Below are positions 1 through 64,000 of a DNA stretch of 64,000 nucleotides, piece by piece; position 1 is the first letter of the stretch; each line of letters starts with the position of its first letter. A model generated the notes under the pieces. The model was not told the origin of the DNA and did no database searches. It was given only the letters and a program-made list of their open reading frames with translations. The stretch lies in NCBI GenBank assembly GCA_965261395.1, contig OZ253462.1, positions 1,248,001 to 1,312,000 of the forward strand, read 5' to 3'. A program made the translations under genes and the position numbers. Origin of the DNA: Candidatus Latescibacterota bacterium. Lineage in GTDB: Bacteria > Latescibacterota > UBA2968 > UBA8231.

Positions 1-354
1 GCTCACCACCCGCTTGGCGACCCTTTCAACATTGATCCCTACATCGCGGGTGCCGATAAAGATCGCGGAGGTCCGGTACCCGAGCGTTTTCGCCTTACGG
101 ACGATGGCGGGTCTCGACGCTCCCGAATAGGTACTCTCAAAGCCGAAGTCATCTCTACGATCTAAGTGGGTCTGGATTCGCTCGTCAACCAGCGCCCGGG
201 CTGCACGCTGTAACTCCGGGTCGTTGTAGCTTCCGAGCCCTTGGGCGATGCTGTCCGCATCATAGAAGTATCGTGGCAACGTTTGGGCATAAAGGCGACA
301 CCAAGTCGATTTCCCGACTCCATTCGCCCCGATCACAAGGGTCAGTTCAGCCAT
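1..354 (-). CDS. Zeta-toxin-like P-loop ATPase (COG4185-type), runs off the window edge
   Basis: Manual translation, not in the ORF track: MAELTLVIGANGVGKSTWC...YDADSIA...FGFESTYSG...GYRTSAIFIGT...NVERVAKRV. It shows Walker A GANGVGKST and the D-A-D and F-E-S/T motifs typical of this family. Confidence 0.8.
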   Translation of the reverse strand, partial: MAELTLVIGANGVGKSTWCRLYAQTLPRYFYDADSIAQGLGSYNDPELQRAARALVDERIQTHLDRRDDFGFESTYSGASRPAIVRKAKTLGYRTSAIFIGTRDVGINVERVAKRVVS

Positions 355-568
355 CGGCCCCGTTTGCATCCATCGGTTGGAACGGCTTTTTCTCGATTCG
401 GCCGTCGGGCCATTCGGTTACTATAAATTGATCGTCATCGCTGAGATAGACGAACGCCTTGCCCTGTTCGAGCACCATGCGTCGGGTCGCTCCGGGGTCG
501 GCCAAAGTCCGCTTTATCGCGGCGATTAACGGGTGTTCGCGGTTATTCATTGTCTTGATTACCTCCAT
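347..568 (-). CDS. Small hypothetical protein, possible antitoxin partner of the downstream ATPase
   Basis: 73-aa ORF whose stop overlaps the ATPase start (ATGGCTGA). Confidence 0.55.
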   Translation of the reverse strand: MEVIKTMNNREHPLIAAIKRTLADPGATRRMVLEQGKAFVYLSDDDQFIVTEWPDGRIEKKPFQPMDANGADG

Positions 569-641
569 GCGAAGCCTTTTAAGACCCGCGTTGGGCCGTG
601 TTGAGTTTTCTTTTTTACGCCTTCAGGGCCGTCGGCTCGCC

Positions 642-1208
642 TCAAGGTAGCGGTCGCAGCCGCCCCGCTTCCTCCTCGTAGCCCGCGCCGCACTCCGCAC
701 AAACCAGATCACCGCTCAGCGTGATGCCGCAGCGGCAGGCCCAGCCCGTCTGCCGCCCCGGTACGCCGGTTATCAGCGCATAGGCCGGCACGTCGCGGGT
801 TACGACCGCTCCGGCACCAACGAGGGCATAAGCGCCGATTTCGACGCCGCAGACGATGGTTGAGTTGGCCCCCAGCGAAGCTCCCTTGCGCACCCGCGTC
901 TCTTGGAATTCGCGTCGGCGGTCGATAAAGGAGCGGGGGTTGACGACGTTGGTGAACACCATCGACGGGCCGCAGAAGACCCCGTCTTCGAGCGTAACTC
1001 CCTTGTAGATCGAGACGTTGTTCTGTATTTTGCAGCCGTCGCCGATCACCACTCCGCGGTCGATATAGACGTTTTGGCCGAGATTGCAGTTTTGGCCGAT
1101 CTGTGCGTCGGGCATCAGGTGGCAGAAATGCCATATATGGGTTCCCGCGCCAATGGCGACTGGCTCATCAACGCAAGTGCTGGGATGGACGAAGTATTCT
1201 TTTGTCAT
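642..1208 (-). CDS. Hexapeptide-repeat N-acetyltransferase (WbpD/WlbB-like)
   Basis: Left-handed beta-helix repeats, IWHFCH, KIQNNVSIY, FCGPSMVFTNVVNPRS and a C-terminal CxCG..C..CG knuckle. Confidence 0.9.
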   Translation of the reverse strand: MTKEYFVHPSTCVDEPVAIGAGTHIWHFCHLMPDAQIGQNCNLGQNVYIDRGVVIGDGCKIQNNVSIYKGVTLEDGVFCGPSMVFTNVVNPRSFIDRRREFQETRVRKGASLGANSTIVCGVEIGAYALVGAGAVVTRDVPAYALITGVPGRQTGWACRCGITLSGDLVCAECGAGYEEEAGRLRPLP

Positions 1209-1295
1209 GACGACCGAATATAAATTGTCCTTGTCTATTTACCAATGCACGACCATCCGGTCGGCGCATAAACCCTTACTCATACGGAGGAAACC

Positions 1296-2255
1296 GTGAA
1301 ACTGGTCACGTACTCTGCCGCTGGCGAACAATCCGTCGGTGCCGTCGTAGCCGACGACTCTGTGGTCGTCGATCTCAAAGCTGCCGATCAAGTCTTAGCC
1401 CGCCGCGAAAAGCGCAAAGCACACCCCTTCTTCACCGATATGCTGGCCCTGCTCTCCGCTGGTGCCAAGGGCCTGCGCGCCGCCAAACAGGCCGCGGCGA
1501 GCGCCGAAGATAAAGAACCCAATGGCAAGACCATCCACGCCCTCAGCAAGGTCCGCCTCCGCGCTCCCATGCCCAACCCGCGCAAGGTCTTCTGCTTGGC
1601 CGGCAACTACCAGGACCACATCGAAGAGGGCGGCGGCAAAATGGCTGCCCAAGACAAGGAAACCCCGCGCGTCTTTATGAAGCCACCGACGACCACCGTT
1701 ATTGGCCCCGGTGACCGCATTCTCATTCCCCCGATTGCCAATAGCATCGATTGGGAAGGCGAACTGGCCGTAGTCATCGGCCGCAATACCAAGGGCGTCA
1801 AAGCCAAGGACGCGCTCAAACACGTGGCCGGTTACACCGTTATGAACGACGTATCCGAGCGCGAGTTGGTCATCAAGAAGCGCACTGACAGCCGCCCGCG
1901 CGACGAGTGGTTCGACTGGCTCAACGGCAAATGGCTCGACACCTTTGCCCCGCAGGGACCGTGGATCGTCACTTCGGACGAAATCAAGGACCCCCAAGTC
2001 CTCGACATCAGCACCTTCATCAACGGCGAGCGCAAGCAACACAACAACACCGGCCAAATGCTCTACCCGGTTAATAAGATCATCGAGTACATCTCGGCGA
2101 TTATCACCCTAGAACCGGGCGACCTGATCAGCACCGGCACCATATCGGGCGTCGGCGCGACCACTGGCACCTTTATGAAAAAGGGCGACAAGGTCGAAAT
2201 CGAGATCTCCGGGATCGGCGTGCTCAAAAACTCGGTCGCCGCCAGCAAGAAATAA
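1296..2255 (+). CDS. Fumarylacetoacetate hydrolase family protein
   Basis: NYQDH, DWEGEL, NDVSER, GKWLDTFAPQGP and LEPGDLISTGT motifs. Confidence 0.93.
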   Translation: MKLVTYSAAGEQSVGAVVADDSVVVDLKAADQVLARREKRKAHPFFTDMLALLSAGAKGLRAAKQAAASAEDKEPNGKTIHALSKVRLRAPMPNPRKVFCLAGNYQDHIEEGGGKMAAQDKETPRVFMKPPTTTVIGPGDRILIPPIANSIDWEGELAVVIGRNTKGVKAKDALKHVAGYTVMNDVSERELVIKKRTDSRPRDEWFDWLNGKWLDTFAPQGPWIVTSDEIKDPQVLDISTFINGERKQHNNTGQMLYPVNKIIEYISAIITLEPGDLISTGTISGVGATTGTFMKKGDKVEIEISGIGVLKNSVAASKK

Positions 2256-2258
2256 CCC

Positions 2259-3479
2259 TTGGACTCAGCATCCGCGACCACGGGCCAGGAAGGTGGGCTG
2301 CTCAGCCGCGCCTTCTTGGCCCTTTGTCTTCTTTACTTTCTCGACAGCTTCCTCTCCGCCCCCTTCCAAGCGCTCTTTCCCGTCTATATCGAAGCCGACT
2401 TGGCGCAGCCCCCGTGGTTTACCGGCTATCTGCGCGGGCTGATGCTGCTCCTAGGCGGCATATTTGCCGTGGTCGCCGGTCGGCTCTGCGACCGCTTTGG
2501 CCGCAAGACGACCCTGATGATCGGCCTCGTCGGCAGCGCGCTCACCGGCTTGGTCTTTCGCACCGCAGATCCTTGGGGGCTGTCGTGCCTGCTCTTGGCG
2601 ATGGGCGCGGCCAGCGGCCCTTGGTCCACCGCCGGGCAGAGCATCCTCATCACCGCGGTCACCCCCGCTCGACTCGGTTTGGGCGGTGCCCTCTACTTTC
2701 TCAGTAATACGCTCGGCAGCTCGCTCGGCAGCCTCTGTACTGGCTTGGTCAAAACCACCTATTCCTTCGCCCAGATCGGTGCCACTATGAGCATCGGCGT
2801 GGTCGCGGTAATCGCCCTAGCTTTTGTGCTGTTGCCCGGTGACGCGCCCTCCCCCACCACTACTGCGCAGGCGGCGCGCCTCAATACGTGGACGGCCTAC
2901 CGCCCGCTTTTGGGCCGCGGTGATGTGCACCTGCTGCTCAGCCTACGCCTGACCATCACCACCTTCTGGGGCATGGCGACGCTGGCGCTGCCTCTGTTGA
3001 TCTACCGAGTCGGCGAAAGCGAGTCCCTGCCCGCGTACTTTGCCTCCCTCTCGCTGGTGGTGGCGGCCTGCTGCCAGCTCAGCGTCGGCTATCTCAACGA
3101 CCGCTTTGGCCGCACTGCACCGCTTATCGGCTCGGCCGTGGGCATCTTCCTCAGTGCCTTGGGACTTGCCCTCTGGCACGATACCCTCGTCGGCCTCTTT
3201 GCCTGCGGCACCGCCCTCACCGCTACTGCTTGGGCCGTCTCGACGCTGATTCCCCGACTTATTAACGACGTCGCCGCGGCCGATGAAAAAAACCGCCTCG
3301 TCGGCTTGGGCCACCTCGCTTGGAGCGGCTCGATGGTGGTCGGCAGTCTGCTCGGCGGCTACCTAATCGAGATAAATGCCGCCCTACCCTTCTACATCGG
3401 CACGGCCCTCAGTGCCCTCGGTGCGCTCGGCGCTTTTGGCCTCTGCCGCCGTCTGGACGGCGCAGGGGTTACGGCTTAG
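2259..3479 (+). CDS. MFS transporter
   Basis: About 12 hydrophobic segments, with motif A GRLCDRFGRK and GYLNDRFGR. Confidence 0.9.
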   Translation: MDSASATTGQEGGLLSRAFLALCLLYFLDSFLSAPFQALFPVYIEADLAQPPWFTGYLRGLMLLLGGIFAVVAGRLCDRFGRKTTLMIGLVGSALTGLVFRTADPWGLSCLLLAMGAASGPWSTAGQSILITAVTPARLGLGGALYFLSNTLGSSLGSLCTGLVKTTYSFAQIGATMSIGVVAVIALAFVLLPGDAPSPTTTAQAARLNTWTAYRPLLGRGDVHLLLSLRLTITTFWGMATLALPLLIYRVGESESLPAYFASLSLVVAACCQLSVGYLNDRFGRTAPLIGSAVGIFLSALGLALWHDTLVGLFACGTALTATAWAVSTLIPRLINDVAAADEKNRLVGLGHLAWSGSMVVGSLLGGYLIEINAALPFYIGTALSALGALGAFGLCRRLDGAGVTA

Positions 3480-3488
3480 ACTAGGCGA

Positions 3489-4643
3489 ATGCAAAAACTC
3501 CGCCTGTTCCTCATTACGCTCTCACACTTTTGCGTCGATAGCTACGCCACGATGTTGGCCCCGCTGTTGCCCCTGCTCAAGGCCAACTTGGGGCTGAGCT
3601 TGGCGCAGGTCGGGTTTTTGGGTTCCATCGTCTCTATATGCAATATCAGCCAGCCTCTCATGGGCTTGTGGGCCGACCGCATGGCCTGGCGCTGGCTGAT
3701 CGTCGGTGGCTTGGCCGTGACGACCATTTTCTCGCCGCTCATGGGGCTGGCATCCAATTACCTAACCCTCGTCGGCATCCTGATGCTGGGTGGGATTGGG
3801 GTCGCCGCTTTCCATCCCCAAGTCTTTTCGCTGGCCGGCGAACTCAGCGGTCCGCGCCGCTCCTTCGGCTTGGCGCTCTTTATTTTTGGCGGGACGCTGG
3901 GGCTGGGCCTAACGCCGCTGTGGGCCCCGGCGTACACCAACTCCTTTGGGCTTGCCGCCATGCCCTATCTCTCCATTCCTGGCCTGTTGTTCCTCCTGCT
4001 CATGTGCCGCGCGGTGCCGCTCGGCAACCCCAACTTCGCCCACGGCAGAAGCACGGCCCAATGGCGCAGTCTCGGCGACCAAGCTGGTCCCCTCGTGCTG
4101 ATCACCGCCATCGTCATTTTGCGTTCTGTAACGGGACTGGGCTTTGGCACGTTTTTGACGCTCATGGCGCAGGAGCGCGGTCTCGGTCTCGTCGCAGGCG
4201 GCATTCCCTTGGGAATCTACAATATTGCCGGCGTGGTCGGCGCGCTCGTTGTTGGCTACCTAGCCGACCGCGTCGATCCTAAACCGCTGGTCTGGGGATC
4301 GCTGCTGTGCTCGGTGCCGCCGCTCTATGCCTTTATCTATGTCGAGGGAATGCTGGCCAGCTACGTCCTGCTTTTTGTGGGCGGCGGTCTGTTGCTGTCT
4401 TCCAACTCGATTATGGTCGCCTTGGCCCAGGAGTTTTCGCCGGAAAATACCGGTTTGGTCTCCAGCCTGCCGCTGGGTTTTAGCTGGGGTTTAGCCAGCC
4501 TCGCGCTGCCGTTGATCGGCCATTTCGGCGACCAGATCGGCGTCGCTGAAACCTTGAAATACCTAGCCTTGTTGCCGATATTGCCCGCCGGCTTGGCCTT
4601 CTTCCTGCCAAGCCGGCCAATCGCAAAGGACGCCGCATTATGA
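3489..4643 (+). CDS. MFS transporter (Fsr-like)
   Basis: HFCVD, QPLMGLWADR, AAFHP and GYLADRV motifs. Confidence 0.88.
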   Translation: MQKLRLFLITLSHFCVDSYATMLAPLLPLLKANLGLSLAQVGFLGSIVSICNISQPLMGLWADRMAWRWLIVGGLAVTTIFSPLMGLASNYLTLVGILMLGGIGVAAFHPQVFSLAGELSGPRRSFGLALFIFGGTLGLGLTPLWAPAYTNSFGLAAMPYLSIPGLLFLLLMCRAVPLGNPNFAHGRSTAQWRSLGDQAGPLVLITAIVILRSVTGLGFGTFLTLMAQERGLGLVAGGIPLGIYNIAGVVGALVVGYLADRVDPKPLVWGSLLCSVPPLYAFIYVEGMLASYVLLFVGGGLLLSSNSIMVALAQEFSPENTGLVSSLPLGFSWGLASLALPLIGHFGDQIGVAETLKYLALLPILPAGLAFFLPSRPIAKDAAL

Positions 4644-5422
4644 GCTTGCTCATTTTAGATCCCGAGCAGAAGCAGTTCTTCGACGACAACGGCTATCTGC
4701 TGCTCAAGGGCTTCTATGGCCCTGCGGAGATGGAGCAGATGCGCTGCGAGTTGCACCGCTTGGTGACCGAGATCGAAAATCGGCCCAAGAACGTCAAGTA
4801 CTCCTTCATGGACGCGCCGGGAGGCTACGCGCCCGACCCCTTCAACCCGCACAATATCGTCGGCATGATGGATCAGACGTTGGCTGGTGACTACTGGTTC
4901 GATCAGTTCACCGAGCCGCGCATTGTCTCGGTCATGGTCGATCTCTTAGGCCCCGACCTCGATTTCCACAACGGCAAGATCCGCAACAAACCCCCTGGCT
5001 TTGTCTGCAGCCAAAGCTGGCACCAAGACTGGCCGTACGAGCGCCACACCGAGCCAGATTTGGCTGCGGTCATTACGTACCTCGATCCGAGTGCATTTGA
5101 AGCCGGGGCCACCGAGGTCCTGCCCGGCAGCCACTTAAAGGGCGAGTACCCCACCCTAGAAAACAGCCACACCATCCCCGACGAGCACATCCCCGCGGCC
5201 GAATGCGTCGTCTTGGAAGCCGAGCCGGGCGACGTGGCGATCATCCACGTCCTCGTCGTCCACCGCGCTGGCCACAACTATACGCCGCGCACGCGCCACG
5301 CCATCATCAACGAGTACAAAACCGCGGCCACCATCGACCAATGGGGCAATTCCTGCGCCTTTGCCGGCTTGCCTCTGGCCCGCAACGGACAACTTCTGAT
5401 GCCGCGCGTTTATCAGGGATAA
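4640..5422 (+). CDS. Phytanoyl-CoA dioxygenase family Fe(II)/2OG enzyme
   Basis: FFDDNGY, WHQD (HxD), VLPGSH, PGDV..H..VVH and a distal R. Confidence 0.9.
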   Translation: MSLLILDPEQKQFFDDNGYLLLKGFYGPAEMEQMRCELHRLVTEIENRPKNVKYSFMDAPGGYAPDPFNPHNIVGMMDQTLAGDYWFDQFTEPRIVSVMVDLLGPDLDFHNGKIRNKPPGFVCSQSWHQDWPYERHTEPDLAAVITYLDPSAFEAGATEVLPGSHLKGEYPTLENSHTIPDEHIPAAECVVLEAEPGDVAIIHVLVVHRAGHNYTPRTRHAIINEYKTAATIDQWGNSCAFAGLPLARNGQLLMPRVYQG

Positions 5423-5462
5423 ATGCGGCCTCAACGTGCGCCCCGCCTTGATATTGTTATAG

Positions 5463-7421
<1,959 letters not shown>

Positions 7422-7462
7422 TCACCGACGACCCCTTCAACCAAAACGGAAAAGAGAAAAAG

Positions 7463-8455
7463 ATGGGTAAAATTCGCGTGGGATTTATCGGCTGTGGTGG
7501 AAATGCCAGCGGGCACCTAGGGCGGATGCTCGGCATCCCCGAGGCCCAAGTGGTGGCTTTGTGCGATGTGGATCAGGCCAGTCTGCAGCGGGCCAAGGAG
7601 CGCAACCCGCAGGCCGCGGAGTTGCCGGAGTTTACCCACTACCAAGAGATGCTGGAGCAAGTCGAACTGGACGCGGTAGAAATTTCCACGCCACACACAT
7701 TGCACTTCGAGCAGATTATGGCCGCGCTGGACAAAGGGCTGCACGTGCTGACCGAAAAGCCGATGGTCTGTACTGTCGATCACGCGCACCAAGTTATCGC
7801 CAAAGCAGAGGCGACCGGCAAGGTCCTGATGATCTCCTATCAACGGCACTTGGGGGCGCAGTACCGCTATGTGCGCAATCAGATCGCGGCCGGGGAATTG
7901 GGGGATATCCAGTTTATAGCGGCGCTCCAAGACCAGAAGTGGTATCAGGGGACGATAGGGCTGTGGCGGCAGCAAATGGCGCTGTCGGGCGGCGGGCAGC
8001 TCAACGACTCGGGAAGCCACCTACTGGACATTGTGTTGTGGATGGCCGGGCTGGAGGTGGCCGAGGTGCAGGCCTACATGGAACACTTCGACTCCGAGGT
8101 GGATATCAACTCGGCGCTGTCGCTGCGCTTTGGCAACGGCGCGCTAGGGACTATTGCGGTGGTGGGCAACTCGCCGACTGGCGGGATGTGGGAGGACATC
8201 ACCATCTGGGGGACCAAGGCGGTGGTCTATATCCGTCAAGGACAGGTCTTCTACAAGACGCAGCACAGCGGTGAGGTGTACCAGGTCAATAACTTGCCCG
8301 GCTCGGCGACGCCCGACCAGAATTTCATCGACGCGATTCTCGGCCGCGACCAAGTGCAGGTGCCCCCCGAATGCGGTTTGCGGGTCATTGAGCTGACCGA
8401 AGCGGCATGGGCCTCGGCCGCCAGTGGGCAGCCGGTCAAAGTCGAGCGGAAATAG
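7463..8455 (+). CDS. Gfo/Idh/MocA family oxidoreductase
   Basis: GFIGCGG, HVLTEKPM and GGGQLNDSGSHLLD. Confidence 0.92.
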   Translation: MGKIRVGFIGCGGNASGHLGRMLGIPEAQVVALCDVDQASLQRAKERNPQAAELPEFTHYQEMLEQVELDAVEISTPHTLHFEQIMAALDKGLHVLTEKPMVCTVDHAHQVIAKAEATGKVLMISYQRHLGAQYRYVRNQIAAGELGDIQFIAALQDQKWYQGTIGLWRQQMALSGGGQLNDSGSHLLDIVLWMAGLEVAEVQAYMEHFDSEVDINSALSLRFGNGALGTIAVVGNSPTGGMWEDITIWGTKAVVYIRQGQVFYKTQHSGEVYQVNNLPGSATPDQNFIDAILGRDQVQVPPECGLRVIELTEAAWASAASGQPVKVERK

Positions 8456-8459
8456 ACGA

Positions 8460-8488
8460 TTGACCCGGTTCACTAGCTCTTGTATATT
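8460..8488 (+). promoter_or_regulatory. Sigma70-type promoter
   Basis: TTGACC (8460-8465), 17-nt spacer, TATATT (8483-8488). Confidence 0.7.
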
Positions 8489-8494
8489 AAAAAT

Positions 8495-8799
8495 TAAGTC
8501 GAGTTCGGGGGCCACAAACCCTTGTTGCCGCTACGCTGAGGCTCGAGGCTACGCGAGCGAGCCAACCCGGCTTTGTCACTGGCCGCAACGACGCGCAGAG
8601 TTGGAGTATGGATTATGAGGCGCGCACTAGCGAAAGGAGGTGGTTCATTGAGTAGTAATTGTACCGCAGCAGGGAGGTTGATCACTTGATCAACTCCAGG
8701 TGATCGACTACCTGGTCAGAAGCACAGTCGCTTCGGCGACATAGCTTCTGAGAGTACAGCCGGGCGCACCCCACCTTAGTGGGTGCGCCCGGTTTTTTT
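8495..8799 (+). ncRNA. Candidate structured non-coding RNA (~300 nt)
   Basis: Lies between a promoter and an intrinsic terminator with no credible long + strand ORF. Contains several hairpins including GTCGC-TTCG-GCGAC and an AAAGGAGGTG...AGTAGTA core. Confidence 0.6.
8760..8799 (+). terminator. Rho-independent terminator
   Basis: 12-bp stem CCGGGCGCACCC/GGGTGCGCCCGG followed by T7. Confidence 0.9.
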
Positions 8800-8864
8800 G
8801 TCCGCGTTGCCCTAGTTGGTTCCCACGCGGTATTTTTGCCATATTGTCCGCGAGGAGGCCGTCT

Positions 8865-9857
8865 ATGAAACGCATCGCCAAGCCCGCAGGGGCCTATAAC
8901 ATCGTGGTAGAAGAGGTCGAGGTTCCGGCCATTGCCCCGACCGAGATTTTGATTCGCGCCGAATGTTCGCTAATCAGCCGAGGCTCGGAGATATGGCGGC
9001 GCTACGTGCGCGAAGAGGCGATCGATCACCGCGCCATGGGCTACTCGCTGGTGGGCCGAGTCGCAGAGGTCGGCGCAGAGGTTGAAGAGTTCAAAACCGG
9101 CGATCTGGTCGCGGCCCTCGCGCCGCACGCCGAATACGTAGCGGTCGAAGTAGTAGCCGGCCAGCACAGGCCTGCGGCCGTGCGCCTGCCAGCGGGCCTA
9201 GCGCCCGAGGCGGGCACCTTCTGGCCGCTGGGAGCCAGCTCGGTCCTGTGGATGTGGGAGACCGAGGCCGGCCCAGATGATGTCATGGTCATCCAAGGGC
9301 AGGGCTTGGTAGGTAGCGGTTGTATGCAGGCGGCCAAGGCACAAGGCGCGGGGCGCGTCATCGGGATCGATGCCTTGCCCCTGCGCTGCGAACTGGCGCG
9401 TGAGTTAGGGGCCGACGTGGTGGTAGACGCTAGCGCCGGTGACTCTGTCGCACAGGTTTTGGAACTGACGGACGGAGAGGGTGCAGACGTGGTGGTCGAA
9501 GCTGTGGGCGGGCGGGCCGGAGCGCAGGCTTTTGCCGAGGCGCAGGACATGCTCAAGCGCGGCGGCCTCTTGCAGGTGCTGGGGCTATACGAAAACGAAC
9601 CCCTGCCGCTCTACTCAGAAAAAATCATGGGCAAGCGCCTCATAGGCAGCTACCTCGACGCCGACCGGCGGCCCGAAGGATCAGCACGTGCCCTAGAGCT
9701 ATTGACGACGGGCCAGATCCAGTTCGCCAAGATGATCACCCACCGCTTCCCCTACACCGAAGCGGCAGCGGCCTTCGACCTGCTCTACAATCGGTTGGGC
9801 GAGACGATGGCGGTATTGCTGATGTGGGAAACTGACTTAGGAGACGACGATGAGTAG
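8865..9857 (+). CDS. Zinc-binding (MDR family) alcohol dehydrogenase-like protein
   Basis: SLISRGSE, GYSLVG, GQGLVG, ADVVVEAVG and MITHRF. ATG at 8865 follows GAGGAGG. Confidence 0.88.
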   Translation: MKRIAKPAGAYNIVVEEVEVPAIAPTEILIRAECSLISRGSEIWRRYVREEAIDHRAMGYSLVGRVAEVGAEVEEFKTGDLVAALAPHAEYVAVEVVAGQHRPAAVRLPAGLAPEAGTFWPLGASSVLWMWETEAGPDDVMVIQGQGLVGSGCMQAAKAQGAGRVIGIDALPLRCELARELGADVVVDASAGDSVAQVLELTDGEGADVVVEAVGGRAGAQAFAEAQDMLKRGGLLQVLGLYENEPLPLYSEKIMGKRLIGSYLDADRRPEGSARALELLTTGQIQFAKMITHRFPYTEAAAAFDLLYNRLGETMAVLLMWETDLGDDDE

Positions 9858-10551
9858 GACCATAGAGAAGCTGTTCCGCGCCCCCTACGGGGTGCCCAAC
9901 GCGCTGCAAGTAGTAGAAGAAGGACTGTGGATTACCGATCAAATTACCGACCGGGTGGCACTGATTGAAATCGCCGAGCCGTCTGAATACGGCGTCACCC
10001 GCTTGACCCGCGATATACCTAGCGAGTCGTCCAATACCAGCGGCATGGCTTGGGGCGGCGGTTCGCTGTGGTTGGCGGCCAACGGGGCGGGTACGCTCTG
10101 GCGGCCCGCACGGCCGACGGACGCCGCGCAAGGGACGGGCGAAATTTTCGAGGTTGATCCAGATACCGGCGCGACCCGCAACCGCTATCCAGTGCCCGGC
10201 GGAGGCGGGGTTCACGGGATGGAGTACGATCCGTTTGAGGAGGGCTACGTGTGGATCACCACCCTCAAGAGCCAGACGCTGAGCAAAGTCAAGATCGCTG
10301 GCTGGTCGGTTGAGCACGTACTGGATCTGCCCTACGGGCGCGCGCACGGTGTGGTGCGGGTCGCCGACGGCATCTGGGTGGTGCATACAGCCGACCGCGT
10401 GATCGTCAAGCTCGATGTGGAGAGCGGGGCCGAGTTGGATCGAGTTATGGTGCCCGATAGCGACCCTGAACCGCATGGCCTGTCGATTTTTGGCGAGGAT
10501 TTGGTCTATTGCGACGCCACCTCTGGGTGGGTCGTCAAAATCAGCCTGTGA
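9850..10551 (+). CDS. Hypothetical beta-propeller-like protein
   Basis: Repeated xG[ML]xW/Y-D..LW blades (SGMAWGGGSLW, HGMEYD, HGVVRV..IW, HGLSIF). Confidence 0.6.
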   Translation: MSRTIEKLFRAPYGVPNALQVVEEGLWITDQITDRVALIEIAEPSEYGVTRLTRDIPSESSNTSGMAWGGGSLWLAANGAGTLWRPARPTDAAQGTGEIFEVDPDTGATRNRYPVPGGGGVHGMEYDPFEEGYVWITTLKSQTLSKVKIAGWSVEHVLDLPYGRAHGVVRVADGIWVVHTADRVIVKLDVESGAELDRVMVPDSDPEPHGLSIFGEDLVYCDATSGWVVKISL

Positions 10552-10561
10552 GGATGGTGTG

Positions 10562-11377
10562 ATGACGCGGATAGCAACGTCGTCTTGGAGCTTGCACAGG
10601 ACGTTAGGGTCGTCGATGTACCAGTGGCCCGACCCCAAGGGCGAGCCGGTGCTGGAAGGGGCAGGGCAGGGAGAACTCACCTTGTTGGAGCTACCGGCAC
10701 AGCTTGCCGCACGCGGCATCGGCCTGTTGGAGATTTGCCACTTCCACTTCCCTCAGCTCGACGATGGCTATATCAGCCAGTTGCGTCAGGCACTTGCCGA
10801 CAGCGGCGTCGAACTCTTCAGCGTGCTGATTGACGCTGGGGACATTGCGCATCCCGATGAGGCCCAACGCGCAAAGGAAGTGGCTTGGATACGCGAGTGG
10901 ATGGAGATTGCCGCTCGCTGCGGCGCACAGTGTGTGCGGGTGATTGCCGGAGGGGCAGACGACGATGAAGCCGTGCAGGTAAGCGCGGCGAATTTGCGTG
11001 CGCTCGCCAGCTTTGGTCGCACCTTAGGTATTGGGGTCCTGACGGAGAATTTCCGGGCGCTGGGCACGTCTGTCGGGGCGCTCAATACGGTCCTCGACTT
11101 GTGCGAGGGCGAGGTGGGGCTGTGCGCCGACTTCGGCAACTTCAAGGGGCCGGACAAATACCGCGATCTGGCGGCGATTCTGCCGCGGGCGACTTCCGTA
11201 CACGCCAAAGCCGACTTTCCCGCAGTGGGCCAGATGGACCGCGAGGATTTTGTGCACTGTCTGCGGCTGGCCAGTGATGCGGGATTCGCCGGGCCGTACT
11301 CGCTGATTTTTTCTAGCCGAGGCGACGAGTGGGAGGGCATAGAAAAGACGCGGGAAGTGGTCGAGGAATGGATGTGA
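10562..11377 (+). CDS. Sugar phosphate isomerase/epimerase (xylose isomerase-like TIM barrel)
   Basis: TENF, CADFGNF and VHAKA motifs. Start inferred at ATG 10562. Confidence 0.8.
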   Translation: MTRIATSSWSLHRTLGSSMYQWPDPKGEPVLEGAGQGELTLLELPAQLAARGIGLLEICHFHFPQLDDGYISQLRQALADSGVELFSVLIDAGDIAHPDEAQRAKEVAWIREWMEIAARCGAQCVRVIAGGADDDEAVQVSAANLRALASFGRTLGIGVLTENFRALGTSVGALNTVLDLCEGEVGLCADFGNFKGPDKYRDLAAILPRATSVHAKADFPAVGQMDREDFVHCLRLASDAGFAGPYSLIFSSRGDEWEGIEKTREVVEEWM

Positions 11378-11393
11378 AAGTGAAGGGAAAGGC

Positions 11394-11873
11394 ATGGCTG
11401 GACAGTACTGGCTCGTCAAGTGCGAATTCGACGAGTGCTCCTTTGACGAGTTGAAGCAGCGTCCGCAAAGCACGGGCTACTGGCGGGGCGTGCGCAACTA
11501 CCAAGCGCGCAATCTCATCCGCGACAGCATGGACGCGGGGGATCTGGCGTTCTTTTATCACTCCAACTGCGACGAGCCGGGGATCGCCGGAATCGCGAAG
11601 ATCACAAGAGCAGGCTACCCCGACCCCAGCCAATTCGACGACCAGCACCGCTACTACGACGAGAAATCCACCGAGGATGAGCCGCGCTGGTTTTCCTTCG
11701 ACGTGAAGTGGAAGTGCAAATTCAAAAAGTTTGTCCACCTCGCCGACCTCAAGGCCAACGATAAGCTCGCCGACATGCGGGTGGTGCAGCGGGGTCAGCG
11801 GCTCTCGATTCAGCCGGTCGCCGAGCAGGAGTGGAAGGAAGTCTGCAAGATGGGAGGCGTCCGTCCGGCGTGA
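11394..11873 (+). CDS. EVE domain protein
   Basis: YWLVKCE, W.GVRNYQARN, FFYHSNC and RLSIQPV. Confidence 0.93.
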   Translation: MAGQYWLVKCEFDECSFDELKQRPQSTGYWRGVRNYQARNLIRDSMDAGDLAFFYHSNCDEPGIAGIAKITRAGYPDPSQFDDQHRYYDEKSTEDEPRWFSFDVKWKCKFKKFVHLADLKANDKLADMRVVQRGQRLSIQPVAEQEWKEVCKMGGVRPA

Positions 11874-11989
11874 TGATTTATGAATAACTGACGTTACGCA
11901 GTTTTCCAGAAAATTCTCAATTTCGCCCCAATATCTTGGGTCAACAGGCTTCGATAAACCACAAGATAGGGAGCTACTGCGTAAGGTCA

Positions 11990-12133
11990 GTGAATAATTT
12001 GCCCCTCGTCGTCCTAATCGGCGACTCAATCCGCATGGGTTATCAGGACCATGTCGCCAGCCAGTTGGCAGGCCGAGCCGAGGTTTGGGCACCCGAAGAA
12101 AGGTTTAAAAAACAAAGGAAGGGCTCACTATGA
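11990..12133 (+). pseudogene. Truncated duplicate of the 5' end of the SGNH hydrolase gene at 18822
   Basis: Encodes PLVVLIGDSIRMGYQDHVASQLAGRAEVWAPE, identical to the N-terminus of 18822..19406, then diverges. Its stop overlaps the ATG at 12130. Confidence 0.85.
12002..12097 (+). repeat. Left 96-bp direct repeat (island boundary)
   Basis: Matches 18834..18929 with 2 mismatches. Confidence 0.92.
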
Positions 12134-13116
12134 ATCACTTACGTGGGTGGGCTATCGTCGTTGTGTGCGTCAGTCTATTGGGGGGCTGCTCCAACCAGAA
12201 GGCTCGCGAACAGCTCGTCCTAGACGTAGAGCGGCTTGTTTTGGAACACGAACGGTTTGTCCAAGACCTTGAGCGATACCACCAAGAGCGTGAACGGCTT
12301 GAGGAGCGAACGGTTGGGTTGGTTGCTGGTGTCTTTCTATCTGCGTGGCTCACCGATGGCGCGGCGGGACTGACCGGGGAAGCCGAGCAGATTTCCGAAG
12401 ATGCCAAACAGTTCGCCCCGGAAGCCGAGCGACTCTATCAAGAAGGCGAGCGACTGGCGTGGGAATTGAGACGCGCTTACGAAAAGCGCGACTGGTTTGT
12501 GCCAGAAGCCGAGCGACTCACCCAAGAGCGCAACCGGCTTGCCCAAGAATTAGATCAGATGTACCAAACTGTCGATTTGATAGAACAAGAATTCTTGCAG
12601 GCTGCCCAAGCATACACTGACACTTACCAAGAATACGACCAAGCCAAGAAAGCATTCGATCTGTGGAAACAAGAAAACCGGCACCTTGAGCAGACATTCC
12701 GTAAAGCGGAGGAGGACCTAATTCGAGCTTACGAAAAATACAACCAAGCCAAGCAAAACGACGACCAAGCTTGGAACATGTATAACGAATATAAAGATCT
12801 CGGATATAAATGGGGCGACGGTGTTCTCGAAGCAGCTAGCCAATCCTGGGAGCGGACCGGCGAAGCCCGTAAGCGAGCTTCCCAATCTTGGGAGCAGGCC
12901 AGCGAAGTATATCGCCAGGTGTCCGATGGATATTATCCATCCTACGAAGCATTTACACAGACATCTCAAGCCCATACTCAAGCGTCCGAAACTTACGATC
13001 AGATCCGCAAACGGCTTGAAGAAGACTTAGAGCGTGCGTACTTGAACTGGAATTGGCTAGATCCGTACTTGGATCGGCTTGTTCGAGATATGGGCTTACG
13101 CGTACGTGTGGACTGA
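12130..13116 (+). CDS. Coiled-coil lipoprotein, hypothetical
   Basis: Lipobox LLGGC, E/Q/R-rich heptads and an internal repeat F.PEAERL.QE..RLA.EL. Confidence 0.7.
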   Translation: MNHLRGWAIVVVCVSLLGGCSNQKAREQLVLDVERLVLEHERFVQDLERYHQERERLEERTVGLVAGVFLSAWLTDGAAGLTGEAEQISEDAKQFAPEAERLYQEGERLAWELRRAYEKRDWFVPEAERLTQERNRLAQELDQMYQTVDLIEQEFLQAAQAYTDTYQEYDQAKKAFDLWKQENRHLEQTFRKAEEDLIRAYEKYNQAKQNDDQAWNMYNEYKDLGYKWGDGVLEAASQSWERTGEARKRASQSWEQASEVYRQVSDGYYPSYEAFTQTSQAHTQASETYDQIRKRLEEDLERAYLNWNWLDPYLDRLVRDMGLRVRVD

Positions 13117-13274
13117 ATCAGGGGAATTCGTACACACGAAGATTGCAAAGGTCCCCTCGGGTCCTAAATTTCAAACGGAACCACCCAAAAATCTACCCAC
13201 GCATTGCTGAACTGCGAAAAATTCGCGGAATACGGTATCTTTTTGAGCGAGGAATTTACTGAGGAGGCTTGAAC

Positions 13275-13496
13275 ATGGCGACCAGAAGAACTATTTATAA
13301 ATACCACTTCAAGTTGGGTAATAAAATTGTCCACATGGGGATCACTAGGGACATCGATCGCCGCGAGGCCGAGCATCGGCGAAAATCTGGCTGGGGAAGG
13401 GGCCACATTGTGTAGATTGGTAGGCGCACCACCCAAGAAGCTGCGCTGCAGTGGGAAGCGGAACAGCGACGACAGGGCAAGCCCACAGGACCGTAA
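13275..13496 (+). pseudogene. Small GIY-YIG-like protein with an internal TAG
   Basis: RBS GAGGAGG. Translation [63 protein letters not shown]..., with the in-frame TAG at 13413-13415. Confidence 0.65.
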
Positions 13497-13507
13497 TACC
13501 CGAGGAT

Positions 13508-13822
13508 ATGGACATGGATAACCCAATTACACCTGGCGAGATTCTGCTAGAGGAATACCTCAAGCCCATAGGAATTTCGCAGAATGCCATGGCCCGCGCT
13601 ATGGGTGTCGCCCCAGGGGTAATCAATGAAATCGTCCACGATAGACGTTCGATTACTCCTGCGATGTCCATCCGCTTTGGCGCGTTCTTCGGCCAGTCCG
13701 ACGAATTTTGGTACAGGCTCCAAGTCGAGTGCGACTTTCGCAAACTGGCTCACGAAAAGAAGAGGTTTACTGACAGCATCCGCCCAGCTTCGACGCTAGG
13801 CCGGATCAAAGATACGTCGTAA
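13508..13822 (+). CDS. higA: HigA family addiction-module antitoxin (HTH)
   Basis: [29 protein letters not shown]...INEIV...[21 protein letters not shown]. Confidence 0.9.
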
Positions 13823-13855
13823 TTAAACTGGGGTTAGGACGCAGAAAGCTGTTAA

Positions 13856-14787
13856 GAAGCCGTCTGAAAACTATATTTTTTCTATTTGATCCGTTTGAGC
13901 AGCAAGTGGATCATAGCAATCTGGATCAAGGCTTCGCTATGGTGGGTCAACACCTCATAATCTCGGGCATGTCGGCGAAAATTCATCAACCACGCAAACG
14001 TGCGCTCGACGACCCAACGGCGTGGTAACACCTCAAAGCCGGGGCCTTGTTTGGCGACGACTTCCAAGTCTATTTTGTGCGTCTTTTTTACGTTAGCCAC
14101 CCACGTTCGGATCGGATCGCCTCGATAGCCGCCATCGCCCCACAGTTTGCGTAACCGGGCTACGCCGGAGGCCCCCAAGCGGGTCAACACCTGCTTGAGG
14201 CCGTCCCGATCCTCTACATCGGCGGCGGTGACCACCACCTGTCTAAGCAAGCCCGAGGTGTCGACCAACAGATGACGCTTGCGCCCCTTGACCTTTTTTC
14301 CGGCGTCATAACCGGTTGTTTTACCATGGGTTGCCGTCTTGATCGTCTGACTATCGACTACGCCAGCCGACGGCGTTGGAGCCCGTCCGTTGAGGCGGCG
14401 TTCCCGCTGGGTGAGTCGATCCAATACCTGCGGCCAGACCCCTTGTAGACTCCAGCGACGAAAGTAATCATACACCGTTTTCCACGGTCCAAAACAAGAA
14501 GGCAACAAAGCCCAAGGACAACCGGTCTTGGTCAGATACAAAAGGCCGTTGACGATCTGGCGTCGATCCCGCGGTGGCCGACCCGGACCGTTCGGCTGCC
14601 ATGTCGAAGCCGGCAGCAACGGTTCGATCCGACGCCATTGCACATCGGTTACATCGGTGGCATATTGCCTACTAGGCGTACTCATCATACGAGCCTTTCT
14701 GTTCAGATTTTGTCGCGAAACCTGAATATGGCTCGATGAGTACGCCGATTCAAATACCGGCTACAGCAAGGGTTTTCAGACGGCTTC
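13856..14787 (-). mobile_element. IS5 family (IS1031 group) insertion sequence, 932 bp
   Basis: Perfect 16-bp terminal IRs GAAGCCGTCTGAAAAC (13856-13871 and 14772-14787), flanked by a TAA target duplication (13853-13855 and 14788-14790). Confidence 0.93.
13882..14688 (-). CDS. IS5 family DDE transposase
   Basis: Y.TDVTD.QW, TGCPW..LP..FGPWKTVY, VDSQTIK, GYDAGKKVKGRKRH..VDT, DGGY and RWVVERTFAW. Confidence 0.95.
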   Translation of the reverse strand: MMSTPSRQYATDVTDVQWRRIEPLLPASTWQPNGPGRPPRDRRQIVNGLLYLTKTGCPWALLPSCFGPWKTVYDYFRRWSLQGVWPQVLDRLTQRERRLNGRAPTPSAGVVDSQTIKTATHGKTTGYDAGKKVKGRKRHLLVDTSGLLRQVVVTAADVEDRDGLKQVLTRLGASGVARLRKLWGDGGYRGDPIRTWVANVKKTHKIDLEVVAKQGPGFEVLPRRWVVERTFAWLMNFRRHARDYEVLTHHSEALIQIAMIHLLLKRIK

Positions 14788-14826
14788 TAAGGAATAGCTG
14801 AAAAACGCGGCGGTATAGGAAAGAGA

Positions 14827-17361
14827 ATGAGCGAACCATTAAAAATATTCATTACTTATTCGCATAAGGATACAAAGGCTATGGAAGAATTGCGAATACG
14901 CCTTGCTGTAATGGAACAACAAGGCAAAATAACACTTTGGGATGATAATAAAATTCTTCCAGGCGACGAATGGTATAAAGATATTTCCGACAACCTTGCC
15001 GATTCGGATGTTCTGCTCTACCTCGTCTCCGCTTGGAGTCTTGCCTCTAAAAACTGCAACAAAGAATTGGGCGATGCGTTAGACTCTAAGATAAGAGTCA
15101 TCCCCATTATCCTTGAGAGTTGCGATTGGCAAAATCATCGACTAAGCGGATACGAAGTCCTGCCTGATAAAGGCAAGCCTATTAACGAATGGACGCCTAA
15201 GAGCAAAGCCTGGCAAAATGTGGTAGAGGGTGTCCAAAAAGTGATTGATAAAATGCAAACTCAGATATCTGATAGTGCCCAAAAAGAAGCATTACCTAAG
15301 TGGGCATTTCTACAGGGTAACTTTCTGATAACGATAGGGCAAATTGACAGGGCGATAGAAGCCTACTCACATGTGATTGAGTTTGATTCAAATAGTGCCG
15401 TGGCATATGGTAATCGCGGTGTTGCTTACGACATCAAAGGTTATGCTGACCAGGCCATCGCAGACTTGAATAAGGCGATAGAGCTGAAGTCGGATGATGC
15501 CGTGGCCTACTACAATCGCGGCATCGTTTACCAAGGTAAAGAAGATATTGACAGTGCTATCGAAGACTATACTAAAGCGATAGAGATGAGTTTGGATTAC
15601 GCCGTGGCCTATTATAACCGTGGCAACGCTTACCACATGAAAGGCGCGTATGATCATGCTATCGAAGATTACAGCCAAGCAATAGAATTGAAGCCAAATT
15701 ATGTCGAAGCCTATAGCAATCGCGGCACCGTTTACCGTAGTAAAGGCGCGTATGATCGCGCTATTGCAGATTATACCAAAGTGATAGAACTAAACCCAAA
15801 TCTTGCTAAAGCCTATTACAATCGCGGCGTTGCTTACGGTATTAAAGGTGATTTTGACCACGCTATCGAAGATTGCAGCCAAGCGATAGCGCTGAGACCA
15901 GATTATGACGAAGCCTATAGTAATCGCGGCAACGCTTACCACATGAAAGGCGCGTATGATCGTGCTATTGCAGATTATACCAAAGCGGTAGAACTAAACC
16001 CAAGTGGTGCTGTGGCTTATTACAATCGCGGCATCGTTTACCGTAGTAAAGGCGCGTATGATCGTGCTATTGCAGATTATACCAAAGTGATAGAACTAAA
16101 CCCAAATCTTGCTAAAGCCTATTTTAATCGTGGTACGTGTTGGCTATATTTGCAAAACTGGCAAGAAGCCAAATCAGATCTGATAATTGCCAAGAGAATA
16201 GGTACGGATATTATCATGGAATTTCGTGACTATTACAGAAACATTAAGGCATTTGAAAGGAGGAGTGGTATCCAGTTGCCGAAAGACATTGCGGCCATGC
16301 TGACACAACGGCGACGGAGCCGTTTTCCCAAGACGGAAAAATTCTTGGATGCCGATGGCAGGTCCCTTGAATCGTCTGATGTAGTGAATTTGCGCGAGAG
16401 ACTCCGCAACGCCGGCATTCCTTTGGCACAATACGTCAAGACGAGGTCCTATTTTGGCATTAGGACAGGTAAGGACGAAGCGTTTGTCGTAGATAGCGCG
16501 ACGCGGGATGAACTCATTGTAGAGCATCCTTCATCCGCTGATATTTTGAAGCCGTTTTTGCACGGGCGCGGCATAAGACGCTGGCAAGTAGAAGCACAGG
16601 GTTTGTGGTTGATATTTGCCTACCGAGGAATAGAGATGAATAGTTATCCCGCTATCCAGAAACACTTAGAAAAATACAGGGATTCCCTGAGCAAAAGGGC
16701 AGGTAAACAGAAATGGTGCGAACTACAAGCAACCCTCAGCGACTCTAAGCGTTCTACGCAAACGAAGCTTGTCTGTCCAAATCTCTACAACCACCAGACC
16801 TTCGCCATTGAGACTGATGGTTTTTACTGTGGTCATACATGCTACATCATCCCGACAGAGGAAACGTGGTTATGTGGTGTTCTCAATTCCCGCGTCGTGG
16901 AGTGGTTTTATTCACAGGTGTCGAATCAATTAACAGGTGATGAACTTCGGGCACTCAGTGGCTATATGCAGCAGATTCCTATTCCTAATGTTACGTCAAC
17001 GCAGAAGGGGCTGATCGGCAAGATCGTCGATTACCTCGTCTATCTCCAGAAACAGCCAACTACAAATAGCAAGGACTTGGCATACGCCCGTGATTACGTA
17101 ATGCTCAAATATTTTGAGCGTATAATCGACGGACTGGTTTATGAGTCCTATCTGTCTGAGGAACTTCATCAGGGTGGCAAACATTTTTTCAACCCGTTGT
17201 TGGACGAACAGTTGCCTCAACCTGAAGAGATTCAGGGTGATAAAATGTCTGCGTTTCGGGATATATTTGAGCACCTGTATGAAAAAACGCATCCGGTTCG
17301 GAAGAACCTCTTCTTTCTCGATAGTTTGAAACCTATCCGCATCATTGAGGGCAAAGTATGA
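14827..17361 (+). CDS. TIR domain - TPR array - TaqI-like methylase C-terminal (target recognition) domain fusion
   Basis: N-terminal FITYSHKD...WDD.KI.PGDEW...CNKEL (TIR_2). About 8-9 AYxNRG TPRs follow. The C-terminus GIRTGKDEAFVV..ILKPFLHGRGIRRW..WLI..KWCELQ..KLV.P..CYII..LCGVLNS..QIPIP resembles type IIG/TaqI-type methylase C-termini. Confidence 0.8.
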   Translation: MSEPLKIFITYSHKDTKAMEELRIRLAVMEQQGKITLWDDNKILPGDEWYKDISDNLADSDVLLYLVSAWSLASKNCNKELGDALDSKIRVIPIILESCDWQNHRLSGYEVLPDKGKPINEWTPKSKAWQNVVEGVQKVIDKMQTQISDSAQKEALPKWAFLQGNFLITIGQIDRAIEAYSHVIEFDSNSAVAYGNRGVAYDIKGYADQAIADLNKAIELKSDDAVAYYNRGIVYQGKEDIDSAIEDYTKAIEMSLDYAVAYYNRGNAYHMKGAYDHAIEDYSQAIELKPNYVEAYSNRGTVYRSKGAYDRAIADYTKVIELNPNLAKAYYNRGVAYGIKGDFDHAIEDCSQAIALRPDYDEAYSNRGNAYHMKGAYDRAIADYTKAVELNPSGAVAYYNRGIVYRSKGAYDRAIADYTKVIELNPNLAKAYFNRGTCWLYLQNWQEAKSDLIIAKRIGTDIIMEFRDYYRNIKAFERRSGIQLPKDIAAMLTQRRRSRFPKTEKFLDADGRSLESSDVVNLRERLRNAGIPLAQYVKTRSYFGIRTGKDEAFVVDSATRDELIVEHPSSADILKPFLHGRGIRRWQVEAQGLWLIFAYRGIEMNSYPAIQKHLEKYRDSLSKRAGKQKWCELQATLSDSKRSTQTKLVCPNLYNHQTFAIETDGFYCGHTCYIIPTEETWLCGVLNSRVVEWFYSQVSNQLTGDELRALSGYMQQIPIPNVTSTQKGLIGKIVDYLVYLQKQPTTNSKDLAYARDYVMLKYFERIIDGLVYESYLSEELHQGGKHFFNPLLDEQLPQPEEIQGDKMSAFRDIFEHLYEKTHPVRKNLFFLDSLKPIRIIEGKV

Positions 17362-18788
17362 GAATCACCAAAATTGAGATTAAAAACTTCAGAGCCTTTC
17401 GTGGAACCTTAATCAATTTAAAGAAAGGGGAAAATCTGCTGATCCATGGCGAAAATGGAAGCGGAAAATCATCGTTATACCTCGCACTAAAATTTTTTCT
17501 TGAATCTGGTGAAGATGATTCCTATATGTCTAAAAGTCATCAGAACATTTTTACCGAGGGAGATGATCGATACATCAAACTGCATCTCCGTACAGACCAA
17601 CAGTCAGAGGAGGACATTTACGAATGGTCACAGAGTGCTAAGGAGGCAAATAACTCTTTGATTATTGAAGCATCAAAAACAAAAGGTTTTCTCGACTATA
17701 AGGCACTTCTGGAAACACACTATGTCCATCGCGAAAGCGATACTGTGAATGTATTCGAGTTGCTGATTAAAAATCTATTGGCAAATACTGTCAGCGTTAT
17801 AACAGGTCGAAGCCTTGCCGAAGACTGGGATGATATACAGCCACAGTCTCCACACCCAAATGCAATAGACCAAATTGCAATTCTTGAGGAACAGATAGAG
17901 AATTTTAATCAAGAATTAGCAAGTAGATTAAAAGAATTACAAAAAAAGGCATCTAAAATCCTCGACAAATTTGGGTACCATGTTGATCTTGAATTCGGCT
18001 TCCATAGGATTACATACAATCGCGAAAAAAAGATACTTGACGGTAAGCAGATTCTCTTGAAAATCAAATTCTTTGGAAGAGAGATTCTCATACATCAAAA
18101 CTTCCTAAACGAGGCAAAACTATCGGCGATCGCTATTTCTATCTACTTTTCGTCAATTCTGCTCCAGCCAGATAGCGAGTTGAAGATTCTCGCACTAGAT
18201 GACGTATTGATTGGCTTGGATATGTCAAATCGTATGCCAGTAATCGACATTCTAAAAGAATACTTCTCAGATTATCAGATATTCTTTATGACTTATGATC
18301 GTGCTTGGTATGAAATTGTCAAACAACGGACAGCGGATAGCGAATGGAAATACGCTGAATTCTACTTGAAAACTGACGAATACGAGATTCCGATCTATGT
18401 AGAAGATCGAGCGTATCTCGAAAAGGCGAAAGAGTATTTCAACATCAACGACTACAAAGCCTGTGCAATTTATCTTCGCACAGCCTTTGAAGTAGCGATC
18501 AAGAGATTCTGTGATAAGAAGAATCTCAAAGTCAGATACCGCGAAAATCCGAAAGACCTGACAAGCGACGATTTCTGGCAGGCAATAAAAGGAGAAAAGA
18601 CGAGAAATGGAGATCCCTTATTGGAACAGATACTCACTGACGAGATCGAACTGTACCGAAGTATTATCCTAAACCCGCTTAGCCACTCTCGCATTGTCTC
18701 CGTCGTCAAGAAAGAGATTTCCGAGGCAATAGAAGCAGTGGAAAATCTCGAAGTTAAGTTGGAGAAGTTAAGAAATACAAAGATATGA
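17358..18788 (+). CDS. ABC/SMC-type ATPase with C-terminal HEPN-like domain (RloC-like)
   Basis: IEIKNFRAF, Walker A GENGSGKS, signature variant FLNEA, Walker B ILALDD-VLIGLD and TYD. The C-terminus has YLRTAFE...RSIILNPLSH. ATGA overlap with the upstream gene. Confidence 0.8.
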   Translation: MRITKIEIKNFRAFRGTLINLKKGENLLIHGENGSGKSSLYLALKFFLESGEDDSYMSKSHQNIFTEGDDRYIKLHLRTDQQSEEDIYEWSQSAKEANNSLIIEASKTKGFLDYKALLETHYVHRESDTVNVFELLIKNLLANTVSVITGRSLAEDWDDIQPQSPHPNAIDQIAILEEQIENFNQELASRLKELQKKASKILDKFGYHVDLEFGFHRITYNREKKILDGKQILLKIKFFGREILIHQNFLNEAKLSAIAISIYFSSILLQPDSELKILALDDVLIGLDMSNRMPVIDILKEYFSDYQIFFMTYDRAWYEIVKQRTADSEWKYAEFYLKTDEYEIPIYVEDRAYLEKAKEYFNINDYKACAIYLRTAFEVAIKRFCDKKNLKVRYRENPKDLTSDDFWQAIKGEKTRNGDPLLEQILTDEIELYRSIILNPLSHSRIVSVVKKEISEAIEAVENLEVKLEKLRNTKI

Positions 18789-18821
18789 TTATGACGTTGC
18801 CTCGTCACTAGAGATTGCTCT

Positions 18822-19406
18822 ATGGCTAATACACCCCTCGTCGTCCTAATCGGCGACTCAATCCGCATGGGTTATCAAGACCATGTCGCCAGCCAGTTGG
18901 CAGGCCGAGCCGAGGTCTGGGCACCCGAACCAAACGGCGGCGATAGCCGCAATGTCCTCGCACATCTGGACCAGTGGGCTCTCGTACGCCAGCCGGATTT
19001 GGTACACGTCAATTGTGGGCTGCACGATTTGAAAAGGGCCTTTGGCGCAGAATCCGAGGTCTCTTTGGCCGAATACGAGCGCAACGTGCGCCAGATACTA
19101 CAAAGGCTGCAACGCGAATTAAACGGGGCCGTCGTCTGGGCCACCACCACGCCGGTGGACGAGACTTGGCACCACCAGAATAAGGGCTTCGACCGCCTAG
19201 AGGCCGATGTAGAAGCCTACAACGCGGCTGCCCGCGCCGTGGCGGAGGATTTGGGCGTGCCGATTGACGACCTCTTTGCCGTTGTCCAACGTGCAGGGAA
19301 GGCGCGGCTTTTGACCCAAGACGGGGTGCATTTTACCGCAGAGGGATCGCAGCTATTGGGACGGGCGGTGGCCGAGTGCATCTGGGAGCATCTGTCAAAC
19401 CGCTAA
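18822..19406 (+). CDS. SGNH/GDSL hydrolase
   Basis: IGDSI, NCGLHD and DGVHF. Confidence 0.92.
   Translation: MANTPLVVLIGDSIRMGYQDHVASQLAGRAEVWAPEPNGGDSRNVLAHLDQWALVRQPDLVHVNCGLHDLKRAFGAESEVSLAEYERNVRQILQRLQRELNGAVVWATTTPVDETWHHQNKGFDRLEADVEAYNAAARAVAEDLGVPIDDLFAVVQRAGKARLLTQDGVHFTAEGSQLLGRAVAECIWEHLSNR
18834..18929 (+). repeat. Right 96-bp direct repeat (within the SGNH gene 5' end)
   Basis: Matches 12002..12097. Confidence 0.92.
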
Positions 19407-19408
19407 CT

Positions 19409-21283
19409 ATGGAAGCAACCGTAGCGCAATTAGCACAGACGCGGCAGGCGCGAGCGCAGCAAATCGCCGCCGCTGGAGATATTGAGGTGCTGGGCCGCCG
19501 CATCGACACTACGGTATCCGAGGCGCTAGTCCTGGGGCTTTGGTTGCAAGGCGTCAGGACCTTTTTTTGCGTCTTCGGTCACGGCTCGACCGAGATCGGC
19601 GAGGTGTTGCGGATTTATCAGGAAGCGGGGCTGGTGCGCGTCTGTGGGGTGCGCAGTGAGATTGAAGCGTCACACGCGGCTGCGGCCCTGCGCTGGGTGC
19701 GCGGAGAAAAGGCCGCGGTCGTCACCTCGATCGGCCCAGGTGCATTGCAAGCGTTGGCGGCCTCCATTGTCCCGCGCTCGGACGGGTTGGGCGTCTGGTA
19801 TCTGCTCGGGGACGAGACGACCCAAGACGAAGGGCCGAACATGCAGCAGATCCCCGGGACCGAACAAAACGCTTTCCTGCGGCTGTTTGGCACCATGAGC
19901 CGGGCGTACTCGCTGCACACGCCGCTGGCGCTTGCCACCGCGCTCCGGCGCGGACTCAACGCGGTGGATCATCCACATCAAGCCGAGCCGTTTTTCTTGC
20001 TCTTGCCGCTCAACGTGCAACCGGCGGAGCTGGCACAATTCAATTTGGACGAGCTGCCCGTGGGCGCACCGCCGCCGTTGGGTGCGGCCGCTGATGAGGG
20101 TCGCTACGCAGAGGCGGCCGTCGCCATTGCCGCGGCCGAGCGCGTCGTCGTCAAGGTCGGCGGTGGAGCGCGTGGGGCCGGCCCTGAGCTAGCCGAGCTG
20201 TTAGAGCTAGCCGACGCGGTGGCTGTGACCAGCCCCTTAGTTTCCGGCGTCTTGCCGTACGACCATCCGCGCAACATGACCGTCGGCGGCAGCAAAGGGT
20301 CAATCTGCGGCAACTATGCGATGGAAGAAGCCGATTTTTTGATCGCCGTAGGCTCGCGCTTTGTCTGCCAGTCCGATTCGTCGCGCACGGGCTATCCGCG
20401 CGTGCAGGGAGTCGTCAATATCAACGCCGATCCAGAAACCGCCACCCACTACGGCAAGACCATGGCCTTCGTCGGCGATGCCGCGGGGACGCTGCGAAGA
20501 TTGAATCACGCACTGACGGCTAGCGGCGCACAAAACGGCTCCCCTTCAGCTTGGTTGCGGGCCTGTAGCGACAAGAAGCGGGAGTGGGCGGCGTTTAAGG
20601 CCGTGCGCTATCGGAAGTCAGTGCTGTACGACGAGATGTGGGACGAGGAGGTGCTGACGCAACCGACGGCCATCAAGGTGGCCACGGATTGGGCACGCGC
20701 CCGCGACGGGGTGTGTTTTTTTGACGCCGGCGATGTGCAGGCCAACGGTTTCCAAGTAGTAGAGGACGATCGCTTGGGGCGCACCTTTACCGAGACCGGG
20801 GCCAGCTATATGGGCTTTGCGGTCTCGGCGCTGTTGGCCACGGCGGTAGCTACCGAGCCGTTTTACGGGTTGGCCATTAGCGGCGATGGCTCTTTCACCA
20901 TGAACCCGCAGGTGCTCATCGACGGCGTAGAGCACGGCGCGACCGGCTGCATCCTGCTGTTGGACAACCGGCGGATGGGCGCGATCACGGGTCTGCAACT
21001 GGCCCAGTACGGGGCCGAGTGCGGCACCCGCGACGGCGTGGCCGTTGACTACGTGGCTTGGGCGCGGGCAGTGGAGGGCGTGGTCGCGTTGAGCGGCGGG
21101 TATTCGCCCGAGTCGCTGGAGAGGGCATTGGACCAGGCGCGGGCGCACGACGGCTTGTCGCTGATACACCTTCCCGTTTACTTCGGGCCGGACGAGCGCG
21201 GGGGCTTGGGGGCCTTTGGCCGCTGGAATGTCGGCAACTGGTGTGCCGATATTGAGGCGCTGCGCCACGAGATTGGACTTTGA
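19409..21283 (+). CDS. Thiamine-diphosphate-dependent enzyme (IolD-like)
   Basis: FGHG, TSIGPGA, DAGD, SYMGF and the ThDP motif GDGSF...DN. Confidence 0.85.
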   Translation: MEATVAQLAQTRQARAQQIAAAGDIEVLGRRIDTTVSEALVLGLWLQGVRTFFCVFGHGSTEIGEVLRIYQEAGLVRVCGVRSEIEASHAAAALRWVRGEKAAVVTSIGPGALQALAASIVPRSDGLGVWYLLGDETTQDEGPNMQQIPGTEQNAFLRLFGTMSRAYSLHTPLALATALRRGLNAVDHPHQAEPFFLLLPLNVQPAELAQFNLDELPVGAPPPLGAAADEGRYAEAAVAIAAAERVVVKVGGGARGAGPELAELLELADAVAVTSPLVSGVLPYDHPRNMTVGGSKGSICGNYAMEEADFLIAVGSRFVCQSDSSRTGYPRVQGVVNINADPETATHYGKTMAFVGDAAGTLRRLNHALTASGAQNGSPSAWLRACSDKKREWAAFKAVRYRKSVLYDEMWDEEVLTQPTAIKVATDWARARDGVCFFDAGDVQANGFQVVEDDRLGRTFTETGASYMGFAVSALLATAVATEPFYGLAISGDGSFTMNPQVLIDGVEHGATGCILLLDNRRMGAITGLQLAQYGAECGTRDGVAVDYVAWARAVEGVVALSGGYSPESLERALDQARAHDGLSLIHLPVYFGPDERGGLGAFGRWNVGNWCADIEALRHEIGL

Positions 21284-21368
21284 ATCCGCAGATGTACGCA
21301 GATGAGCGCAGATGCGAATCGTCTTGTAAATACTATATCTGCGTCATATCTGCGTACATCTGCGGATT
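21283..21368. repeat. Intergenic palindromic (REP/MITE-like) element
   Basis: 21-bp perfect IR AATCCGCAGATGTACGCAGAT / ATCTGCGTACATCTGCGGATT built from CGCAGAT units. Confidence 0.8.
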
Positions 21369-21410
21369 ATCTAATGTTAAGACAGGACTTTGAGAAGAGG
21401 AGGAAATCGC

Positions 21411-22424
21411 ATGAAAATTGCCATATTGCACGGTCCGCGCGACTTGCGGATTGAGGATCTGACGCTGGACACGGAGAACTTAGAGGACGACCAAATTTGG
21501 GTGGAGACGGAGATTACTGGATTTAAGATCGGCACCGACCGCGGCAACTACGAAGGGGCCGAACAGGTGCCCGGAGCACCGGATTTTCCGCGCTGGGTGG
21601 GCGACAGCAACCTAGGCGTGGTGCGAGGGGTCGGCAGCAAGGTAGCCAAGTTCGCGGTGGGGGATCGGGTGGTGTCGCGGCATCCCCATCAGTCGGCGTA
21701 CGTGGCGCGGGACAGCGAGAGCATCGTCGTGGTGCCGGACGGGGTCGCGGCCGAAGACGCGGTATTCGCCCATTTGTACGCCTTGAGCATGCATTGCTAC
21801 AGCAAGGCTTTTTTCGCGCCCGGCGAGACCGTGGCCGTCGTGGGGTTGGGCGTCTTGGGGCTGGGGGCGGTGGCGCTAGGCCCGCTTTTTGGCGCGCGGG
21901 TAGTGGGGCTGGGCAACAGCTCAGTGCGGCTGGATATGGCGCGCGAGATGGGGGCGCACGAGGCTCTGTTGTCGGATGACCCCGAGCTAGCGGCCAAGCT
22001 GGACGAATTCACCCACGGGCAGGGGATCGACTTGGTGATCCTGACGGCCAACCCTTGGCCGGCGTATCGCACGGCGATGGAAGTAGTCCGAATCAACGGA
22101 CGGGTGTCCATCGTCAGCTTGCCTGGGCGGGGTGAAGAGCCGCTGGATTTTAACCCGCTGGACATGCGCTGGTTTTACTTCAAAGGCGTTTCGCTCTGCG
22201 CGGTCAACGACCGGGCCGGGTCGCTTTTTCCGCTGCCGGACGGAGATCGCTTTGACAACGACAGCCGCTGCGCCCACGTGCTCTCGCTGATGCAGGAGGG
22301 CAAGCTCCAGCCGAGCCGCTTGGTCACCCACCGGCTGCACTACTCGGACATGGTGCAAGCCTACGAAATGGCGTACCATCGCGAGAAAAACATGCTCAAC
22401 GTGGTATTCAATTGGAAGGACTGA
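21411..22424 (+). CDS. Zinc-binding (MDR family) dehydrogenase
   Basis: ILHGPRDLR, GLGVLG and LVTHRL. RBS AGGAGG before ATG 21411. Confidence 0.87.
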   Translation: MKIAILHGPRDLRIEDLTLDTENLEDDQIWVETEITGFKIGTDRGNYEGAEQVPGAPDFPRWVGDSNLGVVRGVGSKVAKFAVGDRVVSRHPHQSAYVARDSESIVVVPDGVAAEDAVFAHLYALSMHCYSKAFFAPGETVAVVGLGVLGLGAVALGPLFGARVVGLGNSSVRLDMAREMGAHEALLSDDPELAAKLDEFTHGQGIDLVILTANPWPAYRTAMEVVRINGRVSIVSLPGRGEEPLDFNPLDMRWFYFKGVSLCAVNDRAGSLFPLPDGDRFDNDSRCAHVLSLMQEGKLQPSRLVTHRLHYSDMVQAYEMAYHREKNMLNVVFNWKD

Positions 22425-22430
22425 GGCGTT

Positions 22431-23261
22431 ATGGAGCTACTGCCGACGACCAATGCCGACGGGCGGGACGTCGTCCCAATGACCCCGGCCCAGAAGTACC
22501 TCTTCGACCTCAAGGGGTTTATCCTCTTACCCGCGCTGTTGAGCGAAGAAGAGCTGGTGCAGATTCGCGCCCATCAGCATAAGTTCCTCTACGAGCGCGA
22601 GTCCCTGCCGCCGCACGAGCGCGACAATCACGGCGGCCCGTCGCAGATCTTGCTCGACCACCCGGCGGTCGTGGGCGTGCTCAACGAAGTGCTCTCGCAT
22701 CAGGCGCTGGCCAGCGAAGACTGCTATGGGTTTCGCTACGATCACACCTATACCAGCCATCGCCAAGCTGGGCACGACAACTTCGGCCCGCACGGCGGCG
22801 GCGGGTACTTCAACTTTCGCGGCAACTCGCACATCTACCAGATGCAGCAGGGCAAGGTGCATTCCGGGCTGACGCGAGTGGTGTGGGAGCTCAACGAGGT
22901 CGACGGAGGCACGCTTTTTTTGCCGGGCAGCCACAAAGCCGCCTTCCCCCGGTCCGAGGAGCTGAGCGAGCGCGACAGCCCGCTGTGGGAGAGCTATATC
23001 TGCCCGGCCGGTTCGGCGGTGATTTTCACCGAGGCCCTGTGCCATTCGGGTACGCGCTGGACCAACCAGCAGTGGGACCGGCTGACCTTGTTTACCTGCT
23101 ACGACACGGTCAATTCCAAGTGGGGCAAAGGGTGCCCTGCGCCCGAAGTTGTCGCCTCGTTCCCAGAGAAGCGCCGCACCCTCTTCCGGGGCGTGTGGCA
23201 CGGGATGAGCGACGTGCCCGGCATCAACAAATACTACGAAGCAGCCAACCAAGCCGTTTGA
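22431..23261 (+). CDS. Phytanoyl-CoA dioxygenase family protein (HxG variant)
   Basis: QKYLFDLKGF, PHGGG, FLPGSHK, PAGSAVIFTEALCH and a distal R. Confidence 0.8.
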   Translation: MELLPTTNADGRDVVPMTPAQKYLFDLKGFILLPALLSEEELVQIRAHQHKFLYERESLPPHERDNHGGPSQILLDHPAVVGVLNEVLSHQALASEDCYGFRYDHTYTSHRQAGHDNFGPHGGGGYFNFRGNSHIYQMQQGKVHSGLTRVVWELNEVDGGTLFLPGSHKAAFPRSEELSERDSPLWESYICPAGSAVIFTEALCHSGTRWTNQQWDRLTLFTCYDTVNSKWGKGCPAPEVVASFPEKRRTLFRGVWHGMSDVPGINKYYEAANQAV

Positions 23262-23281
23262 GCGCGACGAAAGAATTCTGC

Positions 23282-26008
23282 ATGAGCGAAAAAGTTCTCT
23301 TCCTGCTCGATGGCATGGCGTTGGCCTATCGGGGCCACTTCGCGCTGATCCGCGACCCGCGCCTGACCTCGAAGGGCATGAACACTTCAGCCGTTTTTGC
23401 CTTTGCCAACACCTTGCTCTCCATTATCGAAAAAGGCGCGCCAACGCATATCGCCGTCGTCTTCGACACACCGGAGCCTACCCACCGACACCACAAATAC
23501 GAAGAGTACAAAGCCCAGCGCGAGGCCATGCCCGAGGATCTGAGCCAAGCACTGCCGTACGTATTCCGGCTCTGCGAGGCGTTTAATATCCCGGTCTTGC
23601 GCGAGCCGGGGTGGGAGGCCGACGACGTGATCGGCACGTTAGCCAAAAAGGCCGAGGCTGAGGAGTTTGCGACGTACATGGTCACGCCCGACAAGGACTA
23701 CGGCCAGCTTGTTTCCGAGCGGAGCTTTATGTACAAGCCGGGCCGCGGCGGCGACGAGGCCGAGGTTTTGGGGGTGCCGGAAATCCTCGCACAATGGCAG
23801 ATCGAGCGGATCGACCAAGTGGTCGACGTGCTGGGGCTGATGGGCGATTCTTCGGACAATGTGCCCGGCGTACCTGGGATCGGCCCCAAGACGGCGCAAA
23901 AGCTCATCGCCCAGTACGGCAGCGTCGAAGAATTGCTGGCGCACACCGACCAGCTCAAGGGCAAGCAGAAACAGAACGTAGAGGAATACCGGGAACAGGC
24001 TCTGCTCTCCAAGGAACTGGTCACCATCGAGTGCAATGTGCCGCTGGACGTGGAACTGGTGGATTTGGCCAAGGCCGACTGGGACCGCCAGAAGCTGGAG
24101 GCCCTCTTCTCCGAGCTCGAATTCAATACGCTGGGTCGGCGGCTTCTCGGCGACGAGTTTAGCGTCGAAAAGGAGCAGGCCCACGGCCCGCTCAAAGGGG
24201 TGGCCGATGTAGAGCACGACTATCAATTCGTTGATATGCCCGACAAGCGGCGGGCGTTGATCGCGGCGCTGTTGGAGCAGCCGGCGTTTTGCTTTGACTG
24301 CGAGACCAACGGTCTCGACGTCCGGCAATGCGACTTGATTGGCTTGGCCTTTTCGTGGGTACCGGGTACGGGCCACTACGTACAGTTGCCTAGGGAGCGA
24401 GCCGAGGTGCTGGCTGTTTTGGAGGAATTCCGCCCGGTCTTTGAAAGTGGGGCGAGCGAAAAGATCGGCCACAACCTCAAGTACGATCTCAGCGTCCTCC
24501 GCTGGCACGGCATGAGAGTGGAAGGGCCTTTCTTCGACACGATGCTGGCGGCGACCTTGGCTGAGCCAGAGTTGAGACGCAGCATGGACGAGCTGGCCAA
24601 GAGCCTGCTCTCCTACTCGCCCAAACCCATATCCGAACTGATCGGCGAGCGCGGCGGTGAACAGCTAACGCTGTTGCAGGTGCCGGTGGAGCAAGTGGCC
24701 GAGTACGCCTGTGAGGATGCGGACATCACCTTCCAGCTTGCTGCGGCGCTGCGGCCGAAAATCGAGGACATGGAGCAGCACCAAGTCTTCTACGAGATCG
24801 AAGCTCCGCTGCTACCGGTGCTGGTGGACATGGAATTCGAGGGCATCCGCATGGAAACGGCGGCCCTCTCCGCGCTCTCGCGGCAGTTTGAGGAGGCCAT
24901 GGAGCAGGCTGCCGAGCGCGTCTTTGAATTGGCCGGGGAGCGCTTCAACCTCAATTCAGGCAATCAGCTAGGCACTATTCTCTTTGAGAAGATGGAGTTG
25001 GACTCCAATGCCCGGCGGACGCAAAAGACCGGCCAGTACCAAACCAGCGAACAGATCTTGCGTCGGCTGGCCAATCGCCACGAGATCGCGCGGCAGGTGC
25101 TCGACTACCGACTGCATACCAAGCTCAAGTCAACGTATGTCGATCAGCTCCCCGGCGCGGTCTATAAGGCCACCGGGCGCGTCCACACCAACTACGAGCA
25201 GCTAATGACCGCCACCGGGCGGATGAAGTCCGATCGCCCGAACCTCCAGAACATCCCCATCCGCAGCGAGCAGGGGCGGGAAATCCGCCGCGCCTTTGTG
25301 CCGCGCAGCAGCGAATACCTGCTCTTTTCGGCCGACTACTCGCAAATCGAGCTGCGGATTGCCGCCGCGCTCAGCAGTGACGAGGGGATGCTGGACACTT
25401 TCAAAAGCGGCGGCGATATCCACGTTACCACGGCGGTAAAGATCTATCAAGTCGGCGAGGAGCAGGTGACCGACCAGATGCGTCGTCAAGCCAAGACGGT
25501 CAACTTCGGCATCATCTACGGGATCTCGCCCTTTGGACTGGCCGAGCGGCTCGACATTCCGCGCTGGCAGGCCGCCGAGCTGATCAATCAGTACTTTGCC
25601 CAGTATCCAGGGGTGCGGCGCTATCTCGACGAGACCGTGGAGTTCGCCCGCGACAAGGGGTACGTCGAGACGGTGACCGGGCGGCGGCGCTATCTGCGCG
25701 ACATCAACTCGCGCAATGCCACCACCCGCAAAGGAGCCGAGCGCAATGCAATCAACACCCGCATTCAGGGCACGGCTGCGGATATGATTAAGCTGGCGAT
25801 GAGCCGCATCCACCGGCTGCTGCGCGAGGAAGGGTTCCGCTCGGCGATGCTGTTGCAGGTCCACGACGAGTTGGTCTTTGACCTGCACCGGGACGAGATG
25901 GAGACCCTACCACCGCTAGTCGCGCGCGAGATGCGCGAGGCCCTGCCGATGGAGGTGCCGATAGAAATCGAGATGGGCACCGGCGAGAATTGGCTGGAGG
26001 CGCACTGA
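23282..26008 (+). CDS. polA: DNA polymerase I
   Basis: LLDG..LAYR, EADD, GDSSDNVPGVPGIGPKTA, exonuclease FDCET, PNLQNIP, DYSQIELR, AKTVNFGIIYG and LQVHDELVF. The start is at ATG 23282, later than the ORF-track start. Confidence 0.98.
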   Translation: MSEKVLFLLDGMALAYRGHFALIRDPRLTSKGMNTSAVFAFANTLLSIIEKGAPTHIAVVFDTPEPTHRHHKYEEYKAQREAMPEDLSQALPYVFRLCEAFNIPVLREPGWEADDVIGTLAKKAEAEEFATYMVTPDKDYGQLVSERSFMYKPGRGGDEAEVLGVPEILAQWQIERIDQVVDVLGLMGDSSDNVPGVPGIGPKTAQKLIAQYGSVEELLAHTDQLKGKQKQNVEEYREQALLSKELVTIECNVPLDVELVDLAKADWDRQKLEALFSELEFNTLGRRLLGDEFSVEKEQAHGPLKGVADVEHDYQFVDMPDKRRALIAALLEQPAFCFDCETNGLDVRQCDLIGLAFSWVPGTGHYVQLPRERAEVLAVLEEFRPVFESGASEKIGHNLKYDLSVLRWHGMRVEGPFFDTMLAATLAEPELRRSMDELAKSLLSYSPKPISELIGERGGEQLTLLQVPVEQVAEYACEDADITFQLAAALRPKIEDMEQHQVFYEIEAPLLPVLVDMEFEGIRMETAALSALSRQFEEAMEQAAERVFELAGERFNLNSGNQLGTILFEKMELDSNARRTQKTGQYQTSEQILRRLANRHEIARQVLDYRLHTKLKSTYVDQLPGAVYKATGRVHTNYEQLMTATGRMKSDRPNLQNIPIRSEQGREIRRAFVPRSSEYLLFSADYSQIELRIAAALSSDEGMLDTFKSGGDIHVTTAVKIYQVGEEQVTDQMRRQAKTVNFGIIYGISPFGLAERLDIPRWQAAELINQYFAQYPGVRRYLDETVEFARDKGYVETVTGRRRYLRDINSRNATTRKGAERNAINTRIQGTAADMIKLAMSRIHRLLREEGFRSAMLLQVHDELVFDLHRDEMETLPPLVAREMREALPMEVPIEIEMGTGENWLEAH

Positions 26009-26135
26009 AGTACCCGTGCGGATACCGGGAAGCGGTGGCGCGGAACGACGCGGTCCCAAAGCTGACGTTTTCTCAACGCAGTCCATTTAGCTGAGACATA
26101 GTCATAACGCGGGTTGCCTTGAGAAAGCTTCGAGG

Positions 26136-27155
26136 CTATTTGCCGGAGGTGAAGGCTTGGAGGTCAATCACCGAGCCGCCGTTTTCCGCCGCCGCGTTGG
26201 CCCCCAATACTGCCGCCAAGCTGTTGAGACTAGGGCCGTAGGGAGACCGCATCATCTGCGGGTCTTCCGCCCGCACGGCGTCGATAAAGGCCCGTGCTTG
26301 GAAAGTGAAGGCGCTCCGATAGGCCCCATCTTCCGCCTTCCACACGCTCTCGCCATTATCTAGCACCTCGCCGGTGGACCATTCGATCAGGGAGTCGTCG
26401 CTTATGATTAGCACCTCACTCCGCGACGCCTCAACATTGGTCAGTACCCGCGAGGTCGTAGCATTGCCTACTACGCCCGAAGCGAAGCGATAATTCACGC
26501 AGTACGCGTAGGGCATATTGATTGGTTCAGGTCCCGCACCGGGCTGGCGTTCAAAATAGAAGGCCGACGCTTTGGCGATGTCTCCGAGAAAATACCGCAG
26601 CAGATCGACGGTGTGGATCGTGTTTTCGACAAAGGATCCGCCGCAGAGTTCGTAGCGGCTCGTCCAGTAGCGGATGTGCTTACCGCTGTAGAACTTGAGG
26701 ATCTGGGCATGCCGCGGCTGGCGTGCCGCCAGCAGTTCCTTCACTGCTTCAGCAGAGGGGTAATAGCGACTCATAAAACCCACCTGTGAGACGACACCGG
26801 CCTTTTCTATCGCTTGGGAAAACTCCGCCGCCTGTCCCATGTCCAGACTCACCGGCTTCTCCACGAAAACGTGGATCCCCTTGTCGACCGCTGTGGTGAT
26901 CTCGTCTTGGTGCAATGTCGGCGGCAGACACACATATACTGCGTCCAATTCTTCCTTTTCGAGCATCTCTTCGTGGGACGCATAGACCGCTTGCGCCCCG
27001 AATACTTTGGCCTGTTCCCGGGCCGCCTCCGCGTTGATGTCGCAAAATGCCTGCAGCACCACCTCTCCCGTCTCCACCAGCGGTGCCAACGCCGGCAGAT
27101 GGGCATGCACGGGAATGTGCCCCATGCCGATAAATCCCAGTCGAATCGCTTTCAT
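26136..27155 (-). CDS. Gfo/Idh/MocA family oxidoreductase
   Basis: GFIGMG, HVFVEKP and GGSFVENTIHTVD. Start inferred at MKAIRL. Confidence 0.9.
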   Translation of the reverse strand: MKAIRLGFIGMGHIPVHAHLPALAPLVETGEVVLQAFCDINAEAAREQAKVFGAQAVYASHEEMLEKEELDAVYVCLPPTLHQDEITTAVDKGIHVFVEKPVSLDMGQAAEFSQAIEKAGVVSQVGFMSRYYPSAEAVKELLAARQPRHAQILKFYSGKHIRYWTSRYELCGGSFVENTIHTVDLLRYFLGDIAKASAFYFERQPGAGPEPINMPYAYCVNYRFASGVVGNATTSRVLTNVEASRSEVLIISDDSLIEWSTGEVLDNGESVWKAEDGAYRSAFTFQARAFIDAVRAEDPQMMRSPYGPSLNSLAAVLGANAAAENGGSVIDLQAFTSGK

Positions 27156-27165
27156 CTCTTTTTCC

Positions 27166-28584
27166 TTATTCTGAAGCTTGGATGACAATGCCTCTGACCA
27201 GCTCGTTATAGCCGCGCTCCTCGTCCCAAACCCCCTCGTTGGCGATCCGATATGCATAGCGCGGGTCGTCCCTAAGCCTAGAGCTGGGATCGGGCAAATG
27301 CAAGTAAGCGGTATACTCGCCCGGTGCCATAGTGGAGGATAGCGGAACCACCGCGGAAACTACATGGGACGCCCCTGGCTTCCAAGTGCGCGGATCGACG
27401 TCGAGGACAAAGGCCTGGCTTGATCTGTTCGCCTCGTTTTCTAAGACGATCTCCACATCGCGCCTATTGTAAAGTGGGGCGAAACCGCGATTGTCTAGGT
27501 CAATCTCCACTGCGAGTTGTCCGCCGGGACTGGCAGTAGCCGCGATGCGGCTCTGGGTCAGGGCAAACCGTGCGCCCAGTCTCCGCATCACCTCGTCAAA
27601 ACAACCCTGTGCGGCCCACTTATCGAGTACTTCGGGGTGATAGCTGCTATTGAGGTAGCTGCCTTTGAGGGTTTCCAGTTCGGTGATGGTGCGCTCGCAA
27701 TCGTTGAGTGCATGCGGCTGGCAGGTCTCCCCGCCAAATGCGGTGTAGAGGGTCTCACTCGCGAGATAGGCTACTTCCTCCTCGCGTGTCATCTCTCCCC
27801 GCTCGTAAGTGCCGACGTCGATCGGCGAGGAGAGGAAACAGTCGTTGTGGTGGCCGACGCGGGCGACGCGCTCGCCGCTATAGGCATTATTGACATCCAC
27901 TATGGCGAAATCGCCGCCAGATATTTTGAAAATCTGCTGTTTTAGGTAGGGATAACGGACCAAGACTAAGCGGTCGGTAGGGGTGTGGTCGAGGATATGG
28001 AACAGCATATCTCGGCCCTGGTCGTAGTCTTTTGCGACCTCTGTCGTGTGCCACTCTCCCCACGGGCCGATAAATCCCGCCTCAAAGAGGGCGATGACAT
28101 CTACATTGGCGGCGAAGATGGGGGATAGCTGCGCGATGTGGTTTTTGACGTTCGGCGTTGGCGGGTCCTCGTACGATGTGTAGTCGCCGCCTGGACCTTT
28201 GAAACCGTAAGATCCCCGGACGATGACTTTCATTCCCTGGTCCCGGGCGATGGCGAACCCGTTTTCTACTGCGGTGAGGAACGACTCCGGCAAGAACGGG
28301 ACCTCGCGATAGGTCTCCATGAAGATCCGCCCCCAGACCAACGTATGTCCCTCGCCTCGCCTCTTGCCGATGGCGGGATCGAGTTCGTGCAAGTTGGTAT
28401 ATATGTAAAATCCTCGTTCGGGGTTGGGAAAGAGGCTTGCGTCGGGCTCGTAGTGAGTCGCGATGACACCGGTGCGAGCTTCATTCATAGTTACTCCCGT
28501 TTGCGCGTCGGCCGTTTTCTCTTTCCCACAGGATAGGGCGCCTATCACAATTGACGCAACGCATGCTGTCATAGCTTTGAACAT
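27166..28584 (-). CDS. DUF4832/DUF4874-type lipoprotein (glycoside-hydrolase-like)
   Basis: NPERGF, AGFIGPWGEWH, GHHNDCFL, GGET and N.GFAPLYN.R, with lipobox ALSC. Confidence 0.8.
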   Translation of the reverse strand: MFKAMTACVASIVIGALSCGKEKTADAQTGVTMNEARTGVIATHYEPDASLFPNPERGFYIYTNLHELDPAIGKRRGEGHTLVWGRIFMETYREVPFLPESFLTAVENGFAIARDQGMKVIVRGSYGFKGPGGDYTSYEDPPTPNVKNHIAQLSPIFAANVDVIALFEAGFIGPWGEWHTTEVAKDYDQGRDMLFHILDHTPTDRLVLVRYPYLKQQIFKISGGDFAIVDVNNAYSGERVARVGHHNDCFLSSPIDVGTYERGEMTREEEVAYLASETLYTAFGGETCQPHALNDCERTITELETLKGSYLNSSYHPEVLDKWAAQGCFDEVMRRLGARFALTQSRIAATASPGGQLAVEIDLDNRGFAPLYNRRDVEIVLENEANRSSQAFVLDVDPRTWKPGASHVVSAVVPLSSTMAPGEYTAYLHLPDPSSRLRDDPRYAYRIANEGVWDEERGYNELVRGIVIQASE

Positions 28585-28591
28585 CCAAACC

Positions 28592-30322
28592 TCATTGTGT
28601 GGGTTCTAAGTTGAGTAAGACGAGCAGCCAAGTGCGGTGCCAGTAGGCGCTGTTGACATAGGGATTTTCAGCCGTGGGCCAGTTTTTCCAATAGGTCTCG
28701 TTGTGGGGAATCCGGTGATACCACTGGATCAGCGGGATCGAAGGCAGTTCGCGCAACCAGATATCCATCGCTCGGCGGAAGAGCGCGACCAACTCCGGGT
28801 CGTCCGGCGCGACCTCGGCCATGCGATCGACGATCGCGTCGAATTCTTCATTTTTCCAACGCCAGAAGTACTCGGCTGAGGTGCCCGTCGGCTGCACGAA
28901 GCGACTGTGGTAGAGGCGCAAGGTGAAGTAAGGATCCCGCACCGAAGCCGCGTGCCCCATCACAAAGGCGCGGGCCGTGCCTTGGGTCATGCGGGTATAG
29001 GCGTCGTTGGTGGCGCGGAAGCTGGCCTCAAAACCGGCTTGGCGCAATTGTTCGATCAGCACCGGCGTGAAGTCCTGGAAGAGGTTGGGGAAGACATCTA
29101 CCACTATCTTGAGGCGCGTCCCGTTCTTACTCCAGAACCCGTCCTCGTCCTTGTGCCATCCCTTGCGCTGCATGATCTCCGCCGTGCGGGCCGGGTCGTA
29201 GGTATTTAATTGGTATTGGGCGAAAAGATCTTGGATCTGGTCGATATAGCGCATCAGTGGGGGAAATTCGGGATAGGGATGGAGCGTGAACTTGCCTGCC
29301 CCCTGCCAACCTACGTCAATTATTTGGGCGCGATTGATTGCGTAGTTGACGGCCCAGCGAATCTCTGGGTCGCTGAAGGGCTCTTCAAGATTGTTGAAAC
29401 CCAGCGACAGCGGCCACCAATCCAGATAGCCGTACGGTGCTTCCCGGCCGGTCCAAGTGGAGATATTGGGGTTTTGCTCGAGAACGGTTTTGATATTGAC
29501 GGGGCGCAAGTCCACGCTCGAATCGATTTCGTTGGCCAAGAGTTGCTGGGACCACTTGGCTTCACTGCCGAAGGGCAGATAGATGATGCGCTCCACCTTG
29601 GGTAGTCTCTGGAACCCCAAGCCAACCGCCCACCAGTCCGGCCGCAGATCCCAAACGCGCTGTTCGGGCGCGGCAATCGCTAGGCGATAAGGCCCGCTGA
29701 CCACCGGCCAGCCCTTGGCTAGGTCGAGGTTTTTGAAGGTCGTGGCGTCTTGGTCTTTCCAGATGTGCTCGGGGACGATGCGGACCCCATTGACGAAACA
29801 ATCGGTGAAGTACGAAAACAGAAATCTTGGATTGGGTGCCCTCAGCGCGATGCGCGCCGTCCACTCGTCCACGGCCACCGCTTCGGCGACCCAGGTTTGC
29901 ATATCGGTGGACAGCAGCAACTCCGGCGCGTTGGCCTTGAGCATATTGATGGTGAAGACCAAGTCGCGCGCCGTCCACGGCATGCCGTCGCTCCACTGGA
30001 CCCCAGCGCGGATTTTGATAGTGACTTCGGTATAATCCTCGTTGTATTGGTGGCTCTCCGCGATCCAGGGGATGAGATTGTTTTCTTGGCTATAGGCATT
30101 GTAATAGTAGAGCGGCTCGAAGAGGAAATTAGATCCTGTCGAAGACACGACGCCGGGGATAAAGGGGTTGAAGGCGTCGTAGTCCAGCATCTGGGTTAGT
30201 CCGAGGATCAGCGTCCGATCGCGAGGTACTTGCCCCGCTTGGTCTTCGGCACCACCGCACGCTAAGAGCAAAGCGCAACAAAGCAAAGAGTACCAAATCC
30301 GCGTTTGGTTTCCATATCGCAT
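28592..30322 (-). CDS. ABC transporter substrate-binding protein, family 5 (peptide/oligosaccharide)
   Basis: Lipobox LLAC, EPLYYYN, GVQWSDG.PWTA.D..FT and PFSDP.IRWA.NYAINR. Confidence 0.9.
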   Translation of the reverse strand: MRYGNQTRIWYSLLCCALLLACGGAEDQAGQVPRDRTLILGLTQMLDYDAFNPFIPGVVSSTGSNFLFEPLYYYNAYSQENNLIPWIAESHQYNEDYTEVTIKIRAGVQWSDGMPWTARDLVFTINMLKANAPELLLSTDMQTWVAEAVAVDEWTARIALRAPNPRFLFSYFTDCFVNGVRIVPEHIWKDQDATTFKNLDLAKGWPVVSGPYRLAIAAPEQRVWDLRPDWWAVGLGFQRLPKVERIIYLPFGSEAKWSQQLLANEIDSSVDLRPVNIKTVLEQNPNISTWTGREAPYGYLDWWPLSLGFNNLEEPFSDPEIRWAVNYAINRAQIIDVGWQGAGKFTLHPYPEFPPLMRYIDQIQDLFAQYQLNTYDPARTAEIMQRKGWHKDEDGFWSKNGTRLKIVVDVFPNLFQDFTPVLIEQLRQAGFEASFRATNDAYTRMTQGTARAFVMGHAASVRDPYFTLRLYHSRFVQPTGTSAEYFWRWKNEEFDAIVDRMAEVAPDDPELVALFRRAMDIWLRELPSIPLIQWYHRIPHNETYWKNWPTAENPYVNSAYWHRTWLLVLLNLEPTQ

Positions 30323-30389
30323 GTGAAATTCCTTTTATAATGGCCTACGACCAGATGACGACTACATCTATTAGGTACTGAGATTGGTC

Positions 30390-32522
30390 TTAGTAGGCTA
30401 TGGCGAAGGAGCCGACTTGGCGCTCTTGGTCTTTGGTCTCCAGGGTTAGTTCGTAGAGATAAGTGCCCGGCGGCAGGAGCTGTCCTTGTGCATTGCGACC
30501 GTTCCACGCCTGCTCGAACGCCCCGCTTTTGGCGCTGGTCGCCGGCAAGATATGCACCACCCGACCCGCCAGATCGTAGATCCGCAACGACACCGGCCGC
30601 GCCGTGGCCACCTCCCGCAGCTTATAGGAGAAGACTACTTTGTCGTTGACCCCATCGCCATTGGGCGTGAAGACCCCCGGCCCGGCCTCCACCTGGATCA
30701 GCAGATCGCCCCCCAAAGGCGTCTTCACCGAGAGCGCGTCGCCTGAAAAGCGAAAGGTTGCGTTGCCCGGCTGGATCTGCTGCCGCACTTGGTCGGCATC
30801 GGTGCTATTGAATACCCAGCCCGAAAACTCCGTGCCGAAACGCAACACCGTCGCGTCGAAAATCACCTCAATTTGCTTGAAGCTATCCTCTTGCTCGTCG
30901 CGTAACGGGGGGAAGCCGACGATCAGGCGGTCGTCCTCCAGCACCGGCGGGAAAAGCGCGAAATCCACGGCCTGGTCATTGATTAGGACCGATCGCACGG
31001 AATCGACGCGAGTAGGGGTGCGAATTTCCAGATGGTCGAAACCCACATCTCCCACCCCGAAAATCGGGCGTACTACGTAGGTGAAAGTGGTCGGCGTGAA
31101 GTCCTCTACAATGATCGGCCAGATCTCGCCGACCACCTCCTGCGCCGAAGGCACTTCGGCAAACTGCAAACTCAACTGCTCCAGCCGTGGTGCCGCGGTG
31201 AACGTCGAATAGAGCTTGATCTCCACCTGGATATACTGGCTCGGACCCGGCGACAATAGCGCCGTCCCGTCCGCCCAGGCTGCCGCCACCGTCCCCACGT
31301 CCCGCAGGCCCGACGCAAACTCATACGGCGTTGACCAGAAACTCCAGTGCGCCGTGTCGTACACCGGGGCCAGCCGCGCGCCCACGTCGATTTTGAGATA
31401 GTCCTTCAACGCGATCTGGTCGAGGTCTCCGTTGGTGTTCTCGGCAAAGTAGAGGCTGGGGTCGGGCGTCTGCCCGGTGCGGGTGCGGATCTCAATGCGG
31501 GTGCCCTCTGGCACGTCGGCGCTCCAGCGGATTTTGCCCCAGTTGATCGGCTGCCCGAAGTCGAGGATTTGCGTCAGGTAGGTGGTCTCCTCGACAAAGC
31601 CCTCCCCATACACCTCAAACTCCGCGATCTCCCAATTGCGCCGAGGAAAGGGTTGCAGGGTGATCCAGCGGATCGACTGGGTGGGGAAGCGCAGGTCAAC
31701 CACCACGTCCAGGTTTTCGGTGGTGGTCTTGAGTACCTTGAGCTGGGGGTCCCAAGGCTGAACCCATCTCAGCCCCTTGGCGAAACCGGCGACATCGCAA
31801 GTTCCCGAAGCGAAAGCGGCCGTATCGTCCCCTGTGCGGATCTCGTACCACTCGAGTAGATTATCTACGAAGCTATCTTGGCCGAACGCTTCGAGCGCCG
31901 GTTTGGGCGCGGTGAACTCTTCGATCAGCAAGCGATCGTCCACCCGGCTCAGCCGCGGATAAAAGCGAATGCGGTTGACCGGCACCGCGGCACCCAAGTC
32001 TACGACCGCGGCGGCGGCACCCGTATGGACTATCCCCTGCCCAGCCCACCCATTGCCATAGCCTAGTGGTTTGTCCGGGTCTTGGGTAAAGCGCCGGAAC
32101 ATCGCCGTGGCCGGATTGCCGTCGAACATATCCTTGACGATGGGATTTTCCTTGCCCAGATGGACACAGCTATTGGTTACCTCGACTTTCCCACCGGTGT
32201 AGAGCAGGGGGATCTTCTGGGGATCGCTCTCCAGATCGGTCAAGACCATATTGGCGCTAGCTTCGACAAAGCGGGGTTGGATGGCCGTGCCCGAAAAGTC
32301 GATCAACGTGTCTGTCCCCGCTCCGTGCGGCGTCACCTTCACCCCCACTCGCCGCATTTCCTGACCCTCCGCATCCAGCACCACATAGGCGCTGCTCCCC
32401 TCCAGCGAAAGCGCCGTCGCCCAAGCATTGCCGTCGGCCCCGCCCAGGCGATACTCCGTCACGCTCCAAGCAGGGGAGTGGGCGATCCAACCGATGAGAC
32501 AAGAGAGGAGAAGCTGTTGCAT
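30390..32522 (-). CDS. Secreted protein, discoidin-like domain plus C-terminal FlgD/CHU_C Ig domain (copy A1)
   Basis: Signal peptide, MFDG, VDLG..VPVNRIRFYPR, WEIAEFEVYG, and FTPNGDGVND..IYDLAGR.V..WNGR..G..LPPGTY. Confidence 0.8.
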   Translation of the reverse strand: MQQLLLSCLIGWIAHSPAWSVTEYRLGGADGNAWATALSLEGSSAYVVLDAEGQEMRRVGVKVTPHGAGTDTLIDFSGTAIQPRFVEASANMVLTDLESDPQKIPLLYTGGKVEVTNSCVHLGKENPIVKDMFDGNPATAMFRRFTQDPDKPLGYGNGWAGQGIVHTGAAAAVVDLGAAVPVNRIRFYPRLSRVDDRLLIEEFTAPKPALEAFGQDSFVDNLLEWYEIRTGDDTAAFASGTCDVAGFAKGLRWVQPWDPQLKVLKTTTENLDVVVDLRFPTQSIRWITLQPFPRRNWEIAEFEVYGEGFVEETTYLTQILDFGQPINWGKIRWSADVPEGTRIEIRTRTGQTPDPSLYFAENTNGDLDQIALKDYLKIDVGARLAPVYDTAHWSFWSTPYEFASGLRDVGTVAAAWADGTALLSPGPSQYIQVEIKLYSTFTAAPRLEQLSLQFAEVPSAQEVVGEIWPIIVEDFTPTTFTYVVRPIFGVGDVGFDHLEIRTPTRVDSVRSVLINDQAVDFALFPPVLEDDRLIVGFPPLRDEQEDSFKQIEVIFDATVLRFGTEFSGWVFNSTDADQVRQQIQPGNATFRFSGDALSVKTPLGGDLLIQVEAGPGVFTPNGDGVNDKVVFSYKLREVATARPVSLRIYDLAGRVVHILPATSAKSGAFEQAWNGRNAQGQLLPPGTYLYELTLETKDQERQVGSFAIAY

Positions 32523-32570
32523 GGCCCGGTCTCCGTTTTTTGGGCCGCGGTCTTCACGCGGAGGCTAGTC

Positions 32571-34691
32571 TCAGTAGGCTATGGCGAAGGAGCCGATTTG
32601 GCGCTCTTGGTCTTTGGTCTCCAGCGTTAGTTCGTAGAGATAAGTGCCCGGCGGCAGGAGCTGTCCTTGTGCGTTGCGACCGTTCCACGCCTGCTCGAAC
32701 GCCCCGCTCTTGGCACTGGTCGCCGGCAAGATATGCACCACCCGACCCGCCAGATCATAGATCCGCAACGACACCGGCCGCGCCGTGGCCACCTCCCGCA
32801 GCTTATAGGAGAAGACTACTTTGTCGTTGACTCCATCGCCGTTGGGCGTGAAGACCCCCGGCCCGGCCTCCACCTGGATCAGCAGATCGCCCCCCAAAGG
32901 CGTCTTCACCGAGAGCGCGTCGCCTGAAAAGCGGAAGGTTGCGTTGCCCGGCTGGATCTGCTGCCGCACTTGGTCGGCATCGGCGCTATTGAACACCCAG
33001 CCCGAAAACTCCGTGCCGAAACGCAATACCGTCGCGTCGAAAACCACCTCAATCAGCTTGAAACTGTCCTCTTCGCCTACTAGTTGGGGGAAGCCGACGA
33101 TTAAGTGCTCATCCTCCATCTCCGGCGGAAAGAGAGCGAAATCCACCTCAACCCCATTTACCTTGAGCGATCGCACGGAATCGACGCGAGTGGGGGTGCG
33201 GATCTCCAGATGGTCGAAACCCACATCTCCCACCCCGAAGACGGGACGAGCGACATAGGTAAAGGTGGTCGGCGTGAAGTCCTCTACAATGATCGGCCAG
33301 ATCTCGCCGACCACCTCCTGCGCCGAAGGCACTTCGGCAAACTGCAAACTCACCTGTTCCAAGCGTGGAGCCGCGGTGAACGTCGAATAGAGCTTGATCT
33401 CCACTTGGATATACTGGCTCGGACCCGGCGACAATAGCGCCGTCCCGTCCGCCCAGGCTGCCGCCACCGTCCCCACGTCCCGCAGCCCCGATGCAAACTC
33501 ATACGGCGTTGACCAGAAACTCCAGTGCGCCGTGTCGTACACCGGGGCCAGCCGCGCGCCCACGTCGATCTTGAGATAGTCCTTCAACGCGATCTGGTCG
33601 AGGTCTCCGTTGGTGTTCTCGGCAAAGTAGAGGCTGGGGTTGGGTGTTTGTCCGGTTCGGGTACGGATCTCAATGCGGGTTCCTTCTGGCACGTCGGCGC
33701 TCCAGCGGATTTTGCCCCAGTTGATCGGCTGCCCAAAGTCGAGGATTTGCGTCAGGTAGGTGGTCTCCTCGACAAAGCCTTCTCCATACACCTCAAACTC
33801 TGCAATCTCCCACGTGCGTAAAGGAAATGGCTGCAGATTGAGATAGCGGATTGACTGGGTGGGGAAGCGCAGGTCGACCACCACATCCAAATTTTCGGTG
33901 GTGGTCTTGAGCACCTTGAGTTGGGGATCAGAAGGGCTTATCCAGTCGAGCCCTTGGCTCTCAGCGGCAAAATTGCAAGGTCCGGGAGCGAAGAGTCGGC
34001 TATTGTCGCCGATCCGCAGTTCGAACCAGCCCAAGAAATTCTCGGCGAAGCTGTCCTGGCCGAACGCTTCGAGCGCCGGTTTGGGCGCGGTGAACTCCTC
34101 GATCAGCAAGCGATCGTCCACCTGGCTCAGCCGAGGATAAAAGCGAATGCGGTTGACGGGGATGGCCCCACCAAAATCCATGGCCACCGACCTCGACCCA
34201 GGCAAGGCCCCCCAGCCATCGCCGAAGCCCGGCGGAAGGTTGGGGTCTTGGGCGAAGGGACGGAAGAAAGCCGTAGTCAAATCCCCGTCAAACATCTTGC
34301 GAATCGCCTTGGAGTCGTTACCCAACGTCGGACAGTAGATATTGTTGGAAGGTCCGGCATTGCCGCCGGTGTAGAAGAAGGGGATCTTTTCCTCCACGCT
34401 CTCCGGGTCAATCAGCGTTATATTGACATTCGAGTCGATAAAGCGGGATTGGATGGCATGGCCCGAAAAGTCGATCAACGTGTCTGTCCCCGCCCCATGC
34501 AGCGTCACCCCCACCTCCACTCGCTGCAGTTCCTGACCCTCCGCATCCAGCACCACATAGGCGCTACCCCCCTCCAGCGAAAGCGCCGTCGTCCAAGCAT
34601 TGCCGTCGGCCCCGCCTAGGCGATACTCCGTCACACCCCAAGCAGGGGAATAACCCAATAGCAAAACGACCAACAGCAATAATGGTTTCAT
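32571..34691 (-). CDS. Secreted protein, tandem paralog of 30390..32522 (copy A2)
   Basis: Same architecture, and the C-terminal ~400 aa are nearly identical to A1. Confidence 0.8.
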   Translation of the reverse strand: MKPLLLLVVLLLGYSPAWGVTEYRLGGADGNAWTTALSLEGGSAYVVLDAEGQELQRVEVGVTLHGAGTDTLIDFSGHAIQSRFIDSNVNITLIDPESVEEKIPFFYTGGNAGPSNNIYCPTLGNDSKAIRKMFDGDLTTAFFRPFAQDPNLPPGFGDGWGALPGSRSVAMDFGGAIPVNRIRFYPRLSQVDDRLLIEEFTAPKPALEAFGQDSFAENFLGWFELRIGDNSRLFAPGPCNFAAESQGLDWISPSDPQLKVLKTTTENLDVVVDLRFPTQSIRYLNLQPFPLRTWEIAEFEVYGEGFVEETTYLTQILDFGQPINWGKIRWSADVPEGTRIEIRTRTGQTPNPSLYFAENTNGDLDQIALKDYLKIDVGARLAPVYDTAHWSFWSTPYEFASGLRDVGTVAAAWADGTALLSPGPSQYIQVEIKLYSTFTAAPRLEQVSLQFAEVPSAQEVVGEIWPIIVEDFTPTTFTYVARPVFGVGDVGFDHLEIRTPTRVDSVRSLKVNGVEVDFALFPPEMEDEHLIVGFPQLVGEEDSFKLIEVVFDATVLRFGTEFSGWVFNSADADQVRQQIQPGNATFRFSGDALSVKTPLGGDLLIQVEAGPGVFTPNGDGVNDKVVFSYKLREVATARPVSLRIYDLAGRVVHILPATSAKSGAFEQAWNGRNAQGQLLPPGTYLYELTLETKDQERQIGSFAIAY

Positions 34692-34902
34692 AGCTTCCCC
34701 TCTTCCCGATGGGAAGATAGCGGCTATACCCAGTATATTTATATTGCTTATAATATGAAGATTTACAGAGGCAATCCAGCTTTTAAAACGCGCTACCGAG
34801 CGGAGCGCTGTTGTTGCTCGGTGCTGCCGCCGAAATCGCGTATATTGAGGTTTATCAGTTAAACTGAACTAGCGGTAAAGCCGCCATCTCCCAGAGGCTG
34901 AG

Positions 34903-37029
34903 ATGTTCGAATCCAGTCGTGTGCTGAGCCTGATCGTTGGTGTATCAAGTCTCACTTTCCTCTCTGCGGCCGGCACTGCGGCCCTAGAGTCGGTCGTGAT
35001 CGGCTGGGACGGCGATCTCGATTGGCAGGGTAGTGGTTCGGCTACCGTGGAGACCATCGACGCCGAATACCTCGCCCCACCCGATCCCAACAACCCCGGG
35101 GGCACTCCCCAATTGCTGATCGGTAATGCACCCGGCGATCTCGTCGAATTCGATAGTGCCGATTTTCCCAAAAGCCTGCTGCCCCAACTACTGGTCGAAT
35201 GTCCTGATGGCACCTGCCCCGAGGCCAATGTAGCCGCCGGCACGATCTCTCGGGGCGGACGCATCCGGATCCCTACCTTCTCCAGCTTCACACTCCAGTA
35301 CAAGTCGACCAATCTCAAGGAGAATTTGGAGGAGATGATAAACAGCAGGGCCGGAGGCGAGGAGGATGCGCTCGAACTCAAGAACTTCAACGCCTTTGGC
35401 CAGCTCCTCATTCTCGACATGGGTGCCCGCTTTCCCGTCAACCGCATCCGCTTCTATCCGCGCGATTCGGTCCAGAAATCGCCCGCTACGCCCTTCCAGA
35501 ACGACTTTCTAAGGGCCTACGAACTCTTTACCAACGACGGCCTCAATCTCACTAGGGAGGGGAACCAGATCTGGAATCCCTTGGTGCTCGAACGGGACAA
35601 CCGCCACCCCGTCGTCGATGTGCGGCTCGACCCACCGCGCTATGTCAGGTCCATACGCATGAAGTCGCTTACCCAATTCGATTGGGAGATCGACGAGTTC
35701 GAAGTCTATGGCCAGGGCTTCCTGCCCACAGCTTCCTATATATCCGACATATTCGACGCCGGCGGACCCGCCACTTGGATCAAGCTGCGTTGGGACGAGG
35801 AAATAGTGGGGGACCCGGACTTTTCCCAGATGCAGATCCGCACCCGGACCGGCATCGACGACTCGCCTTTCGTCTTTACCCGCACTCTGCGGGGCAAGCC
35901 CAACGCCGAAGAGATCCCCTTCTCCGTCGACGACCCGACCCAAGATATGACCCGCAGGGAGTTCGAGAGCCTGCCCAAGATCGATGCCGACGGCCGCGAA
36001 TGGGAACCCGCCTCAGTGCTGGATGACCTAGTGAACTGGAGCCCTTTCAGCACGCCCTTTGCCGCCAACGCTGCCAATGGCCCCGGCAGTCCCATCGTCT
36101 CGCCCAGCCCGCGGCGCTATTTCCAGTTCCAGGTGTTCTTCGATAGCAAATCCTTGGACGCCGCCCGCGTGCTGCGGTCCCTCGGTTTCGATTTCCTGGT
36201 CCCGCCGCTCGCCGACGAACTCATCGGCGAGATCTTTCCGCGCCGGGTCGAGCCGTCGACATCCGTTTCTTTTATCTACGCGGTGCGGCCCGTCATGCAT
36301 ACGACGGGTTTGCTGGGCTTCGACACCATTGAGATCTACACCCCGACCCAGGTCGAGAGCATCGACCGAATCGAGATCTTGGACGCGGAGGGTCAGATGG
36401 TCGCCAGCCGCGATTTCGCCGACCTGTCTGACAGGACCTTGGTCGACGATTTCCAGATCACTGCGGTGGCCAACGACCGCTTCTCGGTGCGTCTGCCCCT
36501 GATCCAGGAAGATGGTGCCCAGGCTCGCATCTTCTTCAGTACCAGCGTCCTCACCTATAGCACCAATTTTCCTTCTGCAGCCCTGATTTCCACCGAACCC
36601 GACGCCGCGCAGGGGATTACTTCGGGTGAGGTGGCCGTCCTTGGGGAGGACGACCGGCCCGATTTCTCCGGAATCACCGTGCTCAGCCCCAAAATCCAGG
36701 AAGGGAGCATCCTCGCTAAGGTCGAACTCGGCCCCAACCCCTTCACTCCCAACGGGGACGGCGTCAACGATGTGATCGGAGTGAACTACAGCTTGCTTTC
36801 CCTCAGCGTCCCCCGGCCTGTCTATATCGGCGTCTACGACCTCGCAGGCCGGAGCTTGCGCGTCTTGCACGAAGGCCCCGAACGCAATGGCCGCTACGAG
36901 GACAAGGGCTGGGATGGCCGCGACGACGCGGGCGCACTGGCCGCTCCCGGAATCTATATAGTGCGGATTGAAGTCGTGGGAGACGCCGAGACCGATGTGC
37001 AGTCTCGGGTCGTCGCGCTGGTCTACTGA
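34903..37029 (+). CDS. Secreted protein, diverged member of the same FlgD/CHU_C-tailed family
   Basis: LDMGARFPVNRIRFYPR, WEIDEFEVYG.GF, IRTRTG, SPSPRRYFQ, GEIFP and NPFTPNGDGVND. Confidence 0.8.
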   Translation: MFESSRVLSLIVGVSSLTFLSAAGTAALESVVIGWDGDLDWQGSGSATVETIDAEYLAPPDPNNPGGTPQLLIGNAPGDLVEFDSADFPKSLLPQLLVECPDGTCPEANVAAGTISRGGRIRIPTFSSFTLQYKSTNLKENLEEMINSRAGGEEDALELKNFNAFGQLLILDMGARFPVNRIRFYPRDSVQKSPATPFQNDFLRAYELFTNDGLNLTREGNQIWNPLVLERDNRHPVVDVRLDPPRYVRSIRMKSLTQFDWEIDEFEVYGQGFLPTASYISDIFDAGGPATWIKLRWDEEIVGDPDFSQMQIRTRTGIDDSPFVFTRTLRGKPNAEEIPFSVDDPTQDMTRREFESLPKIDADGREWEPASVLDDLVNWSPFSTPFAANAANGPGSPIVSPSPRRYFQFQVFFDSKSLDAARVLRSLGFDFLVPPLADELIGEIFPRRVEPSTSVSFIYAVRPVMHTTGLLGFDTIEIYTPTQVESIDRIEILDAEGQMVASRDFADLSDRTLVDDFQITAVANDRFSVRLPLIQEDGAQARIFFSTSVLTYSTNFPSAALISTEPDAAQGITSGEVAVLGEDDRPDFSGITVLSPKIQEGSILAKVELGPNPFTPNGDGVNDVIGVNYSLLSLSVPRPVYIGVYDLAGRSLRVLHEGPERNGRYEDKGWDGRDDAGALAAPGIYIVRIEVVGDAETDVQSRVVALVY

Positions 37030-37112
37030 AGCGGAGCTGTCGCGGGACCGAATGGCTATGGGGGATACGTTCCCAGCTTTACTCGTAGCGCAGGGTATTG
37101 CGCCCGATCACC

Positions 37113-39404
37113 TTACTCTTTCGCACCCATACCGCCGAAGATTTCCTCAACCTGCTGCCGCGCTTGCCGTTGCGCCTTGTGCTCAAGGCGCTTTTCCCGG
37201 TTAGCGCGGGCATAGCGCGCCATATGCTCTTGGGCCGCGGCTGCTTCTCCCGTGCGTTTATACAAGTTGGCTAAGCAAAAATGCGTCTGGATCATTTGCG
37301 GATCGAGTTCCAGAACCCGCCCAAAATGCTCGATAGCCTCCTCATAGCGACCTAGTTTAGCCAGCATCATGCCCAGCCCCCAGTGCCCAGCCACGTCGTC
37401 CGGCTCCAACTCGACCGCTTGGCGGTGATGGGCTTCGGCCTCACTGATTCGGGCATTCGGCTTTAGGGGAAGAGTCTGTTGCTGGGCTCCTTCATGCGCC
37501 ACCAGCAGATTCGCCAGACGGGTGTGTAGCTCCGCTCTCTCTGGCTCGTCGCTCAATAGCCGGCGGTACTCTCTGGTAGCCGCCAGACTGTCCTGCGTCT
37601 CGTAGAGACGGGCCAACTGGTAGCGCACCACGCTCGAGTCGGGGCGGATCTCTAGGGTGCGGCGATAGGCACTCGCCGCCAAGATGGGTTTTCCGGCCAT
37701 CAGATAGGCATAGCCGAGACGGCCGAAGAGGGCTGCCCAGTCGGGCCGCAGCGCAGTGAGGTTTTCGTACTGGACGATGGCCTCTGGGTAGCGTCGAGCC
37801 GCCAGAAAGGCATGGCCCAACAGGAAGCGGGCCGGGGTGGCCTCCGGATTCTTTTTTACGTAGGTGCTATAGGCCTCAATGGCCTTGGCATGCTCCTGCC
37901 TTTCCCCGTAGAGCGCGGCCAGCCGCAGGAGAGCTTCCCCGTGATCGGGCTGACGCTCAAGCGCGATGCGGAACTCGTGTAGGGCATCGGCCTGCATCCC
38001 CTTTCGCACATAGGCATCCCCTAGGGCAAAATGCTCTTCGGCGCTCCCTACCATGTTCATGGAACCGATGCCGGTATTGACCGCCAGCGTCAAGGCGACA
38101 AAGAGGGGCCAGAGAATGATCTTCCGACCCCTAGACCGAAACATTTCGCTCAGGCCAAAACCGGCGAGGAGCAGGGCGAAAGGCACCGCCGGCAGGCGAT
38201 AGCGCGAAGTGACGAAAAACAGGACGACCGAAAGCATGTAAACCAGTAGGAAAAGCGCAGGCAGAGTCGCGGCACCAGCATCGGACCGACGCCACAGACA
38301 GACTATGCCGATCAGCGCCAGGGGGGCGACCAGACCGAAGGGAAAGGCCAACCCGTACTTCCACAGCAGGAGGCGCAGCACAGTAGAATCGCGCCGGGCG
38401 TAATACGGGTCGAGGTTGCGCTGGATTTCATCGCCGCGCCAGAAGAGACGGAGCTTGTGGGCCAGCAAGCGCAGATAGCCCAAGGGATCTGCGCTGATAA
38501 ACTGCCAGGATTGGGCAAAAAAATAGTGCGACTTGGCGGATGGCCGTTCTATCCCCGCTTCGATTTCGGGTTTTTCTACCAGCAGGGCCCAATCCCTTCC
38601 CGGACGGATATTGACCGTGCGCTCGTAATCGGGGTTGTTGCCGATGTAGAAGTTAATACCGGCGTTGTGCGAGATCAGCACCCAGTCGCCGCCCACCAGA
38701 TGGTTGCGCACCGTCACTGGGGCTATGGCCAGAGCGCAGCCCAGGAGCAGCAAAGCAGTACGCTTCGCCTTGTCGGCGTTGGGAATGGAATCTTCCAAGC
38801 GCCAGAGCCACCATACCACGACTGGCAGGAAGAGCAGGATGTTGGCCACGGCCAGTGCGGCCAAACCCATCAGCGCCCCCGCTAGTAGCCAGCGCTTGGA
38901 GTCGCCGTAGGGTGGCCGGACCACCGAGAGAAAGAACAGCAGGTTGAGGAAAATCGCCAGGCCGACTGGCAGCAACTCACCATCGAAGTAAATGAGAGGT
39001 CCGCAACAGGCGGCACCCAGAGCGGCACCTAGGGCGATTCCGGGCGCGAAGAGCCGGCGTCCTATGATTAGGAGCAAGATGCAGCTTCCCGCCCCTAACA
39101 AGGCTTGAACTAGGCGCGGCCAGTAGTAATTCTCCCCCCCGACCCCAAAGATCAGCGCCAGAAAGTAGGGATAGAGCGGTGGCTGCCAGAAGGGCTCAGG
39201 TGCGTCTGCCCAAGCCCCGCCGGCTAGGTCGAGCGCCATCTCGGTGTAGACTCTGGCGTCGATTACCGGCGCGTCGAAAAAGGGACTCGCGGCGCTTTCG
39301 TGGATGTACAATACTCGCAGAGCCAGAGCTAGGCAGCCGATCAACAGCGCCTGGCTCCAAGGCTGCTGCAACCAGTTTGTCTCCCCGTCCTTATAGACCT
39401 GCAT
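37113..39404 (-). CDS. GT-C (PMT/ArnT-like) membrane glycosyltransferase with C-terminal TPRs
   Basis: Multi-TM N-terminus with DA..Y, PPLYPYFLA, GINFYIGNNP and RYRLP, followed by a TPR array. Confidence 0.8.
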   Translation of the reverse strand: MQVYKDGETNWLQQPWSQALLIGCLALALRVLYIHESAASPFFDAPVIDARVYTEMALDLAGGAWADAPEPFWQPPLYPYFLALIFGVGGENYYWPRLVQALLGAGSCILLLIIGRRLFAPGIALGAALGAACCGPLIYFDGELLPVGLAIFLNLLFFLSVVRPPYGDSKRWLLAGALMGLAALAVANILLFLPVVVWWLWRLEDSIPNADKAKRTALLLLGCALAIAPVTVRNHLVGGDWVLISHNAGINFYIGNNPDYERTVNIRPGRDWALLVEKPEIEAGIERPSAKSHYFFAQSWQFISADPLGYLRLLAHKLRLFWRGDEIQRNLDPYYARRDSTVLRLLLWKYGLAFPFGLVAPLALIGIVCLWRRSDAGAATLPALFLLVYMLSVVLFFVTSRYRLPAVPFALLLAGFGLSEMFRSRGRKIILWPLFVALTLAVNTGIGSMNMVGSAEEHFALGDAYVRKGMQADALHEFRIALERQPDHGEALLRLAALYGERQEHAKAIEAYSTYVKKNPEATPARFLLGHAFLAARRYPEAIVQYENLTALRPDWAALFGRLGYAYLMAGKPILAASAYRRTLEIRPDSSVVRYQLARLYETQDSLAATREYRRLLSDEPERAELHTRLANLLVAHEGAQQQTLPLKPNARISEAEAHHRQAVELEPDDVAGHWGLGMMLAKLGRYEEAIEHFGRVLELDPQMIQTHFCLANLYKRTGEAAAAQEHMARYARANREKRLEHKAQRQARQQVEEIFGGMGAKE

Positions 39405-42042
39405 AGAAGGTGAGAAAGCTCTGCGTAATTGTCTCCGATGCCTGTGTCTTGAAGTTCTTGCGGTCGATCTTCACTCCGCCTTGCATAGTGAGTTGATATC
39501 CTTGGTAGGCGGATACGTTGGTGAATTGGGCCGCCCAGGCGATGCCGTTGAAGTCGTTGGAGTCGCGCACGAAATCGTTGGAGAAGGTCAGCTCCAACCC
39601 CGACTGGAAGCGAGTGTGAGCGAGCAGCGGCACGCTCAAGATAAAGCCGCCGATCTCCGCCAATTCTTCCCTCTCCTCGTGCGAGAAAAGGTCGAATGTC
39701 TGCCTACGGTACTCGCTTTTCCAACGTGGCTCGATCTGCAGCGCACCTAGGTCGAAGCGATAACTGAACTTGTTGATCAGACCGATGAAATAGTCCTGCT
39801 TGCGTAGGCTCAAGAGCGTGCGCTGTTCCTTATCGATACGCTGGCGATAAAACTCGTATTTGAAGAAGTTCTTGGTCCTGAACCCTCCCTGTTGGTAATC
39901 GTGGCCCGCCCATAGCGAATTGACCCAAGTGTCGGGGGCGAGGAGTGGGTCTTCGATCAGGGTCCCCTCGCCGGTGCGCAAAAGTGCGCCTGGCAGCCAC
40001 TGCAGCAGGTTGTCGGGAATATTGTCTTGCACCGATTTGAACGAATCGAAGAGACGGAATCGGCCCCACTCCGGCGTATCCTTGTCCAGGGTGAAGAGCA
40101 GATACTTGGAGATATTCTCGCGGTCGGCCGAGATCAACTCCTCACGCATCAGGCCGGCCGTGACGCGGATCTCGGGCGTGACGTGGGCACCGGCGTAGAT
40201 GTTGAATCCGCGGTGGTCCTTGCGATAGGGGTAGTCCGGTTCTTCGTCGTTTTCGAAGCGGTCGATCCAGATATTGTTATTCATGTCGATGCCGAAGAGA
40301 AACTCCGGTCGGTCGACGTTGTGGCGCAGGAAAGCCTCTTCGTAGTCGGGGGTGGAATTGGTTAAGAGCCGGTTGTCGTTCTGGTTAAAGTCGGAGATGA
40401 AATCGTTGTTCTCGTCCCAACCGGGGAAGACTGCGTTGTCGCCGTTGCGCGTGTCCATGCGGATGGTGTCGGCGAAGCGATCTTGGTCGTCGTTGTCAGC
40501 GACGAATTCCACCACGTAAATCCGCTCGTCCTCGTAGTCGATAAAGCCACCGGCATCCGAGGTGAAGGTGCTGGTATTATAGCGCGGATCCATGCTGTAA
40601 GCCTCGCCAAAGAAGAACCAGGGATAGGTGGACTTTGAGAGGTTCATCATCCAGGCCGGGGCCGACCGCTGTCCCTTGATGCCCGACGAGGTCGAGTGGC
40701 TTTTGGCGTTGATGTTCGGGTACTTGGTGTAGCTGTAGCTCAGGTCGTACTCGCCGTAGAAGTCAAAGCCCTTCACATCTCTCACCTCCACGGTGCCGCC
40801 CCATATCTGGGTGGCGGTGGGCAAACCGTATTGGAAACTCACCGTCCTCAGGTTCGTGTTGTCTTGGATATTGCCCTCGGCTTGGGCTACTAGGAGCAAC
40901 ACCGAGGTGTTGCTGGTGTTCAGTTGTCGGTCCGAAGTCATCCAGATCTGGTAGTCGTTGGCCAGCACCATCTGGAATTCGATGTTCTCGATCTGCTCCT
41001 TGGAGCCGCTCGAGCGGTTGAGGAAGGCCGGGCTGTCGAAATCGTAGCGCAGGCGGATCTGCTCGGTGCCATCAGCGGCGATAAATCCCTCGCGGATAAA
41101 ACCGCCTTGGATGATTGGTTCGAAGCGGATCTCCTTTCCCCGGTCCACGGTGCCGTCTCTATAAGTGATGATGATATCTGACCCGGCGGGGAAGAAGGCT
41201 GCGCCGCCTACCCCATCCTCGGGGCTGTCGTCGCGCAGCACGACCTCAATCGCCGAGACCGTGGCCTTTTGGTCGAGGGTGAGTTCACCTTGGATAGGGT
41301 TGCCCCGAAACCCATCGACGAGCGTATTGGACTGGTGGGCGTTGACATTGGTGAGGCCCATGGTGACGAAGTCGCCGACCTGGACGGTCAAGCGCCCGCC
41401 GGCCAGAGTCGTCATATTGGTGACCAGATTCTCCTGGTCCCGGGTCGAACTGCCTCCCGGACGGCTCAGACGCGAGAAAATGACGGTCCCCTGGTACTTG
41501 TCGGAAGCGAAATCGACTTGCACTCCGTCCCAGCGCGGCTTGGAAAAGGTCATCGGCGTCAGCGTCGAACGAATCTCGTTGCTCACCGTTACCGCATAGT
41601 GGTATTGGCCCTTAGTGTCGACTGAGATGAGCAGCCCGGAGAACCACTCTTGGAAACGCGACGACTTGAAAATGGAACTACCAAACTGCGCGGGCTGGAC
41701 TTGGGAGGTGTTGAAGATCAGCCAGCCCCGGCCGATATAACTCCCGTACAAGTCGTAAAAGTAGTCCCCTTCTAGGGTCGTATTGACGTAGCGCTGGAAG
41801 TTTTGCCGGGCGTAGTTTGAATATTCCCACTGCTTCCAGCGGTACTCGTTATAGAGTTCCTGGGGCACATACCACCGACGCACCGCCGGGTCCAGCGCCC
41901 CGAACATCACGCCGGCCCCCTGGGGTTCGTAAGTGACCTCCCCACCCCGTTGCACACCCAGACGGTTGCCGTAGTCCTGAGCCTGTACGACAGATACTAG
42001 GAAAGAGCAACATATAACGCATAGCAGGCAAGCTCGTCTCAC
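39391..42042 (-). CDS. Large secreted or outer-membrane hypothetical protein
   Basis: Signal peptide, Asp-rich DND..D / DENND / DMNNN loops, and alternating beta-strand segments ending FLTFYAGL. Confidence 0.6.
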   Translation of the reverse strand: MRRACLLCVICCSFLVSVVQAQDYGNRLGVQRGGEVTYEPQGAGVMFGALDPAVRRWYVPQELYNEYRWKQWEYSNYARQNFQRYVNTTLEGDYFYDLYGSYIGRGWLIFNTSQVQPAQFGSSIFKSSRFQEWFSGLLISVDTKGQYHYAVTVSNEIRSTLTPMTFSKPRWDGVQVDFASDKYQGTVIFSRLSRPGGSSTRDQENLVTNMTTLAGGRLTVQVGDFVTMGLTNVNAHQSNTLVDGFRGNPIQGELTLDQKATVSAIEVVLRDDSPEDGVGGAAFFPAGSDIIITYRDGTVDRGKEIRFEPIIQGGFIREGFIAADGTEQIRLRYDFDSPAFLNRSSGSKEQIENIEFQMVLANDYQIWMTSDRQLNTSNTSVLLLVAQAEGNIQDNTNLRTVSFQYGLPTATQIWGGTVEVRDVKGFDFYGEYDLSYSYTKYPNINAKSHSTSSGIKGQRSAPAWMMNLSKSTYPWFFFGEAYSMDPRYNTSTFTSDAGGFIDYEDERIYVVEFVADNDDQDRFADTIRMDTRNGDNAVFPGWDENNDFISDFNQNDNRLLTNSTPDYEEAFLRHNVDRPEFLFGIDMNNNIWIDRFENDEEPDYPYRKDHRGFNIYAGAHVTPEIRVTAGLMREELISADRENISKYLLFTLDKDTPEWGRFRLFDSFKSVQDNIPDNLLQWLPGALLRTGEGTLIEDPLLAPDTWVNSLWAGHDYQQGGFRTKNFFKYEFYRQRIDKEQRTLLSLRKQDYFIGLINKFSYRFDLGALQIEPRWKSEYRRQTFDLFSHEEREELAEIGGFILSVPLLAHTRFQSGLELTFSNDFVRDSNDFNGIAWAAQFTNVSAYQGYQLTMQGGVKIDRKNFKTQASETITQSFLTFYAGL

Positions 42043-42061
42043 GAGGAAGGCTCCTTGTAAA

Positions 42062-45000
42062 TTAATAAGCTACATGTATCAATGTTGATCTCGTGGTGGG
42101 TCCGATGTCGTCGGCATCAACGGCGAGATCGACCTGCCCCAGATAGATCCCCGGCGGCACTCGTTGCCCTGTCTGATCTGTACCCGACCACACCACCGCC
42201 ACCTCACCACTGTGCACCGCCTGTCGGTGCTGCCACACCCGTCGGCCATCCAGCCGATACACATTCACCGTGGCCTGTCGCGTCGTCCCCAGTCGAAACA
42301 CCGAAAAGCCGATCGTCGTCTGGTCGTTGACCCCGTCGCCATTGGGCGTAAACGGGTTGGGATAGGCGGCAATCACGCCCAGCGGCTTTAGGTTCAAAGG
42401 CACCTGGATCGACAGCGCCTCCGACGCGACCTGCGCTGTCGCATCGCCGGCGGCCACTCCCTGCCAAGGCGCGTCTTGGGCGCTGCCCCCGGCCGTGTTG
42501 CGCACCGCTAGGTCCACCGTCGCTCCGTTGACGAACACCGGCGTAGCAAAACGCATCCGCAACAGCGGCCCTGCTCCCACGATCCGCCCCCGCCGCGCCG
42601 ACCCAAGCCCGTTGTAGGCTGCCGCGTCCAGTGAGTCGCCTGCGGCGTCAAAGGCAAATTGGCCTCCTTCGTCGAACAGGATGCGGAAGTAGCGATCCTC
42701 CCGCTCGTCCTCGGCCAACGCGTCGAACTCACTCTCATTGACTAGGGTTAGAGCCACCTCTCCGGTTGCCTCGACGGTGCGGCGGAAGTAGCGTCGGTCG
42801 CCCCGTTCCTCCGGTGCCAACTGGCCATAGCTCACCGCGGTCAATACCTGCCCCTGCCGGTCAATGGGCACCTGCTCCTGTTCGCTCATCACTTGGTAGT
42901 AGATCCGTTCATCGACCGTCCCCAGCGCATGCACTGCTGCAGGCAGGCGCACCCAGATCGAGTCCGACCGATCCTGCAACACTGTTAACAGCTGACCAGC
43001 TTCGTCAACAAACGACCCATCTGCCTGCGGACGAAAGACTTGGTCTTCGCCTAGGGCCAACTCCAACAGCGTCAGGTTCTCTGCCCCCGATAAGGTCAGT
43101 GCCACCTCGTCGAAACCGTCGCTGCGCACGCTGAAGGGCTGCTCGACGAAGAAGGGCTGGGCAAACACCTCAAACGTGTCGACCCGTCCGGGCACGGCCA
43201 CCTCGACCGGCCACAACTCAGCCTGCATCTGTTCCACCACCGGATTCAACAGTTCGATCTCAATGGCACCAATCGACGCGGCTTGGAAGCGATCTTGGGT
43301 GCGCAGTGCCACTTGCAGTTGCAGAAGACCGTGTTGCGCTGGCGCATTGACCCGGGTGCCTGGCTGCCGATAGCTGCGGCTCCAGTTGCTCCAGTCGCTG
43401 CCAGCGACAAAGGCGGTGTCGACGGGACCTTTGAAGCTGCCCATGAGATTGTTCCACTGTTTCTGGGTGATCTCGCTGCCGGACTTGTCGAAGTGGCGCA
43501 CGACCTTGCGCAGCAGACTGCCGGTGCGGCTGCGGAGGTCTAGTTCGGTGCCCGGCGGCGTTTCCCCTTCCCAGAAGATTCGTCCCAAGCTGCGTCCTGC
43601 TGGCAAGGCCATCAGGGCCGAGTGCAGCACCACCTCCGACGGGTAGCCCGCCGAAAATAGCTGGTACTCTGCGATTTTGGGACCCGGCGCATAGATGTCC
43701 AGGCTCTGGTCAATGATAGTGATCTCGATATAGCGAAGCTTTTGCGGCGAAGCGAAATTTTCGAGCAGATGCCGGAATCGGCTAATACTATTGTTTTCGC
43801 GCTCCAGCGAAGTCAGCCGCTTCCATTTGAGCCGACCATTGGTATCCCGCGTACCATCCGAGCCCAGCATCTTATAGCCCTCGACAATAGGCCAGGAAAA
43901 GGGAGCCGAGGTCCGCACCGCGTCGAGCCAGAAGGTCGCGCCCATGTCGATGGTCAACACCCCCCGATCCACGATCGCCGTCTTCTCGCGAAAGGGATGC
44001 ACGAAATTGGTGGCGTAATCCCCGTCGAAACCAGCCCCCGGACTGAAGCCATCCCCCGTCAAAGCTAGGCTGCCGCCACCGTCCAGCATTCTCGCAGTGA
44101 TATTGTCGCCATAGCCCCAGACTTCGATATCGGCCAGCCGGGGCCGCTCGCGGCGATAGTACTCCTTCCGACCCTGACGCGCCGCTGGCAAACCCTCATA
44201 CACCGAACGATCCACCGGCTCCTCGAAACCCTCCCGAACCTTGACGAAATGGACGATTTCGCCTTGGTCTGCTGTGGGCAACGCCTCCCACTCCGCCGCA
44301 GTCACCAGCCGACCCCGCGCGCCCTTGCTTTCCGTCACCACCACCCGCAAGGTCTCCACCATCCGACCCGTCCACTCCGGCGACGCCCGCGGCTGCGCAA
44401 AACCAAAACCGAAAAGCCGCTGATCCTCATTGGGGGCCGTCGTCCGCGCCACCAACTCAAACCCCACCTTCGCCACCTCCTCCATCACCGGCTTCTGATT
44501 CGGTGCCACCAACAGCCGAAACTGGCGAAACGGATCCCCCAGCGACGCCTCGACAAAGTGCAACACCACCGAATCCACCACCGCCACCCGACCCAGATCC
44601 ACCTCCACCCACCAGTCGTCCAAAGGTGCCGCCGCATCCGGCTCCCAATACGTCGTCGGATCTCCGTCCAGAATCGCCGCCGCATCCGCCCCATTCGAGC
44701 CCACTCGACTGATCCCCATCCGCATCAGATAGGTATAGACCGGCACATTCTTCCCGCTTTTCTTCTGCGTCAGCACATTGCCGCGGATATCCAGTGTTAG
44801 GGTGCTGTCCAGATTCAGAATTGCCGTTTGCGTCCGGCCCCGCTTGAAGTCCTTCAAGGCCCGTTGGAACGTCGCTCGATCATCCAGCAGGCTATAGCGG
44901 CCACGAAAGCGATGCGGCACTACCACTCCCGTCGGCTCTACCTCCACCGCGTGTGTCGGCAGGGTCCATGCCCGCCAGTGCGCCGCGGTCTCCACCACCA

Positions 45001-45130
45001 GCCGATCCTCGCTGAGCCGATAGCCCGCTCCCTCTTGCGCAATCGCGCCACTGCCTGCCACAAGCAATCCTATGGCCCATAAAAAGAAACAGCCGCGACC
45101 CAAACGGGAACCTAAAACCGTGCCCTTCAT
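42062..45130 (-). CDS. Secreted protein, two discoidin-like domains plus FlgD/CHU_C tail (copy B1)
   Basis: ILDGDPTTYW..EVDLGR, FDGD.AT.F..IDMGATFWLD..IAEYQLF and YPNPFTPNGDGVND. Confidence 0.8.
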   Translation of the reverse strand: MKGTVLGSRLGRGCFFLWAIGLLVAGSGAIAQEGAGYRLSEDRLVVETAAHWRAWTLPTHAVEVEPTGVVVPHRFRGRYSLLDDRATFQRALKDFKRGRTQTAILNLDSTLTLDIRGNVLTQKKSGKNVPVYTYLMRMGISRVGSNGADAAAILDGDPTTYWEPDAAAPLDDWWVEVDLGRVAVVDSVVLHFVEASLGDPFRQFRLLVAPNQKPVMEEVAKVGFELVARTTAPNEDQRLFGFGFAQPRASPEWTGRMVETLRVVVTESKGARGRLVTAAEWEALPTADQGEIVHFVKVREGFEEPVDRSVYEGLPAARQGRKEYYRRERPRLADIEVWGYGDNITARMLDGGGSLALTGDGFSPGAGFDGDYATNFVHPFREKTAIVDRGVLTIDMGATFWLDAVRTSAPFSWPIVEGYKMLGSDGTRDTNGRLKWKRLTSLERENNSISRFRHLLENFASPQKLRYIEITIIDQSLDIYAPGPKIAEYQLFSAGYPSEVVLHSALMALPAGRSLGRIFWEGETPPGTELDLRSRTGSLLRKVVRHFDKSGSEITQKQWNNLMGSFKGPVDTAFVAGSDWSNWSRSYRQPGTRVNAPAQHGLLQLQVALRTQDRFQAASIGAIEIELLNPVVEQMQAELWPVEVAVPGRVDTFEVFAQPFFVEQPFSVRSDGFDEVALTLSGAENLTLLELALGEDQVFRPQADGSFVDEAGQLLTVLQDRSDSIWVRLPAAVHALGTVDERIYYQVMSEQEQVPIDRQGQVLTAVSYGQLAPEERGDRRYFRRTVEATGEVALTLVNESEFDALAEDEREDRYFRILFDEGGQFAFDAAGDSLDAAAYNGLGSARRGRIVGAGPLLRMRFATPVFVNGATVDLAVRNTAGGSAQDAPWQGVAAGDATAQVASEALSIQVPLNLKPLGVIAAYPNPFTPNGDGVNDQTTIGFSVFRLGTTRQATVNVYRLDGRRVWQHRQAVHSGEVAVVWSGTDQTGQRVPPGIYLGQVDLAVDADDIGPTTRSTLIHVAY

Positions 45131-45237
45131 GGCTTCCTCTAATCGGGAGTCGGCAAACTATGACTATATCTGCAAAACCCAATCTGGTCGGCGACCGCTG
45201 GGCGATCTTACAGACACAATCCAATATTTACCGGCTC

Positions 45238-48200
45238 TCAATAAGCTACGTGTAGCAATGTTGATCTCGTGGTGGGTCCGATGTCGTCGGCATCAACGGC
45301 GAGATCGACCTGCCCCAGATAGATCCCCGGCGGCACCCGTTGCCCCGCCTGATCCGTACCTGACCACACCACCGCTACCTCACCGCTTTGCACTACCTGT
45401 CGATGCTGCCACACCCGTTGACCGTCCAGCCGATACACATTCACCGTGGCCTGTCGCGTCGTCCCCAGTCGAAACACCGAAAAGCCGATCGTCGTCTGGT
45501 CGTTGACCCCGTCGCCATTGGGCGTAAACGGGTTGGGATAGGCGGCAATCACGCCCAGCGGCTTTAGGTTCAAAGGCACCTGGATCGACAGCGCCTCCGA
45601 CGCGACCTGCGCTGTCGCATCGCCGGCGGCCACTCCCTGCCAAGGCGCGTCTTGGGTGCTGCCCCCGGCCGTGTTGCGCACCGTCAGGTCCACCGTCGCT
45701 CCGTTGACGAACACCGGCGTAGCAAAACGCATCCGCAACAGCGGCCCTGCTCCCACGATCCGCCCCCGCCGCGCCGACCCAAGCCCGTTGTAGGCTGCCG
45801 CGTCCAGTGAGTCGCCTGCGGCATCAAAGGCAAATTGGCCTCCTTCGTCGAACAGGATGCGGAAGTAGCGATCCTCCCGCTCGTCCTCGGCCAACGCGTC
45901 GAACTCACTCTCATTGACCAGGGTTAGAGCCACCTTTCCGGTTGCCTCGGCGGTGCGGCGGAAGTAGCGTCGGTCGCCCCGTTCCTCCGGTGCCAACTGG
46001 CCATAGCTCACCGCGGTCAATACCTGCCCCTGCCGGTCAATGGGCACCTGCTCCTGTTCGCCCATTACTTGGTAGTAGATCCGTTCATCGACCGTCCCCA
46101 GCGCATGCACTGCCGCAGGCAGGCGCACCCAGATCGAGTCCGACCGATCCTGCAACACTGTTAATAGCTGACCAGCTTCGTCAACAAACGACCCATCTGC
46201 CTGCGGACGAAAGACTTGGTTTTCGCCTAGGGCCAACTCCAACAGCGTCAGGTTCTCTGCCCCCGACAAGGCTAGTGCCACCTCGTCGAAACCGTCGCTG
46301 CGCACGCTGAAAGGCTGCTCGACGAAGAAGGGCTGGGCGAACACCTCAAAGGTGTCGACCCGCCCCGGCACCGCTATCTCGATCGGCCACAACTCAGCCT
46401 GCATCTGTTCCACCACCGGATTCAACAGCTCGATCTCAATGGCACCGATTGACGCAGCTTGGAAGCGGTCTTGGGTGCGCAGTGCCACTTGCAGTTGCAG
46501 AAGACCGTGTTGCGCTGGCGCATTGACCCGGGTGCCTGGCTGCCGATAGCTGCGGCTCCAGTTGCTCCAGTCGCTGCCAGCGACAAAGGCGGTGTCGACG
46601 GGACCTTTGAAGCTGCCCATGAGATTGTTCCACTGTTTCTGGGTGATCTCGCTGCCGGACTTGTCGAAGTGGCGCACGACCTTGCGCAGCAGACTGCCGG
46701 TGCGGCTGCGGAGGTCTAGTTCGGTGCCCGGCGGCGTTTCTCCTTCCCAGAAGATTCGTCCCAAGCTGCGTCCTGCTGGCAAGGCCATCAGGGCCGAGTG
46801 CAGCACCACCTCCGACGGGTAGCCCGCCGAAAATAGCTGGTACTCCGCGACATTAGGCCCGATGCACCACATACAGAGATCACCGGCATTGGGATTGGTA
46901 ATGGTAATCTCGATATAGCGAAGCTTTTGCGGCGAAACAAATTTTTCGAGCAGGTGTTCGAAGAGATTATCGCGGTTGTTTTCGCGCGCCACTGATGTCA
47001 GCCGCTCCCACTTGAGCTGGCCATTGGTATCCCGCGTGCCATCCGAGCCCAGAATCTTATAGCCGTCGATAAAGGTCCTGGGCAAGGTCGAGGACGTCCG
47101 CACCGCGTCGAGCCAGAAGGTCGCGCCCATGTCGATGGTCAATACCCCCCGATCCACGATCGCCGTCTTCTCGCGGACCACGTGCGGAAAGGAGGTGGAA
47201 AAGTCGCCATCGAACGCCCCAACCGGACTGAAACCATCCCCGGTCAAAGCGAGGTTGCCGCCACCTTCCACCATGCCCATACTGATATTGTCGCCGTAGC
47301 CCCAGACTTCGATATCGGCCAGCCGGGGCCGCTCGCGGCGATAGTACTCCTTCCGACCCTGACGCGCCGCTGGCAAACCCTCATACACCGAACGATCCAC
47401 CGGCTCCTCGAAACCCTCTTCGTCGACGATAAAGTGGACGATTTCGCCTTGGTCTGCTGCGGGCAACGCCTCCCACTCCGCCGCAGTCACCAGCCGACCC
47501 CGCGCGCCCTTGCTTTCCGTCACCACCACCCGCAAGGTCTCCACCATCCGACCCGTCCACTCCGGCGACGCCCGCGGCTGCGCAAAACCAAAACCGAAAA
47601 GCCGCTGATCCTCATTGGGGGCCGTCGTCCGCGCCACCAACTCAAACCCCACCTTCGCCACCTCCTCCATCACCGGCTTCTGATTCGGTGCCACCAACAG
47701 CCGAAACTGGCGAAACGGATCCCCCAGCGACGCCTCGACAAAGTGCAACACCACCGAATCCACCACCGCCACCCGACCCAGATCCACCTCCACCCACCAG
47801 TCGTCCAAAGGCGCCGCCGCATCCGGCTCCCAATACGTCGTCGGATCTCCGTCCAGAATCGCCGCCGCATCCGCCCCATTCGAGCCCACTCGACTGATCC
47901 CCATCCGCATCAGATAGGTATAGACCGGCACATTCTTCCCGCTTTTCTTTTGCGTCAGCACATTGCCGCGGATGTCCAGCGTTAGGGTGCTGTCCAGATT
48001 CAGAATCGCCGTTTGCGTCCGGCCCCGCTTGAAGTCCTTCAAGGCCCGTTGGAACGTCGCCCGATCATTCAGCAGGTTGTAGCGACTGCGAAAGCGATGC
48101 GGCACTACCACTCCCGTCGGCTCTACCTCCACCGCGTGTGTCGGCAAGGTCCATGCCCGCCAGTGCGCCGCGGTCTCCACCACCAGCCGATCCTCGCTGA

Positions 48201-48315
48201 GCCGATAGCCCGCTCCCTCTTGCGCAATCGCGCCACTGCTTATCACAAGCAATCCTATGGCCCACAAAAAGAAACAGCCGCGACCCAAACGGGAACCCAA
48301 AATCAGACCTCTCAT
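45238..48315 (-). CDS. Secreted protein, tandem paralog of 42062..45130 (copy B2)
   Basis: Near-identical to B1 except in the second discoidin-like domain. Confidence 0.8.
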   Translation of the reverse strand: MRGLILGSRLGRGCFFLWAIGLLVISSGAIAQEGAGYRLSEDRLVVETAAHWRAWTLPTHAVEVEPTGVVVPHRFRSRYNLLNDRATFQRALKDFKRGRTQTAILNLDSTLTLDIRGNVLTQKKSGKNVPVYTYLMRMGISRVGSNGADAAAILDGDPTTYWEPDAAAPLDDWWVEVDLGRVAVVDSVVLHFVEASLGDPFRQFRLLVAPNQKPVMEEVAKVGFELVARTTAPNEDQRLFGFGFAQPRASPEWTGRMVETLRVVVTESKGARGRLVTAAEWEALPAADQGEIVHFIVDEEGFEEPVDRSVYEGLPAARQGRKEYYRRERPRLADIEVWGYGDNISMGMVEGGGNLALTGDGFSPVGAFDGDFSTSFPHVVREKTAIVDRGVLTIDMGATFWLDAVRTSSTLPRTFIDGYKILGSDGTRDTNGQLKWERLTSVARENNRDNLFEHLLEKFVSPQKLRYIEITITNPNAGDLCMWCIGPNVAEYQLFSAGYPSEVVLHSALMALPAGRSLGRIFWEGETPPGTELDLRSRTGSLLRKVVRHFDKSGSEITQKQWNNLMGSFKGPVDTAFVAGSDWSNWSRSYRQPGTRVNAPAQHGLLQLQVALRTQDRFQAASIGAIEIELLNPVVEQMQAELWPIEIAVPGRVDTFEVFAQPFFVEQPFSVRSDGFDEVALALSGAENLTLLELALGENQVFRPQADGSFVDEAGQLLTVLQDRSDSIWVRLPAAVHALGTVDERIYYQVMGEQEQVPIDRQGQVLTAVSYGQLAPEERGDRRYFRRTAEATGKVALTLVNESEFDALAEDEREDRYFRILFDEGGQFAFDAAGDSLDAAAYNGLGSARRGRIVGAGPLLRMRFATPVFVNGATVDLTVRNTAGGSTQDAPWQGVAAGDATAQVASEALSIQVPLNLKPLGVIAAYPNPFTPNGDGVNDQTTIGFSVFRLGTTRQATVNVYRLDGQRVWQHRQVVQSGEVAVVWSGTDQAGQRVPPGIYLGQVDLAVDADDIGPTTRSTLLHVAY

Positions 48316-50600
48316 GGTTTACTCCTCGCGATTTCGTAGTCCGTGTTGCCTTCGGTCAGGCGGATGACGCTATTGGCGGGAATATGCTCCCAACTCTGAC
48401 GGTGCCCGCTGGGCCAGCGGATCTCTAGGCGGTCGACCATTTCTTTGTCGCCTAGTCCTAGATGCAGTGCTGGGGCGTTGCTCGAACCAAAGCCGTAACC
48501 GCTGGACACCTCGGCATGTACCTGATGATCGCCGCTATGTAGGGACACGCGGGCCCCAATACCGTCTCGATTGCTCTCGGTCCCTCTGGTTATCACTGCC
48601 AGGAAGTGGCCGTTTTCACCGTCGTTGCGATACAGACTATTGGGCCATACGTCCCCGTCATAATGGCCCCCCAACCCGGCGTAGAGATCCATATCGCCGT
48701 CGCCGTCGAAATCGGCGAACGTGGCACCGTGCCCCTTGCCCAGATTGCCCACCCCAGCCTCTGCGGTGATATCCGCAAAAGTTCCGTCGCCCCGATTGAG
48801 CAAGAGGGTATTGGGTTCAAGGCGGTACATCTCCGGACCGCCATTGGCTAGATAAATATCGGCGAAACCATCATTGTCGATATCGCTCACGCCGATGCCC
48901 ATCGTACTAAAGGAACGGCCTAGGCCAGCCTCGACCGTCGCATCGGTAAAGGTGCCGTCACCGTTATTGCGGTAGAGGAAGGGCCGATTGAGTTGGTTAT
49001 TCTGTCCCTCGACCATACTGTTGAGCATCCCTTCGAGGCTACTCATCGTCGCGACAAAAAGATCTAGGGCCCCGTCATTATCGTAGTCGAAGAAAAACGC
49101 GACGTACCCCCCTTCGAGGGGAAAAAGCACGTCGGCTTGTGCCGCCCGGTCGGTGAAGGTTCCGTCGCCATCATTGTGGTAGAGCCGATTGGGCTGGCCG
49201 ATATTCACCGCATAGAGATCCGGATAACCATCGCCGTCGTAGTCTCCAAAGGCGCAGCCGATAGTCTTACCCGGATCGGCGACTCCGGCACTTGCAGCCA
49301 CGTCAGCAAAGACACCGTTTTGGCTATTGCGATACAGGTTGTTATTTCCCCCGTCCCCCAAAACCCCGTTGGCCACATAGAGGTCGAGGTAGCCGTCTAG
49401 GTCGTAGTCGCCCCAGGTCGCGGTAAAACTGCAAGCTAAATCGACCATCCCCACCTGCAAGGCGACGTCGACATACTCGCCTTGGTCATTGCGGTAGAGA
49501 GAATTGGCTGCCTTGCCCTCCCAGGCGTCCCGCGTGACGAAAAGATCCGCGTCTCCGTCATTGTCGAAATCGGCACGGGCAGCACCCCACCCCCCTCGCA
49601 CGTCGGCCAACCCCGTCGTCTCTGTCACCGCGTGGAAACGCCCGTCCCCGTCGTTGCGGTAAAGTGCGTGCAAAGTTCGGATCCCTACCGAAAATAGGTC
49701 TGGATCCCCGTCGAGGTCGTAATCGAGCCAAGCGCTGCCCCGGCCTCGGTCGATTTTGTCCACCCCGGCTGAGGGGGCAATATCGGCGAAGCGGACCGAC
49801 GTGGAAGCGGGCACGGATTCGCGGGCCACAAGTCGATAACGGTCCGGCAAACTCGTAGGATAACCCTCCCAATAGACCAGTTTGATCAGCCAGAGTGCCT
49901 TCAGACGTTCCGCGTACTGGTCCAGCGACAGATTCACCGCTCGCTGCAGAAACGGCATAGCCGCTGGCCCATCGCCCTTCCACAAGGCGGCAGTACCTGC
50001 CAACAGAGTAAGCGTATAGCTCTCGGGATACTGCTGTGTTAGTTGCCGGCCCAATTCCAGTGCCTGCTCGAACCGCCCCAATCTCAACTCGGCTTTAAGC
50101 AGCATCAGCGCGGCGCGGCTTTCTTGGGGTACCGCGTGCAAGATTTCCCGGCACAACTTGCGAGTCTGTTCCAGATCCATGGCAAAGTCAGCGCGCAAAC
50201 CTAGCTGTGCCAACAACAGCTTGGCGTCAATGGAGCGAGGATGGCTTTTTAGAACCTCTTCGGCCAGCGTTCGGGCCTCGGCAATTCGTCGCTCCGAACT
50301 CAGCAACCGGGCATGCAGAATCTGGATTTCGGGACGCTCTAAGTCCTCTCCGGCTATTGTTTTTAGCATCTGCATGGTAGCTTCCCTCTGGTCCATCGCC
50401 AAATAGATCTCGCACAACCTCACTTGGGCTACGGTACTGTCGGGTGCTAGGCGCAAACAGCGCTGAAAATGCTCGGCGGCTTCTTTCCACTGCCCGGCCC
50501 GAAAAAATTCCATGCCCTCGCTATAGAGCTTATCCGCCTCTTTGGGGGGACTGCCGCAGCCGACCCCCAACACCGCCCAGAACACGATCCAAGGTATCAC
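48312..50600 (-). CDS. TPR + FG-GAP/VCBS repeat + ASPIC/UnbV protein (CRTAC1-like lipoprotein)
   Basis: Lipobox GVGC, TPRs, repeated DYDxDGxxDLY and LYRNxGDGTF, plus SNRDGIGARV..LHLGLG..IRWPSG. Confidence 0.9.
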   Translation of the reverse strand: MIPWIVFWAVLGVGCGSPPKEADKLYSEGMEFFRAGQWKEAAEHFQRCLRLAPDSTVAQVRLCEIYLAMDQREATMQMLKTIAGEDLERPEIQILHARLLSSERRIAEARTLAEEVLKSHPRSIDAKLLLAQLGLRADFAMDLEQTRKLCREILHAVPQESRAALMLLKAELRLGRFEQALELGRQLTQQYPESYTLTLLAGTAALWKGDGPAAMPFLQRAVNLSLDQYAERLKALWLIKLVYWEGYPTSLPDRYRLVARESVPASTSVRFADIAPSAGVDKIDRGRGSAWLDYDLDGDPDLFSVGIRTLHALYRNDGDGRFHAVTETTGLADVRGGWGAARADFDNDGDADLFVTRDAWEGKAANSLYRNDQGEYVDVALQVGMVDLACSFTATWGDYDLDGYLDLYVANGVLGDGGNNNLYRNSQNGVFADVAASAGVADPGKTIGCAFGDYDGDGYPDLYAVNIGQPNRLYHNDGDGTFTDRAAQADVLFPLEGGYVAFFFDYDNDGALDLFVATMSSLEGMLNSMVEGQNNQLNRPFLYRNNGDGTFTDATVEAGLGRSFSTMGIGVSDIDNDGFADIYLANGGPEMYRLEPNTLLLNRGDGTFADITAEAGVGNLGKGHGATFADFDGDGDMDLYAGLGGHYDGDVWPNSLYRNDGENGHFLAVITRGTESNRDGIGARVSLHSGDHQVHAEVSSGYGFGSSNAPALHLGLGDKEMVDRLEIRWPSGHRQSWEHIPANSVIRLTEGNTDYEIARSKP

Positions 50601-52075
50601 CGGCGCTGCTCCAACTGCGCCAGCATCTCGCGGGCCTTCGCGTGGCTGGGGTTGAGTTTGAGGACGGTCTCGAAGGCGCTCTTGGCTTCCGCGTAGGCAT
50701 CCTCCTTCATCAGGGCGAGCCCCAACGAGTAGCGGGCTCGCAGGAAGGAGGGGTCGATGACGACACTCTGATCGAAACAGGCTCGGGCTTGGCGATACTT
50801 GCCTTGCTTCAGATAGATAGTTCCTAGGTAAAAATAAGCCCCGCTATGGTCTGGCTCGCTATCCAGAACTTGGCGCAGCACGGCGATGGACTCCGGCAGA
50901 TTGCCGAGTACCAGATGAGAACGGCCCAACCCGTAAAGGGCCCGCGCCGAAGTGGGCGCTATACTCAGGGCTTCGACAAAGGTCAGCAGTGCGACTTTGG
51001 GGTCATCAGCCATCAGCAACGCCTCGCCTAGCATACAGTGTATATCCGGGTCCCCGGCGTCGAGACGCAAGGCTTGCTGCAACCTCGGAATGGCTTTTTC
51101 CGGCATTTTCTGCCGCATGAGGGTTTGCCCCATTCTTAGGTAGGCGTCGAGCAAGCTCGTATCGGCTGCGACCGCCTGCGTCCAGGAGGTTATGGCTTGC
51201 TCCCACTCACCCCGCTTGGCAAAAATTGCCCCTTGGTCGAAGTGCTTCTGCGCCGTGCTCAAACGGCGAAACGCCGCCAACTCGACTTCGGCTTCCCGCC
51301 GCCGGTCCGTCTGCTGGTAGGCCTGTCCTAGGAGATAGCGGGCGCTGGCGGCTCTCGGGTCTAGGTCAATTGCTCGCCGGAGTATATCGGCGGCATCTTG
51401 GTGGCGATCTAGCTGGCTGTAGAGGCGGCCTAGGTCCAGATGGGCCGCTAGGTGGCCGGGATCCAACTCCAGTACGCGCCGGTATCCCTCTTCCGCCTCG
51501 ATCAGGCGGTTGCTGCGCGCCAGCATGTCGCTAAGATAGTAATAAGCTTTCACATGAGTGGAATCCAGGCGGATAACCTCCTCGAACGCCGCTAAGGCAC
51601 CAGTGAAATCGGCACTGGCCCTAAGGGCTTCTCCCGTGAAGTAATGGCACTCGGGGCGCTCGGGTGCAAGCTCGGCGGCTTGGGCAAAAAAGTCTGCCGC
51701 TTCTCTATCGCGGCGCTGGGCCCGCAACGAGCCCCCCAGGGCTAAATAGAGCTCCGCAGTCGGCGGTCCCAGCTCGAGGGCGCGTTCAAAAGCCGCTACC
51801 GCTTCGGCGTGCCGTCCCAGCCGCTCGTAGGCCAAACCCATATTGAAGTGGGGCTCGACCATGGCGGGGATTTTCTCCACCGCCTCCTTGAGCGCGGCCA
51901 GCGCGCGCTGAGGTCTTCCCTGTTGCAGAAAGAGCACTCCTCGGCCGGTCAGCAGCAGACCTTGCCGCCGGAGTTTTTCCGCCGCTACATCCGAGTTAGC
52001 TGCCGGTTCGTGCTGGCTGCACCCTGTAATCAGCAGCATCGCAATGAACGTGGCTTTTTCCACAAGAGAGGGCAT
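50597..52075 (-). CDS. TPR-repeat lipoprotein
   Basis: Lipobox ITGC and a continuous array of 34-aa TPRs. Confidence 0.88.
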   Translation of the reverse strand: MPSLVEKATFIAMLLITGCSQHEPAANSDVAAEKLRRQGLLLTGRGVLFLQQGRPQRALAALKEAVEKIPAMVEPHFNMGLAYERLGRHAEAVAAFERALELGPPTAELYLALGGSLRAQRRDREAADFFAQAAELAPERPECHYFTGEALRASADFTGALAAFEEVIRLDSTHVKAYYYLSDMLARSNRLIEAEEGYRRVLELDPGHLAAHLDLGRLYSQLDRHQDAADILRRAIDLDPRAASARYLLGQAYQQTDRRREAEVELAAFRRLSTAQKHFDQGAIFAKRGEWEQAITSWTQAVAADTSLLDAYLRMGQTLMRQKMPEKAIPRLQQALRLDAGDPDIHCMLGEALLMADDPKVALLTFVEALSIAPTSARALYGLGRSHLVLGNLPESIAVLRQVLDSEPDHSGAYFYLGTIYLKQGKYRQARACFDQSVVIDPSFLRARYSLGLALMKEDAYAEAKSAFETVLKLNPSHAKAREMLAQLEQRR

Positions 52076-52081
52076 CAGCGC

Positions 52082-53731
52082 TCAATTTTCCACCAATTCG
52101 TCTGGTAGGGCCTGTTGCAACTGCGACTCATCGATTGTTATTTGCGACGCGTATTTGGATCTCAGCTCTTTAACTAGGGACTCCAATCCCCGATTTTCCC
52201 ACTGTCTGCGCACCAGCGCTCGGGCCCTGCGGCTCGAACTGGCGAACGGTTCGAGCTTACTTTCTGCGCGGCGCAGGACGCGGAACAGGGAAAAACCGTC
52301 GTTGACCTCCACCGGGCCGATCAGTCCTCCCGGTTCAGCGGCCATGATGGCTGGCACCAACTTGGGATAGAGCACCTTTTCGCGCGGATGAAAGTGAAAC
52401 TGGGCCGCGTTCTTGACAGCGCTTTTGCGCTGGCTATGTTCGGCCAACTCGCCGAAGGTGGTCCCGGCCTCCAGTTCCAATTTCACCTGCCGAGCTTCAA
52501 CCTCCGTAGAGAGCAGCAACTCTTCGACCCACGCCGCCGCTTCGTGGTGGAAAAGCTCCGGACGGTTGTCATAAAACTGGCGCGCCTCTTCCTCTGAGAC
52601 GTCAATCTGCTGGGTTATAGCGACCTTTTTCAAGGTCTCCAGCAACGCGTCCTCCAGCCGCTCTTGCTCCAACTGGCGAATTTCCGGTTCGTCGTAGATC
52701 CCAGCTCGCTTGGCCGCTTCCGCCAGCAGGAAGGGACGCAGAATTGTCTTCCTCAGTCCGACGAGAGGGCCGGAGCTATCGGCTAGGACCCGGTAGAGGA
52801 GCATTCGCTGGGAACCCCGCAGCACTTCGCGTAGCGAGATTTCGCCCTTGTCGTAGTGGTATAATCCGCTCGGGTCCGTAGCCAAACGGTCCAGAGCTTT
52901 CGTGCGAAAAGCCTCTACCAGTTTGTTCAGTACCTCCGCGTCCAAGCGCAGTTGGAAAGCCCTCTCCAACTCCTCGAGGTGCTCATCCTCGGCCTGCATT
53001 TCCCGCTCCCTAATCAGGCGCGAGCGAATGAAATCGCCGAATTTGCCAAAATCTCCCGGTCGTTCCTCGGTAAAGCGGACCACGTGCCAGCGGCCGGCTG
53101 CATTAAGGGGTTCGGACACCGCGCCCAGAGGCAGTGTACGGAAAACGTCGAGCGGCACATTGAGTCGCAGGGCCATGTTTGGATCGATAAAGCCCAACTC
53201 ACCACCCTGCTCGGCCGAGCGCTTGTCCAGCGACCGGGTCCGGGCCACTTCTTCAAAGGGTTCCCCGCGCCGCAACTTTTCTGCAACATCGAGAATATCC
53301 TCACGGCTGTCTACCAGAATGGCGTAGAGCTTGCGCTCCACATCGTAGCCTTCCGCGTCGAAGCGATGGCGCACTTCTTCTTCCGTCACTGAAATTTTGG
53401 CATCGATTTCCCGATGCCGATAGAGATTTCGCGCCCGGGCGTCGATGGCGCTTCGGACCGCCGTGCGCACGGCCTCGGTGGTATCCAAGCCACGCGCCCG
53501 GGCTTCCATGAGCAATAGTCGGCCATCCACCAGATCCTGCAAGTAGCGTCTGCGGGCGTCGTCGCCTCGCTCTTCTATGCGCAATCCCTCGGGCAGGTCG
53601 GCGACAAAGGCGCGCAGGGAAGTGGCGGAGATCGAATGCGGGCCCACTTGGGCAACGGCGGGATCTGGTGCTTGGTCGCATCCCGTTGTCACGCCAATAG
53701 CACTTATATACACAACCCACCAAAATTTCAT
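52082..53731 (-). CDS. PpiC/parvulin-type peptidyl-prolyl isomerase (SurA/PrsA-like, two rotamase domains)
   Basis: GEPFEEVARTRS.D..SA.QGGELG..VSEP..WHVV and a second GTTFGELA..GPVE..GFSLF. Start placed at MKFWW, downstream of the terminator. Confidence 0.8.
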   Translation of the reverse strand: MKFWWVVYISAIGVTTGCDQAPDPAVAQVGPHSISATSLRAFVADLPEGLRIEERGDDARRRYLQDLVDGRLLLMEARARGLDTTEAVRTAVRSAIDARARNLYRHREIDAKISVTEEEVRHRFDAEGYDVERKLYAILVDSREDILDVAEKLRRGEPFEEVARTRSLDKRSAEQGGELGFIDPNMALRLNVPLDVFRTLPLGAVSEPLNAAGRWHVVRFTEERPGDFGKFGDFIRSRLIREREMQAEDEHLEELERAFQLRLDAEVLNKLVEAFRTKALDRLATDPSGLYHYDKGEISLREVLRGSQRMLLYRVLADSSGPLVGLRKTILRPFLLAEAAKRAGIYDEPEIRQLEQERLEDALLETLKKVAITQQIDVSEEEARQFYDNRPELFHHEAAAWVEELLLSTEVEARQVKLELEAGTTFGELAEHSQRKSAVKNAAQFHFHPREKVLYPKLVPAIMAAEPGGLIGPVEVNDGFSLFRVLRRAESKLEPFASSSRRARALVRRQWENRGLESLVKELRSKYASQITIDESQLQQALPDELVEN

Positions 53732-53810
53732 TAACAAGACCCTCTTCACAGACGAGAAATAGAATCGGGCAAGGACGGGCACTGCACGAGTCGCGGCCTC
53801 GGGACAATAG

Positions 53811-53857
53811 AAAGCCCCTGTCTCGTTCCAGCGTGGGCTGTCAAACGAAACAGGGGC
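53811..53857 (-). terminator. Probable intrinsic terminator after 53895..54812
   Basis: On the minus strand, GCCCCTGTTTCGTT / AACGAGACAGGGGC (one G-U pair) followed by TTTCTATT. Confidence 0.6.
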
Positions 53858-53894
53858 GAAACTACTGCTGGGAACGATCGGTCTCCAGATTCGC

Positions 53895-54812
53895 TTATTT
53901 ACCCAACCCGGCTTTGAGCCGTCCCCAACTGACTTCCTCAACCGCCGTCGAGGCATCGCCGATGGCCTCGATGAGCAGCGGGTCCAGTTCTGCCATAGCC
54001 AGATCCGTGCTCGACTTGCAGCAAGGAGCGTCGGTGCTCAAGCCCCAGAAGCTCTGGTAGTTATCCTCGCCACCCGGCTCGTCGATATCGCCGACGTTGG
54101 GGGTGAAGTGGATAATAGTCCCCTCTTCGAGGTCTAGGAATTCCGAACCTTCGAGGGAGGAGGCTTCGTCCCTCGAGAGCGACAGCACTGGGATAATGGC
54201 CATCTCGTAATAATAGGTGCTCTCACCGAACATCTCGCCGTCGAAGCTCCAGCCGAAGTTGATGTAATCGGTGCCATCTTGGAACCAGGTGTAGTTGCCG
54301 ATGGGTTCGAGGTATTGGTACTGACCCTCGATCGGGGGCACCGTCCACTTGTAGCTAATATTGACGCCGGGCTGGTCTGCTATTCGCTGCTCTTCGACGC
54401 CGACATGCGAAGCGTTGACCTCGATTTCCAGCGCGTCGTCGTCCCAGAACCGCGCCACGTCCTCGCGGTCGACATTGTGGATATTGTCGAAAACCTCGCT
54501 CATGAAATAGAGCTTGTTCTGGCTCTCGTTCCAGCCGACTACGTGGTGCATATTCAGGTCACTCGGATCCTGCGAACCGCGCGCCGCAGTCAGAATGCTG
54601 GGATCGGGAGCCACCAAGCGATCGTTGCGAATGCGATAGGGGGTTTCCGGCACTACGTCCCATTCCGATATATCGCCATCGATTTGGGGAATGTAGTTGT
54701 CCGGGAACTGAACGGCGAAGAAGATTTCGCCTTCAGGAGTATGGGCACTGGCGGTTGTAGCTATACCCAAGGCAAATACGCAAACTAGACCTACAATTGC
54801 TTTCTTGCTCAT
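53895..54812 (-). CDS. Secreted CBM9/DOMON-like protein with C-terminal TAVE..SWG.LK motif
   Basis: Signal peptide, P.IDGD.SEW, VGWN....LY....V.D and D..EI.V, ending STAVEEVSWGRLKAGLGK. Strong RBS GAGGAGGT. Confidence 0.7.
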   Translation of the reverse strand: MSKKAIVGLVCVFALGIATTASAHTPEGEIFFAVQFPDNYIPQIDGDISEWDVVPETPYRIRNDRLVAPDPSILTAARGSQDPSDLNMHHVVGWNESQNKLYFMSEVFDNIHNVDREDVARFWDDDALEIEVNASHVGVEEQRIADQPGVNISYKWTVPPIEGQYQYLEPIGNYTWFQDGTDYINFGWSFDGEMFGESTYYYEMAIIPVLSLSRDEASSLEGSEFLDLEEGTIIHFTPNVGDIDEPGGEDNYQSFWGLSTDAPCCKSSTDLAMAELDPLLIEAIGDASTAVEEVSWGRLKAGLGK

Positions 54813-54941
54813 TTTTACCTCCTCAAAGGACCGTGGAAGATAACAGAGAAATATTCCAAACGCGAAGTTCGATCATCACCTCCTTGAGCTAAAAAGCACT
54901 ACTACATTACGTATCGCGTATTTTCTGAAAATATAGGCCTC

Positions 54942-54970
54942 ATTGTACGCAGGCGATAGCAAATTGTCAA
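54942..54970 (-). promoter_or_regulatory. Near-consensus sigma70 promoter
   Basis: Minus strand TTGACA (54970-54965), 17-nt spacer, TACAAT (54947-54942). Confidence 0.8.
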
Positions 54971-55258
54971 ATTTTATCTTTTCTCTTTACTCCGCGATCT
55001 CCGACAGCGTATTTAGTCGAGCTGCGGGTTGATTGCGGCGGCGGCCTGACCGAGTGTTTCCCTAGGGACCAGCAGCGGCTGCACTGTTCATACTCTACCC
55101 GTCTCCGCCCTCGTTCCATCTCCCGTGCGGACGATTGGATATTCGCCGATCAATCCGTATCTTTTCGCCATCTCGCTGTCGGCCTTTTAATAGCATCTCA
55201 AAAATATATCAAAAAATGGGGCCGTCGTCAGCAGTACGCTCCCGTACGGGAACGCCCT

Positions 55259-56794
55259 ATGAGTTCACTCTTCGCCACTAACTTCACCGCTCTCGATTGG
55301 CTTATCGTCGCCGCCTATTTGAGCCTGACGGTACTCATCGGCATCGCGGCCAATCGATTCATACACAGCGTCAGCAACTACATGGTTGGGGGCCGTTCGG
55401 TCGGCGCGGCGCTGAATTCCGCTACCTATATGGGCACCCTCACGGCACTGTCGGTCGTCATGTACTCCGGGCTCGACGGGTTTACGCGCGGCTTTTCCTA
55501 CATGATGGTGCCGCTGATCGCTATGCTCGGCGTCCTCGTCTGCGGCTCGACCGGCTTCGTGGTAAAGCACCTGCGCCAGCTCGACCTGACGACGATCCCC
55601 GAGTATTTTGAGGTGCGCTACAACCGTCGGGTGCGGATTACAGCCGGCATCATCTGCGTCGCCGCTGGTATCATCAACATGGGCCTCTTCCCCAAGGTCG
55701 GGGCCATCTTCATTACCTACACCACCGGGTTGGCCGCTTCCAGCGACGACCCGGAAACCCTAGTCAATATCATTACCTCCGCCTTGATCGTGCTGGTGCT
55801 GTTCTACACCATACTCGGGGGCATGGTCTCGGTGATCCTGACCGACTTCATGCAGTACATAGTCATCTCAATCGGCATCCTCATCGGACTCTACTTCTGC
55901 TTTTCGCTCCCCGGCATGAGCTGGGACAGCATGGTCCAGCTACAGGCCGAAGCAAGGGGCGTGGCTGCCTTCAACCCCTTCCACGAGGATTCCTACGGCT
56001 GGACCTATATGATCTGGCAGGTCCTCCTGATCACCACCGCCGTCATCGCTTGGGCACCCGAGGCTGGTCGGATGTTGACCGCCGAAGACCCCAAAGCGAC
56101 CATGCGCACCTTTCTTTTAGGCAGCCCGGCTTGGATCGTCGGCTGGGCCATCCCCGCCCTCTGGGGCATAGCCGCCTTCACTGCCTTTGCCGCCGACGCG
56201 CAACTCTCGGCTTACTTCATGCCCCAAGGGCCGGCCGGCCAAAGCGAAAACGCGATCAACGCCCTACCCCTCTTCCTAGGCAAAATCATTCCCACCGGCC
56301 TACTTGGGTTTTTCACCGCGGGCATGTTGGCGGCCTTCATGTCGACCCACGACAGCTATTTTCTCTGTTGGGCCTCGGTCATCGTCCGCGACATCGTCAA
56401 TCCGCTGCGCCAGTCCCCCCTCGACGACCGGGCCCAAATCCGCGTCACCCGTATCATCATCCTAGTCATCGGTGCGTTCCTCCTAGCTTGGGGCGTATGG
56501 TACGATTTGCCCGACAGCGTCTGGACCTATATGGCGATCACCGGCAATATCTTTCTCAGCGGCGCGGGTGTCATTATCATTGGCGGCATCTACTGGCCGA
56601 AGGCTTCGAGTACCGGTGCTCTGATCGCGATGCTCGTGGGATTGAGTTCCATCGCAGGCCTTTTCCCCGGGCCCATCCAAGAGGTCGCGCCCTGGGCCAC
56701 CGCAGGCGTCTTGGGCGCTAGCAGCTACGTCCTCTGCGCCGTGACCTTCGTCATTTTTTCCCTACTCTACCCCGACCCGCCGGAGACCGTCTGA
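55259..56794 (+). CDS. Sodium:solute symporter family protein
   Basis: LDW.I..AY, YMVGGRS, TIPEYFE.RY, YT.LGGM.SV..TD..Q and GMLAAFMST.DS. Confidence 0.92.
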   Translation: MSSLFATNFTALDWLIVAAYLSLTVLIGIAANRFIHSVSNYMVGGRSVGAALNSATYMGTLTALSVVMYSGLDGFTRGFSYMMVPLIAMLGVLVCGSTGFVVKHLRQLDLTTIPEYFEVRYNRRVRITAGIICVAAGIINMGLFPKVGAIFITYTTGLAASSDDPETLVNIITSALIVLVLFYTILGGMVSVILTDFMQYIVISIGILIGLYFCFSLPGMSWDSMVQLQAEARGVAAFNPFHEDSYGWTYMIWQVLLITTAVIAWAPEAGRMLTAEDPKATMRTFLLGSPAWIVGWAIPALWGIAAFTAFAADAQLSAYFMPQGPAGQSENAINALPLFLGKIIPTGLLGFFTAGMLAAFMSTHDSYFLCWASVIVRDIVNPLRQSPLDDRAQIRVTRIIILVIGAFLLAWGVWYDLPDSVWTYMAITGNIFLSGAGVIIIGGIYWPKASSTGALIAMLVGLSSIAGLFPGPIQEVAPWATAGVLGASSYVLCAVTFVIFSLLYPDPPETV

Positions 56795-56952
56795 TGGAAG
56801 CGTGGATCGCGTTCTGGAAATTTGTACTCGGCGGTGGCGTGGCCGTCTACTACCTGATGGCTTTGTTCCTCGTGCCGTTGGCCTTCCGCGACGTGCTCGC
56901 CCTGATCCGCAAACTCGGCCGCGGAAGCGACCGCGCCGCCGATGAGGATTAA
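56794..56952 (+). CDS. Small single-TM protein, probable SSS partner subunit (52 aa)
   Basis: Manual translation MEAWIAFWKFVLGGGVAVYYLMALFLVPLAFRDVLALIRKLGRGSDRAADED, with a TGATG overlap with the symporter stop. Confidence 0.7.
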   Translation: MEAWIAFWKFVLGGGVAVYYLMALFLVPLAFRDVLALIRKLGRGSDRAADED

Positions 56953-57091
56953 CGGACCGGTAGCATGGCTGCGGGGGATGAAGTCAGTATCTAGGCGCTA
57001 CGCTGCGACCGAACTCGCGGTATGGGCGCTACGCTGCTGGACAAGGAGATCTTTGCCTACGAGGCGGCCTATCGCCGGCTGGGTGCCGTAA

Positions 57092-58099
57092 TCAGCGGGC
57101 GTACTCATCCACTATCTGCTGCACCTTGACTAGATCCACATCGCCCCCATCGCGGGGAAAATCGTAGGGTAAGAGCCACCAGTCTTCAGTGAAGGACGCC
57201 ACTTCGCCCGGATCCAAGATCTCTTTCGGGCCGAAAGGCTCAAGTTCGCACATTTCGTCCTCGAAATACCACAACACCACCGTGTAGGCTCCGATGTCGG
57301 GGTACATCCTTTCCGGGAAGGTCGGAAAGCGCTTGACGAAAAGGAGGTCGTTCCGCATCAGGTAGCCGAACCAGCCCGCGTACGAGTCCACGGCGATCCA
57401 AGGCTCTATGGGTGTATCGACGATTTCGAGGAAGTTGTCCCGCACGCGGATATTGGGATCCTCCGGCTCGTAGTTGATGATCGGACCCGGCCCGAAGACG
57501 ATGTACTTCCTAGGAAAGCGGTTGAAGTGGTCCCCTAGGGGCACCAAGCAGATCCCTCGGCCTTGGCCGAAGGTCCGGCTCCAATGGTTGCGCTCTATGG
57601 TCTCGCCAGAGATGTTTTTGATCAGTTGGGTGCAGGAAAGATGCGACGACTCCGCGTCGAGCTCGAACTCACGCATGAGTTGGGTACCCGTGGCTTTGTC
57701 CTTGACGCTGACCATCCGGGCGCGACGCGGTCCGAGGAGTTCACCCTCCCACTTGCCGACCCACAGATCTGGATGTGGGGGCAGTACCAGCTCGGGACCG
57801 ATGTCGAAACGCCCCCCGCTTGGATCGATCTGGGGCTTGTCTGGATCGTAGATCCAGCCTTCGTGGTCGGGATTGAGGTAGATGGCGTTCTCATCCTTCC
57901 ACGAGTACTCGAGCACACGTCCACCGTGAAGCCCCAAAACGACGCGGACATTCTCGTTTACTAGTTCAATACAGTCGGCATAGCCGAAATAGTCAATCCA
58001 ACCCGTGCCTTCAGGCATGTCCTCTGCTCCGGAATCTTGAGGTGAACATATCAACGCCCACACCACCGTGAGCATGGGGAGCATTCGGTGTGGTTTCAT
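57092..58099 (-). CDS. Secreted hypothetical protein (galactose-mutarotase-like/DUF4380-like)
   Basis: Signal peptide, GGRVLEY, GGRFDIGPE and ELEPFGP...L.PGE..SFTE.W.L. RBS AAGGAGGT. Confidence 0.6.
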   Translation of the reverse strand: MKPHRMLPMLTVVWALICSPQDSGAEDMPEGTGWIDYFGYADCIELVNENVRVVLGLHGGRVLEYSWKDENAIYLNPDHEGWIYDPDKPQIDPSGGRFDIGPELVLPPHPDLWVGKWEGELLGPRRARMVSVKDKATGTQLMREFELDAESSHLSCTQLIKNISGETIERNHWSRTFGQGRGICLVPLGDHFNRFPRKYIVFGPGPIINYEPEDPNIRVRDNFLEIVDTPIEPWIAVDSYAGWFGYLMRNDLLFVKRFPTFPERMYPDIGAYTVVLWYFEDEMCELEPFGPKEILDPGEVASFTEDWWLLPYDFPRDGGDVDLVKVQQIVDEYAR

Positions 58100-58410
58100 C
58101 TCTTTACCTCCTTAGGGGAAATGGACGCGATTTAGCTGCCTAGCACCGCAGGGCACAGGTCGCGTCGGTCAAAGGATAGGCCTTCTACGGGAGCTTTCCA
58201 AACGCGCATTGCAACAGAGCCACTCTGCAGCACCGGCGACCCGTGGAAGGGCGAACAAACCTTTGGACATGTCTATAATATCTATGTTTCGCGTTAGTAT
58301 GTTCTGCTATCACCTCTTGTATACGCAGACCTTGTGCGCCGAATGCCATACAGCAAGATTAACCTGCGATATCTGGGCGTCGGCGCGACTACGCATATAA
58401 AGGGTGGGAT

Positions 58411-60375
58411 ATGAGTGAGCCGAACGAAAATGCATCGGGCCTGACCCTCCGGGCTTTCGTGGTAGGCGCACTGCTGTCGGCCTGTATCGGCGCTGGGGCG
58501 TGTTACGGAGCCAACGTCATCGGCGGCTCTCTGATCTCCGTGAACTTCACCACTGGAGCCGCGCTTTTTCTATTCTTCTTTTTGGTCGGAGGCGTCAACT
58601 CCTTTTTGCGGATAGTCTATCGGCCCTTCGCGTTCACTGGCGGGGAGTTGGCGACCATTTACGTCATGATGATGGTCGCCTGCGCCATTCCGACGGTTGG
58701 GCTCATGGGCTATCTGCCCCCCCTATTGACCGCGCCCTACTACTACGCGACCCCTGAAAACGACTGGGCGACCATTATCCAGCCGCATATCCAATCTTGG
58801 CTGGTCCCTGACCCTGGCACAGCCAAAGCGTTTTTTGAAGGACTGCCCAAGGGAGCCTCGATCCCCTGGCAGGTGTGGATCTTCCCGCTCCTGGCTTGGA
58901 GCGCGTTCTTCTTTGCCCTTTACTTCGCAATGATCTGCATGATCGTGATCCTCCGCAAACAGTGGATGGATAATGAGCGATTGATCTACCCCATCGTCCA
59001 AGTGCCTCTGGATATCATCAAAGGGGAAGACGCACCCGGCTATATCAACTCCTTCTTCAAGAGCAAGTTGATGTGGGCGGGCTTCCTCATCCCCTTCGTC
59101 ATCCAGTCCCTGAATGCCCTCCACAACTACTACGCCTACCTACCGAGTATTCAGTTGAGCTATGGCCTGCCCATTTTCCGTAACACCATGACTATCCCCT
59201 TCTTCCTCAGCTTCCCAACAATCGGCTTTTCTTATCTGATCAACCTAGACATCGCCTTCGGACTCTGGTTCTTCAGCCTCGTCGCTGTCCTCGAAAAAGG
59301 GCTTTTCAACGTCATCGGCTTCCACAGCACCGAACAGAGCAGCATCTACGGTGTGGGCGACTATCCCTATCTGGCCCATCAGGGCATGGGTGCGATGATC
59401 GTGCTCGTATTGTTCGGCCTGTGGGCGGGACGCAAGCATTTGAAAGGCGTCTGGAGGACGGTGCTAGGCAAGGATGGCGGAGAGGACGACAGCGGCGAGA
59501 TCCTCTCGTACCGAGGTGCGGTGTTGGGCATGCTGGGAGCGCTCGCGGCCATGGCCTTCTGGCTCTGGTTGTCCGGGTTCTCCTCGTGGTGGATGATCGT
59601 GCTTTTCCTGTTTGGCACCTTCGTCATCTACCTAGGCCTGACGCGCATCGTGGCCCAGGGTGGAGTAGCCGTGGCACGCTCCCCGATGATCGCCTCGGAC
59701 TTTGTCATCCTCAGCGTGGGCAGCACCGCGCTCGGTTCGGCGGATCTGGTGTCCTTGGCTTTTACCTATATCTGGTCCGCCGACATAAGCACCTTCGTCA
59801 TGGCCTCTTCTGCCAACGGACTGAAGCTGGCTTCCGACGCGGGGGTCGGCAAGCGCAAGCGGCTCCTGTTCTGGGCGATGCTGCTGTCGATCACGGTGAC
59901 GCTGGCGGCTTCCTTCTGGGTGCTTACTCGCGAGAGTTACCTACACGGAGGCATCAACTTCGTCGGCCAAGGCGGCTGGAGTTTCGACGCAGGTGCGCGC
60001 TATCCCTTCGAATACGTGAGCCGAGCGATAATGACGCCGGCCGAGACCGATACTGGGGGTTGGATCTTCACAGGGGTGGGGGCGTCTGTGATGGGCTTGC
60101 TCATGGTCGCCCGGCGGCACTACCTTTGGTGGCCCCTGCATCCGCTGGGGTACCCGATCAGCGTAATTGGCTACCCCGTGCTGACCGTCTGGTGCAGCGT
60201 CTTTTTGGCCTGGCTCTGCAAACTGGTCATTATGAAATACGGCGGGCCTAGGCTTTTCAGGAAAAGCCGTCCTTTCTTTTTAGGATTGATCGCCGGCCAA
60301 TTTGTCGTCGCCGGCATCTGGTTAATCATAGACCATTTCACGGGCATGATCGGCAACCAATTGGGACTCACCTAG
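58411..60375 (+). CDS. Polytopic membrane protein (DUF6785/DUF6784-like, putative transporter)
   Basis: LTLRAF..G, EL..IY.MM, W..W..PL..W, QW.D.ERL.YP, WWPLHPLGY and YGG..L.....PFFLGLI.G. Confidence 0.7.
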   Translation: MSEPNENASGLTLRAFVVGALLSACIGAGACYGANVIGGSLISVNFTTGAALFLFFFLVGGVNSFLRIVYRPFAFTGGELATIYVMMMVACAIPTVGLMGYLPPLLTAPYYYATPENDWATIIQPHIQSWLVPDPGTAKAFFEGLPKGASIPWQVWIFPLLAWSAFFFALYFAMICMIVILRKQWMDNERLIYPIVQVPLDIIKGEDAPGYINSFFKSKLMWAGFLIPFVIQSLNALHNYYAYLPSIQLSYGLPIFRNTMTIPFFLSFPTIGFSYLINLDIAFGLWFFSLVAVLEKGLFNVIGFHSTEQSSIYGVGDYPYLAHQGMGAMIVLVLFGLWAGRKHLKGVWRTVLGKDGGEDDSGEILSYRGAVLGMLGALAAMAFWLWLSGFSSWWMIVLFLFGTFVIYLGLTRIVAQGGVAVARSPMIASDFVILSVGSTALGSADLVSLAFTYIWSADISTFVMASSANGLKLASDAGVGKRKRLLFWAMLLSITVTLAASFWVLTRESYLHGGINFVGQGGWSFDAGARYPFEYVSRAIMTPAETDTGGWIFTGVGASVMGLLMVARRHYLWWPLHPLGYPISVIGYPVLTVWCSVFLAWLCKLVIMKYGGPRLFRKSRPFFLGLIAGQFVVAGIWLIIDHFTGMIGNQLGLT

Positions 60376-60423
60376 TGTGTTGTCCTATAATTGTCTCGAA
60401 AAATTTTACAGGCACTGGCAATA

Positions 60424-61473
60424 ATGGGCGAGCGCATCCGCGGCTTTGGCAGCGACAATCACGCCGGGGTCCACCCCGAGGTCATGGCGGCCTTACAGCG
60501 AGTCAACGTGGGGCACGTGCATTCCTATGGGGACGATCCCCACACTGTTGAAGCCGTGGCGCTTTTTCGGGAGGTGTTGGGCGCGGAGGTAGAGGTTTTC
60601 TTTGCATTCAATGGCACCGGAGCCAATGTTACAGCCCTCTCCGCGCTCACGCGCTTTTACGACGCGGTGATCTGCTCGGACACCGCTCATCTCCACATCG
60701 ACGAATGCGGTGCCCCCGAACAGGTGGCCGGCGTCAAGCTCCTGCCTGCGCCTGCGCCCGACGGCAAAATCACGCCCGAAGGGATAGCCGCCCACATTGC
60801 GGCTCGCGGCGACGAGCACCAAGTGCGTCCCCGCGTGGTGTCGATTACTCAGGCCACCGAATTGGGCACCGTCTATGCGCCCAGCGAGATCCGCGCCCTC
60901 GCCGACTGCGCCCACGAGCACGGGTTGCTCCTGCATGTCGATGGAGCGCGGATCGCCAACGCAGCGGTGGGCTTGGGCCTAGGACTGCGGGAAATCACCG
61001 GGGATTGCGGGGTTGATGTGCTGTCGTTTGGCGGCACCAAGAACGGCCTGATGCTGGGAGAAGCCGTAGTCTTTTTTAAGCCTGAGTTGGCCGAGGACTA
61101 TCGCCGTGCGCGCAAGCAGGGTATGCAACTGGCCTCTAAGATGCGCTTTGTCGCCGCGCAATTTACGGCCCTGCTGACCGACGACCTGTGGCGTCGGAGT
61201 GCCCAGCACGCCAACGCCATGGCGCAGGTGCTGGCCGAGCGAGTGCGGCCCATTCGCGGGGTGGAGGTGATTTACCCAGTGCAGGCCAACGCCGTCTTCG
61301 CCCGGTTGCCGACAGAAGTGATCCCCATTTTGCAGCAGGAGTTCTTCTTTTATCCCTGGAATGCCACGCGAGGTGAGGTGCGTTGGATGACCTCGTTCGA
61401 CACTGAGACGGAAGATATAGAGGCATTTGCGACGCTGATTGAATCCACTATGACAGAAAGGAACGCATCGTGA
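60424..61473 (+). CDS. ltaE: Low-specificity L-threonine aldolase
   Basis: FGSDN, YGDD, NGTGAN, DECGAPE, TQATELGT.Y, LHVDGAR and SFGGTKNG. Confidence 0.9.
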   Translation: MGERIRGFGSDNHAGVHPEVMAALQRVNVGHVHSYGDDPHTVEAVALFREVLGAEVEVFFAFNGTGANVTALSALTRFYDAVICSDTAHLHIDECGAPEQVAGVKLLPAPAPDGKITPEGIAAHIAARGDEHQVRPRVVSITQATELGTVYAPSEIRALADCAHEHGLLLHVDGARIANAAVGLGLGLREITGDCGVDVLSFGGTKNGLMLGEAVVFFKPELAEDYRRARKQGMQLASKMRFVAAQFTALLTDDLWRRSAQHANAMAQVLAERVRPIRGVEVIYPVQANAVFARLPTEVIPILQQEFFFYPWNATRGEVRWMTSFDTETEDIEAFATLIESTMTERNAS

Positions 61474-62303
61474 TCATCGACACCCATACCCACTTCTACG
61501 ATCCCACGCGGTCCGAAGGAGTGCCTTGGCCACCGGCTGACAACGAATTGCTCTACCGCACGGTATTGCCCGAGCACCACCGCGCCCTTGCCGCGCCCGA
61601 AGGGGTGACCGGGACGGTGGTAGTGGAAGCTAGTGCGTGGTTGGCGGATAATCAGTGGATTCTGGATTTGGCCGCTGCCGACCCTTGGATCGTCGGGCTG
61701 GTGGGCCACGTCGATCCCAACCGAGAGGACTTCAAAAGCGACATCGACCGCCTTGCAGCGAACGCGCTCTTCCGCGGCATTCGCTGCGGCAGCGGGTATT
61801 TTGCCGACTTGGAGGCTGGGTCTTTTCTCGCCGACATAGAGCATCTCGTCGCACGGGATTTGCAGCTCGACGCGCTAGTGGGGCCGGCGGACTTGGGCCA
61901 AGTGGCCGAACTGGCCCGGCGACTGCCCGAATTGCGCATCGTCATCAATCACTGCGGTGGAGTGGGGACCGACGGTGGTGATCCCGATCCGGCGTGGTTG
62001 GACGCCATGGCTCAAGCAGCCGAGCAACCGCAAGTCTTTATGAAGGTTTCGGCGATCATGGAACAAAGCAGGGTAGATCCGGTGCCGGAAGAGCTGGACT
62101 TTTATCGCCCGATCCTCGACGCGATGTGGGACGCCTTTGGCGCAGACCGCGTGATCTACGGCAGCAATTGGCCCGTCAGGGACCGGGCGGGGAGTTTTAA
62201 GGCCGCCATCTCCATCGTCAAAGCGTACTTTGGCGAAAAGGGCGTGGCGGAGAAGTACCTCTGGCAAAACGGCAAGATCGCCTACAAGTGGTTAGACCGC
62301 TAA
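61470..62303 (+). CDS. Amidohydrolase 2 family (sugar-lactonase-like)
   Basis: IIDTHTHFYD, IVINH, MKVS and FG.DRVIYGSNWPV. Confidence 0.9.
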   Translation: MIIDTHTHFYDPTRSEGVPWPPADNELLYRTVLPEHHRALAAPEGVTGTVVVEASAWLADNQWILDLAAADPWIVGLVGHVDPNREDFKSDIDRLAANALFRGIRCGSGYFADLEAGSFLADIEHLVARDLQLDALVGPADLGQVAELARRLPELRIVINHCGGVGTDGGDPDPAWLDAMAQAAEQPQVFMKVSAIMEQSRVDPVPEELDFYRPILDAMWDAFGADRVIYGSNWPVRDRAGSFKAAISIVKAYFGEKGVAEKYLWQNGKIAYKWLDR

Positions 62304-62313
62304 GGAGGCCATT

Positions 62314-63612
62314 GTGAAATTTTGGGTTTTCACCCACAGCGACCAGCCCCTCGAACACTGGCTCGAAGGCTACCAGCAGCGCTTCGACGCTTGGGAAGAA
62401 GGCGGCGTAGAAGGCATTATCGTCGGCCGCATGCAGTTTAAGCAGGACGATGGTTCGATTATCCCCAGCTATCCGGCCAATCCCAAGCTCTACGCCGAGC
62501 ACGGCGTCGAGCTGCCGGAGGAGACGCCCCGCGACTTAGAAAAAGAAAAAAAGCTCCAAGCCATGATGGACGACGCAGCGGCGCGTGGCTGGCAGATTAT
62601 GACCTTTGGCATGGGTCGCGGTGGGGTGGTTGGGCTGGAGGACTTAATCACTTTCTACCCGCAGGTCCACGGCGTCATTATCGACGGCCCCGGCGAAAAC
62701 CACTACGAGCTAGCGTTCCACCACGGCGGGGAGCTACTGGAGCTCCGGCCCGGCGAGGATCAACAGTTTGCCGGCATGGGGGCCGATGTCGGGCGGATAC
62801 AGCGCGGCATTGACCATCTGCGGCAAGCCCTGTGTCGGCTGACGCCCCAGCGGGTGCGCTACCTCGCCCAAGGCGGCCTCTTTTCGGTGCTGAATTTAAT
62901 CGACCTCGACGAGGATGGGCTGTATTGGTTGCGGATGCGGCAGGAGAAGTCGCGCCGCTCTTGGGCAGACGCCCGCACAATCGTCAATCAGGCCTCGCGC
63001 AAGATCGAGTTGGGTGGGATTCCGCGCACGGCCGTCGTCTCTGGTTTGACCGGGCAGGACTACGAGCGGATGGCTGGCTACTTCGATTACATACTGCCCA
63101 AGCACTACTACTGGCATCGCGGTTTTGACGGCCTTTATGGTACACTGGCGCGCTGGGTGCAGACGCTTGGGGAGTGGAATCCGGGGCTAACGGAGGAGGA
63201 CGCCTTTGCTGTGGTCCAGGCGCTTTTTGGCATCAAACTGCCTCAGGTGCGGACGCTTTTTGACTTAGAGGCGGGTTTTCCCGACGAGTTTTTCAGCGAG
63301 GTCGTGTACGGTGAGACGCGCCGCGCTTTGGAGGCGGCTGGTGCCGACAAGGTGATTTGCTGGGTCTCGACCGGTCGCACGCCGCACGCCGGCGACCCCA
63401 TGCCCGCGCGCGATCTGCTCGGCATTTTGCGGGCGTCCGAGGCAGCCGGGCTGAAGCGCTTCGTCTTTCATCCAGAGGTTATGGGCGCGTCTGAGTGGCG
63501 GGTTTTGACGGAGTTGTGTGGGACGCCGTGGCGCGAGGATCCGAGCGGGTATTGGCCTTCGGGTACCGAGAAGCCGGATGCTTTTAATGGGGGACGGAAG
63601 AAAGAGAATTAG
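62314..63612 (+). CDS. Hypothetical protein
   Basis: 432-aa ORF with RBS AAGGAGG and a GTG start; no family recognised. Confidence 0.7.
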   Translation: MKFWVFTHSDQPLEHWLEGYQQRFDAWEEGGVEGIIVGRMQFKQDDGSIIPSYPANPKLYAEHGVELPEETPRDLEKEKKLQAMMDDAAARGWQIMTFGMGRGGVVGLEDLITFYPQVHGVIIDGPGENHYELAFHHGGELLELRPGEDQQFAGMGADVGRIQRGIDHLRQALCRLTPQRVRYLAQGGLFSVLNLIDLDEDGLYWLRMRQEKSRRSWADARTIVNQASRKIELGGIPRTAVVSGLTGQDYERMAGYFDYILPKHYYWHRGFDGLYGTLARWVQTLGEWNPGLTEEDAFAVVQALFGIKLPQVRTLFDLEAGFPDEFFSEVVYGETRRALEAAGADKVICWVSTGRTPHAGDPMPARDLLGILRASEAAGLKRFVFHPEVMGASEWRVLTELCGTPWREDPSGYWPSGTEKPDAFNGGRKKEN

Positions 63613-63653
63613 GGCCACCAACATTCTAGCCCGAATCTACGAAGAAAAGAAAA

Positions 63654-64000
63654 ATGACTCACACACTCGCAAAATTGCCTGACTACGCCGCATGGCTATG
63701 CGCGATGAAAGCGCGCATCCGGTCGGCCCATCTCAGCGCAGCGCGGGCGGTGAACCGCGATATGATCCTGCTGTATTGGGACATCGGGCGCGGGATCTTA
63801 GAGAATCAGAAGGAACAAGGCTGGGGTAAGTCAATAGTGGACAGGCTGGCCGCAGACTTGAGAAAGGCGTTCCCCCACATAAGTGGTTTCTCGGCACGCA
63901 ACCTCTGGGATATGCGTCGGTTGGTCGAGGCGTATTCTAACGCTAGAGTCCTTGCACAAGCGGTGCAGGAAATAGGAACCCTGGAGAAAGATGCAATTCT
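63654..64000 (+). CDS. DUF1016/YhcG-family protein, N-terminal part (runs off the window edge)
   Basis: Manual translation ...AARAVNRDMILLYWDIGRGI...QGWGKSIVDRLAADL...GFSARNLW.MRR. Confidence 0.85.
   Translation, partial: MTHTLAKLPDYAAWLCAMKARIRSAHLSAARAVNRDMILLYWDIGRGILENQKEQGWGKSIVDRLAADLRKAFPHISGFSARNLWDMRRLVEAYSNARVLAQAVQEIGTLEKDAI

Follow-up and report, generated by a model that had tools for sequence, protein, structure and literature searches.

The RNA gene and its surroundings

Positions 8460-8799 on the plus strand of the window, the 64,000-nucleotide stretch of Candidatus Latescibacterota DNA analysed here, hold a free-standing gene for a structured RNA, about 300 nt long, that encodes no credible protein. 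The gene opens with a sigma-70-type promoter, TTGACC-17-TATATT (8460..8488, plus strand; -35 box at 8460-8465 and -10 box at 8483-8488), which matches the consensus at 10 of 12 positions. It was the sole site recovered in a promoter scan of 7000-10500, in which shuffled sequences averaged 0.7 sites, and it would place the start of transcription near 8495. TTGAC and the -10 box are kept throughout the genus alignment, and a TTGnnn-17/18-TATATT arrangement was observed 77-180 nt 5' of the Shine-Dalgarno (SD) element in 20 of 33 family representatives. The gene ends in an intrinsic terminator (8760..8799, plus strand), identified by fold and covariation, with a 12-bp G+C-rich stem (8760-8771/8781-8792) followed by seven T residues (8793-8799). 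This stem, helix 4 of the alignment, is paired in 97.2% of cells, has changed on both sides at 7 of its 12 pairs and maintains the sequence CCGGGCGC across genera. A simple terminator scan of 7000-10500 with a loop limit of 3-8 nt did not return it, probably because its loop exceeds that limit.

Three ORFs of at least 40 aa overlap the region (8424-8618 on the plus strand, 8494-8685 and 8708-8881 on the minus strand). All three lacked a match in a Pfam search and are disrupted in relatives by 1-nt indels. Folding of the 305-nt RNA gives -128.9 kcal/mol (z = -4.17), a value matched by none of 100 shuffles, and the genome holds a single copy of the gene. An earlier sequence-only reading had proposed a stand-alone structured RNA bounded by this promoter and by a strong terminator after some 300 nt without a credible protein; the promoter and terminator, the ORF analysis, the fold and the covariation described below all agree with that proposal.

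The downstream gene in this genome encodes a zinc-type dehydrogenase (8844-9857) and is co-oriented with the RNA, and in the host genus and genus g16 the terminator immediately precedes a co-oriented gene. Among relatives, at least seven different downstream contexts were found, including convergent genes for a sigma-54 response regulator (L090), a Reg_prop protein (L085) and a URO-D-like protein (L078). Since the gene that follows changes from genus to genus and is convergent in some of them, the RNA gene is considered free-standing. Conserved neighbour genes for modification, export or sensing were absent from the contexts examined.

RNA libraries labelled as sponge metagenomes contain the small RNA. 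In two studies, contigs of 268 nt (8516-8783) and 266 nt (8509-8774) consist of this RNA only, with no loose ends, and these RNA-only contigs (X9, X10) end before the downstream gene. Word depth is 529.5 for the first and 898.5 for the second, against 2.48 and 2.9 for upstream-gene contigs in the same runs, figures to be read with the caution that depth in contigs reflects expression poorly and that contigs give neither transcript ends nor transcript levels. Likewise, gaps in coverage (for example 8308-8460 in contig X11 and the flanking regions in X9 and X10) should not be taken for absence. Another RNA contig, X1, joins the small RNA to the downstream gene.

In amino-acid operon leaders and in the mccA mini-gene, it is the translation of a very short ORF, and not the product, that interacts with downstream hairpins and a terminator. 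The RNA described here similarly carries a short, probably translated ORF (8648-8689) upstream of its terminator (8760-8799), and it could be viewed as a cis-acting leader in which a leader peptide and the terminator form an attenuator of the zinc-type dehydrogenase gene. Its alternative pairings (s2 with s1 or with s3), the terminator position in the host genus and g16, and the link provided by contig X1 are all consistent with such a role. However, synteny largely refutes it, as the downstream gene is variable and, in three groups or more, is encoded on the opposite strand, and contigs X9 and X10 stop short of that gene. A non-systematic look for an antiterminator pairing with the terminator stem found none, the alternatives lying within the hairpin H1 described below. 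Unlike these systems, the RNA has a large conserved 5' domain, no conserved downstream gene and, in the contexts examined, no adjacent modification genes. We therefore regard attenuation as very improbable.

Distribution and comparison with known RNA families

BLAST detected the RNA at 81-96% identity across 310 nt in 22 of 24 congeneric genomes and in 0 of 16 genomes of other families, for which the method is too insensitive. A covariance model built from the genus alone (R1) placed it in 68 of 75 genomes of the host family f1, and outside this family it gave 0/31 in f2, 0/3 in f3 and 1/22 in f4. Because R1 missed nearly all members outside f1, a second model (R2) was constructed in its place, using the 3' domains of 40 diverse members. 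R2 matched 58 of 63 genomes in f1, 21 of 30 in f2, 14 of 19 in f4, 2 of 2 in f3 and 1 of 5 in f8, the counts for f2 and f4 being upper bounds, and 0 of 31 in the nine remaining families of the phylum. Nineteen weak or extra R2 hits were inspected: 15 displayed the layout of SD element, mini-ORF and stop codon within a hairpin, and 4 (L227, L228, L232 and L234) matched the terminator only. R2 thus recovered the RNA from each of the class's four families, whose MAGs are titled Candidatus Latescibacterota. Homologues and covariation, the two features proposed earlier as a check on the locus, are therefore both at hand, with class-wide members and a strongly covarying 3' domain.

A pattern scan of 185,579 species yielded 98 stretches, 80 of which were retrieved; R1 recognised 44 of these 80 as family members and 36 as non-members. 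Seven Geobacteraceae matches represent one conserved region without a model match and were set aside as unrelated. Actinobacterial loci carrying the same 13-mer (described below) together with a mini-ORF were also seen.

No Rfam family reached its gathering score for the window or for 18 diverse members, so that the Rfam comparison suggested at the outset leaves the locus without a characterised counterpart. ARAGORN found no tmRNA in the window, and the genome's tmRNA lies outside it (G000:C1:1232050-1232408, 194.2 bits). RNase P RNA is also encoded elsewhere in the genome, in line with the initial view that the locus is neither of these RNAs. As for 6S RNA, a match to RF00013 is missing genome-wide, and the RNA folds into a multi-branch junction instead of a rod with a central bubble. 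The likeness to Flavo-1, Bacteroidales-1 and Acido-Lenti-1 motifs suggested in the sequence-only reading did not hold, since none of these is among the seven Rfam matches at E <= 10 for 8300-8950.

The best sub-threshold Rfam match was the Caulobacter sRNA CC2171 (RF01867), with 20.6 bits and E = 0.036 against a gathering cut-off of 75 bits. The CC2171 consensus opens with an unpaired GAAAGGAGGUGAUCCA followed by GUG, with 7 nt between GGAGG and this start-like triplet, as in the Latescibacterota RNA, and then a helix closing internal hairpins and a terminator, again the same layout. Good alignment is limited to the SD-like stretch at the 5' end and to the terminator, whereas the long-range closing helix is non-canonical at all 7 aligned positions. 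Furthermore, CC2171 is about 160 nt long and belongs to Alphaproteobacteria, while the RNA analysed here measures about 300 nt and comes from a different phylum. The shared layout with CC2171, and a genome lacking a 6S RNA match, could suggest a divergent copy of a known RNA (6S, tmRNA, CC2171 or Flavo-1-type motifs); given the Rfam scores, the separate tmRNA and RNase P loci, the junction fold and the non-canonical CC2171 helix, this is hardly probable at all. As far as searched, sequence comparison indicates that the RNA defines a new family confined to one Candidatus Latescibacterota class.

Conserved secondary structure

Alignment of the family shows strong covariation in the 3' domain. 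In total, 90.8% of cells are paired, compared with 34-40% in slid controls, and double changes occur in 22 of 42 pairs. In shuffled alignments, the observed value was reached by 0 of 500 shuffles on four of five measures and by 1 of 500 on the fifth. The junction is closed by helix 1, in which TGTAC (8660..8664, plus strand), covering codons 5-6 of the mini-ORF, pairs with GTACA (8754..8758, plus strand). Four of its five pairs have changed on both sides, for example from U-A/G-C/U-A/A-U to A-U/U-A/A-U/C-G, which bears out the closure predicted from the sequence.

Within the junction, the long hairpin H1 (helix 2) is formed by a 5' arm at 8670..8688 (plus strand), which takes in a GGAGG motif (8673-8677) together with the first two stop-codon bases, and a near-palindromic 3' arm, CAGGUGAUCGACU-A-CCUG, at 8697..8714 (plus strand). 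Both arms are supported by covariation: the 17 pairs are formed in 95.7% of cells, with two-sided changes in 4 pairs and one-sided changes in 8. The 3' arm is also permitted to form a hairpin of its own, CCAGGU/ACCUGG (8696-8701/8710-8715), which is pairable in 97.9% of cells and never covaries. TTGATC/GATCAA was rejected as a family-wide fold, as it pairs in just 67.5% of cells against 95.7% for H1. The three junction hairpins described in the sequence-only reading are thus retained in part: TTGATC/GATCAA and CCAGGT/ACCTGG can form in the genus but are better read family-wide as the single hairpin 8670-8688/8697-8714, and the third covaries. This third hairpin, H3 (8716..8751, plus strand), consists of TCAGAAGC/GCTTCTGA (arms 8716-8723/8744-8751) enclosing GTCGC-TTCG-GCGAC, and 7 of its 8 outer pairs (helix 3) have changed on both sides. 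It is missing in some genera (rows L093, L103 and L106), as expected for a stem of variable length.

The 5' domain (8495..8631, plus strand) comprises hairpins at 8506-8511/8519-8524, 8540-8545/8558-8563 and 8565-8576/8595-8607 in an alifold consensus of 23 genus members. It is kept within the genus and varies in length and sequence between genera, with 77-180 nt separating the -10 box from the SD element. Its changes are mostly one-sided, so its helices are put forward tentatively. The GGCTCG/CGAGCC pairing noticed earlier (8540-8545/8558-8563) is present in this consensus with one compensatory pair. TTGTTGC/GCAACGA is paired in 78.3% of cells, with one compensatory pair and three pairs with broken cells.

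The Shine-Dalgarno element, the mini-ORF and probable ribosome engagement

The 5' domain is followed by SD1, GAAAGGAGGUGGUUC (8632..8646, plus strand), which is complementary over up to 15 nt, including G.U pairs, to the 3' end of 16S rRNA (...GGAUCACCUCCUUUCU) as read from the same genome. The core GAAAGGAGGUGGU of this complement is invariant. A 13-mer, GAAAGGAGGTGGT, is invariant in the genus and in 39 of 40 aligned family representatives, the fortieth (L078) having GGGAAGGAGG in its place, and the portion GAAAGGAGG is retained in other families of the class. The 13-mer occurs once in the 6.55-Mb genome and, as a full-text query of open-access papers, returned nothing relevant. Its presence just before the junction corresponds to the AAAGGAGGTG element originally described as complementary to the 16S end. 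The 3' half of SD1 is pairable with 8527-8532 in the genus (GCCGCY:GGUGGU; 99.3% pairable, one-sided changes only), and its predicted accessibility is inconsistent, ranging from 0.00 to 0.83 across 14 homologs.

SD1 is followed by a mini-ORF (8648..8689, plus strand) with a TTG start, 13 sense codons (MSSNCTAAGRLIT) and a TGA stop at 8687-8689, exactly the ORF and peptide first proposed. Sequence comparison identified a mini-ORF of 9-13 codons in all 63 distinct core sequences, with TTG (46), GTG (11) or ATG (6) as the start and TGA (57), TAA (4) or TAG (2) as the stop; no other start and no sense codon at the stop position was observed. Start, frame and stop are also kept in the members examined from the other families of the class. 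Where TGA has become CGA in L224, the next codon is TAA, and L225 appears alike by eye. Each alignment column within the ORF holds one codon position, and all indels (six or more) are accordingly multiples of three, in contrast to other parts of the RNA, where 1-nt indels are found. GGAGG lies 6-7 nt before the start in 44 of 56 rows. A second GGAGG, at 8673-8677, lies 9-10 nt before the stop in 49 of 56 rows, and the last sense codon is therefore spaced from it by 6-7 nt, like the start codon from the first. The initial description of a ribosome-binding ncRNA or micro-peptide mRNA fits this combination of an invariant 16S complement with a kept start, frame and stop.

The mini-ORF is largely buried in helices, and the U and G of its stop codon are base-paired within H1 (pairs 65-90 and 66-89), so their conservation is partly structural. 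Such features raise the question of whether the RNA is an untranslated ncRNA whose SD-like element binds the 30S subunit or the 16S tail, as a stabiliser or decoy, or binds a protein, with the mini-ORF as a structural by-product. The complementarity of SD1 goes far beyond the need of an ordinary SD, and SD1 may be partly sequestered. A documented precedent is the cry3A STAB-SD of Bacillus thuringiensis, which PMC4113751 describes as SD-like and able to pair with the 3' end of 16S rRNA, 30S binding protecting the RNA without translation. The Latescibacterota RNA likewise carries an SD-like 16S complement, and a high abundance would fit stabilisation of the kind outlined in that text. STAB-SD is located close to the 5' end of a long mRNA and directs no translation, whereas SD1 lies 77-180 nt into a short RNA, is ideally spaced from a conserved start and mini-ORF, and belongs to a transcript that reaches its terminator without including a long coding sequence. 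The pattern of change within the ORF also speaks against an untranslated RNA, because structural constraint alone gives no reason to expect what is seen. The first base of the start varies among T, G and A only, always leaving a start codon; the stop changes to other stops only, even where this breaks a G-C pair (4 cells, pair 66-89); the CGA replacement is directly followed by TAA; and the ORF indels respect the frame. An untranslated role is, in our assessment, decidedly unlikely.

A different possibility is that the RNA is a small mRNA, in which the Ser/Thr-rich peptide of 9-13 residues is functional and the RNA structure serves stability or translational control only. The optimal spacing of SD1 and start and the retention of start, frame and stop described above would be expected of such an mRNA, and a peptide made in quantity would suit a high RNA abundance. 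A Ser/Thr-rich N-terminal pattern also recurs among the peptides, with M-S-S or T-T motifs in which Ser is encoded by AGT or TCN (L079, L083 and L106). However, codon-position entropy averages about 0.78, 0.70 and 0.57 bits at positions 1, 2 and 3, showing no third-position excess of variation and no sign of purifying selection on the peptide, in a test with small numbers that RNA constraints confound. Covarying substitutions in H1 rewrite the peptide C-terminus (GRLIT, RRSTT, GGATT, GRWIT). A single genus carries 9 distinct peptides, with radical replacements such as C/R, N/K/T and G/R, and families share almost nothing beyond the part fixed by the GGAGG motif. In addition, the missing modification, export and sensing neighbours in the contexts examined argue against a functional peptide, which would also leave about 130 nt of conserved 5' structure unexplained. 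Taken together, these observations make the peptide an unlikely object of selection.

Dual-function sRNAs such as SR1 and RNAIII are structured and contain a translated short ORF, with longer peptides that are conserved as proteins. The Latescibacterota RNA resembles them in carrying an ORF whose SD, start and stop persist in every one of the 63 distinct sequences, and differs in that its peptide of 9-13 residues drifts while the RNA pairing is kept. A conserved frame around a drifting peptide favours the interpretation that translation matters over the interpretation that the peptide matters.

We consider it somewhat more probable than not (roughly 0.55) that the RNA represents a new family of translated, ribosome-engaging, abundant small RNAs, in which selection acts on ribosome engagement and the RNA fold and not on peptide sequence. 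Transcription proceeds from its own sigma-70-type promoter to its own intrinsic terminator, as conservation shows and the RNA contigs hint. A 30S subunit would then bind the invariant GAAAGGAGG(UGGUC) through 9-15 bp with the 16S 3' tail, setting the start codon, 6-7 nt downstream, into the P site; complementarity, spacing and the pattern of start-codon variation point to this binding. Translation of 9-13 codons would open both the helix that closes the junction and the 5' arm of H1, and the ribosome would stop at the codon embedded in H1. The second GGAGG is observed 9-10 nt upstream of this stop, where it may be used by the halted ribosome, and the released H1 3' arm may refold on itself. 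The outcome of such engagement could be ribosome capture or parking, stabilisation of the RNA, or exposure of an anti-SD-like arm during translation only.

A more tentative proposal, which we offer as a possibility of rather modest likelihood, is that the RNA acts as a ribosome decoy and counterpart of 6S RNA. It would capture 30S subunits, allow translation of 9-13 codons and halt ribosomes at the stop, where the second GGAGG, spaced as for initiation, would re-engage the anti-SD, so that ribosomes are parked or titrated. Such a decoy could be a hyper-abundant RNA in slow-growing symbionts, with the internal anti-SD-like arm as a built-in off-state, and CC2171 and the actinobacterial loci with the 13-mer and mini-ORF could be its analogues in a broader class that has gone unrecognised. 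If true, the decoy reading would represent a new mode of global translational control; otherwise, the RNA would still form a well-defined new family suitable for entry into Rfam, and its transcript would be a useful marker of these symbionts.

Candidatus Latescibacterota is uncultured, and a full-text search of open-access papers found nothing relevant on RNA regulators of Latescibacteria. The RNA offers a testable case of selection for ribosome handling. Its design is unusual in combining the longest 16S complement of the genome, a mini-ORF conserved in frame and free in sequence, and a stop codon within a covarying hairpin, H1, which mimics an SD/anti-SD duplex.

Locus and transcript

The RNA lies between two co-oriented genes, encoding a GFO/IDH/MocA-type oxidoreductase upstream (7463-8455) and a zinc-type dehydrogenase downstream (8844-9857). 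A scan of 7000-10500 returned a single promoter-like site, TTGACC-17-TATATT at 8460-8488 on the + strand (shuffle mean 0.7). On the same strand, sequence and fold place a terminator made of a 12-bp G+C-rich stem (8760-8771/8781-8792) followed by seven T. The 305-nt stretch has a fold energy of -128.9 kcal/mol (z = -4.17), equalled by none of 100 shuffles. Three overlapping ORFs of at least 40 aa had no Pfam match and are disrupted in relatives by single-base indels. The promoter, the terminator and the lack of a credible protein proposed by the sequence-only reading are thus borne out. Among the representatives, 20 of 33 carry a TTGnnn-17/18-TATATT promoter 77-180 nt 5' of the SD-like element.

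The upstream neighbour (a MetRS and/or GFO-type gene) is common to the source genus and a few related genera, and the downstream neighbour differs from one genus to another. Three groups have a convergent downstream gene, judged where Pfam matches settle its true strand; it encodes a sigma-54 response regulator at L090, a Reg_prop/Y_Y_Y protein at L085 and a URO-D-like protein at L078. The RNA is a free-standing gene, not a leader. A cis-acting attenuator is very improbable, as the likeness to attenuators fails for want of a conserved downstream gene. Two genes 5' of the RNA, a 642-aa ORF (5493-7421) clusters with an ORF of locus L077 that carries MetRS (tRNA-synt_1g) and tRNA_bind domains and lies immediately 5' of the RNA there; linkage of a metG-like gene to the RNA is therefore common to several genera.

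Expression was read from assembled RNA contigs, whose depth is, by the tool's own warning, a poor measure of expression. In two libraries from different studies, one contig each covers the RNA alone with no loose ends: 268 nt in X9 (8516-8783; word depth 529.5, with 2.48 for a separate upstream-gene contig) and 266 nt in X10 (8509-8774; 898.5, with 2.9 for the corresponding upstream contig). The size-fractionated library X11 has short contigs laid end to end across 8461-8724, with depths reaching 4639 against 13.3 for the upstream contig. A relative's contig in X1 spans the RNA and the downstream gene, so some read-through, or an assembly join, exists. These contig data hint at a discrete, very abundant transcript. 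Several of the RNA runs containing the stretch are labelled sponge metagenome.

One X11 contig (depth 178.8) begins exactly at 8461, right after adapter letters, inside the promoter and 5' of the inferred transcription start; it may reflect a minor start site further upstream, transcription running on from the upstream gene, or an artefact. RNA contigs also show 3-nt deletions at 8651 (X11) and 8666 (X1, X11). Both are the in-frame length differences (AGT, GCA) that distinguish the mini-ORFs of different species, and such strains or close relatives are therefore present in the sampled communities.

Conserved structure and catalogued RNA families

Helices were scored on A5, a MAFFT alignment of 40 sequences on which the covariation counts rest; its variable loops are unreliable and related sequences in it are not independent. 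For the whole structure, 90.8% of cells were paired (34-40% in slid controls), 22 of 42 pairs changed on both sides (11-13 in slid controls) and the covariation score was 0.311 (0.05-0.10 in slid controls). Of 500 shuffles, none matched the observed values on four of five measures and one did on the fifth, a control that related sequences can beat. Both-side changes were found in 4 of 5 pairs of the closing helix (8660-8664/8754-8758; 78.9% of cells paired), 7 of 8 pairs of the variable hairpin H3 (8716-8751; 74.2%) and 7 of 12 pairs of the terminator (97.2%). The long hairpin H1 (8670-8688/8697-8714; 95.7%) had 4 of 17, together with 8 one-sided changes.

Two small hairpins inside H1, proposed from sequence, can form in the source genus but do not represent the fold of the family as a whole. 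TTGATC/GATCAA is paired in 67.5% of cells, barely exceeding shuffles, and CCAGGU/ACCUGG is pairable in 97.9%, with covariation never seen. The latter is of interest as an alternative state, in which the 3' arm of H1 would fold on itself instead of pairing with the end of the ORF. The 5' domain is kept within the genus and varies in length and sequence among genera; support for its helices comes mostly from one-sided changes.

Neither the 64-kb window nor any of 18 diverse homologous loci gave an Rfam match at gathering score, so the proposed comparison with Rfam produced no characterised family. The suggested likeness to Flavo-1, Bacteroidales-1 and Acido-Lenti-1 did not hold, these being absent among the matches at E <= 10. 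The top match at that threshold was the Caulobacter sRNA CC2171 (20.6 bits, E = 0.036, cut-off 75), which aligns well only at the 5' SD-like stretch and the terminator. It is the nearest catalogued RNA by both score and layout: its printed consensus likewise opens with an unpaired long SD-like sequence, places a start-like GUG at 7 nt from GGAGG, and continues with a closing helix and a terminator. Membership is nevertheless rejected by both the score and the pairing; a divergent known RNA is an extremely improbable reading. CC2171 is described as being of unknown function (bioRxiv 10.1101/2022.01.24.477521). ARAGORN found nothing in the window, and both tmRNA and RNase P RNA were located elsewhere in the genome, as expected if the RNA is neither. 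RF00013 had no match anywhere in the genome.

The SD-like element and the mini-ORF

The SD-like element GAAAGGAGGUGGU (8632-8644) does not vary within the genus and is identical in 39 of 40 representatives, the exception being L078 with GGGAAGGAGG. The genome's own 16S rRNA ends in ...GGAUCACCUCCUUUCU, to which the element is complementary over up to 15 nt with G.U pairs counted, confirming the complementarity noted from sequence. This 13-mer occurs once in the genome, and the 9-mer GAAAGGAGG occurs 46 times where composition predicts 51; such long SDs are therefore not this organism's norm. GGAGG itself is depleted in the genome (14,263 observed, 20,637 expected from composition), and one of the 46 copies of the 9-mer is the antisense of the 16S 3' end, at ~106,810.

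The mini-ORF (8648-8689) was compared across all 63 distinct core sequences of family f1, the RNA's own family. A start codon follows the SD-like element (TTG 46, GTG 11, ATG 6), the length is 9-13 codons, and the stop falls at a constant position of the structure, within H1's 5' arm (TGA 57, TAA 4, TAG 2, never a sense codon). The G-to-A changes that yield TAA or TAG break one G-C pair of H1 (4 cells, pair 66-89). The class's other families follow this layout, starting at ATG or GTG; at L224, TGA has become CGA and TAA is the very next codon, as it is, read by eye, at L225. In 56 rows, which include a few alternative ORFs, the GGAGG-to-start spacing was 6-7 nt in 44, and a second GGAGG within the ORF stood 9-10 nt 5' of the stop in 49. 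The last sense codon therefore lies 6-7 nt past this GGAGG, in an initiation-like geometry.

In the 35 alignment rows with a common start column, each ORF column holds one codon position, so all ORF indels are multiples of three; 1-nt indels are present in the remainder of the RNA. Mean column entropy was ~0.78, 0.70 and 0.57 bits at codon positions 1, 2 and 3, hence without a third-position excess. Covarying substitutions in H1 alter the C-terminus (GRLIT, GRWIT, RRSTT, GGATT), and nine different peptides occur within one genus. The peptide is not conserved as proteins are, which is where the likeness to small-protein mRNAs fails, and a functional micro-peptide is unlikely.

A kept start, frame and stop with a free peptide is the pattern of selected translation, and the RNA is therefore read as ribosome-translated. 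With a probability of about 0.55, we favour a real gene of a new family with a translated mini-ORF, in which ribosome engagement and not the peptide is under selection. A non-translated ncRNA binding the 30S subunit or a protein, set against this pattern, is quite unlikely. Under the favoured reading, ribosomes would bind the abundant free-standing RNA through its exceptionally long SD, translate it over a fixed short distance, thereby opening the closing helix and H1, and terminate at the stop, where the second SD-like element would be in register with the anti-SD. The effect could be that ribosomes are captured or parked on a hyper-abundant RNA, that translation exposes the anti-SD-like 3' arm, or that the RNA is stabilised by ribosomes in the manner of STAB-SD. 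In STAB-SD, 5'-3' decay is blocked by a 30S subunit bound to an SD-like sequence (PMC4113751); the likeness fails in that the element here precedes a conserved start codon. We place the RNA among sORF-bearing, ribosome-binding small RNAs; that it is something categorically new, a ribosome decoy, is doubtful.

Distribution, second copies and look-alikes

The 6.55-Mb genome carries one copy. BLAST detected the RNA at 81-96% identity in 22 of 24 congeneric genomes, with the full 310 nt aligned, and in none of 16 genomes from three other families. The covariance model R1, built from 23 genus sequences, detected the RNA, once per genome, in 68 of the 75 genomes of f1, and 17 of the class's 31 genera were represented. 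A second model, R2, covering the 3' domain with 40 diverse members and a hand-set structure, matched 58/63 genomes in f1, 2/2 in f3, 1/5 in f8 and, as upper bounds because four inspected matches were terminator-only, 21/30 in f2 and 14/19 in f4; it matched 0/31 genomes in the phylum's nine other families. The remaining 15 of the 19 weak or additional matches inspected had the same architecture (two in f3, four in genus g5 of f4, four in f2, a doubtful one in f8 and, from three f1 genera, four divergent second copies). Scanning one genome per species (185,579 species) for an exact pattern returned 98 stretches; of the 80 retrieved, R1 assigned 44 to the family. The record titles of these 44 are mostly Candidatus Latescibacterota or Latescibacteria, with some Gemmatimonadetes and one Handelsmanbacteria.

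The second copies (L236-L239; genera g9, g16 and g19) have a 5' domain opening with the motif GUGCAUCC, common with the f4 loci L223-L226, and look closer to the f4-type RNA than to the main f1 copy. This pattern suggests an old split into two paralogous subtypes with separate mini-ORFs (e.g. MTAILWRCRV, MKETTTWRATA). The f8 locus L235, from a different class of the phylum, combines a promoter-like site with the same 13-mer and, next, a Cys-rich ORF of 15 codons (MDSYSCAGDCWGCDA); its R2 match is weak (31.9 bits) and its membership doubtful.

Seven Geobacteraceae loci (L111, L112, L115, L148, L156, L180, L183) share one conserved stretch; its agreement with the search pattern is a coincidence, and it had no RNA-model match and looks like a candidate antisense of a conserved coding region. 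L155 and L137, from MAGs titled Actinomycetota and Cellulomonas, carry the same 13-mer GAAAGGAGGTGGT, a start and a 12-codon ORF ending ...TREVAVR and ...TREVTVR, respectively, with a hairpin-like stretch beside the stop. R1 gives L155 13.4 bits, and the two may represent a 'long-SD mini-ORF' analogue from another phylum.

Follow-up and report, generated by a model that had tools for sequence, protein, structure and literature searches.

A TIR-TPR protein with a type IIG restriction-type tail, overlapping a gene for an ABC ATPase with a HEPN-fold domain, is a candidate two-gene anti-phage module in a Latescibacterota bacterium

Within a 64,000-nucleotide stretch of a Candidatus Latescibacterota genome (contig OZ253462.1; the whole stretch is called the window), we find two overlapping genes that, judged from their sequences, on balance probably form an anti-phage module of the abortive-infection type, with a TIR domain as putative NADase effector and a HEPN-fold domain as putative RNase effector; we infer these activities, and phage protection by the pair. 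In favor of this reading we counted the pairing of the genes, the modular N-termini of the first protein, the conserved effector residues, a predicted contact between the two proteins and a patchy occurrence with residence in a variable insertion site. Against it we counted the missing Rx4-6H motif, weak fold scores, the lack of a sequence link to PrrC or RloC and of a methylase with a similar target-recognition domain (TRD), a TaqI_C part that is not diversified, an insertion sequence (IS) upstream and a set of relatives drawn nearly all from MAGs of a small number of phyla.

The first gene (gene 1; 14827-17361, forward strand, as are all features of the two genes) encodes the 844-amino-acid TIR-TPR-TRD protein P0001, recognized from its open reading frame (ORF), its translation and matches in Pfam and PADLOC, and the second (gene 2; 17358-18788) encodes P0002, a 476-amino-acid ABC ATPase with a C-terminal HEPN-fold domain (ORF; matches to SMC_N, AAA_15 and AAA_23). 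Both ORFs, and the ATGA by which they overlap (gtATGAgaa, 17358-17361), were found where an initial annotation, made from the letters alone, had placed them, and both are intact and retain every catalytic-type residue. The database call for gene 1 gives 826 amino acids (P0006); we prefer the 844-amino-acid start because its first 18 residues hold the conserved first TIR strand, and a AGGAAAGAG-like ribosome site lies 5 nt upstream of it.

The TIR domain of gene 1 (residues 7-153; 14845-15285) is ThsB-like (PADLOC ThsB, 2.6e-25; Pfam TIR_2, 2.2e-16, with 60.9 bits against a cut-off of 28 over residues 7-106), and its catalytic-type glutamate, the E80 of CNKEL to which the initial annotation had drawn attention, is kept in at least 97% of 99 aligned TIR domains. 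About eight TPRs follow (residues ~160-460; 15304-16206), which Pfam (TPR_1, TPR_11) resolves into 7-8 stretches, close to the 8-9 repeats first estimated; inside the array, six DNA units with a 102-nt period (15403-16116) make up direct-repeat family D1 (63-87% identity). Next comes a TaqI_C-type TRD (residues 575-719; 16549-16983; Pfam TaqI_C, 7.8e-13, 49.2 bits against a cut-off of 26.5), a region that also matches the TRD of M.BseCI (7.2e-5), and residues 505-774 match the last ~280 positions of the PADLOC type IIG REase-MTase model (8.4e-28). These matches bear out the early reading of this block as a type IIG TRD tail, as does the absence of methylase motifs: the protein carries no [ND]PP[YFW] (NPPY-type) motif, and neither Eco57I nor N6_Mtase appears in the listed part of its Pfam matches (25 of 31 families). 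The remaining residues (720-844; 16984-17358) form a helical tail, delimited by sequence identity and by the predicted interface described below.

In the structure model of gene 2 (pLDDT, 91.3), residues 1-344 (17358-18389) form a Rad50/SMC-type ABC ATPase head, into which a single 34-residue helix (170-203) is inserted. The gene 2 profile matches Rad50 in the PDB (8.1e-16 over positions 1-315), Foldseek with the head returned Rad50/SMC heads, and a Walker A motif, GENGSGKS, begins at residue 31. For the remaining domain (residues 345-476; 18390-18785), VIA-align gave 2hsb with a Z of 12.4 (rmsd 2.8 over 117 aligned residues), and 13 of its 14 top rows are HEPN-type as judged by entry title or general background, with the tool's caution that a Z of 10-12 lies within the chance range for helical bundles. 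Likewise, all nine distinct Foldseek entries down to rank 22 are HEPN-type, at E-values of only 0.05-0.6, and weak profile matches in the tails of the family are to DUF4145 in 42 of 47 members and to HEPN in 17 of 47. Furthermore, R374, E378 and H443 are invariant in 53 ATPases 30-64% identical to gene 2, and N439 is kept in at least 90% of the relatives aligned. These findings support a tail that is HEPN-like at the fold level, and an R-x3-E...H set that resembles the triad of the anticodon nuclease PrrC, whose conserved R-x3-E plus H is described in PMC1484252 and PMC3710099, the former implicating these residues in catalysis by mutagenesis. The proposed ABC-ATPase/HEPN architecture therefore stands as to fold and invariant residues but not as to the canonical motif, because no Rx4-6H occurs in the gene 2 tail; RSIILNPLSH, which had been taken for that motif and for the end of the protein, is spaced R-x8-H and occupies residues 434-443, 33 before the C-terminus. 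Nor could membership of an RloC-like family be upheld, as gene 2 has no match to AAA_13, the Pfam model for PrrC/RloC, and hhalign gave its tail 0.44% probability against one AAA_13 C-terminus.

A predicted complex of the two proteins had an ipSAE of 0.82 (0.81-0.83 in three runs) against 0.00 for the best control. Of 80 solved complexes, 58 attain the mark set for this measure, as do 2 of 110 mismatched pairs. The runs had 77% or more of their contacts in common, and the partner pLDDT was at least 83. The interface lies mostly in gene 1 residues ~749-765 and 818-843, so that the tail is, by prediction only, the docking surface for the ATPase. A separate observation is that this interface falls mostly on the part of gene 1 (its last 125 residues) that is 60% identical to the tails of IIG enzymes, the corresponding figure for the TaqI_C part being 30%.

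The pairing recurs in other genomes and is not a one-off. Among 64 related loci with ATPases 46-83% identical to gene 2 (found with peptide patterns of the window protein, which partly explains their narrow phylum range), the ATPase gene is preceded by a TRD-ending gene in 59, while two have no upstream DNA and two have ATPase fragments alone; the two ORFs overlap by 4 or 7 nt in 54 of the 64, and the remaining spacings are within -30 to +100 nt at five loci and 810 nt at one. The N-terminus of the partner is interchangeable: at the 48 loci with an intact ATPase it is FRG in 16, TIR in 14, a IIG methylase in 7, TPR only in 6, HNH in 3 and unknown in 2. A full Eco57I-type IIG methylase (1170-1306 amino acids) is the partner in 7-8 of the 59 TRD-ATPase loci, and a Nostoc conjugative plasmid carries the ATPase with a bare 338-amino-acid TaqI_C protein that has neither TIR nor TPR. 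Searching with the C-terminal 365 amino acids of gene 1 gave 912 relatives at an E of ≤1e-3, and a TIR is present in 78 of the best 120. By sequence comparison, a ThsB-like TIR and ~8 TPRs stand where relatives have the nuclease-methylase core of a IIG enzyme, supporting the view that TIR-TPR and the catalytic core of a restriction-modification (RM) enzyme replace one another while the DNA-recognition tail and the ATPase partner stay in place. The initial annotation's idea that the core had been swapped, with tail and ATPase kept, is supported by the IIG partners and the 60% identity of the tail, and the direction of the swap (from RM core to TIR-TPR) is likely, on an unrooted tree.

A low-GC insertion of ~6.9 kb (11887-18815), defined by GC profile and flank comparison, contains the pair: GC is 0.38-0.49 across 14800-18800 against ~0.60 in the flanks, and these abut in G135, G160, G154, G156 and G088, five genomes of the same genus that lack the insertion at this site, at which two others have it. 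Copies of a 103-nt direct repeat (D2; 95% identity, spacing 6832) lie at 11995-12097 and, within the 5' end of a GDSL gene, at 18827-18929. An IS of the IS4/5 family (13855-14788, reverse strand; Pfam DDE_Tnp_1, DUF4096), with a DDE transposase at 13882-14688 and 17-nt perfect inverted repeats (I3), adjoins gene 1, 38 nt upstream, and may influence its expression; it is missing from the homologous island in G142. Of 151 genomes of the phylum, 11 encode the ATPase; within the genus the figure is 4 of 21 (G000 not counted). The junctions of the gene 1 fusion do not stem from chimeric assembly: runs of two studies (X1; X2 and X5), of which one run may be the source sample, contain identical contig pieces that bridge 14762-15138, 15110-15651, 16094-16557, 16536-17396 and 17370-18863, the repeat core (15651-16094) being spanned by none of the pieces listed.

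Several known systems share parts of this arrangement. PrrC of Escherichia coli, associated with the type Ic system EcoprrI, also has an ABC-type NTPase head followed by a HEPN-superfamily RNase-type C-terminus (as outlined in PMC3710099) and a genetic tie to the DNA-specificity component of a restriction system, but its R-to-H spacing is 36 residues against 69 in gene 2, which also differs from it in the AAA_13 comparisons, and the partner of gene 2 is a type IIG-type TaqI_C tail, not hsdMSR genes, and bears its own TIR effector and TPRs. RloC likewise joins a Rad50/SMC-like head to a HEPN RNase in one protein (PMC3710099) but, as described there and in PMC3874168, is not RM-linked and has a long, zinc-hook-bearing coiled coil, whereas gene 2 has one inserted helix, no AAA_13 match and a family pairing with TRD proteins. 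The C-terminal 280-365 residues of gene 1 align to the tails of models for type IIG enzymes (Eco57I/MmeI type) and are 31-50% identical to IIG proteins that precede the same ATPase family, with TIR and TPRs in place of any methylase or nuclease part. As in Thoeris, the TIR is ThsB-like with a conserved glutamate, but no ThsA-type partner was found among the ORFs and Pfam matches of the locus; in the Bacillus cereus phage defense system BcTir/BcTpr (reported in bioRxiv 10.1101/2023.05.26.542521), TIR and TPR form a two-gene system, whereas here a single protein joins both to a restriction TRD and is coupled to an ATPase-HEPN. The IIG-type relatives share with Hma and the BREX-related "BR" systems a layout of HKD-SNF2 helicase, N6 methylase and ATPase: a full-size helicase gene precedes the methylase at six loci (L006, L008, L009, L013, L019 and L039), only a fragment does so at L042, and a Prevotella record (ATPase 27.5% identical) has the same order. 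Type-2 BR also has the HKD domain at the helicase N-terminus, but the Hma/BR ATPase is of the DUF499 STAND type (both according to PMC12839542), not ABC. At the IIG-type loci HmaA matches only the helicase C-domain and the HmaB model misses the methylases, and at the locus in the window there is no helicase or methylase gene. PARIS (AriA/AriB) also couples an ABC ATPase sensor to a translation-stopping nuclease effector (PMC12839542). The AriA match to gene 2 is confined to residues 1-65 (PADLOC), and the pair has no Toprim partner, its effector domain being fused to the ATPase.

T4 Stp activates PrrC by acting on EcoprrI, and Ocr triggers PARIS. The pair could be a second-strike guard or decoy, which we consider unlikely: its TRD tail would imitate the C-terminus of a IIG enzyme, and anti-restriction proteins bound there would switch on TIR and HEPN, so that phage DNA mimics or the like would suffice and the TRD need not read DNA. 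Consistent with this, TPR-type proteins share the TaqI_C part and the tail to the same degree (61% and 62%), unlike what is expected of diversifying DNA specificities. The cognate methylase is missing: no methylase with a similar TRD was found in the genome (the best other match is 27% identical), and a sequence-specific DNA trigger would thus risk self-activation. At L015, L033 and L037 the pair is immediately preceded by a full IIG methylase gene; in the window, however, no RM gene lies next to the pair, and the other IIG-like or HmaB-like methylases of the genome are distant. ABC-HEPN proteins of RM operons have been proposed to act as such guards (PMC3710099), and PARIS is named in PMC12839542 as a precedent, but no observation separates an anti-restriction trigger from DNA sensing.

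It is very unlikely that the pair is a decaying remnant or selfish addiction module of a mobile island, its toxicity merely stabilizing the insertion with no role in defense. The pair does lie in the insertion next to an IS of which the genome has nine more copies, all 100% identical, and split or truncated copies of the genes occur at several loci (e.g., L003, L038, L047, L049, L050, L058 and L060), but both ORFs in the window are intact, the pair is retained in at least five phyla, the ATPase family numbers 541 clusters at an E of ≤1e-30, and one Poribacteria locus set keeps the pair among constant housekeeping neighbors (nitroreductase, amidohydrolase and prepilin peptidase). Poribacteria are sponge-associated, relatives come almost all from MAGs titled Poribacteria, Latescibacterota, Gemmatimonadetes or Acidobacteria, run X19, labelled "sponge metagenome," holds pieces of both genes (~90-95% identical), and TPR array length varies so greatly that relatives span 479-1758 amino acids, yet a eukaryote-like TIR-TPR protein used by a symbiont against animal-host immunity, with the ATPase an unrelated or regulatory neighbor, is barely credible given the translational coupling to a cytoplasmic-type ATPase-HEPN in 54 of 64 loci, the alternation of TIR with HNH, FRG and a restriction-methylase core on the same tail, the core pair on the Nostoc plasmid and the DNA-recognition domain in gene 1.

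In the two-effector abortive-infection module that we prefer, the constant core is best explained as an ATPase/HEPN-fold protein of PrrC-like build bound, according to the models, to the C-terminal tail of a TRD-ending protein. Residues 720-844 would dock onto the inserted helix of the ATPase head, thus tying the TIR-TPR and the DNA-binding TRD to the ATPase, and the complex would sit on or sample DNA like its RM-type relatives. A phage cue, sensed by the TRD (as a DNA feature or DNA mimic) or by the TPR array (as a phage protein), would alter the ATPase cycle. This trigger could well be a DNA mimic or a phage protein; a DNA feature recognized through the TRD is a reasonable possibility, and anything else seems improbable. 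Both effectors would then be released, the TIR cleaving NAD+ and the HEPN domain RNA, perhaps tRNA, and growth of the infected cell would halt. PADLOC gave the ThsB and type IIG tail matches but no whole system, and as its matches and those of NCBIfam to the pair are domain-level or generic only, no validated system vouches for it; by its sequence, the module looks like an undescribed anti-phage system.

The two genes lie on the forward strand at 14827-17361 (gene 1, encoding P0001, 844 aa) and 17358-18788 (gene 2, encoding P0002, 476 aa), and re-reading the sequence confirmed both ORF positions and the ATGA overlap, as the initial annotation had described them. The public gene call for P0001 (P0006, 826 aa) is 18 codons shorter, the difference being window positions 14827-14880; the longer start retains the conserved first strand of the TIR domain. 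The proposal that this domain is a TIR with a retained glutamate was borne out: residues 7-106 matched Pfam TIR_2 at 60.9 bits (cutoff, 28), the PADLOC ThsB model aligned with residues 7-153 (2.6e-25), and the glutamate, E80, was kept in at least 97% of 99 aligned TIR domains. A TPR array follows, as claimed, although Pfam counted 7 to 8 TPR stretches between residues ~160 and ~460, where about 8 to 9 repeats had been read. The repeat number of the array changes fast (related proteins span 479-1758 aa), and its 102-nt DNA units are 63-87% alike.

The C-terminal block of P0001 was likewise as first read, namely, of methylase type but without a methylase core. Residues 575-719 matched TaqI_C at 49.2 bits (cutoff, 26.5), the match to MmeI_TRD being weak, and just the last ~280 positions of the PADLOC type IIG restriction-methylase models aligned, to residues 505-774 (8.4e-28), with the alignments beginning at model position 853 of 1148. 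The sole solved sequence relative of the last 365 residues was the recognition part of M.BseCI (7.2e-5). The Pfam matches listed for P0001 (25 of 31 families) contained no Eco57I or N6_Mtase core, and a motif scan of the protein found no [ND]PP[YFW] (NPPY-type) motif.

The head of P0002 matched SMC_N, AAA_15 and AAA_23 in Pfam, and a profile of 53 homologues matched Rad50 (8.1e-16) over profile positions 1-315. Because Foldseek on the whole model (pLDDT, 91.3) returned only Rad50/SMC heads, the tail domain (residues 345-476) was folded separately from 47 sequences (pLDDT, 83.6), and HEPN-type entries led both structure searches with it. HEPN proteins came top in the Foldseek-independent search (VIA-align), with 2hsb at Z 12.4 (rmsd, 2.8; 117 aligned) and an alignment to 4nqf at Z 11.4 (rmsd, 3.4; 119 aligned), values of a size that helical bundles can reach by chance. 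Thirteen of the top 14 VIA-align rows were HEPN-type, including sacsin HEPN, SO_3166, Csm6, a HEPN toxin and AbiA (aligned at AbiA residues 493-627) as well as untitled entries of this type; the exception was 3mfn, titled "protein of unknown function." The Foldseek rows listed to rank 22 comprised nine distinct entries, all nine HEPN-type, with TM scores of 0.42-0.73 (at least 0.62 for five of the nine) and E values of just 0.05-0.6. DUF4145 matched 42 of the 47 members of the tail-domain set (best E, 1.2e-4), P0002's own score being 17.2 bits against a Pfam cutoff of 23.1, and HEPN PF05168 matched 17 of the 47 (best, 6.4e-4). The passages of PMC3710099 on DUF4145 place it among the HEPN families and describe it as often joined to restriction components. 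Because the list of structure matches was uniform and the DUF4145 and HEPN profiles also matched, if weakly, we assign the tail domain to a predicted four-helix up-down HEPN fold.

The initial annotation had taken RSIILNPLSH for a HEPN motif ending the ATPase; the motif is present, but it reads R-x8-H and stops 33 residues from the end. No R-x(4-6)-H motif was found within residues 345-476, the local arrangement being R434-x4-N439-x3-H443 with L438 at the expected place of the arginine. An alignment of 53 ATPases sharing 30-64% identity with P0002 shows no variation at R374, E378 or H443, and N439 is kept in at least 90% of them. According to the sections of PMC1484252 that deal with its catalytic residues, the PrrC nuclease has an Arg320-Glu324-His356 triad, defined by mutagenesis and chemical rescue. 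P0002 offers the same three residue types with the same R-x3-E spacing, which may be counterparts of that triad. Like PrrC and RloC, it has an N-terminal ABC (Rad50/SbcC-like) NTPase head.

The label "RloC-like" did not hold, however, as P0002 fails to match the AAA_13 model: PF13166 is not among its eight Pfam families at an E value of ≤0.01. The model is also unmatched in the window's own genome at 1e-5, and AAA_13 proteins occur in 2 of 151 genomes of the phylum; P0182, a relative 72% identical to P0002, has a precomputed PF13166 match. An hhalign comparison of the tail-domain profile with the C terminus of a single AAA_13 (RloC-like) protein from a genome of the same class, a weak test, gave a probability of 0.44%. 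PrrC is tied to type I hsdMSR, whereas the window locus has no hsd genes and the partners of the P0002 family are type IIG methylases or proteins with TaqI_C tails. The pair would work in the manner of PrrC-EcoprrI, but its sequence does not make it a member of that family.

One possibility raised at the outset was that the fusion is a one-off of this assembly. Related pairs in other genomes argue against this, as do identical contig pieces from the sequencing runs of two studies, which bridge all the domain junctions and the gene junction, the core of the TPR repeats excepted. None of the sequencing runs listed as containing the sequence was an RNA run. The last 365 residues of P0001 had 912 relatives at an E value of ≤1e-3, and the best 120 of the 912 showed TaqI_C with TPR families; TIR was present in 78 of these 120 by BLAST. 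P0002 had 2563 relatives in the same protein collection, and 541 clusters of a 50%-identity library aligned with it over the full length, tail domain included, at an E value of ≤1e-30. Scanning one genome per species gave 69 loci, 64 of them true relatives at 46-83% identity; the other five (L065-L069) were rejected, their match being confined to the P-loop region. An ORF ending in the recognition domain (TRD) overlapped the ATPase start by 4 or 7 nt at 54 of the 64 loci, lay within -30 to +100 nt of it at 5 and lay 810 nt upstream at 1; two loci had no DNA upstream of the ATPase, and two held just ATPase fragments. The phage collection contained no match at 1e-8. A plasmid search gave three matches, one of them close; a Thiospirochaeta plasmid match (27.6% identical) was set aside as a different system, with an AAA_13-type head and, upstream, a 285-aa gene of no assigned family.

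Where the ATPase was intact (48 loci), we typed the N-terminal module by Pfam on exemplars and by BLAST to these. Ahead of the constant tail stood TIR (14 loci), FRG (16 loci, at 5 of them as a separate upstream gene), an HNH_5-containing region (3 loci), TPRs alone (6 loci) or a module that was not recognized (2 loci), and at 7 loci the partner was an entire methylase of Eco57I type, 1170-1306 aa long and including TaqI_C. In L047, the eighth locus of methylase type, the ATPase is split. Directly upstream of the methylase, the methylase-type loci carry an HKD(PLD)-SNF2 helicase of ~1080 aa (a fragment in L042) that matches PADLOC "C3a139 HKD+Snf2" (1.5e-124). The minimal form was found on a Nostoc conjugative plasmid, where a 338-aa TaqI_C protein overlaps a 47.6%-identical ATPase, the two being annotated solely as "TaqI-like C-terminal specificity domain-containing protein" and "AAA family ATPase." In the Prevotella record NC_022111.1, the ATPase is 27.5% identical, and the order is helicase, Schlafen-type gene, Eco57I methylase with TaqI_C, ATPase, HNH. 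The gene between helicase and methylase (L080:2066-3460) has Schlafen AlbA_2, HATPase_c_4 and Fic-like_C matches, and the gene after the ATPase (L080:8874-9746) is of HNH_5 type; the record is almost unannotated in the collection. Four Poribacteria loci (L024:1958-8004, L014:4603-8004, L044:3438-8004 and L055:1597-8004) carry extra TIR-TPR genes in tandem ahead of the TPR-TRD gene or have TIR-TPR and TPR-TRD as separate ORFs; such forms are split genes or else reflect frameshifts within the repeats. The linkage between a IIG methylase and this ATPase family is therefore both ancient and widespread, and the TPR-type proteins appear to be derived. Intermediate architectures form an unusually full series.

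A quick maximum-likelihood tree (IQ-TREE) of 55 ATPases, midpoint rooted for drawing but with an effectively unrooted topology, placed P0002 in a clade of six TIR-partnered ATPases (support, 96), sister to six IIG-partnered ones (support, 100). The deep branches were the Acidobacteria IIG locus and the TRD-only locus of Nostoc. The labels on the tree required at least 7 changes for TIR and at least 10 for FRG, and therefore front ends have been exchanged many times among close ATPases. The methylase form is likely to be ancestral, given its breadth (Acidobacteria, Prevotella).

The part of P0001 that has been kept through these exchanges is its very end. Identity to the six IIG tails was 31% for the linker (residues 480-574), 30% for TaqI_C (residues 575-719) and 60% for the tail (residues 720-844), and the mean pairwise identities among 39 TPR-type tails were 55, 61 and 62%, respectively. 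Together with the methylase partner at 7 of the 48 loci, the 60% identity of the tail supports the suggestion that a DNA-recognition tail and an ATPase partner had been retained. Complex prediction with P0002 and the last 365 residues of P0001 gave an ipSAE of 0.82 (runs, 0.81-0.83) against 0.00 for the best control. The threshold of the method was attained by 58 of 80 solved complexes and by 2 of 110 mismatched pairs. The runs had at least 77% of their contacts in common, and the partner pLDDT was at least 83. The predicted contacts fall on P0002 residues 100-107, 145-151, 171-192 (an inserted helix), 215-217 and 269-273 and on P0001 residues ~749-765 and 818-843, plus a few near 655, 704-706 and 783. 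Because these confident contacts lie mostly in ~749-765 and 818-843 and identity to the IIG tails is 60%, the last 125 residues of P0001 are likely to be a plug for the ATPase.

GC content is 0.38-0.49 over 14800-18800 and ~0.60 outside. When the 10 kb around the pair was compared with 25 genomes of the same genus, the flanks abutted in five (G135, G160, G154, G156 and G088), and window ~11887-18815 is therefore an insertion. Two others (G142 and G148) have the pair at the same site at 85-89% identity without the IS, and three (G127, G124 and G143) carry different short sequences at this position. A 103-nt direct repeat with 95% identity (11995-12097 and 18827-18929) brackets the insertion, its right copy spanning the first codons of a GDSL/SGNH hydrolase gene (18822-19406); an element of ~115 nt at ~11883-11999 recurs elsewhere in genomes of the genus. 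Within the insertion, an IS4/5-family element (13855-14788; DDE_Tnp_1 and DUF4096, with perfect inverted repeats of 17 nt) stops 38 nt short of gene 1. This element looks recently active, because the genome holds nine further 100%-identical copies and the sequencing runs cover it 5-10 times as deeply as the flanks. A 328-aa ORF (12130-13116) has what we read as an N-terminal lipoprotein-like signal, MNHLRGWAIVVVCVSLLGGCS, and long E/Q/R-rich internal repeats, with no Pfam family above the cutoff. Of 151 genomes in the phylum, 11 carry the ATPase; within the genus, 4 of 21 do, the window's genome not counted. Such patchy spread and a variable site are typical of defense genes; in a Poribacteria group of loci, the pair lies instead among the same housekeeping neighbors.

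The pair is not Thoeris, Hma, MADS or PARIS. Unlike Thoeris, the window locus has no ThsA-type partner: the neighbors of P0001 within the insertion are the IS transposase, a coiled-coil ORF and the ATPase P0002. Unlike Hma, it has neither helicase nor methylase; in the IIG-type relatives, the HmaB model matches other places in the genome and not the partner methylase, and the HmaA model matches only the Helicase_C region of the helicase. The window's own genome seems rich in Hma/BREX-related methylases, with near-full-length PADLOC HmaB matches at C1:5678634-5681465 and 3911154-3913718, both outside the window, and ~15 weaker ones. P0001 differs from a type IIG enzyme in that its TaqI_C/MmeI-type TRD comes without the N6-adenine methylase core. 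For MAD3 of MADS, NCBIfam antiphage_MADS3 scored 17.8 bits against a cutoff of 420, and the PADLOC mad3 alignment (P0002 residues 2-312, 2.4e-11) covers a generic ABC head. The PADLOC run that had been suggested gave domain-level matches, and PADLOC 2.0 and NCBIfam supplied no system-level or specific family name for the pair; Atlas calls the ATPase clusters "AAA family ATPase." In a literature search whose scope ended short of the 2020 ABC-ATPase classification (Krishnan et al.) and of the supplementary tables (PMC12839542, PMC3710099), neither the pairing of a TaqI_C tail with an ABC-HEPN ATPase nor any TIR-TPR-TaqI_C protein turned up. Searching the literature on sponge symbionts likewise gave nothing on the pair.

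Taken as a whole, the pair reads as an abortive-infection module that follows the principle of PrrC. A component derived from a restriction enzyme would hold a Rad50-like ATPase and its latent HEPN RNase, and the holder would itself be armed with a TIR domain (conserved Glu) and a TPR array; a cue would switch the ATPase, and destruction of NAD+ and RNA would follow. In its passages on ABC-HEPN proteins in restriction-modification operons, PMC3710099 proposes that they form a second line of defense. As to the cue, one candidate is an anti-restriction DNA mimic for which the TRD would serve as a decoy; in its favor, TaqI_C is conserved among the TPR-type proteins and complete IIG-type methylase genes lie directly upstream of the pair in L015 (732-4157), L033 (1376-5221) and L037 (1350-5045), where the TRD genes that follow are of TIR, TPR or FRG type. 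A phage protein bound by the TPRs is a possible trigger. Recognition of some feature of the DNA itself by the TRD is an awkward one, as the genome contains no methylase whose TRD resembles that of P0001 and could give protection. The pair has no further copy there, the best other match to the TRD (C1:5227783) is just 27% identical, and the idea of a cognate methylase sharing this TRD was abandoned. The even conservation of TaqI_C speaks against many different DNA specificities among the TPR-type proteins.

We offer a broader proposal tentatively and at somewhat less than even confidence. The C-terminal tail of a restriction enzyme's recognition domain would be the universal plug of a new modular immune family, through which a single PrrC-like ATPase/HEPN RNase is joined to interchangeable front ends, be it a TIR NADase, FRG, an HNH nuclease or an entire nuclease-methylase. 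Its TIR form would fire two unrelated suicide effectors simultaneously from one sensor, causing both NAD+ loss and RNA cleavage, and the family would have multiplied in uncultured phyla, with long, fast-changing TPR arrays serving as the sensor of phage proteins.

If true, this would supply one concrete route from restriction-modification to abortive infection, in which the catalytic core was traded for a suicide effector and the DNA-recognition tail and ATPase/RNase partner were retained. It would also be a second case, unrelated in sequence, in which a restriction component holds an RNase as in PrrC, and would give a name to a widespread pair that now goes only under the two generic labels quoted above for the Nostoc plasmid. 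The uncultured phyla in which the relatives occur are typical of sponge microbiomes, and an excess of TPR proteins is well known in the genomes of sponge symbionts; part of that excess may be immune sensors and not host interaction factors.

Follow-up and report, generated by a model that had tools for sequence, protein, structure and literature searches.

Two adjacent genes in a 64,000-nt stretch of DNA from Candidatus Latescibacterota bacterium (GCA_965261395.1 OZ253462.1:1248001-1312000; hereafter the window, with positions counted from its first letter) encode secreted multidomain proteins, B1 and B2, that differ mainly in a single domain. What is odd about the pair is the homogeneity of the scaffold, not the variability of the domain. 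We judge it likely, at a probability of roughly 60%, that B1 and B2 are old tandem paralogs whose scaffold is kept uniform by gene conversion and whose two separate binding specificities are maintained by selection.

B1 (42062..45130, minus strand) has 1022 aa and carries a type 1 second domain; it was defined from the ORF, its translation, Pfam, and an AlphaFold model. Its paralog B2 (45238..48315, minus strand), defined from the ORF and translation, has 1025 aa and a type 2 second domain. An earlier note on this DNA had described two nearly identical genes of about 1020 aa in a unit of about 3.18 kb; the ORFs are as described, with a repeat spacing of 3176-3185 nt, and all the peptide strings that it quoted are found in the translations. 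The whole proteins are 92.5% identical and the scaffolds 97%. DNA homology between the copies comprises the ORF plus the 9 nt upstream of each start codon (45139..42064 vs 48324..45240, 93.9% identity). The intergenic spacer (45131..45237, minus strand) contains ~98 nt of unique sequence unlike either flank, and the outer flanks of the pair are both unique as well. The start of B2 overlaps the stop of the FG-GAP gene upstream. The tandem is known from one assembly.

The B1 protein consists of a signal peptide, a tandem discoidin/CBM32 pair, a chain of beta-sandwiches, and a C-terminal CHU_C/FlgD-Ig-like domain. The full-length AlphaFold model has a mean pLDDT of 86.6 and a pTM of 0.75, and its fold matches include neuropilin b1b2, FVa, macroglobulin-domain chains, and PorU. 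The first discoidin (F5/8 type C) domain spans approximately aa 135-335 (44126..44728, minus strand) and matches Pfam PF00754 at 40.1 and 44.3 bits, above the cutoff of 28.2. The C-terminal domain of B1 (aa 923-1002; 42125..42364, minus strand) matches PF13585 at 32.2 bits, as does that of B2 at 32.5 bits (cutoff 27), and has a PDB match to FlgD at E 0.006. The B proteins have no catalytic module. The family is otherwise undescribed, and "hypothetical protein" is the only name among the 120 matches listed. B1 and B2 are secreted, probably cell-surface, lectin-like proteins.

The differences between B1 and B2 are strongly clustered. The block aa 344-492, 146 of the 1022 aligned columns, holds 47 of the 74 substitutions (binomial p 3.8e-22) and one 3-aa indel. 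It lies at 43655..44101 in B1 (minus strand), where substitution clustering and fold identify it as the second CBM32/discoidin-like domain, and at 46831..47286 in B2 (minus strand; aa 344-495), close to where the divergent domain had been placed before. Four segments of the B1 block are type-specific: aa 365-380, 409-415, 448-458, and 473-485. The type 2 domain of B2 has a C-x2-C motif in the last loop. The first discoidin-like domain had been called essentially invariant. This holds across the domain except at a patch of six residues (aa 294-299) that had gone unremarked, which reads FVKVRE in B1 (44234..44251, minus strand) and FIVDEE in B2 (47419..47436, minus strand). This patch is not part of the variable domain; in the model it occupies a strand end and the turn that follows. 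Among relatives, its sequence changes together with the second-domain type. All 40 type-discriminating positions (40/40, of 1022 aa) lie within aa 296-299 or aa 365-485. The second domain accounts for 36 of them, and 31 of these are modelled outside the beta-strands (p 2e-5).

Sequence comparison supports the label "discoidin-like" only weakly in the case of the second domain. The domain does not reach the Pfam PF00754 gathering score of 28.2 bits in either protein: B2 scores 19.6 bits (E 0.001, profile positions 14-124 of 127) and B1 has no match. Only 2 of 35 B-family members match PF00754 in this domain at E<=0.1, and an hhalign comparison of domain 1 with domain 2 gives E 4.8e-4 at a probability of 32%. 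The fold confirms the label. A model of the second domain (pLDDT 68.1, pTM 0.69) returned CBM32/discoidin structures as its best Foldseek matches (2w1u, 4a42, 2v72, and 5y4m, with E from 1.3e-5 to 3.7e-5 and TM 0.46-0.72). TM is 0.56-0.62 for top matches at E 1.3e-5 and 0.4-0.6 over the CBM32/F5/8 type C modules at E 1.3e-5 to 5e-4; in all, 82 matches reach E<=0.001. Language-model features likewise placed F5/8 type C clusters in the top set (0.92-0.93; 16 of 30 matches). In the full-length model, 10-residue blocks of the domain have pLDDT values of 68-96; confidence is moderate in parts of the loops, with 68 and 74 for blocks aa 381-390 and 471-480. As modelled, the second domain is a CBM32/discoidin beta-sandwich.

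Discoidin folds bind proteins and lipids as well as glycans. CBM32 modules bind ligand via the edge loops of the sandwich (PMC3313936). Because the residues that differ between B1 and B2 fall in the corresponding loops of the model, the proposal that this domain acts as a specificity module is a reasonable one. By analogy, the type-specific loops would form the putative ligand-binding face, and B1 and B2 may recognise two different ligands, most likely glycans, from one shared scaffold.

We then compared divergence along the two genes. Synonymous divergence is ~8-fold higher in the block (dS 0.64) than in the scaffold (dS 0.081; Fisher p 4e-18), and dN/dS is 0.31 and 0.20, respectively; replacement changes are therefore not in excess in the block. 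Per 50 codons, dS ranges over 0-0.30 in the scaffold and 0.42-0.90 in the block. The mosaic is fine-scaled: synonymous changes occur at 35 of 53 sites in the four type-specific segments, which code for loops in the model, and at 10 of 52 in the interleaved framework (p 1.5e-6). In the loops, the B1-B2 dS is 1.44 and synonymous sites are saturated, so the duplication is not datable. Outside the divergent parts, ~2.6 kb are nearly identical. The longest perfect tract is 351 nt (44276..44626, minus strand; aa 169-285), with a Monte Carlo p of 0.00045; when the 84 scaffold differences were placed in 2621 nt, the simulated 95th percentile of the longest tract was 217 nt. Further perfect tracts measure 272 nt (43284-43555) and 232 nt (42240-42471). 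The B scaffold thus shows the marks of gene conversion, with identical tracts over-long for its divergence and heterogeneous dS.

Trees of the domain and of the scaffold were built from 19 close homologs, a comparison that the earlier note had proposed. The two trees disagree: the domain groups by type and the scaffold by lineage. On the scaffold, the AU test rejects a type-1 clade at p 5e-57. On the domain, it rejects the lineage clades {B1,B2,P0003,P0004} at 7e-5, {P0005,P0006,P0008} at 2e-7, and {P0013,P0014} at 3e-5. Domain and scaffold identities show the same pattern. Within lineages they are 68% and 97% for B1-B2, 71% and 95% for P0005-P0008, and 69% and 93% for P0013-P0014; across lineages, within a type, they are 92% and 87% for B1-P0005 and 94% and 86% for B2-P0008. 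Both B types are known to occur in one genome, in tandem, for the window's genome only; the other lineages were compared as separate proteins. The equal sizes of the P0003 and P0004 clusters (25 and 25) are a hint that the two types may be carried together. Congruent trees with similar dS had been named as the outcome that would speak against the proposal, and we found incongruent trees and dS values ~8-fold apart.

The types are few, discrete, and old, with three for B and two for A, the cluster's other duplicated family, each common to several lineages. Lineages with a scaffold identity of 83-87% have loops that are 92-99% identical within a type. In the loops, the DNA of a type-1 fragment of a different MAG (L005) differs from B1 by a dN of 0.041 and a dS of 1.47, compared with 0.10 and 0.66-1.27 in the scaffold. 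Since the loop dS between B1 and B2 (1.44) is about that between B1 and L005, the type split is at least as old as the split between the B1 and L005 lineages. Within a type, the loops are thus the most constrained part of the protein, under stronger purifying selection than the scaffold. Types do exchange segments: in the homolog P0006, a natural chimera, loop 1 is identical to type 2 of its own lineage (P0008), and loops 2-4 plus the patch are identical to type 1 (P0005). Exchange from type to type with breakpoints in the framework therefore occurs.

The same design is found in a second tandem pair. A1 (30390..32522, minus strand; 710 aa) is a distant B paralog that has its middle and C-terminal domains in common with B and an N-terminal variable region of type alpha. 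A2 (32571..34691, minus strand; 706 aa) is its tandem paralog of type beta, 98% identical to A1 in the constant parts and 55% in the variable region (aa 85-260). Among A relatives, identity in the variable region is 72-99% for proteins of one type and 55% for proteins of different types; in the constant parts it is 91-100% inside each of five lineage groups. The dS is 0.70 in the variable region and 0.09-0.23 elsewhere, and AU tests give p 1e-79 and 3e-9 against congruence. In both A and B, then, the scaffold is more alike within a lineage than between lineages and the domain groups by type, as in concerted evolution, and the reading of a constant/variable design in two subfamilies is borne out. 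Two alpha/beta pairs of A relatives have equal longest-contig values (53298 and 13104), a hint that each pair lies on one contig. Because pair A behaves like pair B, we infer that both recognition subunits of the cluster are doubled in the window's lineage.

Under concerted evolution, the tandem copies would overwrite each other again and again within the genome, by gene conversion or unequal exchange, and their scaffold would be homogenised in this way. Convertants with overwritten loops would be purged by selection, as the cell would gain from two ligand specificities. Conversion tracts may also be restricted in their spread by how strongly the DNA encoding the loops has diverged, and the shared B scaffold would plug into one conserved nine-gene surface cluster.

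It is also possible, if rather unlikely, that the tandem duplication is recent, as a scaffold dS of ~0.08 would allow, and that homologous recombination later gave one copy the second domain of a diverged donor, either a paralog located elsewhere in the genome or another strain's allele maintained in a long-standing balanced polymorphism. In another form, two alleles of a trans-specific polymorphism were captured side by side by unequal crossover. The mosaic borders are sharp and lie in conserved framework, as import or capture would leave them. No tandem B-B was found in the 80 species-representative loci (0/80), so the pair is restricted to a narrow subclade. Type 2 loops also occur in single-copy genes that are only 64% identical overall (L001, P0010-12), the P0006 chimera indicates that short segments move between types, and recombination among the alleles of one species would also group scaffolds by lineage. 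However, to account for no fewer than three B and five A lineage groups, import or capture would have had to recur independently with the same types each time. The equal contig values of the two A pairs fit conserved linkage, and the range of scaffold dS between windows, together with the over-long tracts, fits repeated conversion better. We therefore favour concerted evolution of old paralogs.

We consider it very unlikely that the tandem is an assembly artefact joining two strain variants of one gene. The scaffolds are nearly identical, the source is probably metagenome-assembled, and relatives have one copy, all of which such an artefact would explain. Yet the domain dS of 0.64 and the saturated loops far exceed strain variation, and the copies are joined by a unique spacer and bordered by unique outer flanks. 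Both forms also exist as separate clusters at 90% identity, P0003 and P0004, of equal size (25 member sequences each), and the window contains a second, unrelated pair (A) with the same structure. Assemblers usually collapse or break at such repeats and seldom write them as a tandem, which also counts against an artefact.

The earlier note had gone further and proposed a general diversification system, which our data do not support. Pfam scans of 41 window ORFs detected no reverse transcriptase. Between 26000 and 55000 there was no third repeat copy or template repeat, each repeat family having two copies, and no inverted repeat pair of at least 40 nt. B1/B2 substitutions fall in all 12 classes (C/T 31, G/A 19, C/G 20, and others), with no adenine bias. 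We thus rejected both a diversity-generating retroelement target and a shufflon-like invertible or cassette switch. Active diversification of the loops by a retroelement, targeted hypermutation, or cassette or inversion switching is hardly credible: variability limited to the surface loops of a ligand-binding fold, saturated synonymous sites, and one natural chimera would suit it, but this machinery is absent from the scanned regions, a 3-codon indel is present, and the within-type loops, at a dN of 0.04, are near-invariant within orthologous groups (76 proteins, 80 loci).

B and A belong to a cluster of nine genes: a 305-aa protein, a SurA-like PPIase, a TPR protein, an FG-GAP/ASPIC protein, B, U883, a PMT-TPR protein, A3, and A. 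The four upstream genes (48312..54812, minus strand) were assigned by Pfam and cluster comparison and encode the TPR+FG-GAP/ASPIC protein (48312-50600), the TPR protein (50597-52075), the SurA-like PPIase (52082-53956), and the 305-aa protein of unassigned family (53895-54812). Downstream lie U883 (39391..42042, minus strand), an 883-aa protein with a signal peptide and no known family; a conserved membrane protein (37113..39404, minus strand) that combines TPR repeats with an N-terminus resembling PMT_2; and A3 (34903..37029, plus strand), a 708-aa A-family member that is 30% identical to A1/A2 and keeps its position in related clusters. U883 is the best conserved member, at 55-80% identity across loci, and might be an outer-membrane beta-barrel. 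Cluster comparison kept 80 of 111 loci, from which 76 B proteins were extracted. Single chromosomes or contigs carry 2-5 of the 80 loci, and the loop set is conserved within each orthologous group and particular to it.

More speculatively, the cluster could be an undescribed Latescibacterota outer-membrane surface apparatus with A and B as exchangeable recognition subunits, in which most genomes duplicate the whole cluster, this lineage duplicates only A and B, and short-tract conversion like that in P0006 mixes loops; we think this quite improbable as a whole. If true, loop mixing by conversion would be a slow, recombination-based source of new specificities.

The B pair resembles several known systems in part. 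Its second domain has the fold of CBM32/F5/8 type C modules, and its type-specific residues fall, in the model, where CBM32 modules have their ligand-binding loops. Like neuropilin b1b2, factor V C1C2, and C. perfringens ZmpB CBM32-1/2, B has two such domains in tandem (structure matches 2qqj/4qdr, TMt 0.47-0.49). Unlike known modules, the second domain is below cutoff by sequence and sits in a ~1020-aa host protein without a catalytic module. The C-terminal likeness to PF13585 in B1, B2, A1, and A2 (44 bits in the A proteins) recalls type B (CHU_C) cargo of the T9SS, with its "gliding motility-associated C-terminal domain," and some A homologs bear that name in public records. However, A1 falls short of the NCBIfam TIGR04131 cutoff (31.6 vs 35), and B has no match to that family. 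Pfam scans of the 64-kb window showed no T9SS machinery (PorU/V, SprA, and others), and our literature search on T9SS or discoidin in Latescibacteria found no reports. Targets of diversity-generating retroelements are alike in focusing variability on the ligand-binding loops of a stable scaffold; their defining parts are absent here, and the B variants are few, old, and conserved.

A further parallel is with the H. pylori outer-membrane adhesin paralogs BabA/BabB(/BabC), which follow the same evolutionary pattern; a relation to B in sequence or fold is not expected. Gene conversion between bab copies is reported to yield chimeras (PMC4552749). The bab genes are at separate loci and phase-variable by CT repeats, whereas the B copies are in tandem with no phase-variation repeat seen, and what diverges in B is one domain of CBM32 fold, within a soluble multidomain protein that ends in a CHU_C-like tail. 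The pattern itself is known from bab; here it occurs in an uncharacterised, phylum-wide nine-gene surface cluster.

B1 (42062–45130, minus strand, 1022 aa) and B2 (45238–48315, minus strand, 1025 aa) are ORFs that each encode a multidomain protein with a signal peptide. The two genes lie head-to-tail inside a long minus-strand gene cluster at 26–55 kb of the window. The proteins are 92.5% identical overall, and the scaffold alone, meaning everything outside the second CBM32/discoidin-like domain, is 97% identical. Substitutions are concentrated in this variable block (aa 344–492), which holds 47 of the 74 differences in 146 of the 1022 aligned columns (binomial p = 3.8e-22), along with the sole indel. 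Minor patches of difference are located at aa 2–6, 76–85, 294–299, and 961–993. The earlier note had described the tandem as a constant/variable pair, and these counts confirm it; all of the peptide strings quoted there were found in B1 and B2. A scan of 41800–48600 found no terminators and a single promoter-like site, inside B1; this is below the shuffled mean of 1.4 and is uninformative on separate expression of B1. Searches of the window returned no Rfam families and, with ARAGORN, no tRNAs.

The first domain of both proteins is an F5/8 type C domain (aa 145–212; 40 and 44 bits against a Pfam cutoff of 28.2), and each protein ends in a CHU_C/FlgD-Ig-like domain (32 bits; cutoff 27). By sequence, the variable block looks weakly discoidin-like. 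It matched Pfam for B2 only, at an E value of 0.001 and under the cutoff, while 2 of 35 family members had a Pfam match in the second domain at E ≤ 0.1, and hhalign of the block against domain 1 gave an E value of 4.8e-4. A PDB profile search with the whole protein returned FlgD at the C-terminus only (E = 0.006), and the same search with the second domain gave nothing relevant (one chance match, E = 1.4). AlphaFold, given an alignment of 73 sequences, produced a confident full-length model (mean pLDDT 86.6, pTM 0.75) that is nearly all beta. With this model, Foldseek matched, among others, tandem discoidin pairs (neuropilin b1b2 at a TMt of 0.47–0.49, and factor Va), CBM32 pairs, macroglobulin-domain chains, and PorU. 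A domain-only model of the block (pLDDT 68, pTM 0.69) had 82 PDB matches at E ≤ 0.001, the best being CBM32 and discoidin structures (E = 1.3e-5, TM 0.56–0.72), and the language-model Atlas concurs (0.92–0.93). Because of these model matches and the agreement of the Atlas, the prior designation of the block as a second discoidin-like domain is right at the level of the fold.

Next, we compared B1 and B2 with their relatives. A word-indexed search gave 238 matches, among which the organism-identifying names listed were Candidatus Latescibacteria, and the family comprises 1677 representative clusters at E ≤ 0.001 (212 at E ≤ 1e-30). The second domains of the 19 closest sequences sort into discrete types. 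Type 1 includes B1, P0003, P0005, P0007, and L005, with P0006 and P0009 belonging in part; type 2, in which a C-x2-C motif is conserved, includes B2, P0004, P0008, P0010–13, P0017, P0018, and L001; and type 3 includes P0014, P0015, and P0026. B1 and B2 are 68% identical in the domain and 97% in the scaffold, as against 92% and 87% for B1 and P0005, 94% and 86% for B2 and P0008, 71% and 95% for P0005 and P0008, and 69% and 93% for P0013 and P0014. Domain and scaffold therefore have separate histories. The corresponding trees are incongruent, with the domain grouping by type and the scaffold by lineage. AU tests rejected a type-1 clade for the scaffold (p = 5e-57) and, for the domain, rejected the groups {B1, B2, P0003, P0004} (7e-5), {P0005, P0006, P0008} (2e-7), and {P0013, P0014} (3e-5); these groups were chosen after viewing the alignment, which weakens the formal p-values and leaves the effect size unaffected.

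The positions that separate the types are few. Only 40 of 1022 have no residue common to type 1 and close type 2, and all of them lie at aa 296–299, 365–380, 409–415, 433–443, 448–458, and 473–485. Of the 36 positions inside the domain, 31 are predicted by the full-length model to fall outside beta-strands (Fisher p = 2e-5), in four inter-strand segments that would lie 27–41 residues apart. CBM32 modules bind their ligand through loops along the edge of the sandwich (PMC3313936). We infer that the four loops and the 296–299 patch may make up one face. Within each orthologous group the loops are near-invariant, as judged from 76 B proteins extracted from 80 fetched loci (L001–L080), and the loop set is conserved and particular to each group. 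L005 is a 1482-nt contig from another Latescibacterota MAG that encodes a type-1 fragment (aa 254–746). Against B1, its loop codons have a dN of 0.041 at a dS of 1.47, versus a scaffold dN of 0.10 at a dS of 0.66–1.27, so within a type no other part of the protein is as constrained as the loops. The loop dS between B1 and B2 is 1.44, which dates the type split to no later than the separation of the L005 and B1 lineages. P0006 is a natural chimera: its loop 1 matches the type-2 protein of its lineage exactly, and the remainder is identical to the type-1 protein. Its sequence shows that the types do exchange segments, with a breakpoint in the framework.

Several further features of the types were observed. 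The patch at aa 294–299 (44234–44251 in B1; 47419–47436 in B2) lies outside the variable domain and is basic in B1 (FVKVRE) and acidic in B2 (FIVDEE). In every close relative examined, it switches together with the type of the domain, and L005 has the type-1 form, YVKVRE. This co-variation suggests that the patch touches a putative binding surface or forms part of it. The type-2 C-x2-C motif lies in the last loop (aa 477–481 of B2, window ~46873–46887); there are no other cysteines in the second domain of B2 and none in that of B1. The motif may form a disulfide within the loop or bind a metal. In the MAG of L005 and L009, the type-1 B gene is left only as a 1.5-kb contig over the variable domain, perhaps because coverage was low or because the assembly broke where scaffold sequence is repeated.

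A second tandem in the window, A1 (710 aa, 30390–32522) and A2 (706 aa, 32571–34691, minus strand), is distantly paralogous to B and shows a similar division. A1 and A2 are 82% identical, with a dS of 0.70 at aa 1–300 and 0.59 at aa 501–570 versus 0.23 and 0.09 elsewhere. Among 22 homologs, aa 85–260 occurs as two types, alpha (A1) and beta (A2), with 55% identity between and 72–99% within types. The constant parts are 91–100% identical within five lineage groups and 69–87% between them, and AU tests on the variable region rejected the lineage groups (1e-79, 3e-9). Two alpha/beta pairs of homologs have equal longest-contig size, a hint of linkage. Discoidin-like motifs can be seen by eye in the variable region, and on these motifs we tentatively call it discoidin-like; Pfam at E ≤ 10 gave no match in the variable regions of A1, A2, or the 708-aa paralog A3. 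The A1 protein search also returned a 516-aa entry, P0284, which covers 73% of A1 at 90% identity. This entry probably represents A2 itself, called shorter in the genome that the window comes from, and the start of A2 may accordingly be placed differently in other annotations.

We used tblastn of the window proteins against 80 loci, kept of 111, from MAGs labeled Latescibacterota and, for some, Gemmatimonadetes or Gemmatimonadota. A conserved cluster was seen in the order 305-aa protein, SurA-like PPIase, TPR protein, (FG-GAP/ASPIC), B, U883, PMT-like/TPR, A3, A. Two to five loci lie on a single chromosome or contig (for example, L019, L052, L054, L066, and L076 on OZ244561.1), and the whole nine-gene cluster is present there in two to five copies. 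None of the 80 loci has a tandem B doubling (L034 is one gene split over two matches), and no adjacent A-type pair was found where the region is visible; thus, the doubling of B and A is specific to the narrow lineage of the window. U883 (39391–42042, minus strand, 883 aa, with a signal peptide) is the best-conserved member, at 55–80% identity across loci. It had no match in Pfam, NCBIfam, or the PDB, and its Atlas clusters are unnamed, the nearest named being DUF6029, a TonB-like barrel (0.89), which is a lead only. By eye, U883 resembles an outer-membrane beta-barrel, and such a role is our guess.

Elsewhere in the window, a low-GC island at 12000–19000 (0.43–0.53 versus ~0.60) is a candidate mobile defense island. 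It carries an IS4/5 DDE transposase (13882–14688, minus strand), an 844-aa fusion of a TIR domain (ThsB-like, PADLOC E = 2.6e-25), TPR repeats, and a type IIG RM/TaqI_C-like C-terminus (14827–17361, plus strand), and, overlapping the fusion gene, a 476-aa SMC_N/AAA ATPase with an AriA/GajA/PtuA-like N-terminus (17358–18788, plus strand). A DUF4874/DUF4832 protein (27166–28584, minus strand) sits next to a family-5 solute-binding protein, and a DUF6785/DUF6784 membrane protein is encoded at 58411–60375 (plus strand). Our literature search found nothing linking Latescibacteria to discoidin, or Latescibacteria or Latescibacterota to type IX secretion (T9SS). The part of PMC4454575 drawn on here refers to pili and flagella and to attachment on algal detritus, with no mention of the B/A cluster.

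Synonymous divergence separates an old block from a young scaffold. The Nei-Gojobori dS between B1 and B2 is 0.64 in the block versus 0.081 in the scaffold (p = 4e-18), and dN/dS, at 0.31 versus 0.20, gives no hint of a replacement excess in the block. In the four type-specific segments, 35 of 53 synonymous sites are changed, versus 10 of 52 in the interleaved framework (p = 1.5e-6). Scaffold dS is patchy, from 0 to 0.30 per 50 codons, with perfect tracts of 351, 272, and 232 nt, the longest exceeding the simulated 95th percentile of 217 nt (p = 0.00045). Concerted evolution is the best reading of both B1/B2 and A1/A2. Each would be an old paralog pair whose scaffolds are repeatedly homogenized by gene conversion, while selection for two specificities would keep the putative ligand-binding loops and the small co-varying patch apart. 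The main rival account, less likely but with an appreciable chance of being right, is a recent duplication after which a diverged allele of the domain was imported or captured; type exchange of the kind seen in P0006 and the lineage-specific doubling speak for it, the patchy scaffold dS and long perfect tracts against it. Misassembly of the tandem is unlikely: DNA homology (93.9%) is limited to the ORF plus 9 nt upstream, and the ~98-nt spacer between B2 and B1 and both outer flanks are unique sequence. An active diversification system acting on the loops is close to excluded, and DGR, hypermutation, and shufflon readings were dropped, as the B1/B2 changes span all 12 substitution classes and the loops hardly change within a type.

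Concerted evolution, as the preferred reading, corrects the earlier note in one respect: the signal is homogenization of the scaffold and not diversification of the domain, given loops that are near-invariant within orthologous groups. The proposal of a specificity module appears right, as the type-specific positions are predicted to lie mostly outside strands. The ~40 residues of the four loops and one patch are the likely specificity determinants of the B family, which is large, wholly uncharacterized, and from an uncultured phylum. B1 and B2 are also a natural near-identical protein pair suited to comparative binding assays, and they would represent a clean bacterial case, from outside the pathogens, of paralogs evolving in concert around a protected binding site, found twice in one operon. 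The pattern is a known evolutionary one, newly met in an uncharacterized protein family. In fold, the second domain of B1 and B2 is closest to CBM32/discoidin modules; in behavior, the closest described analogue is BabA/BabB of H. pylori, as presented in the portion of PMC4552749 used here.
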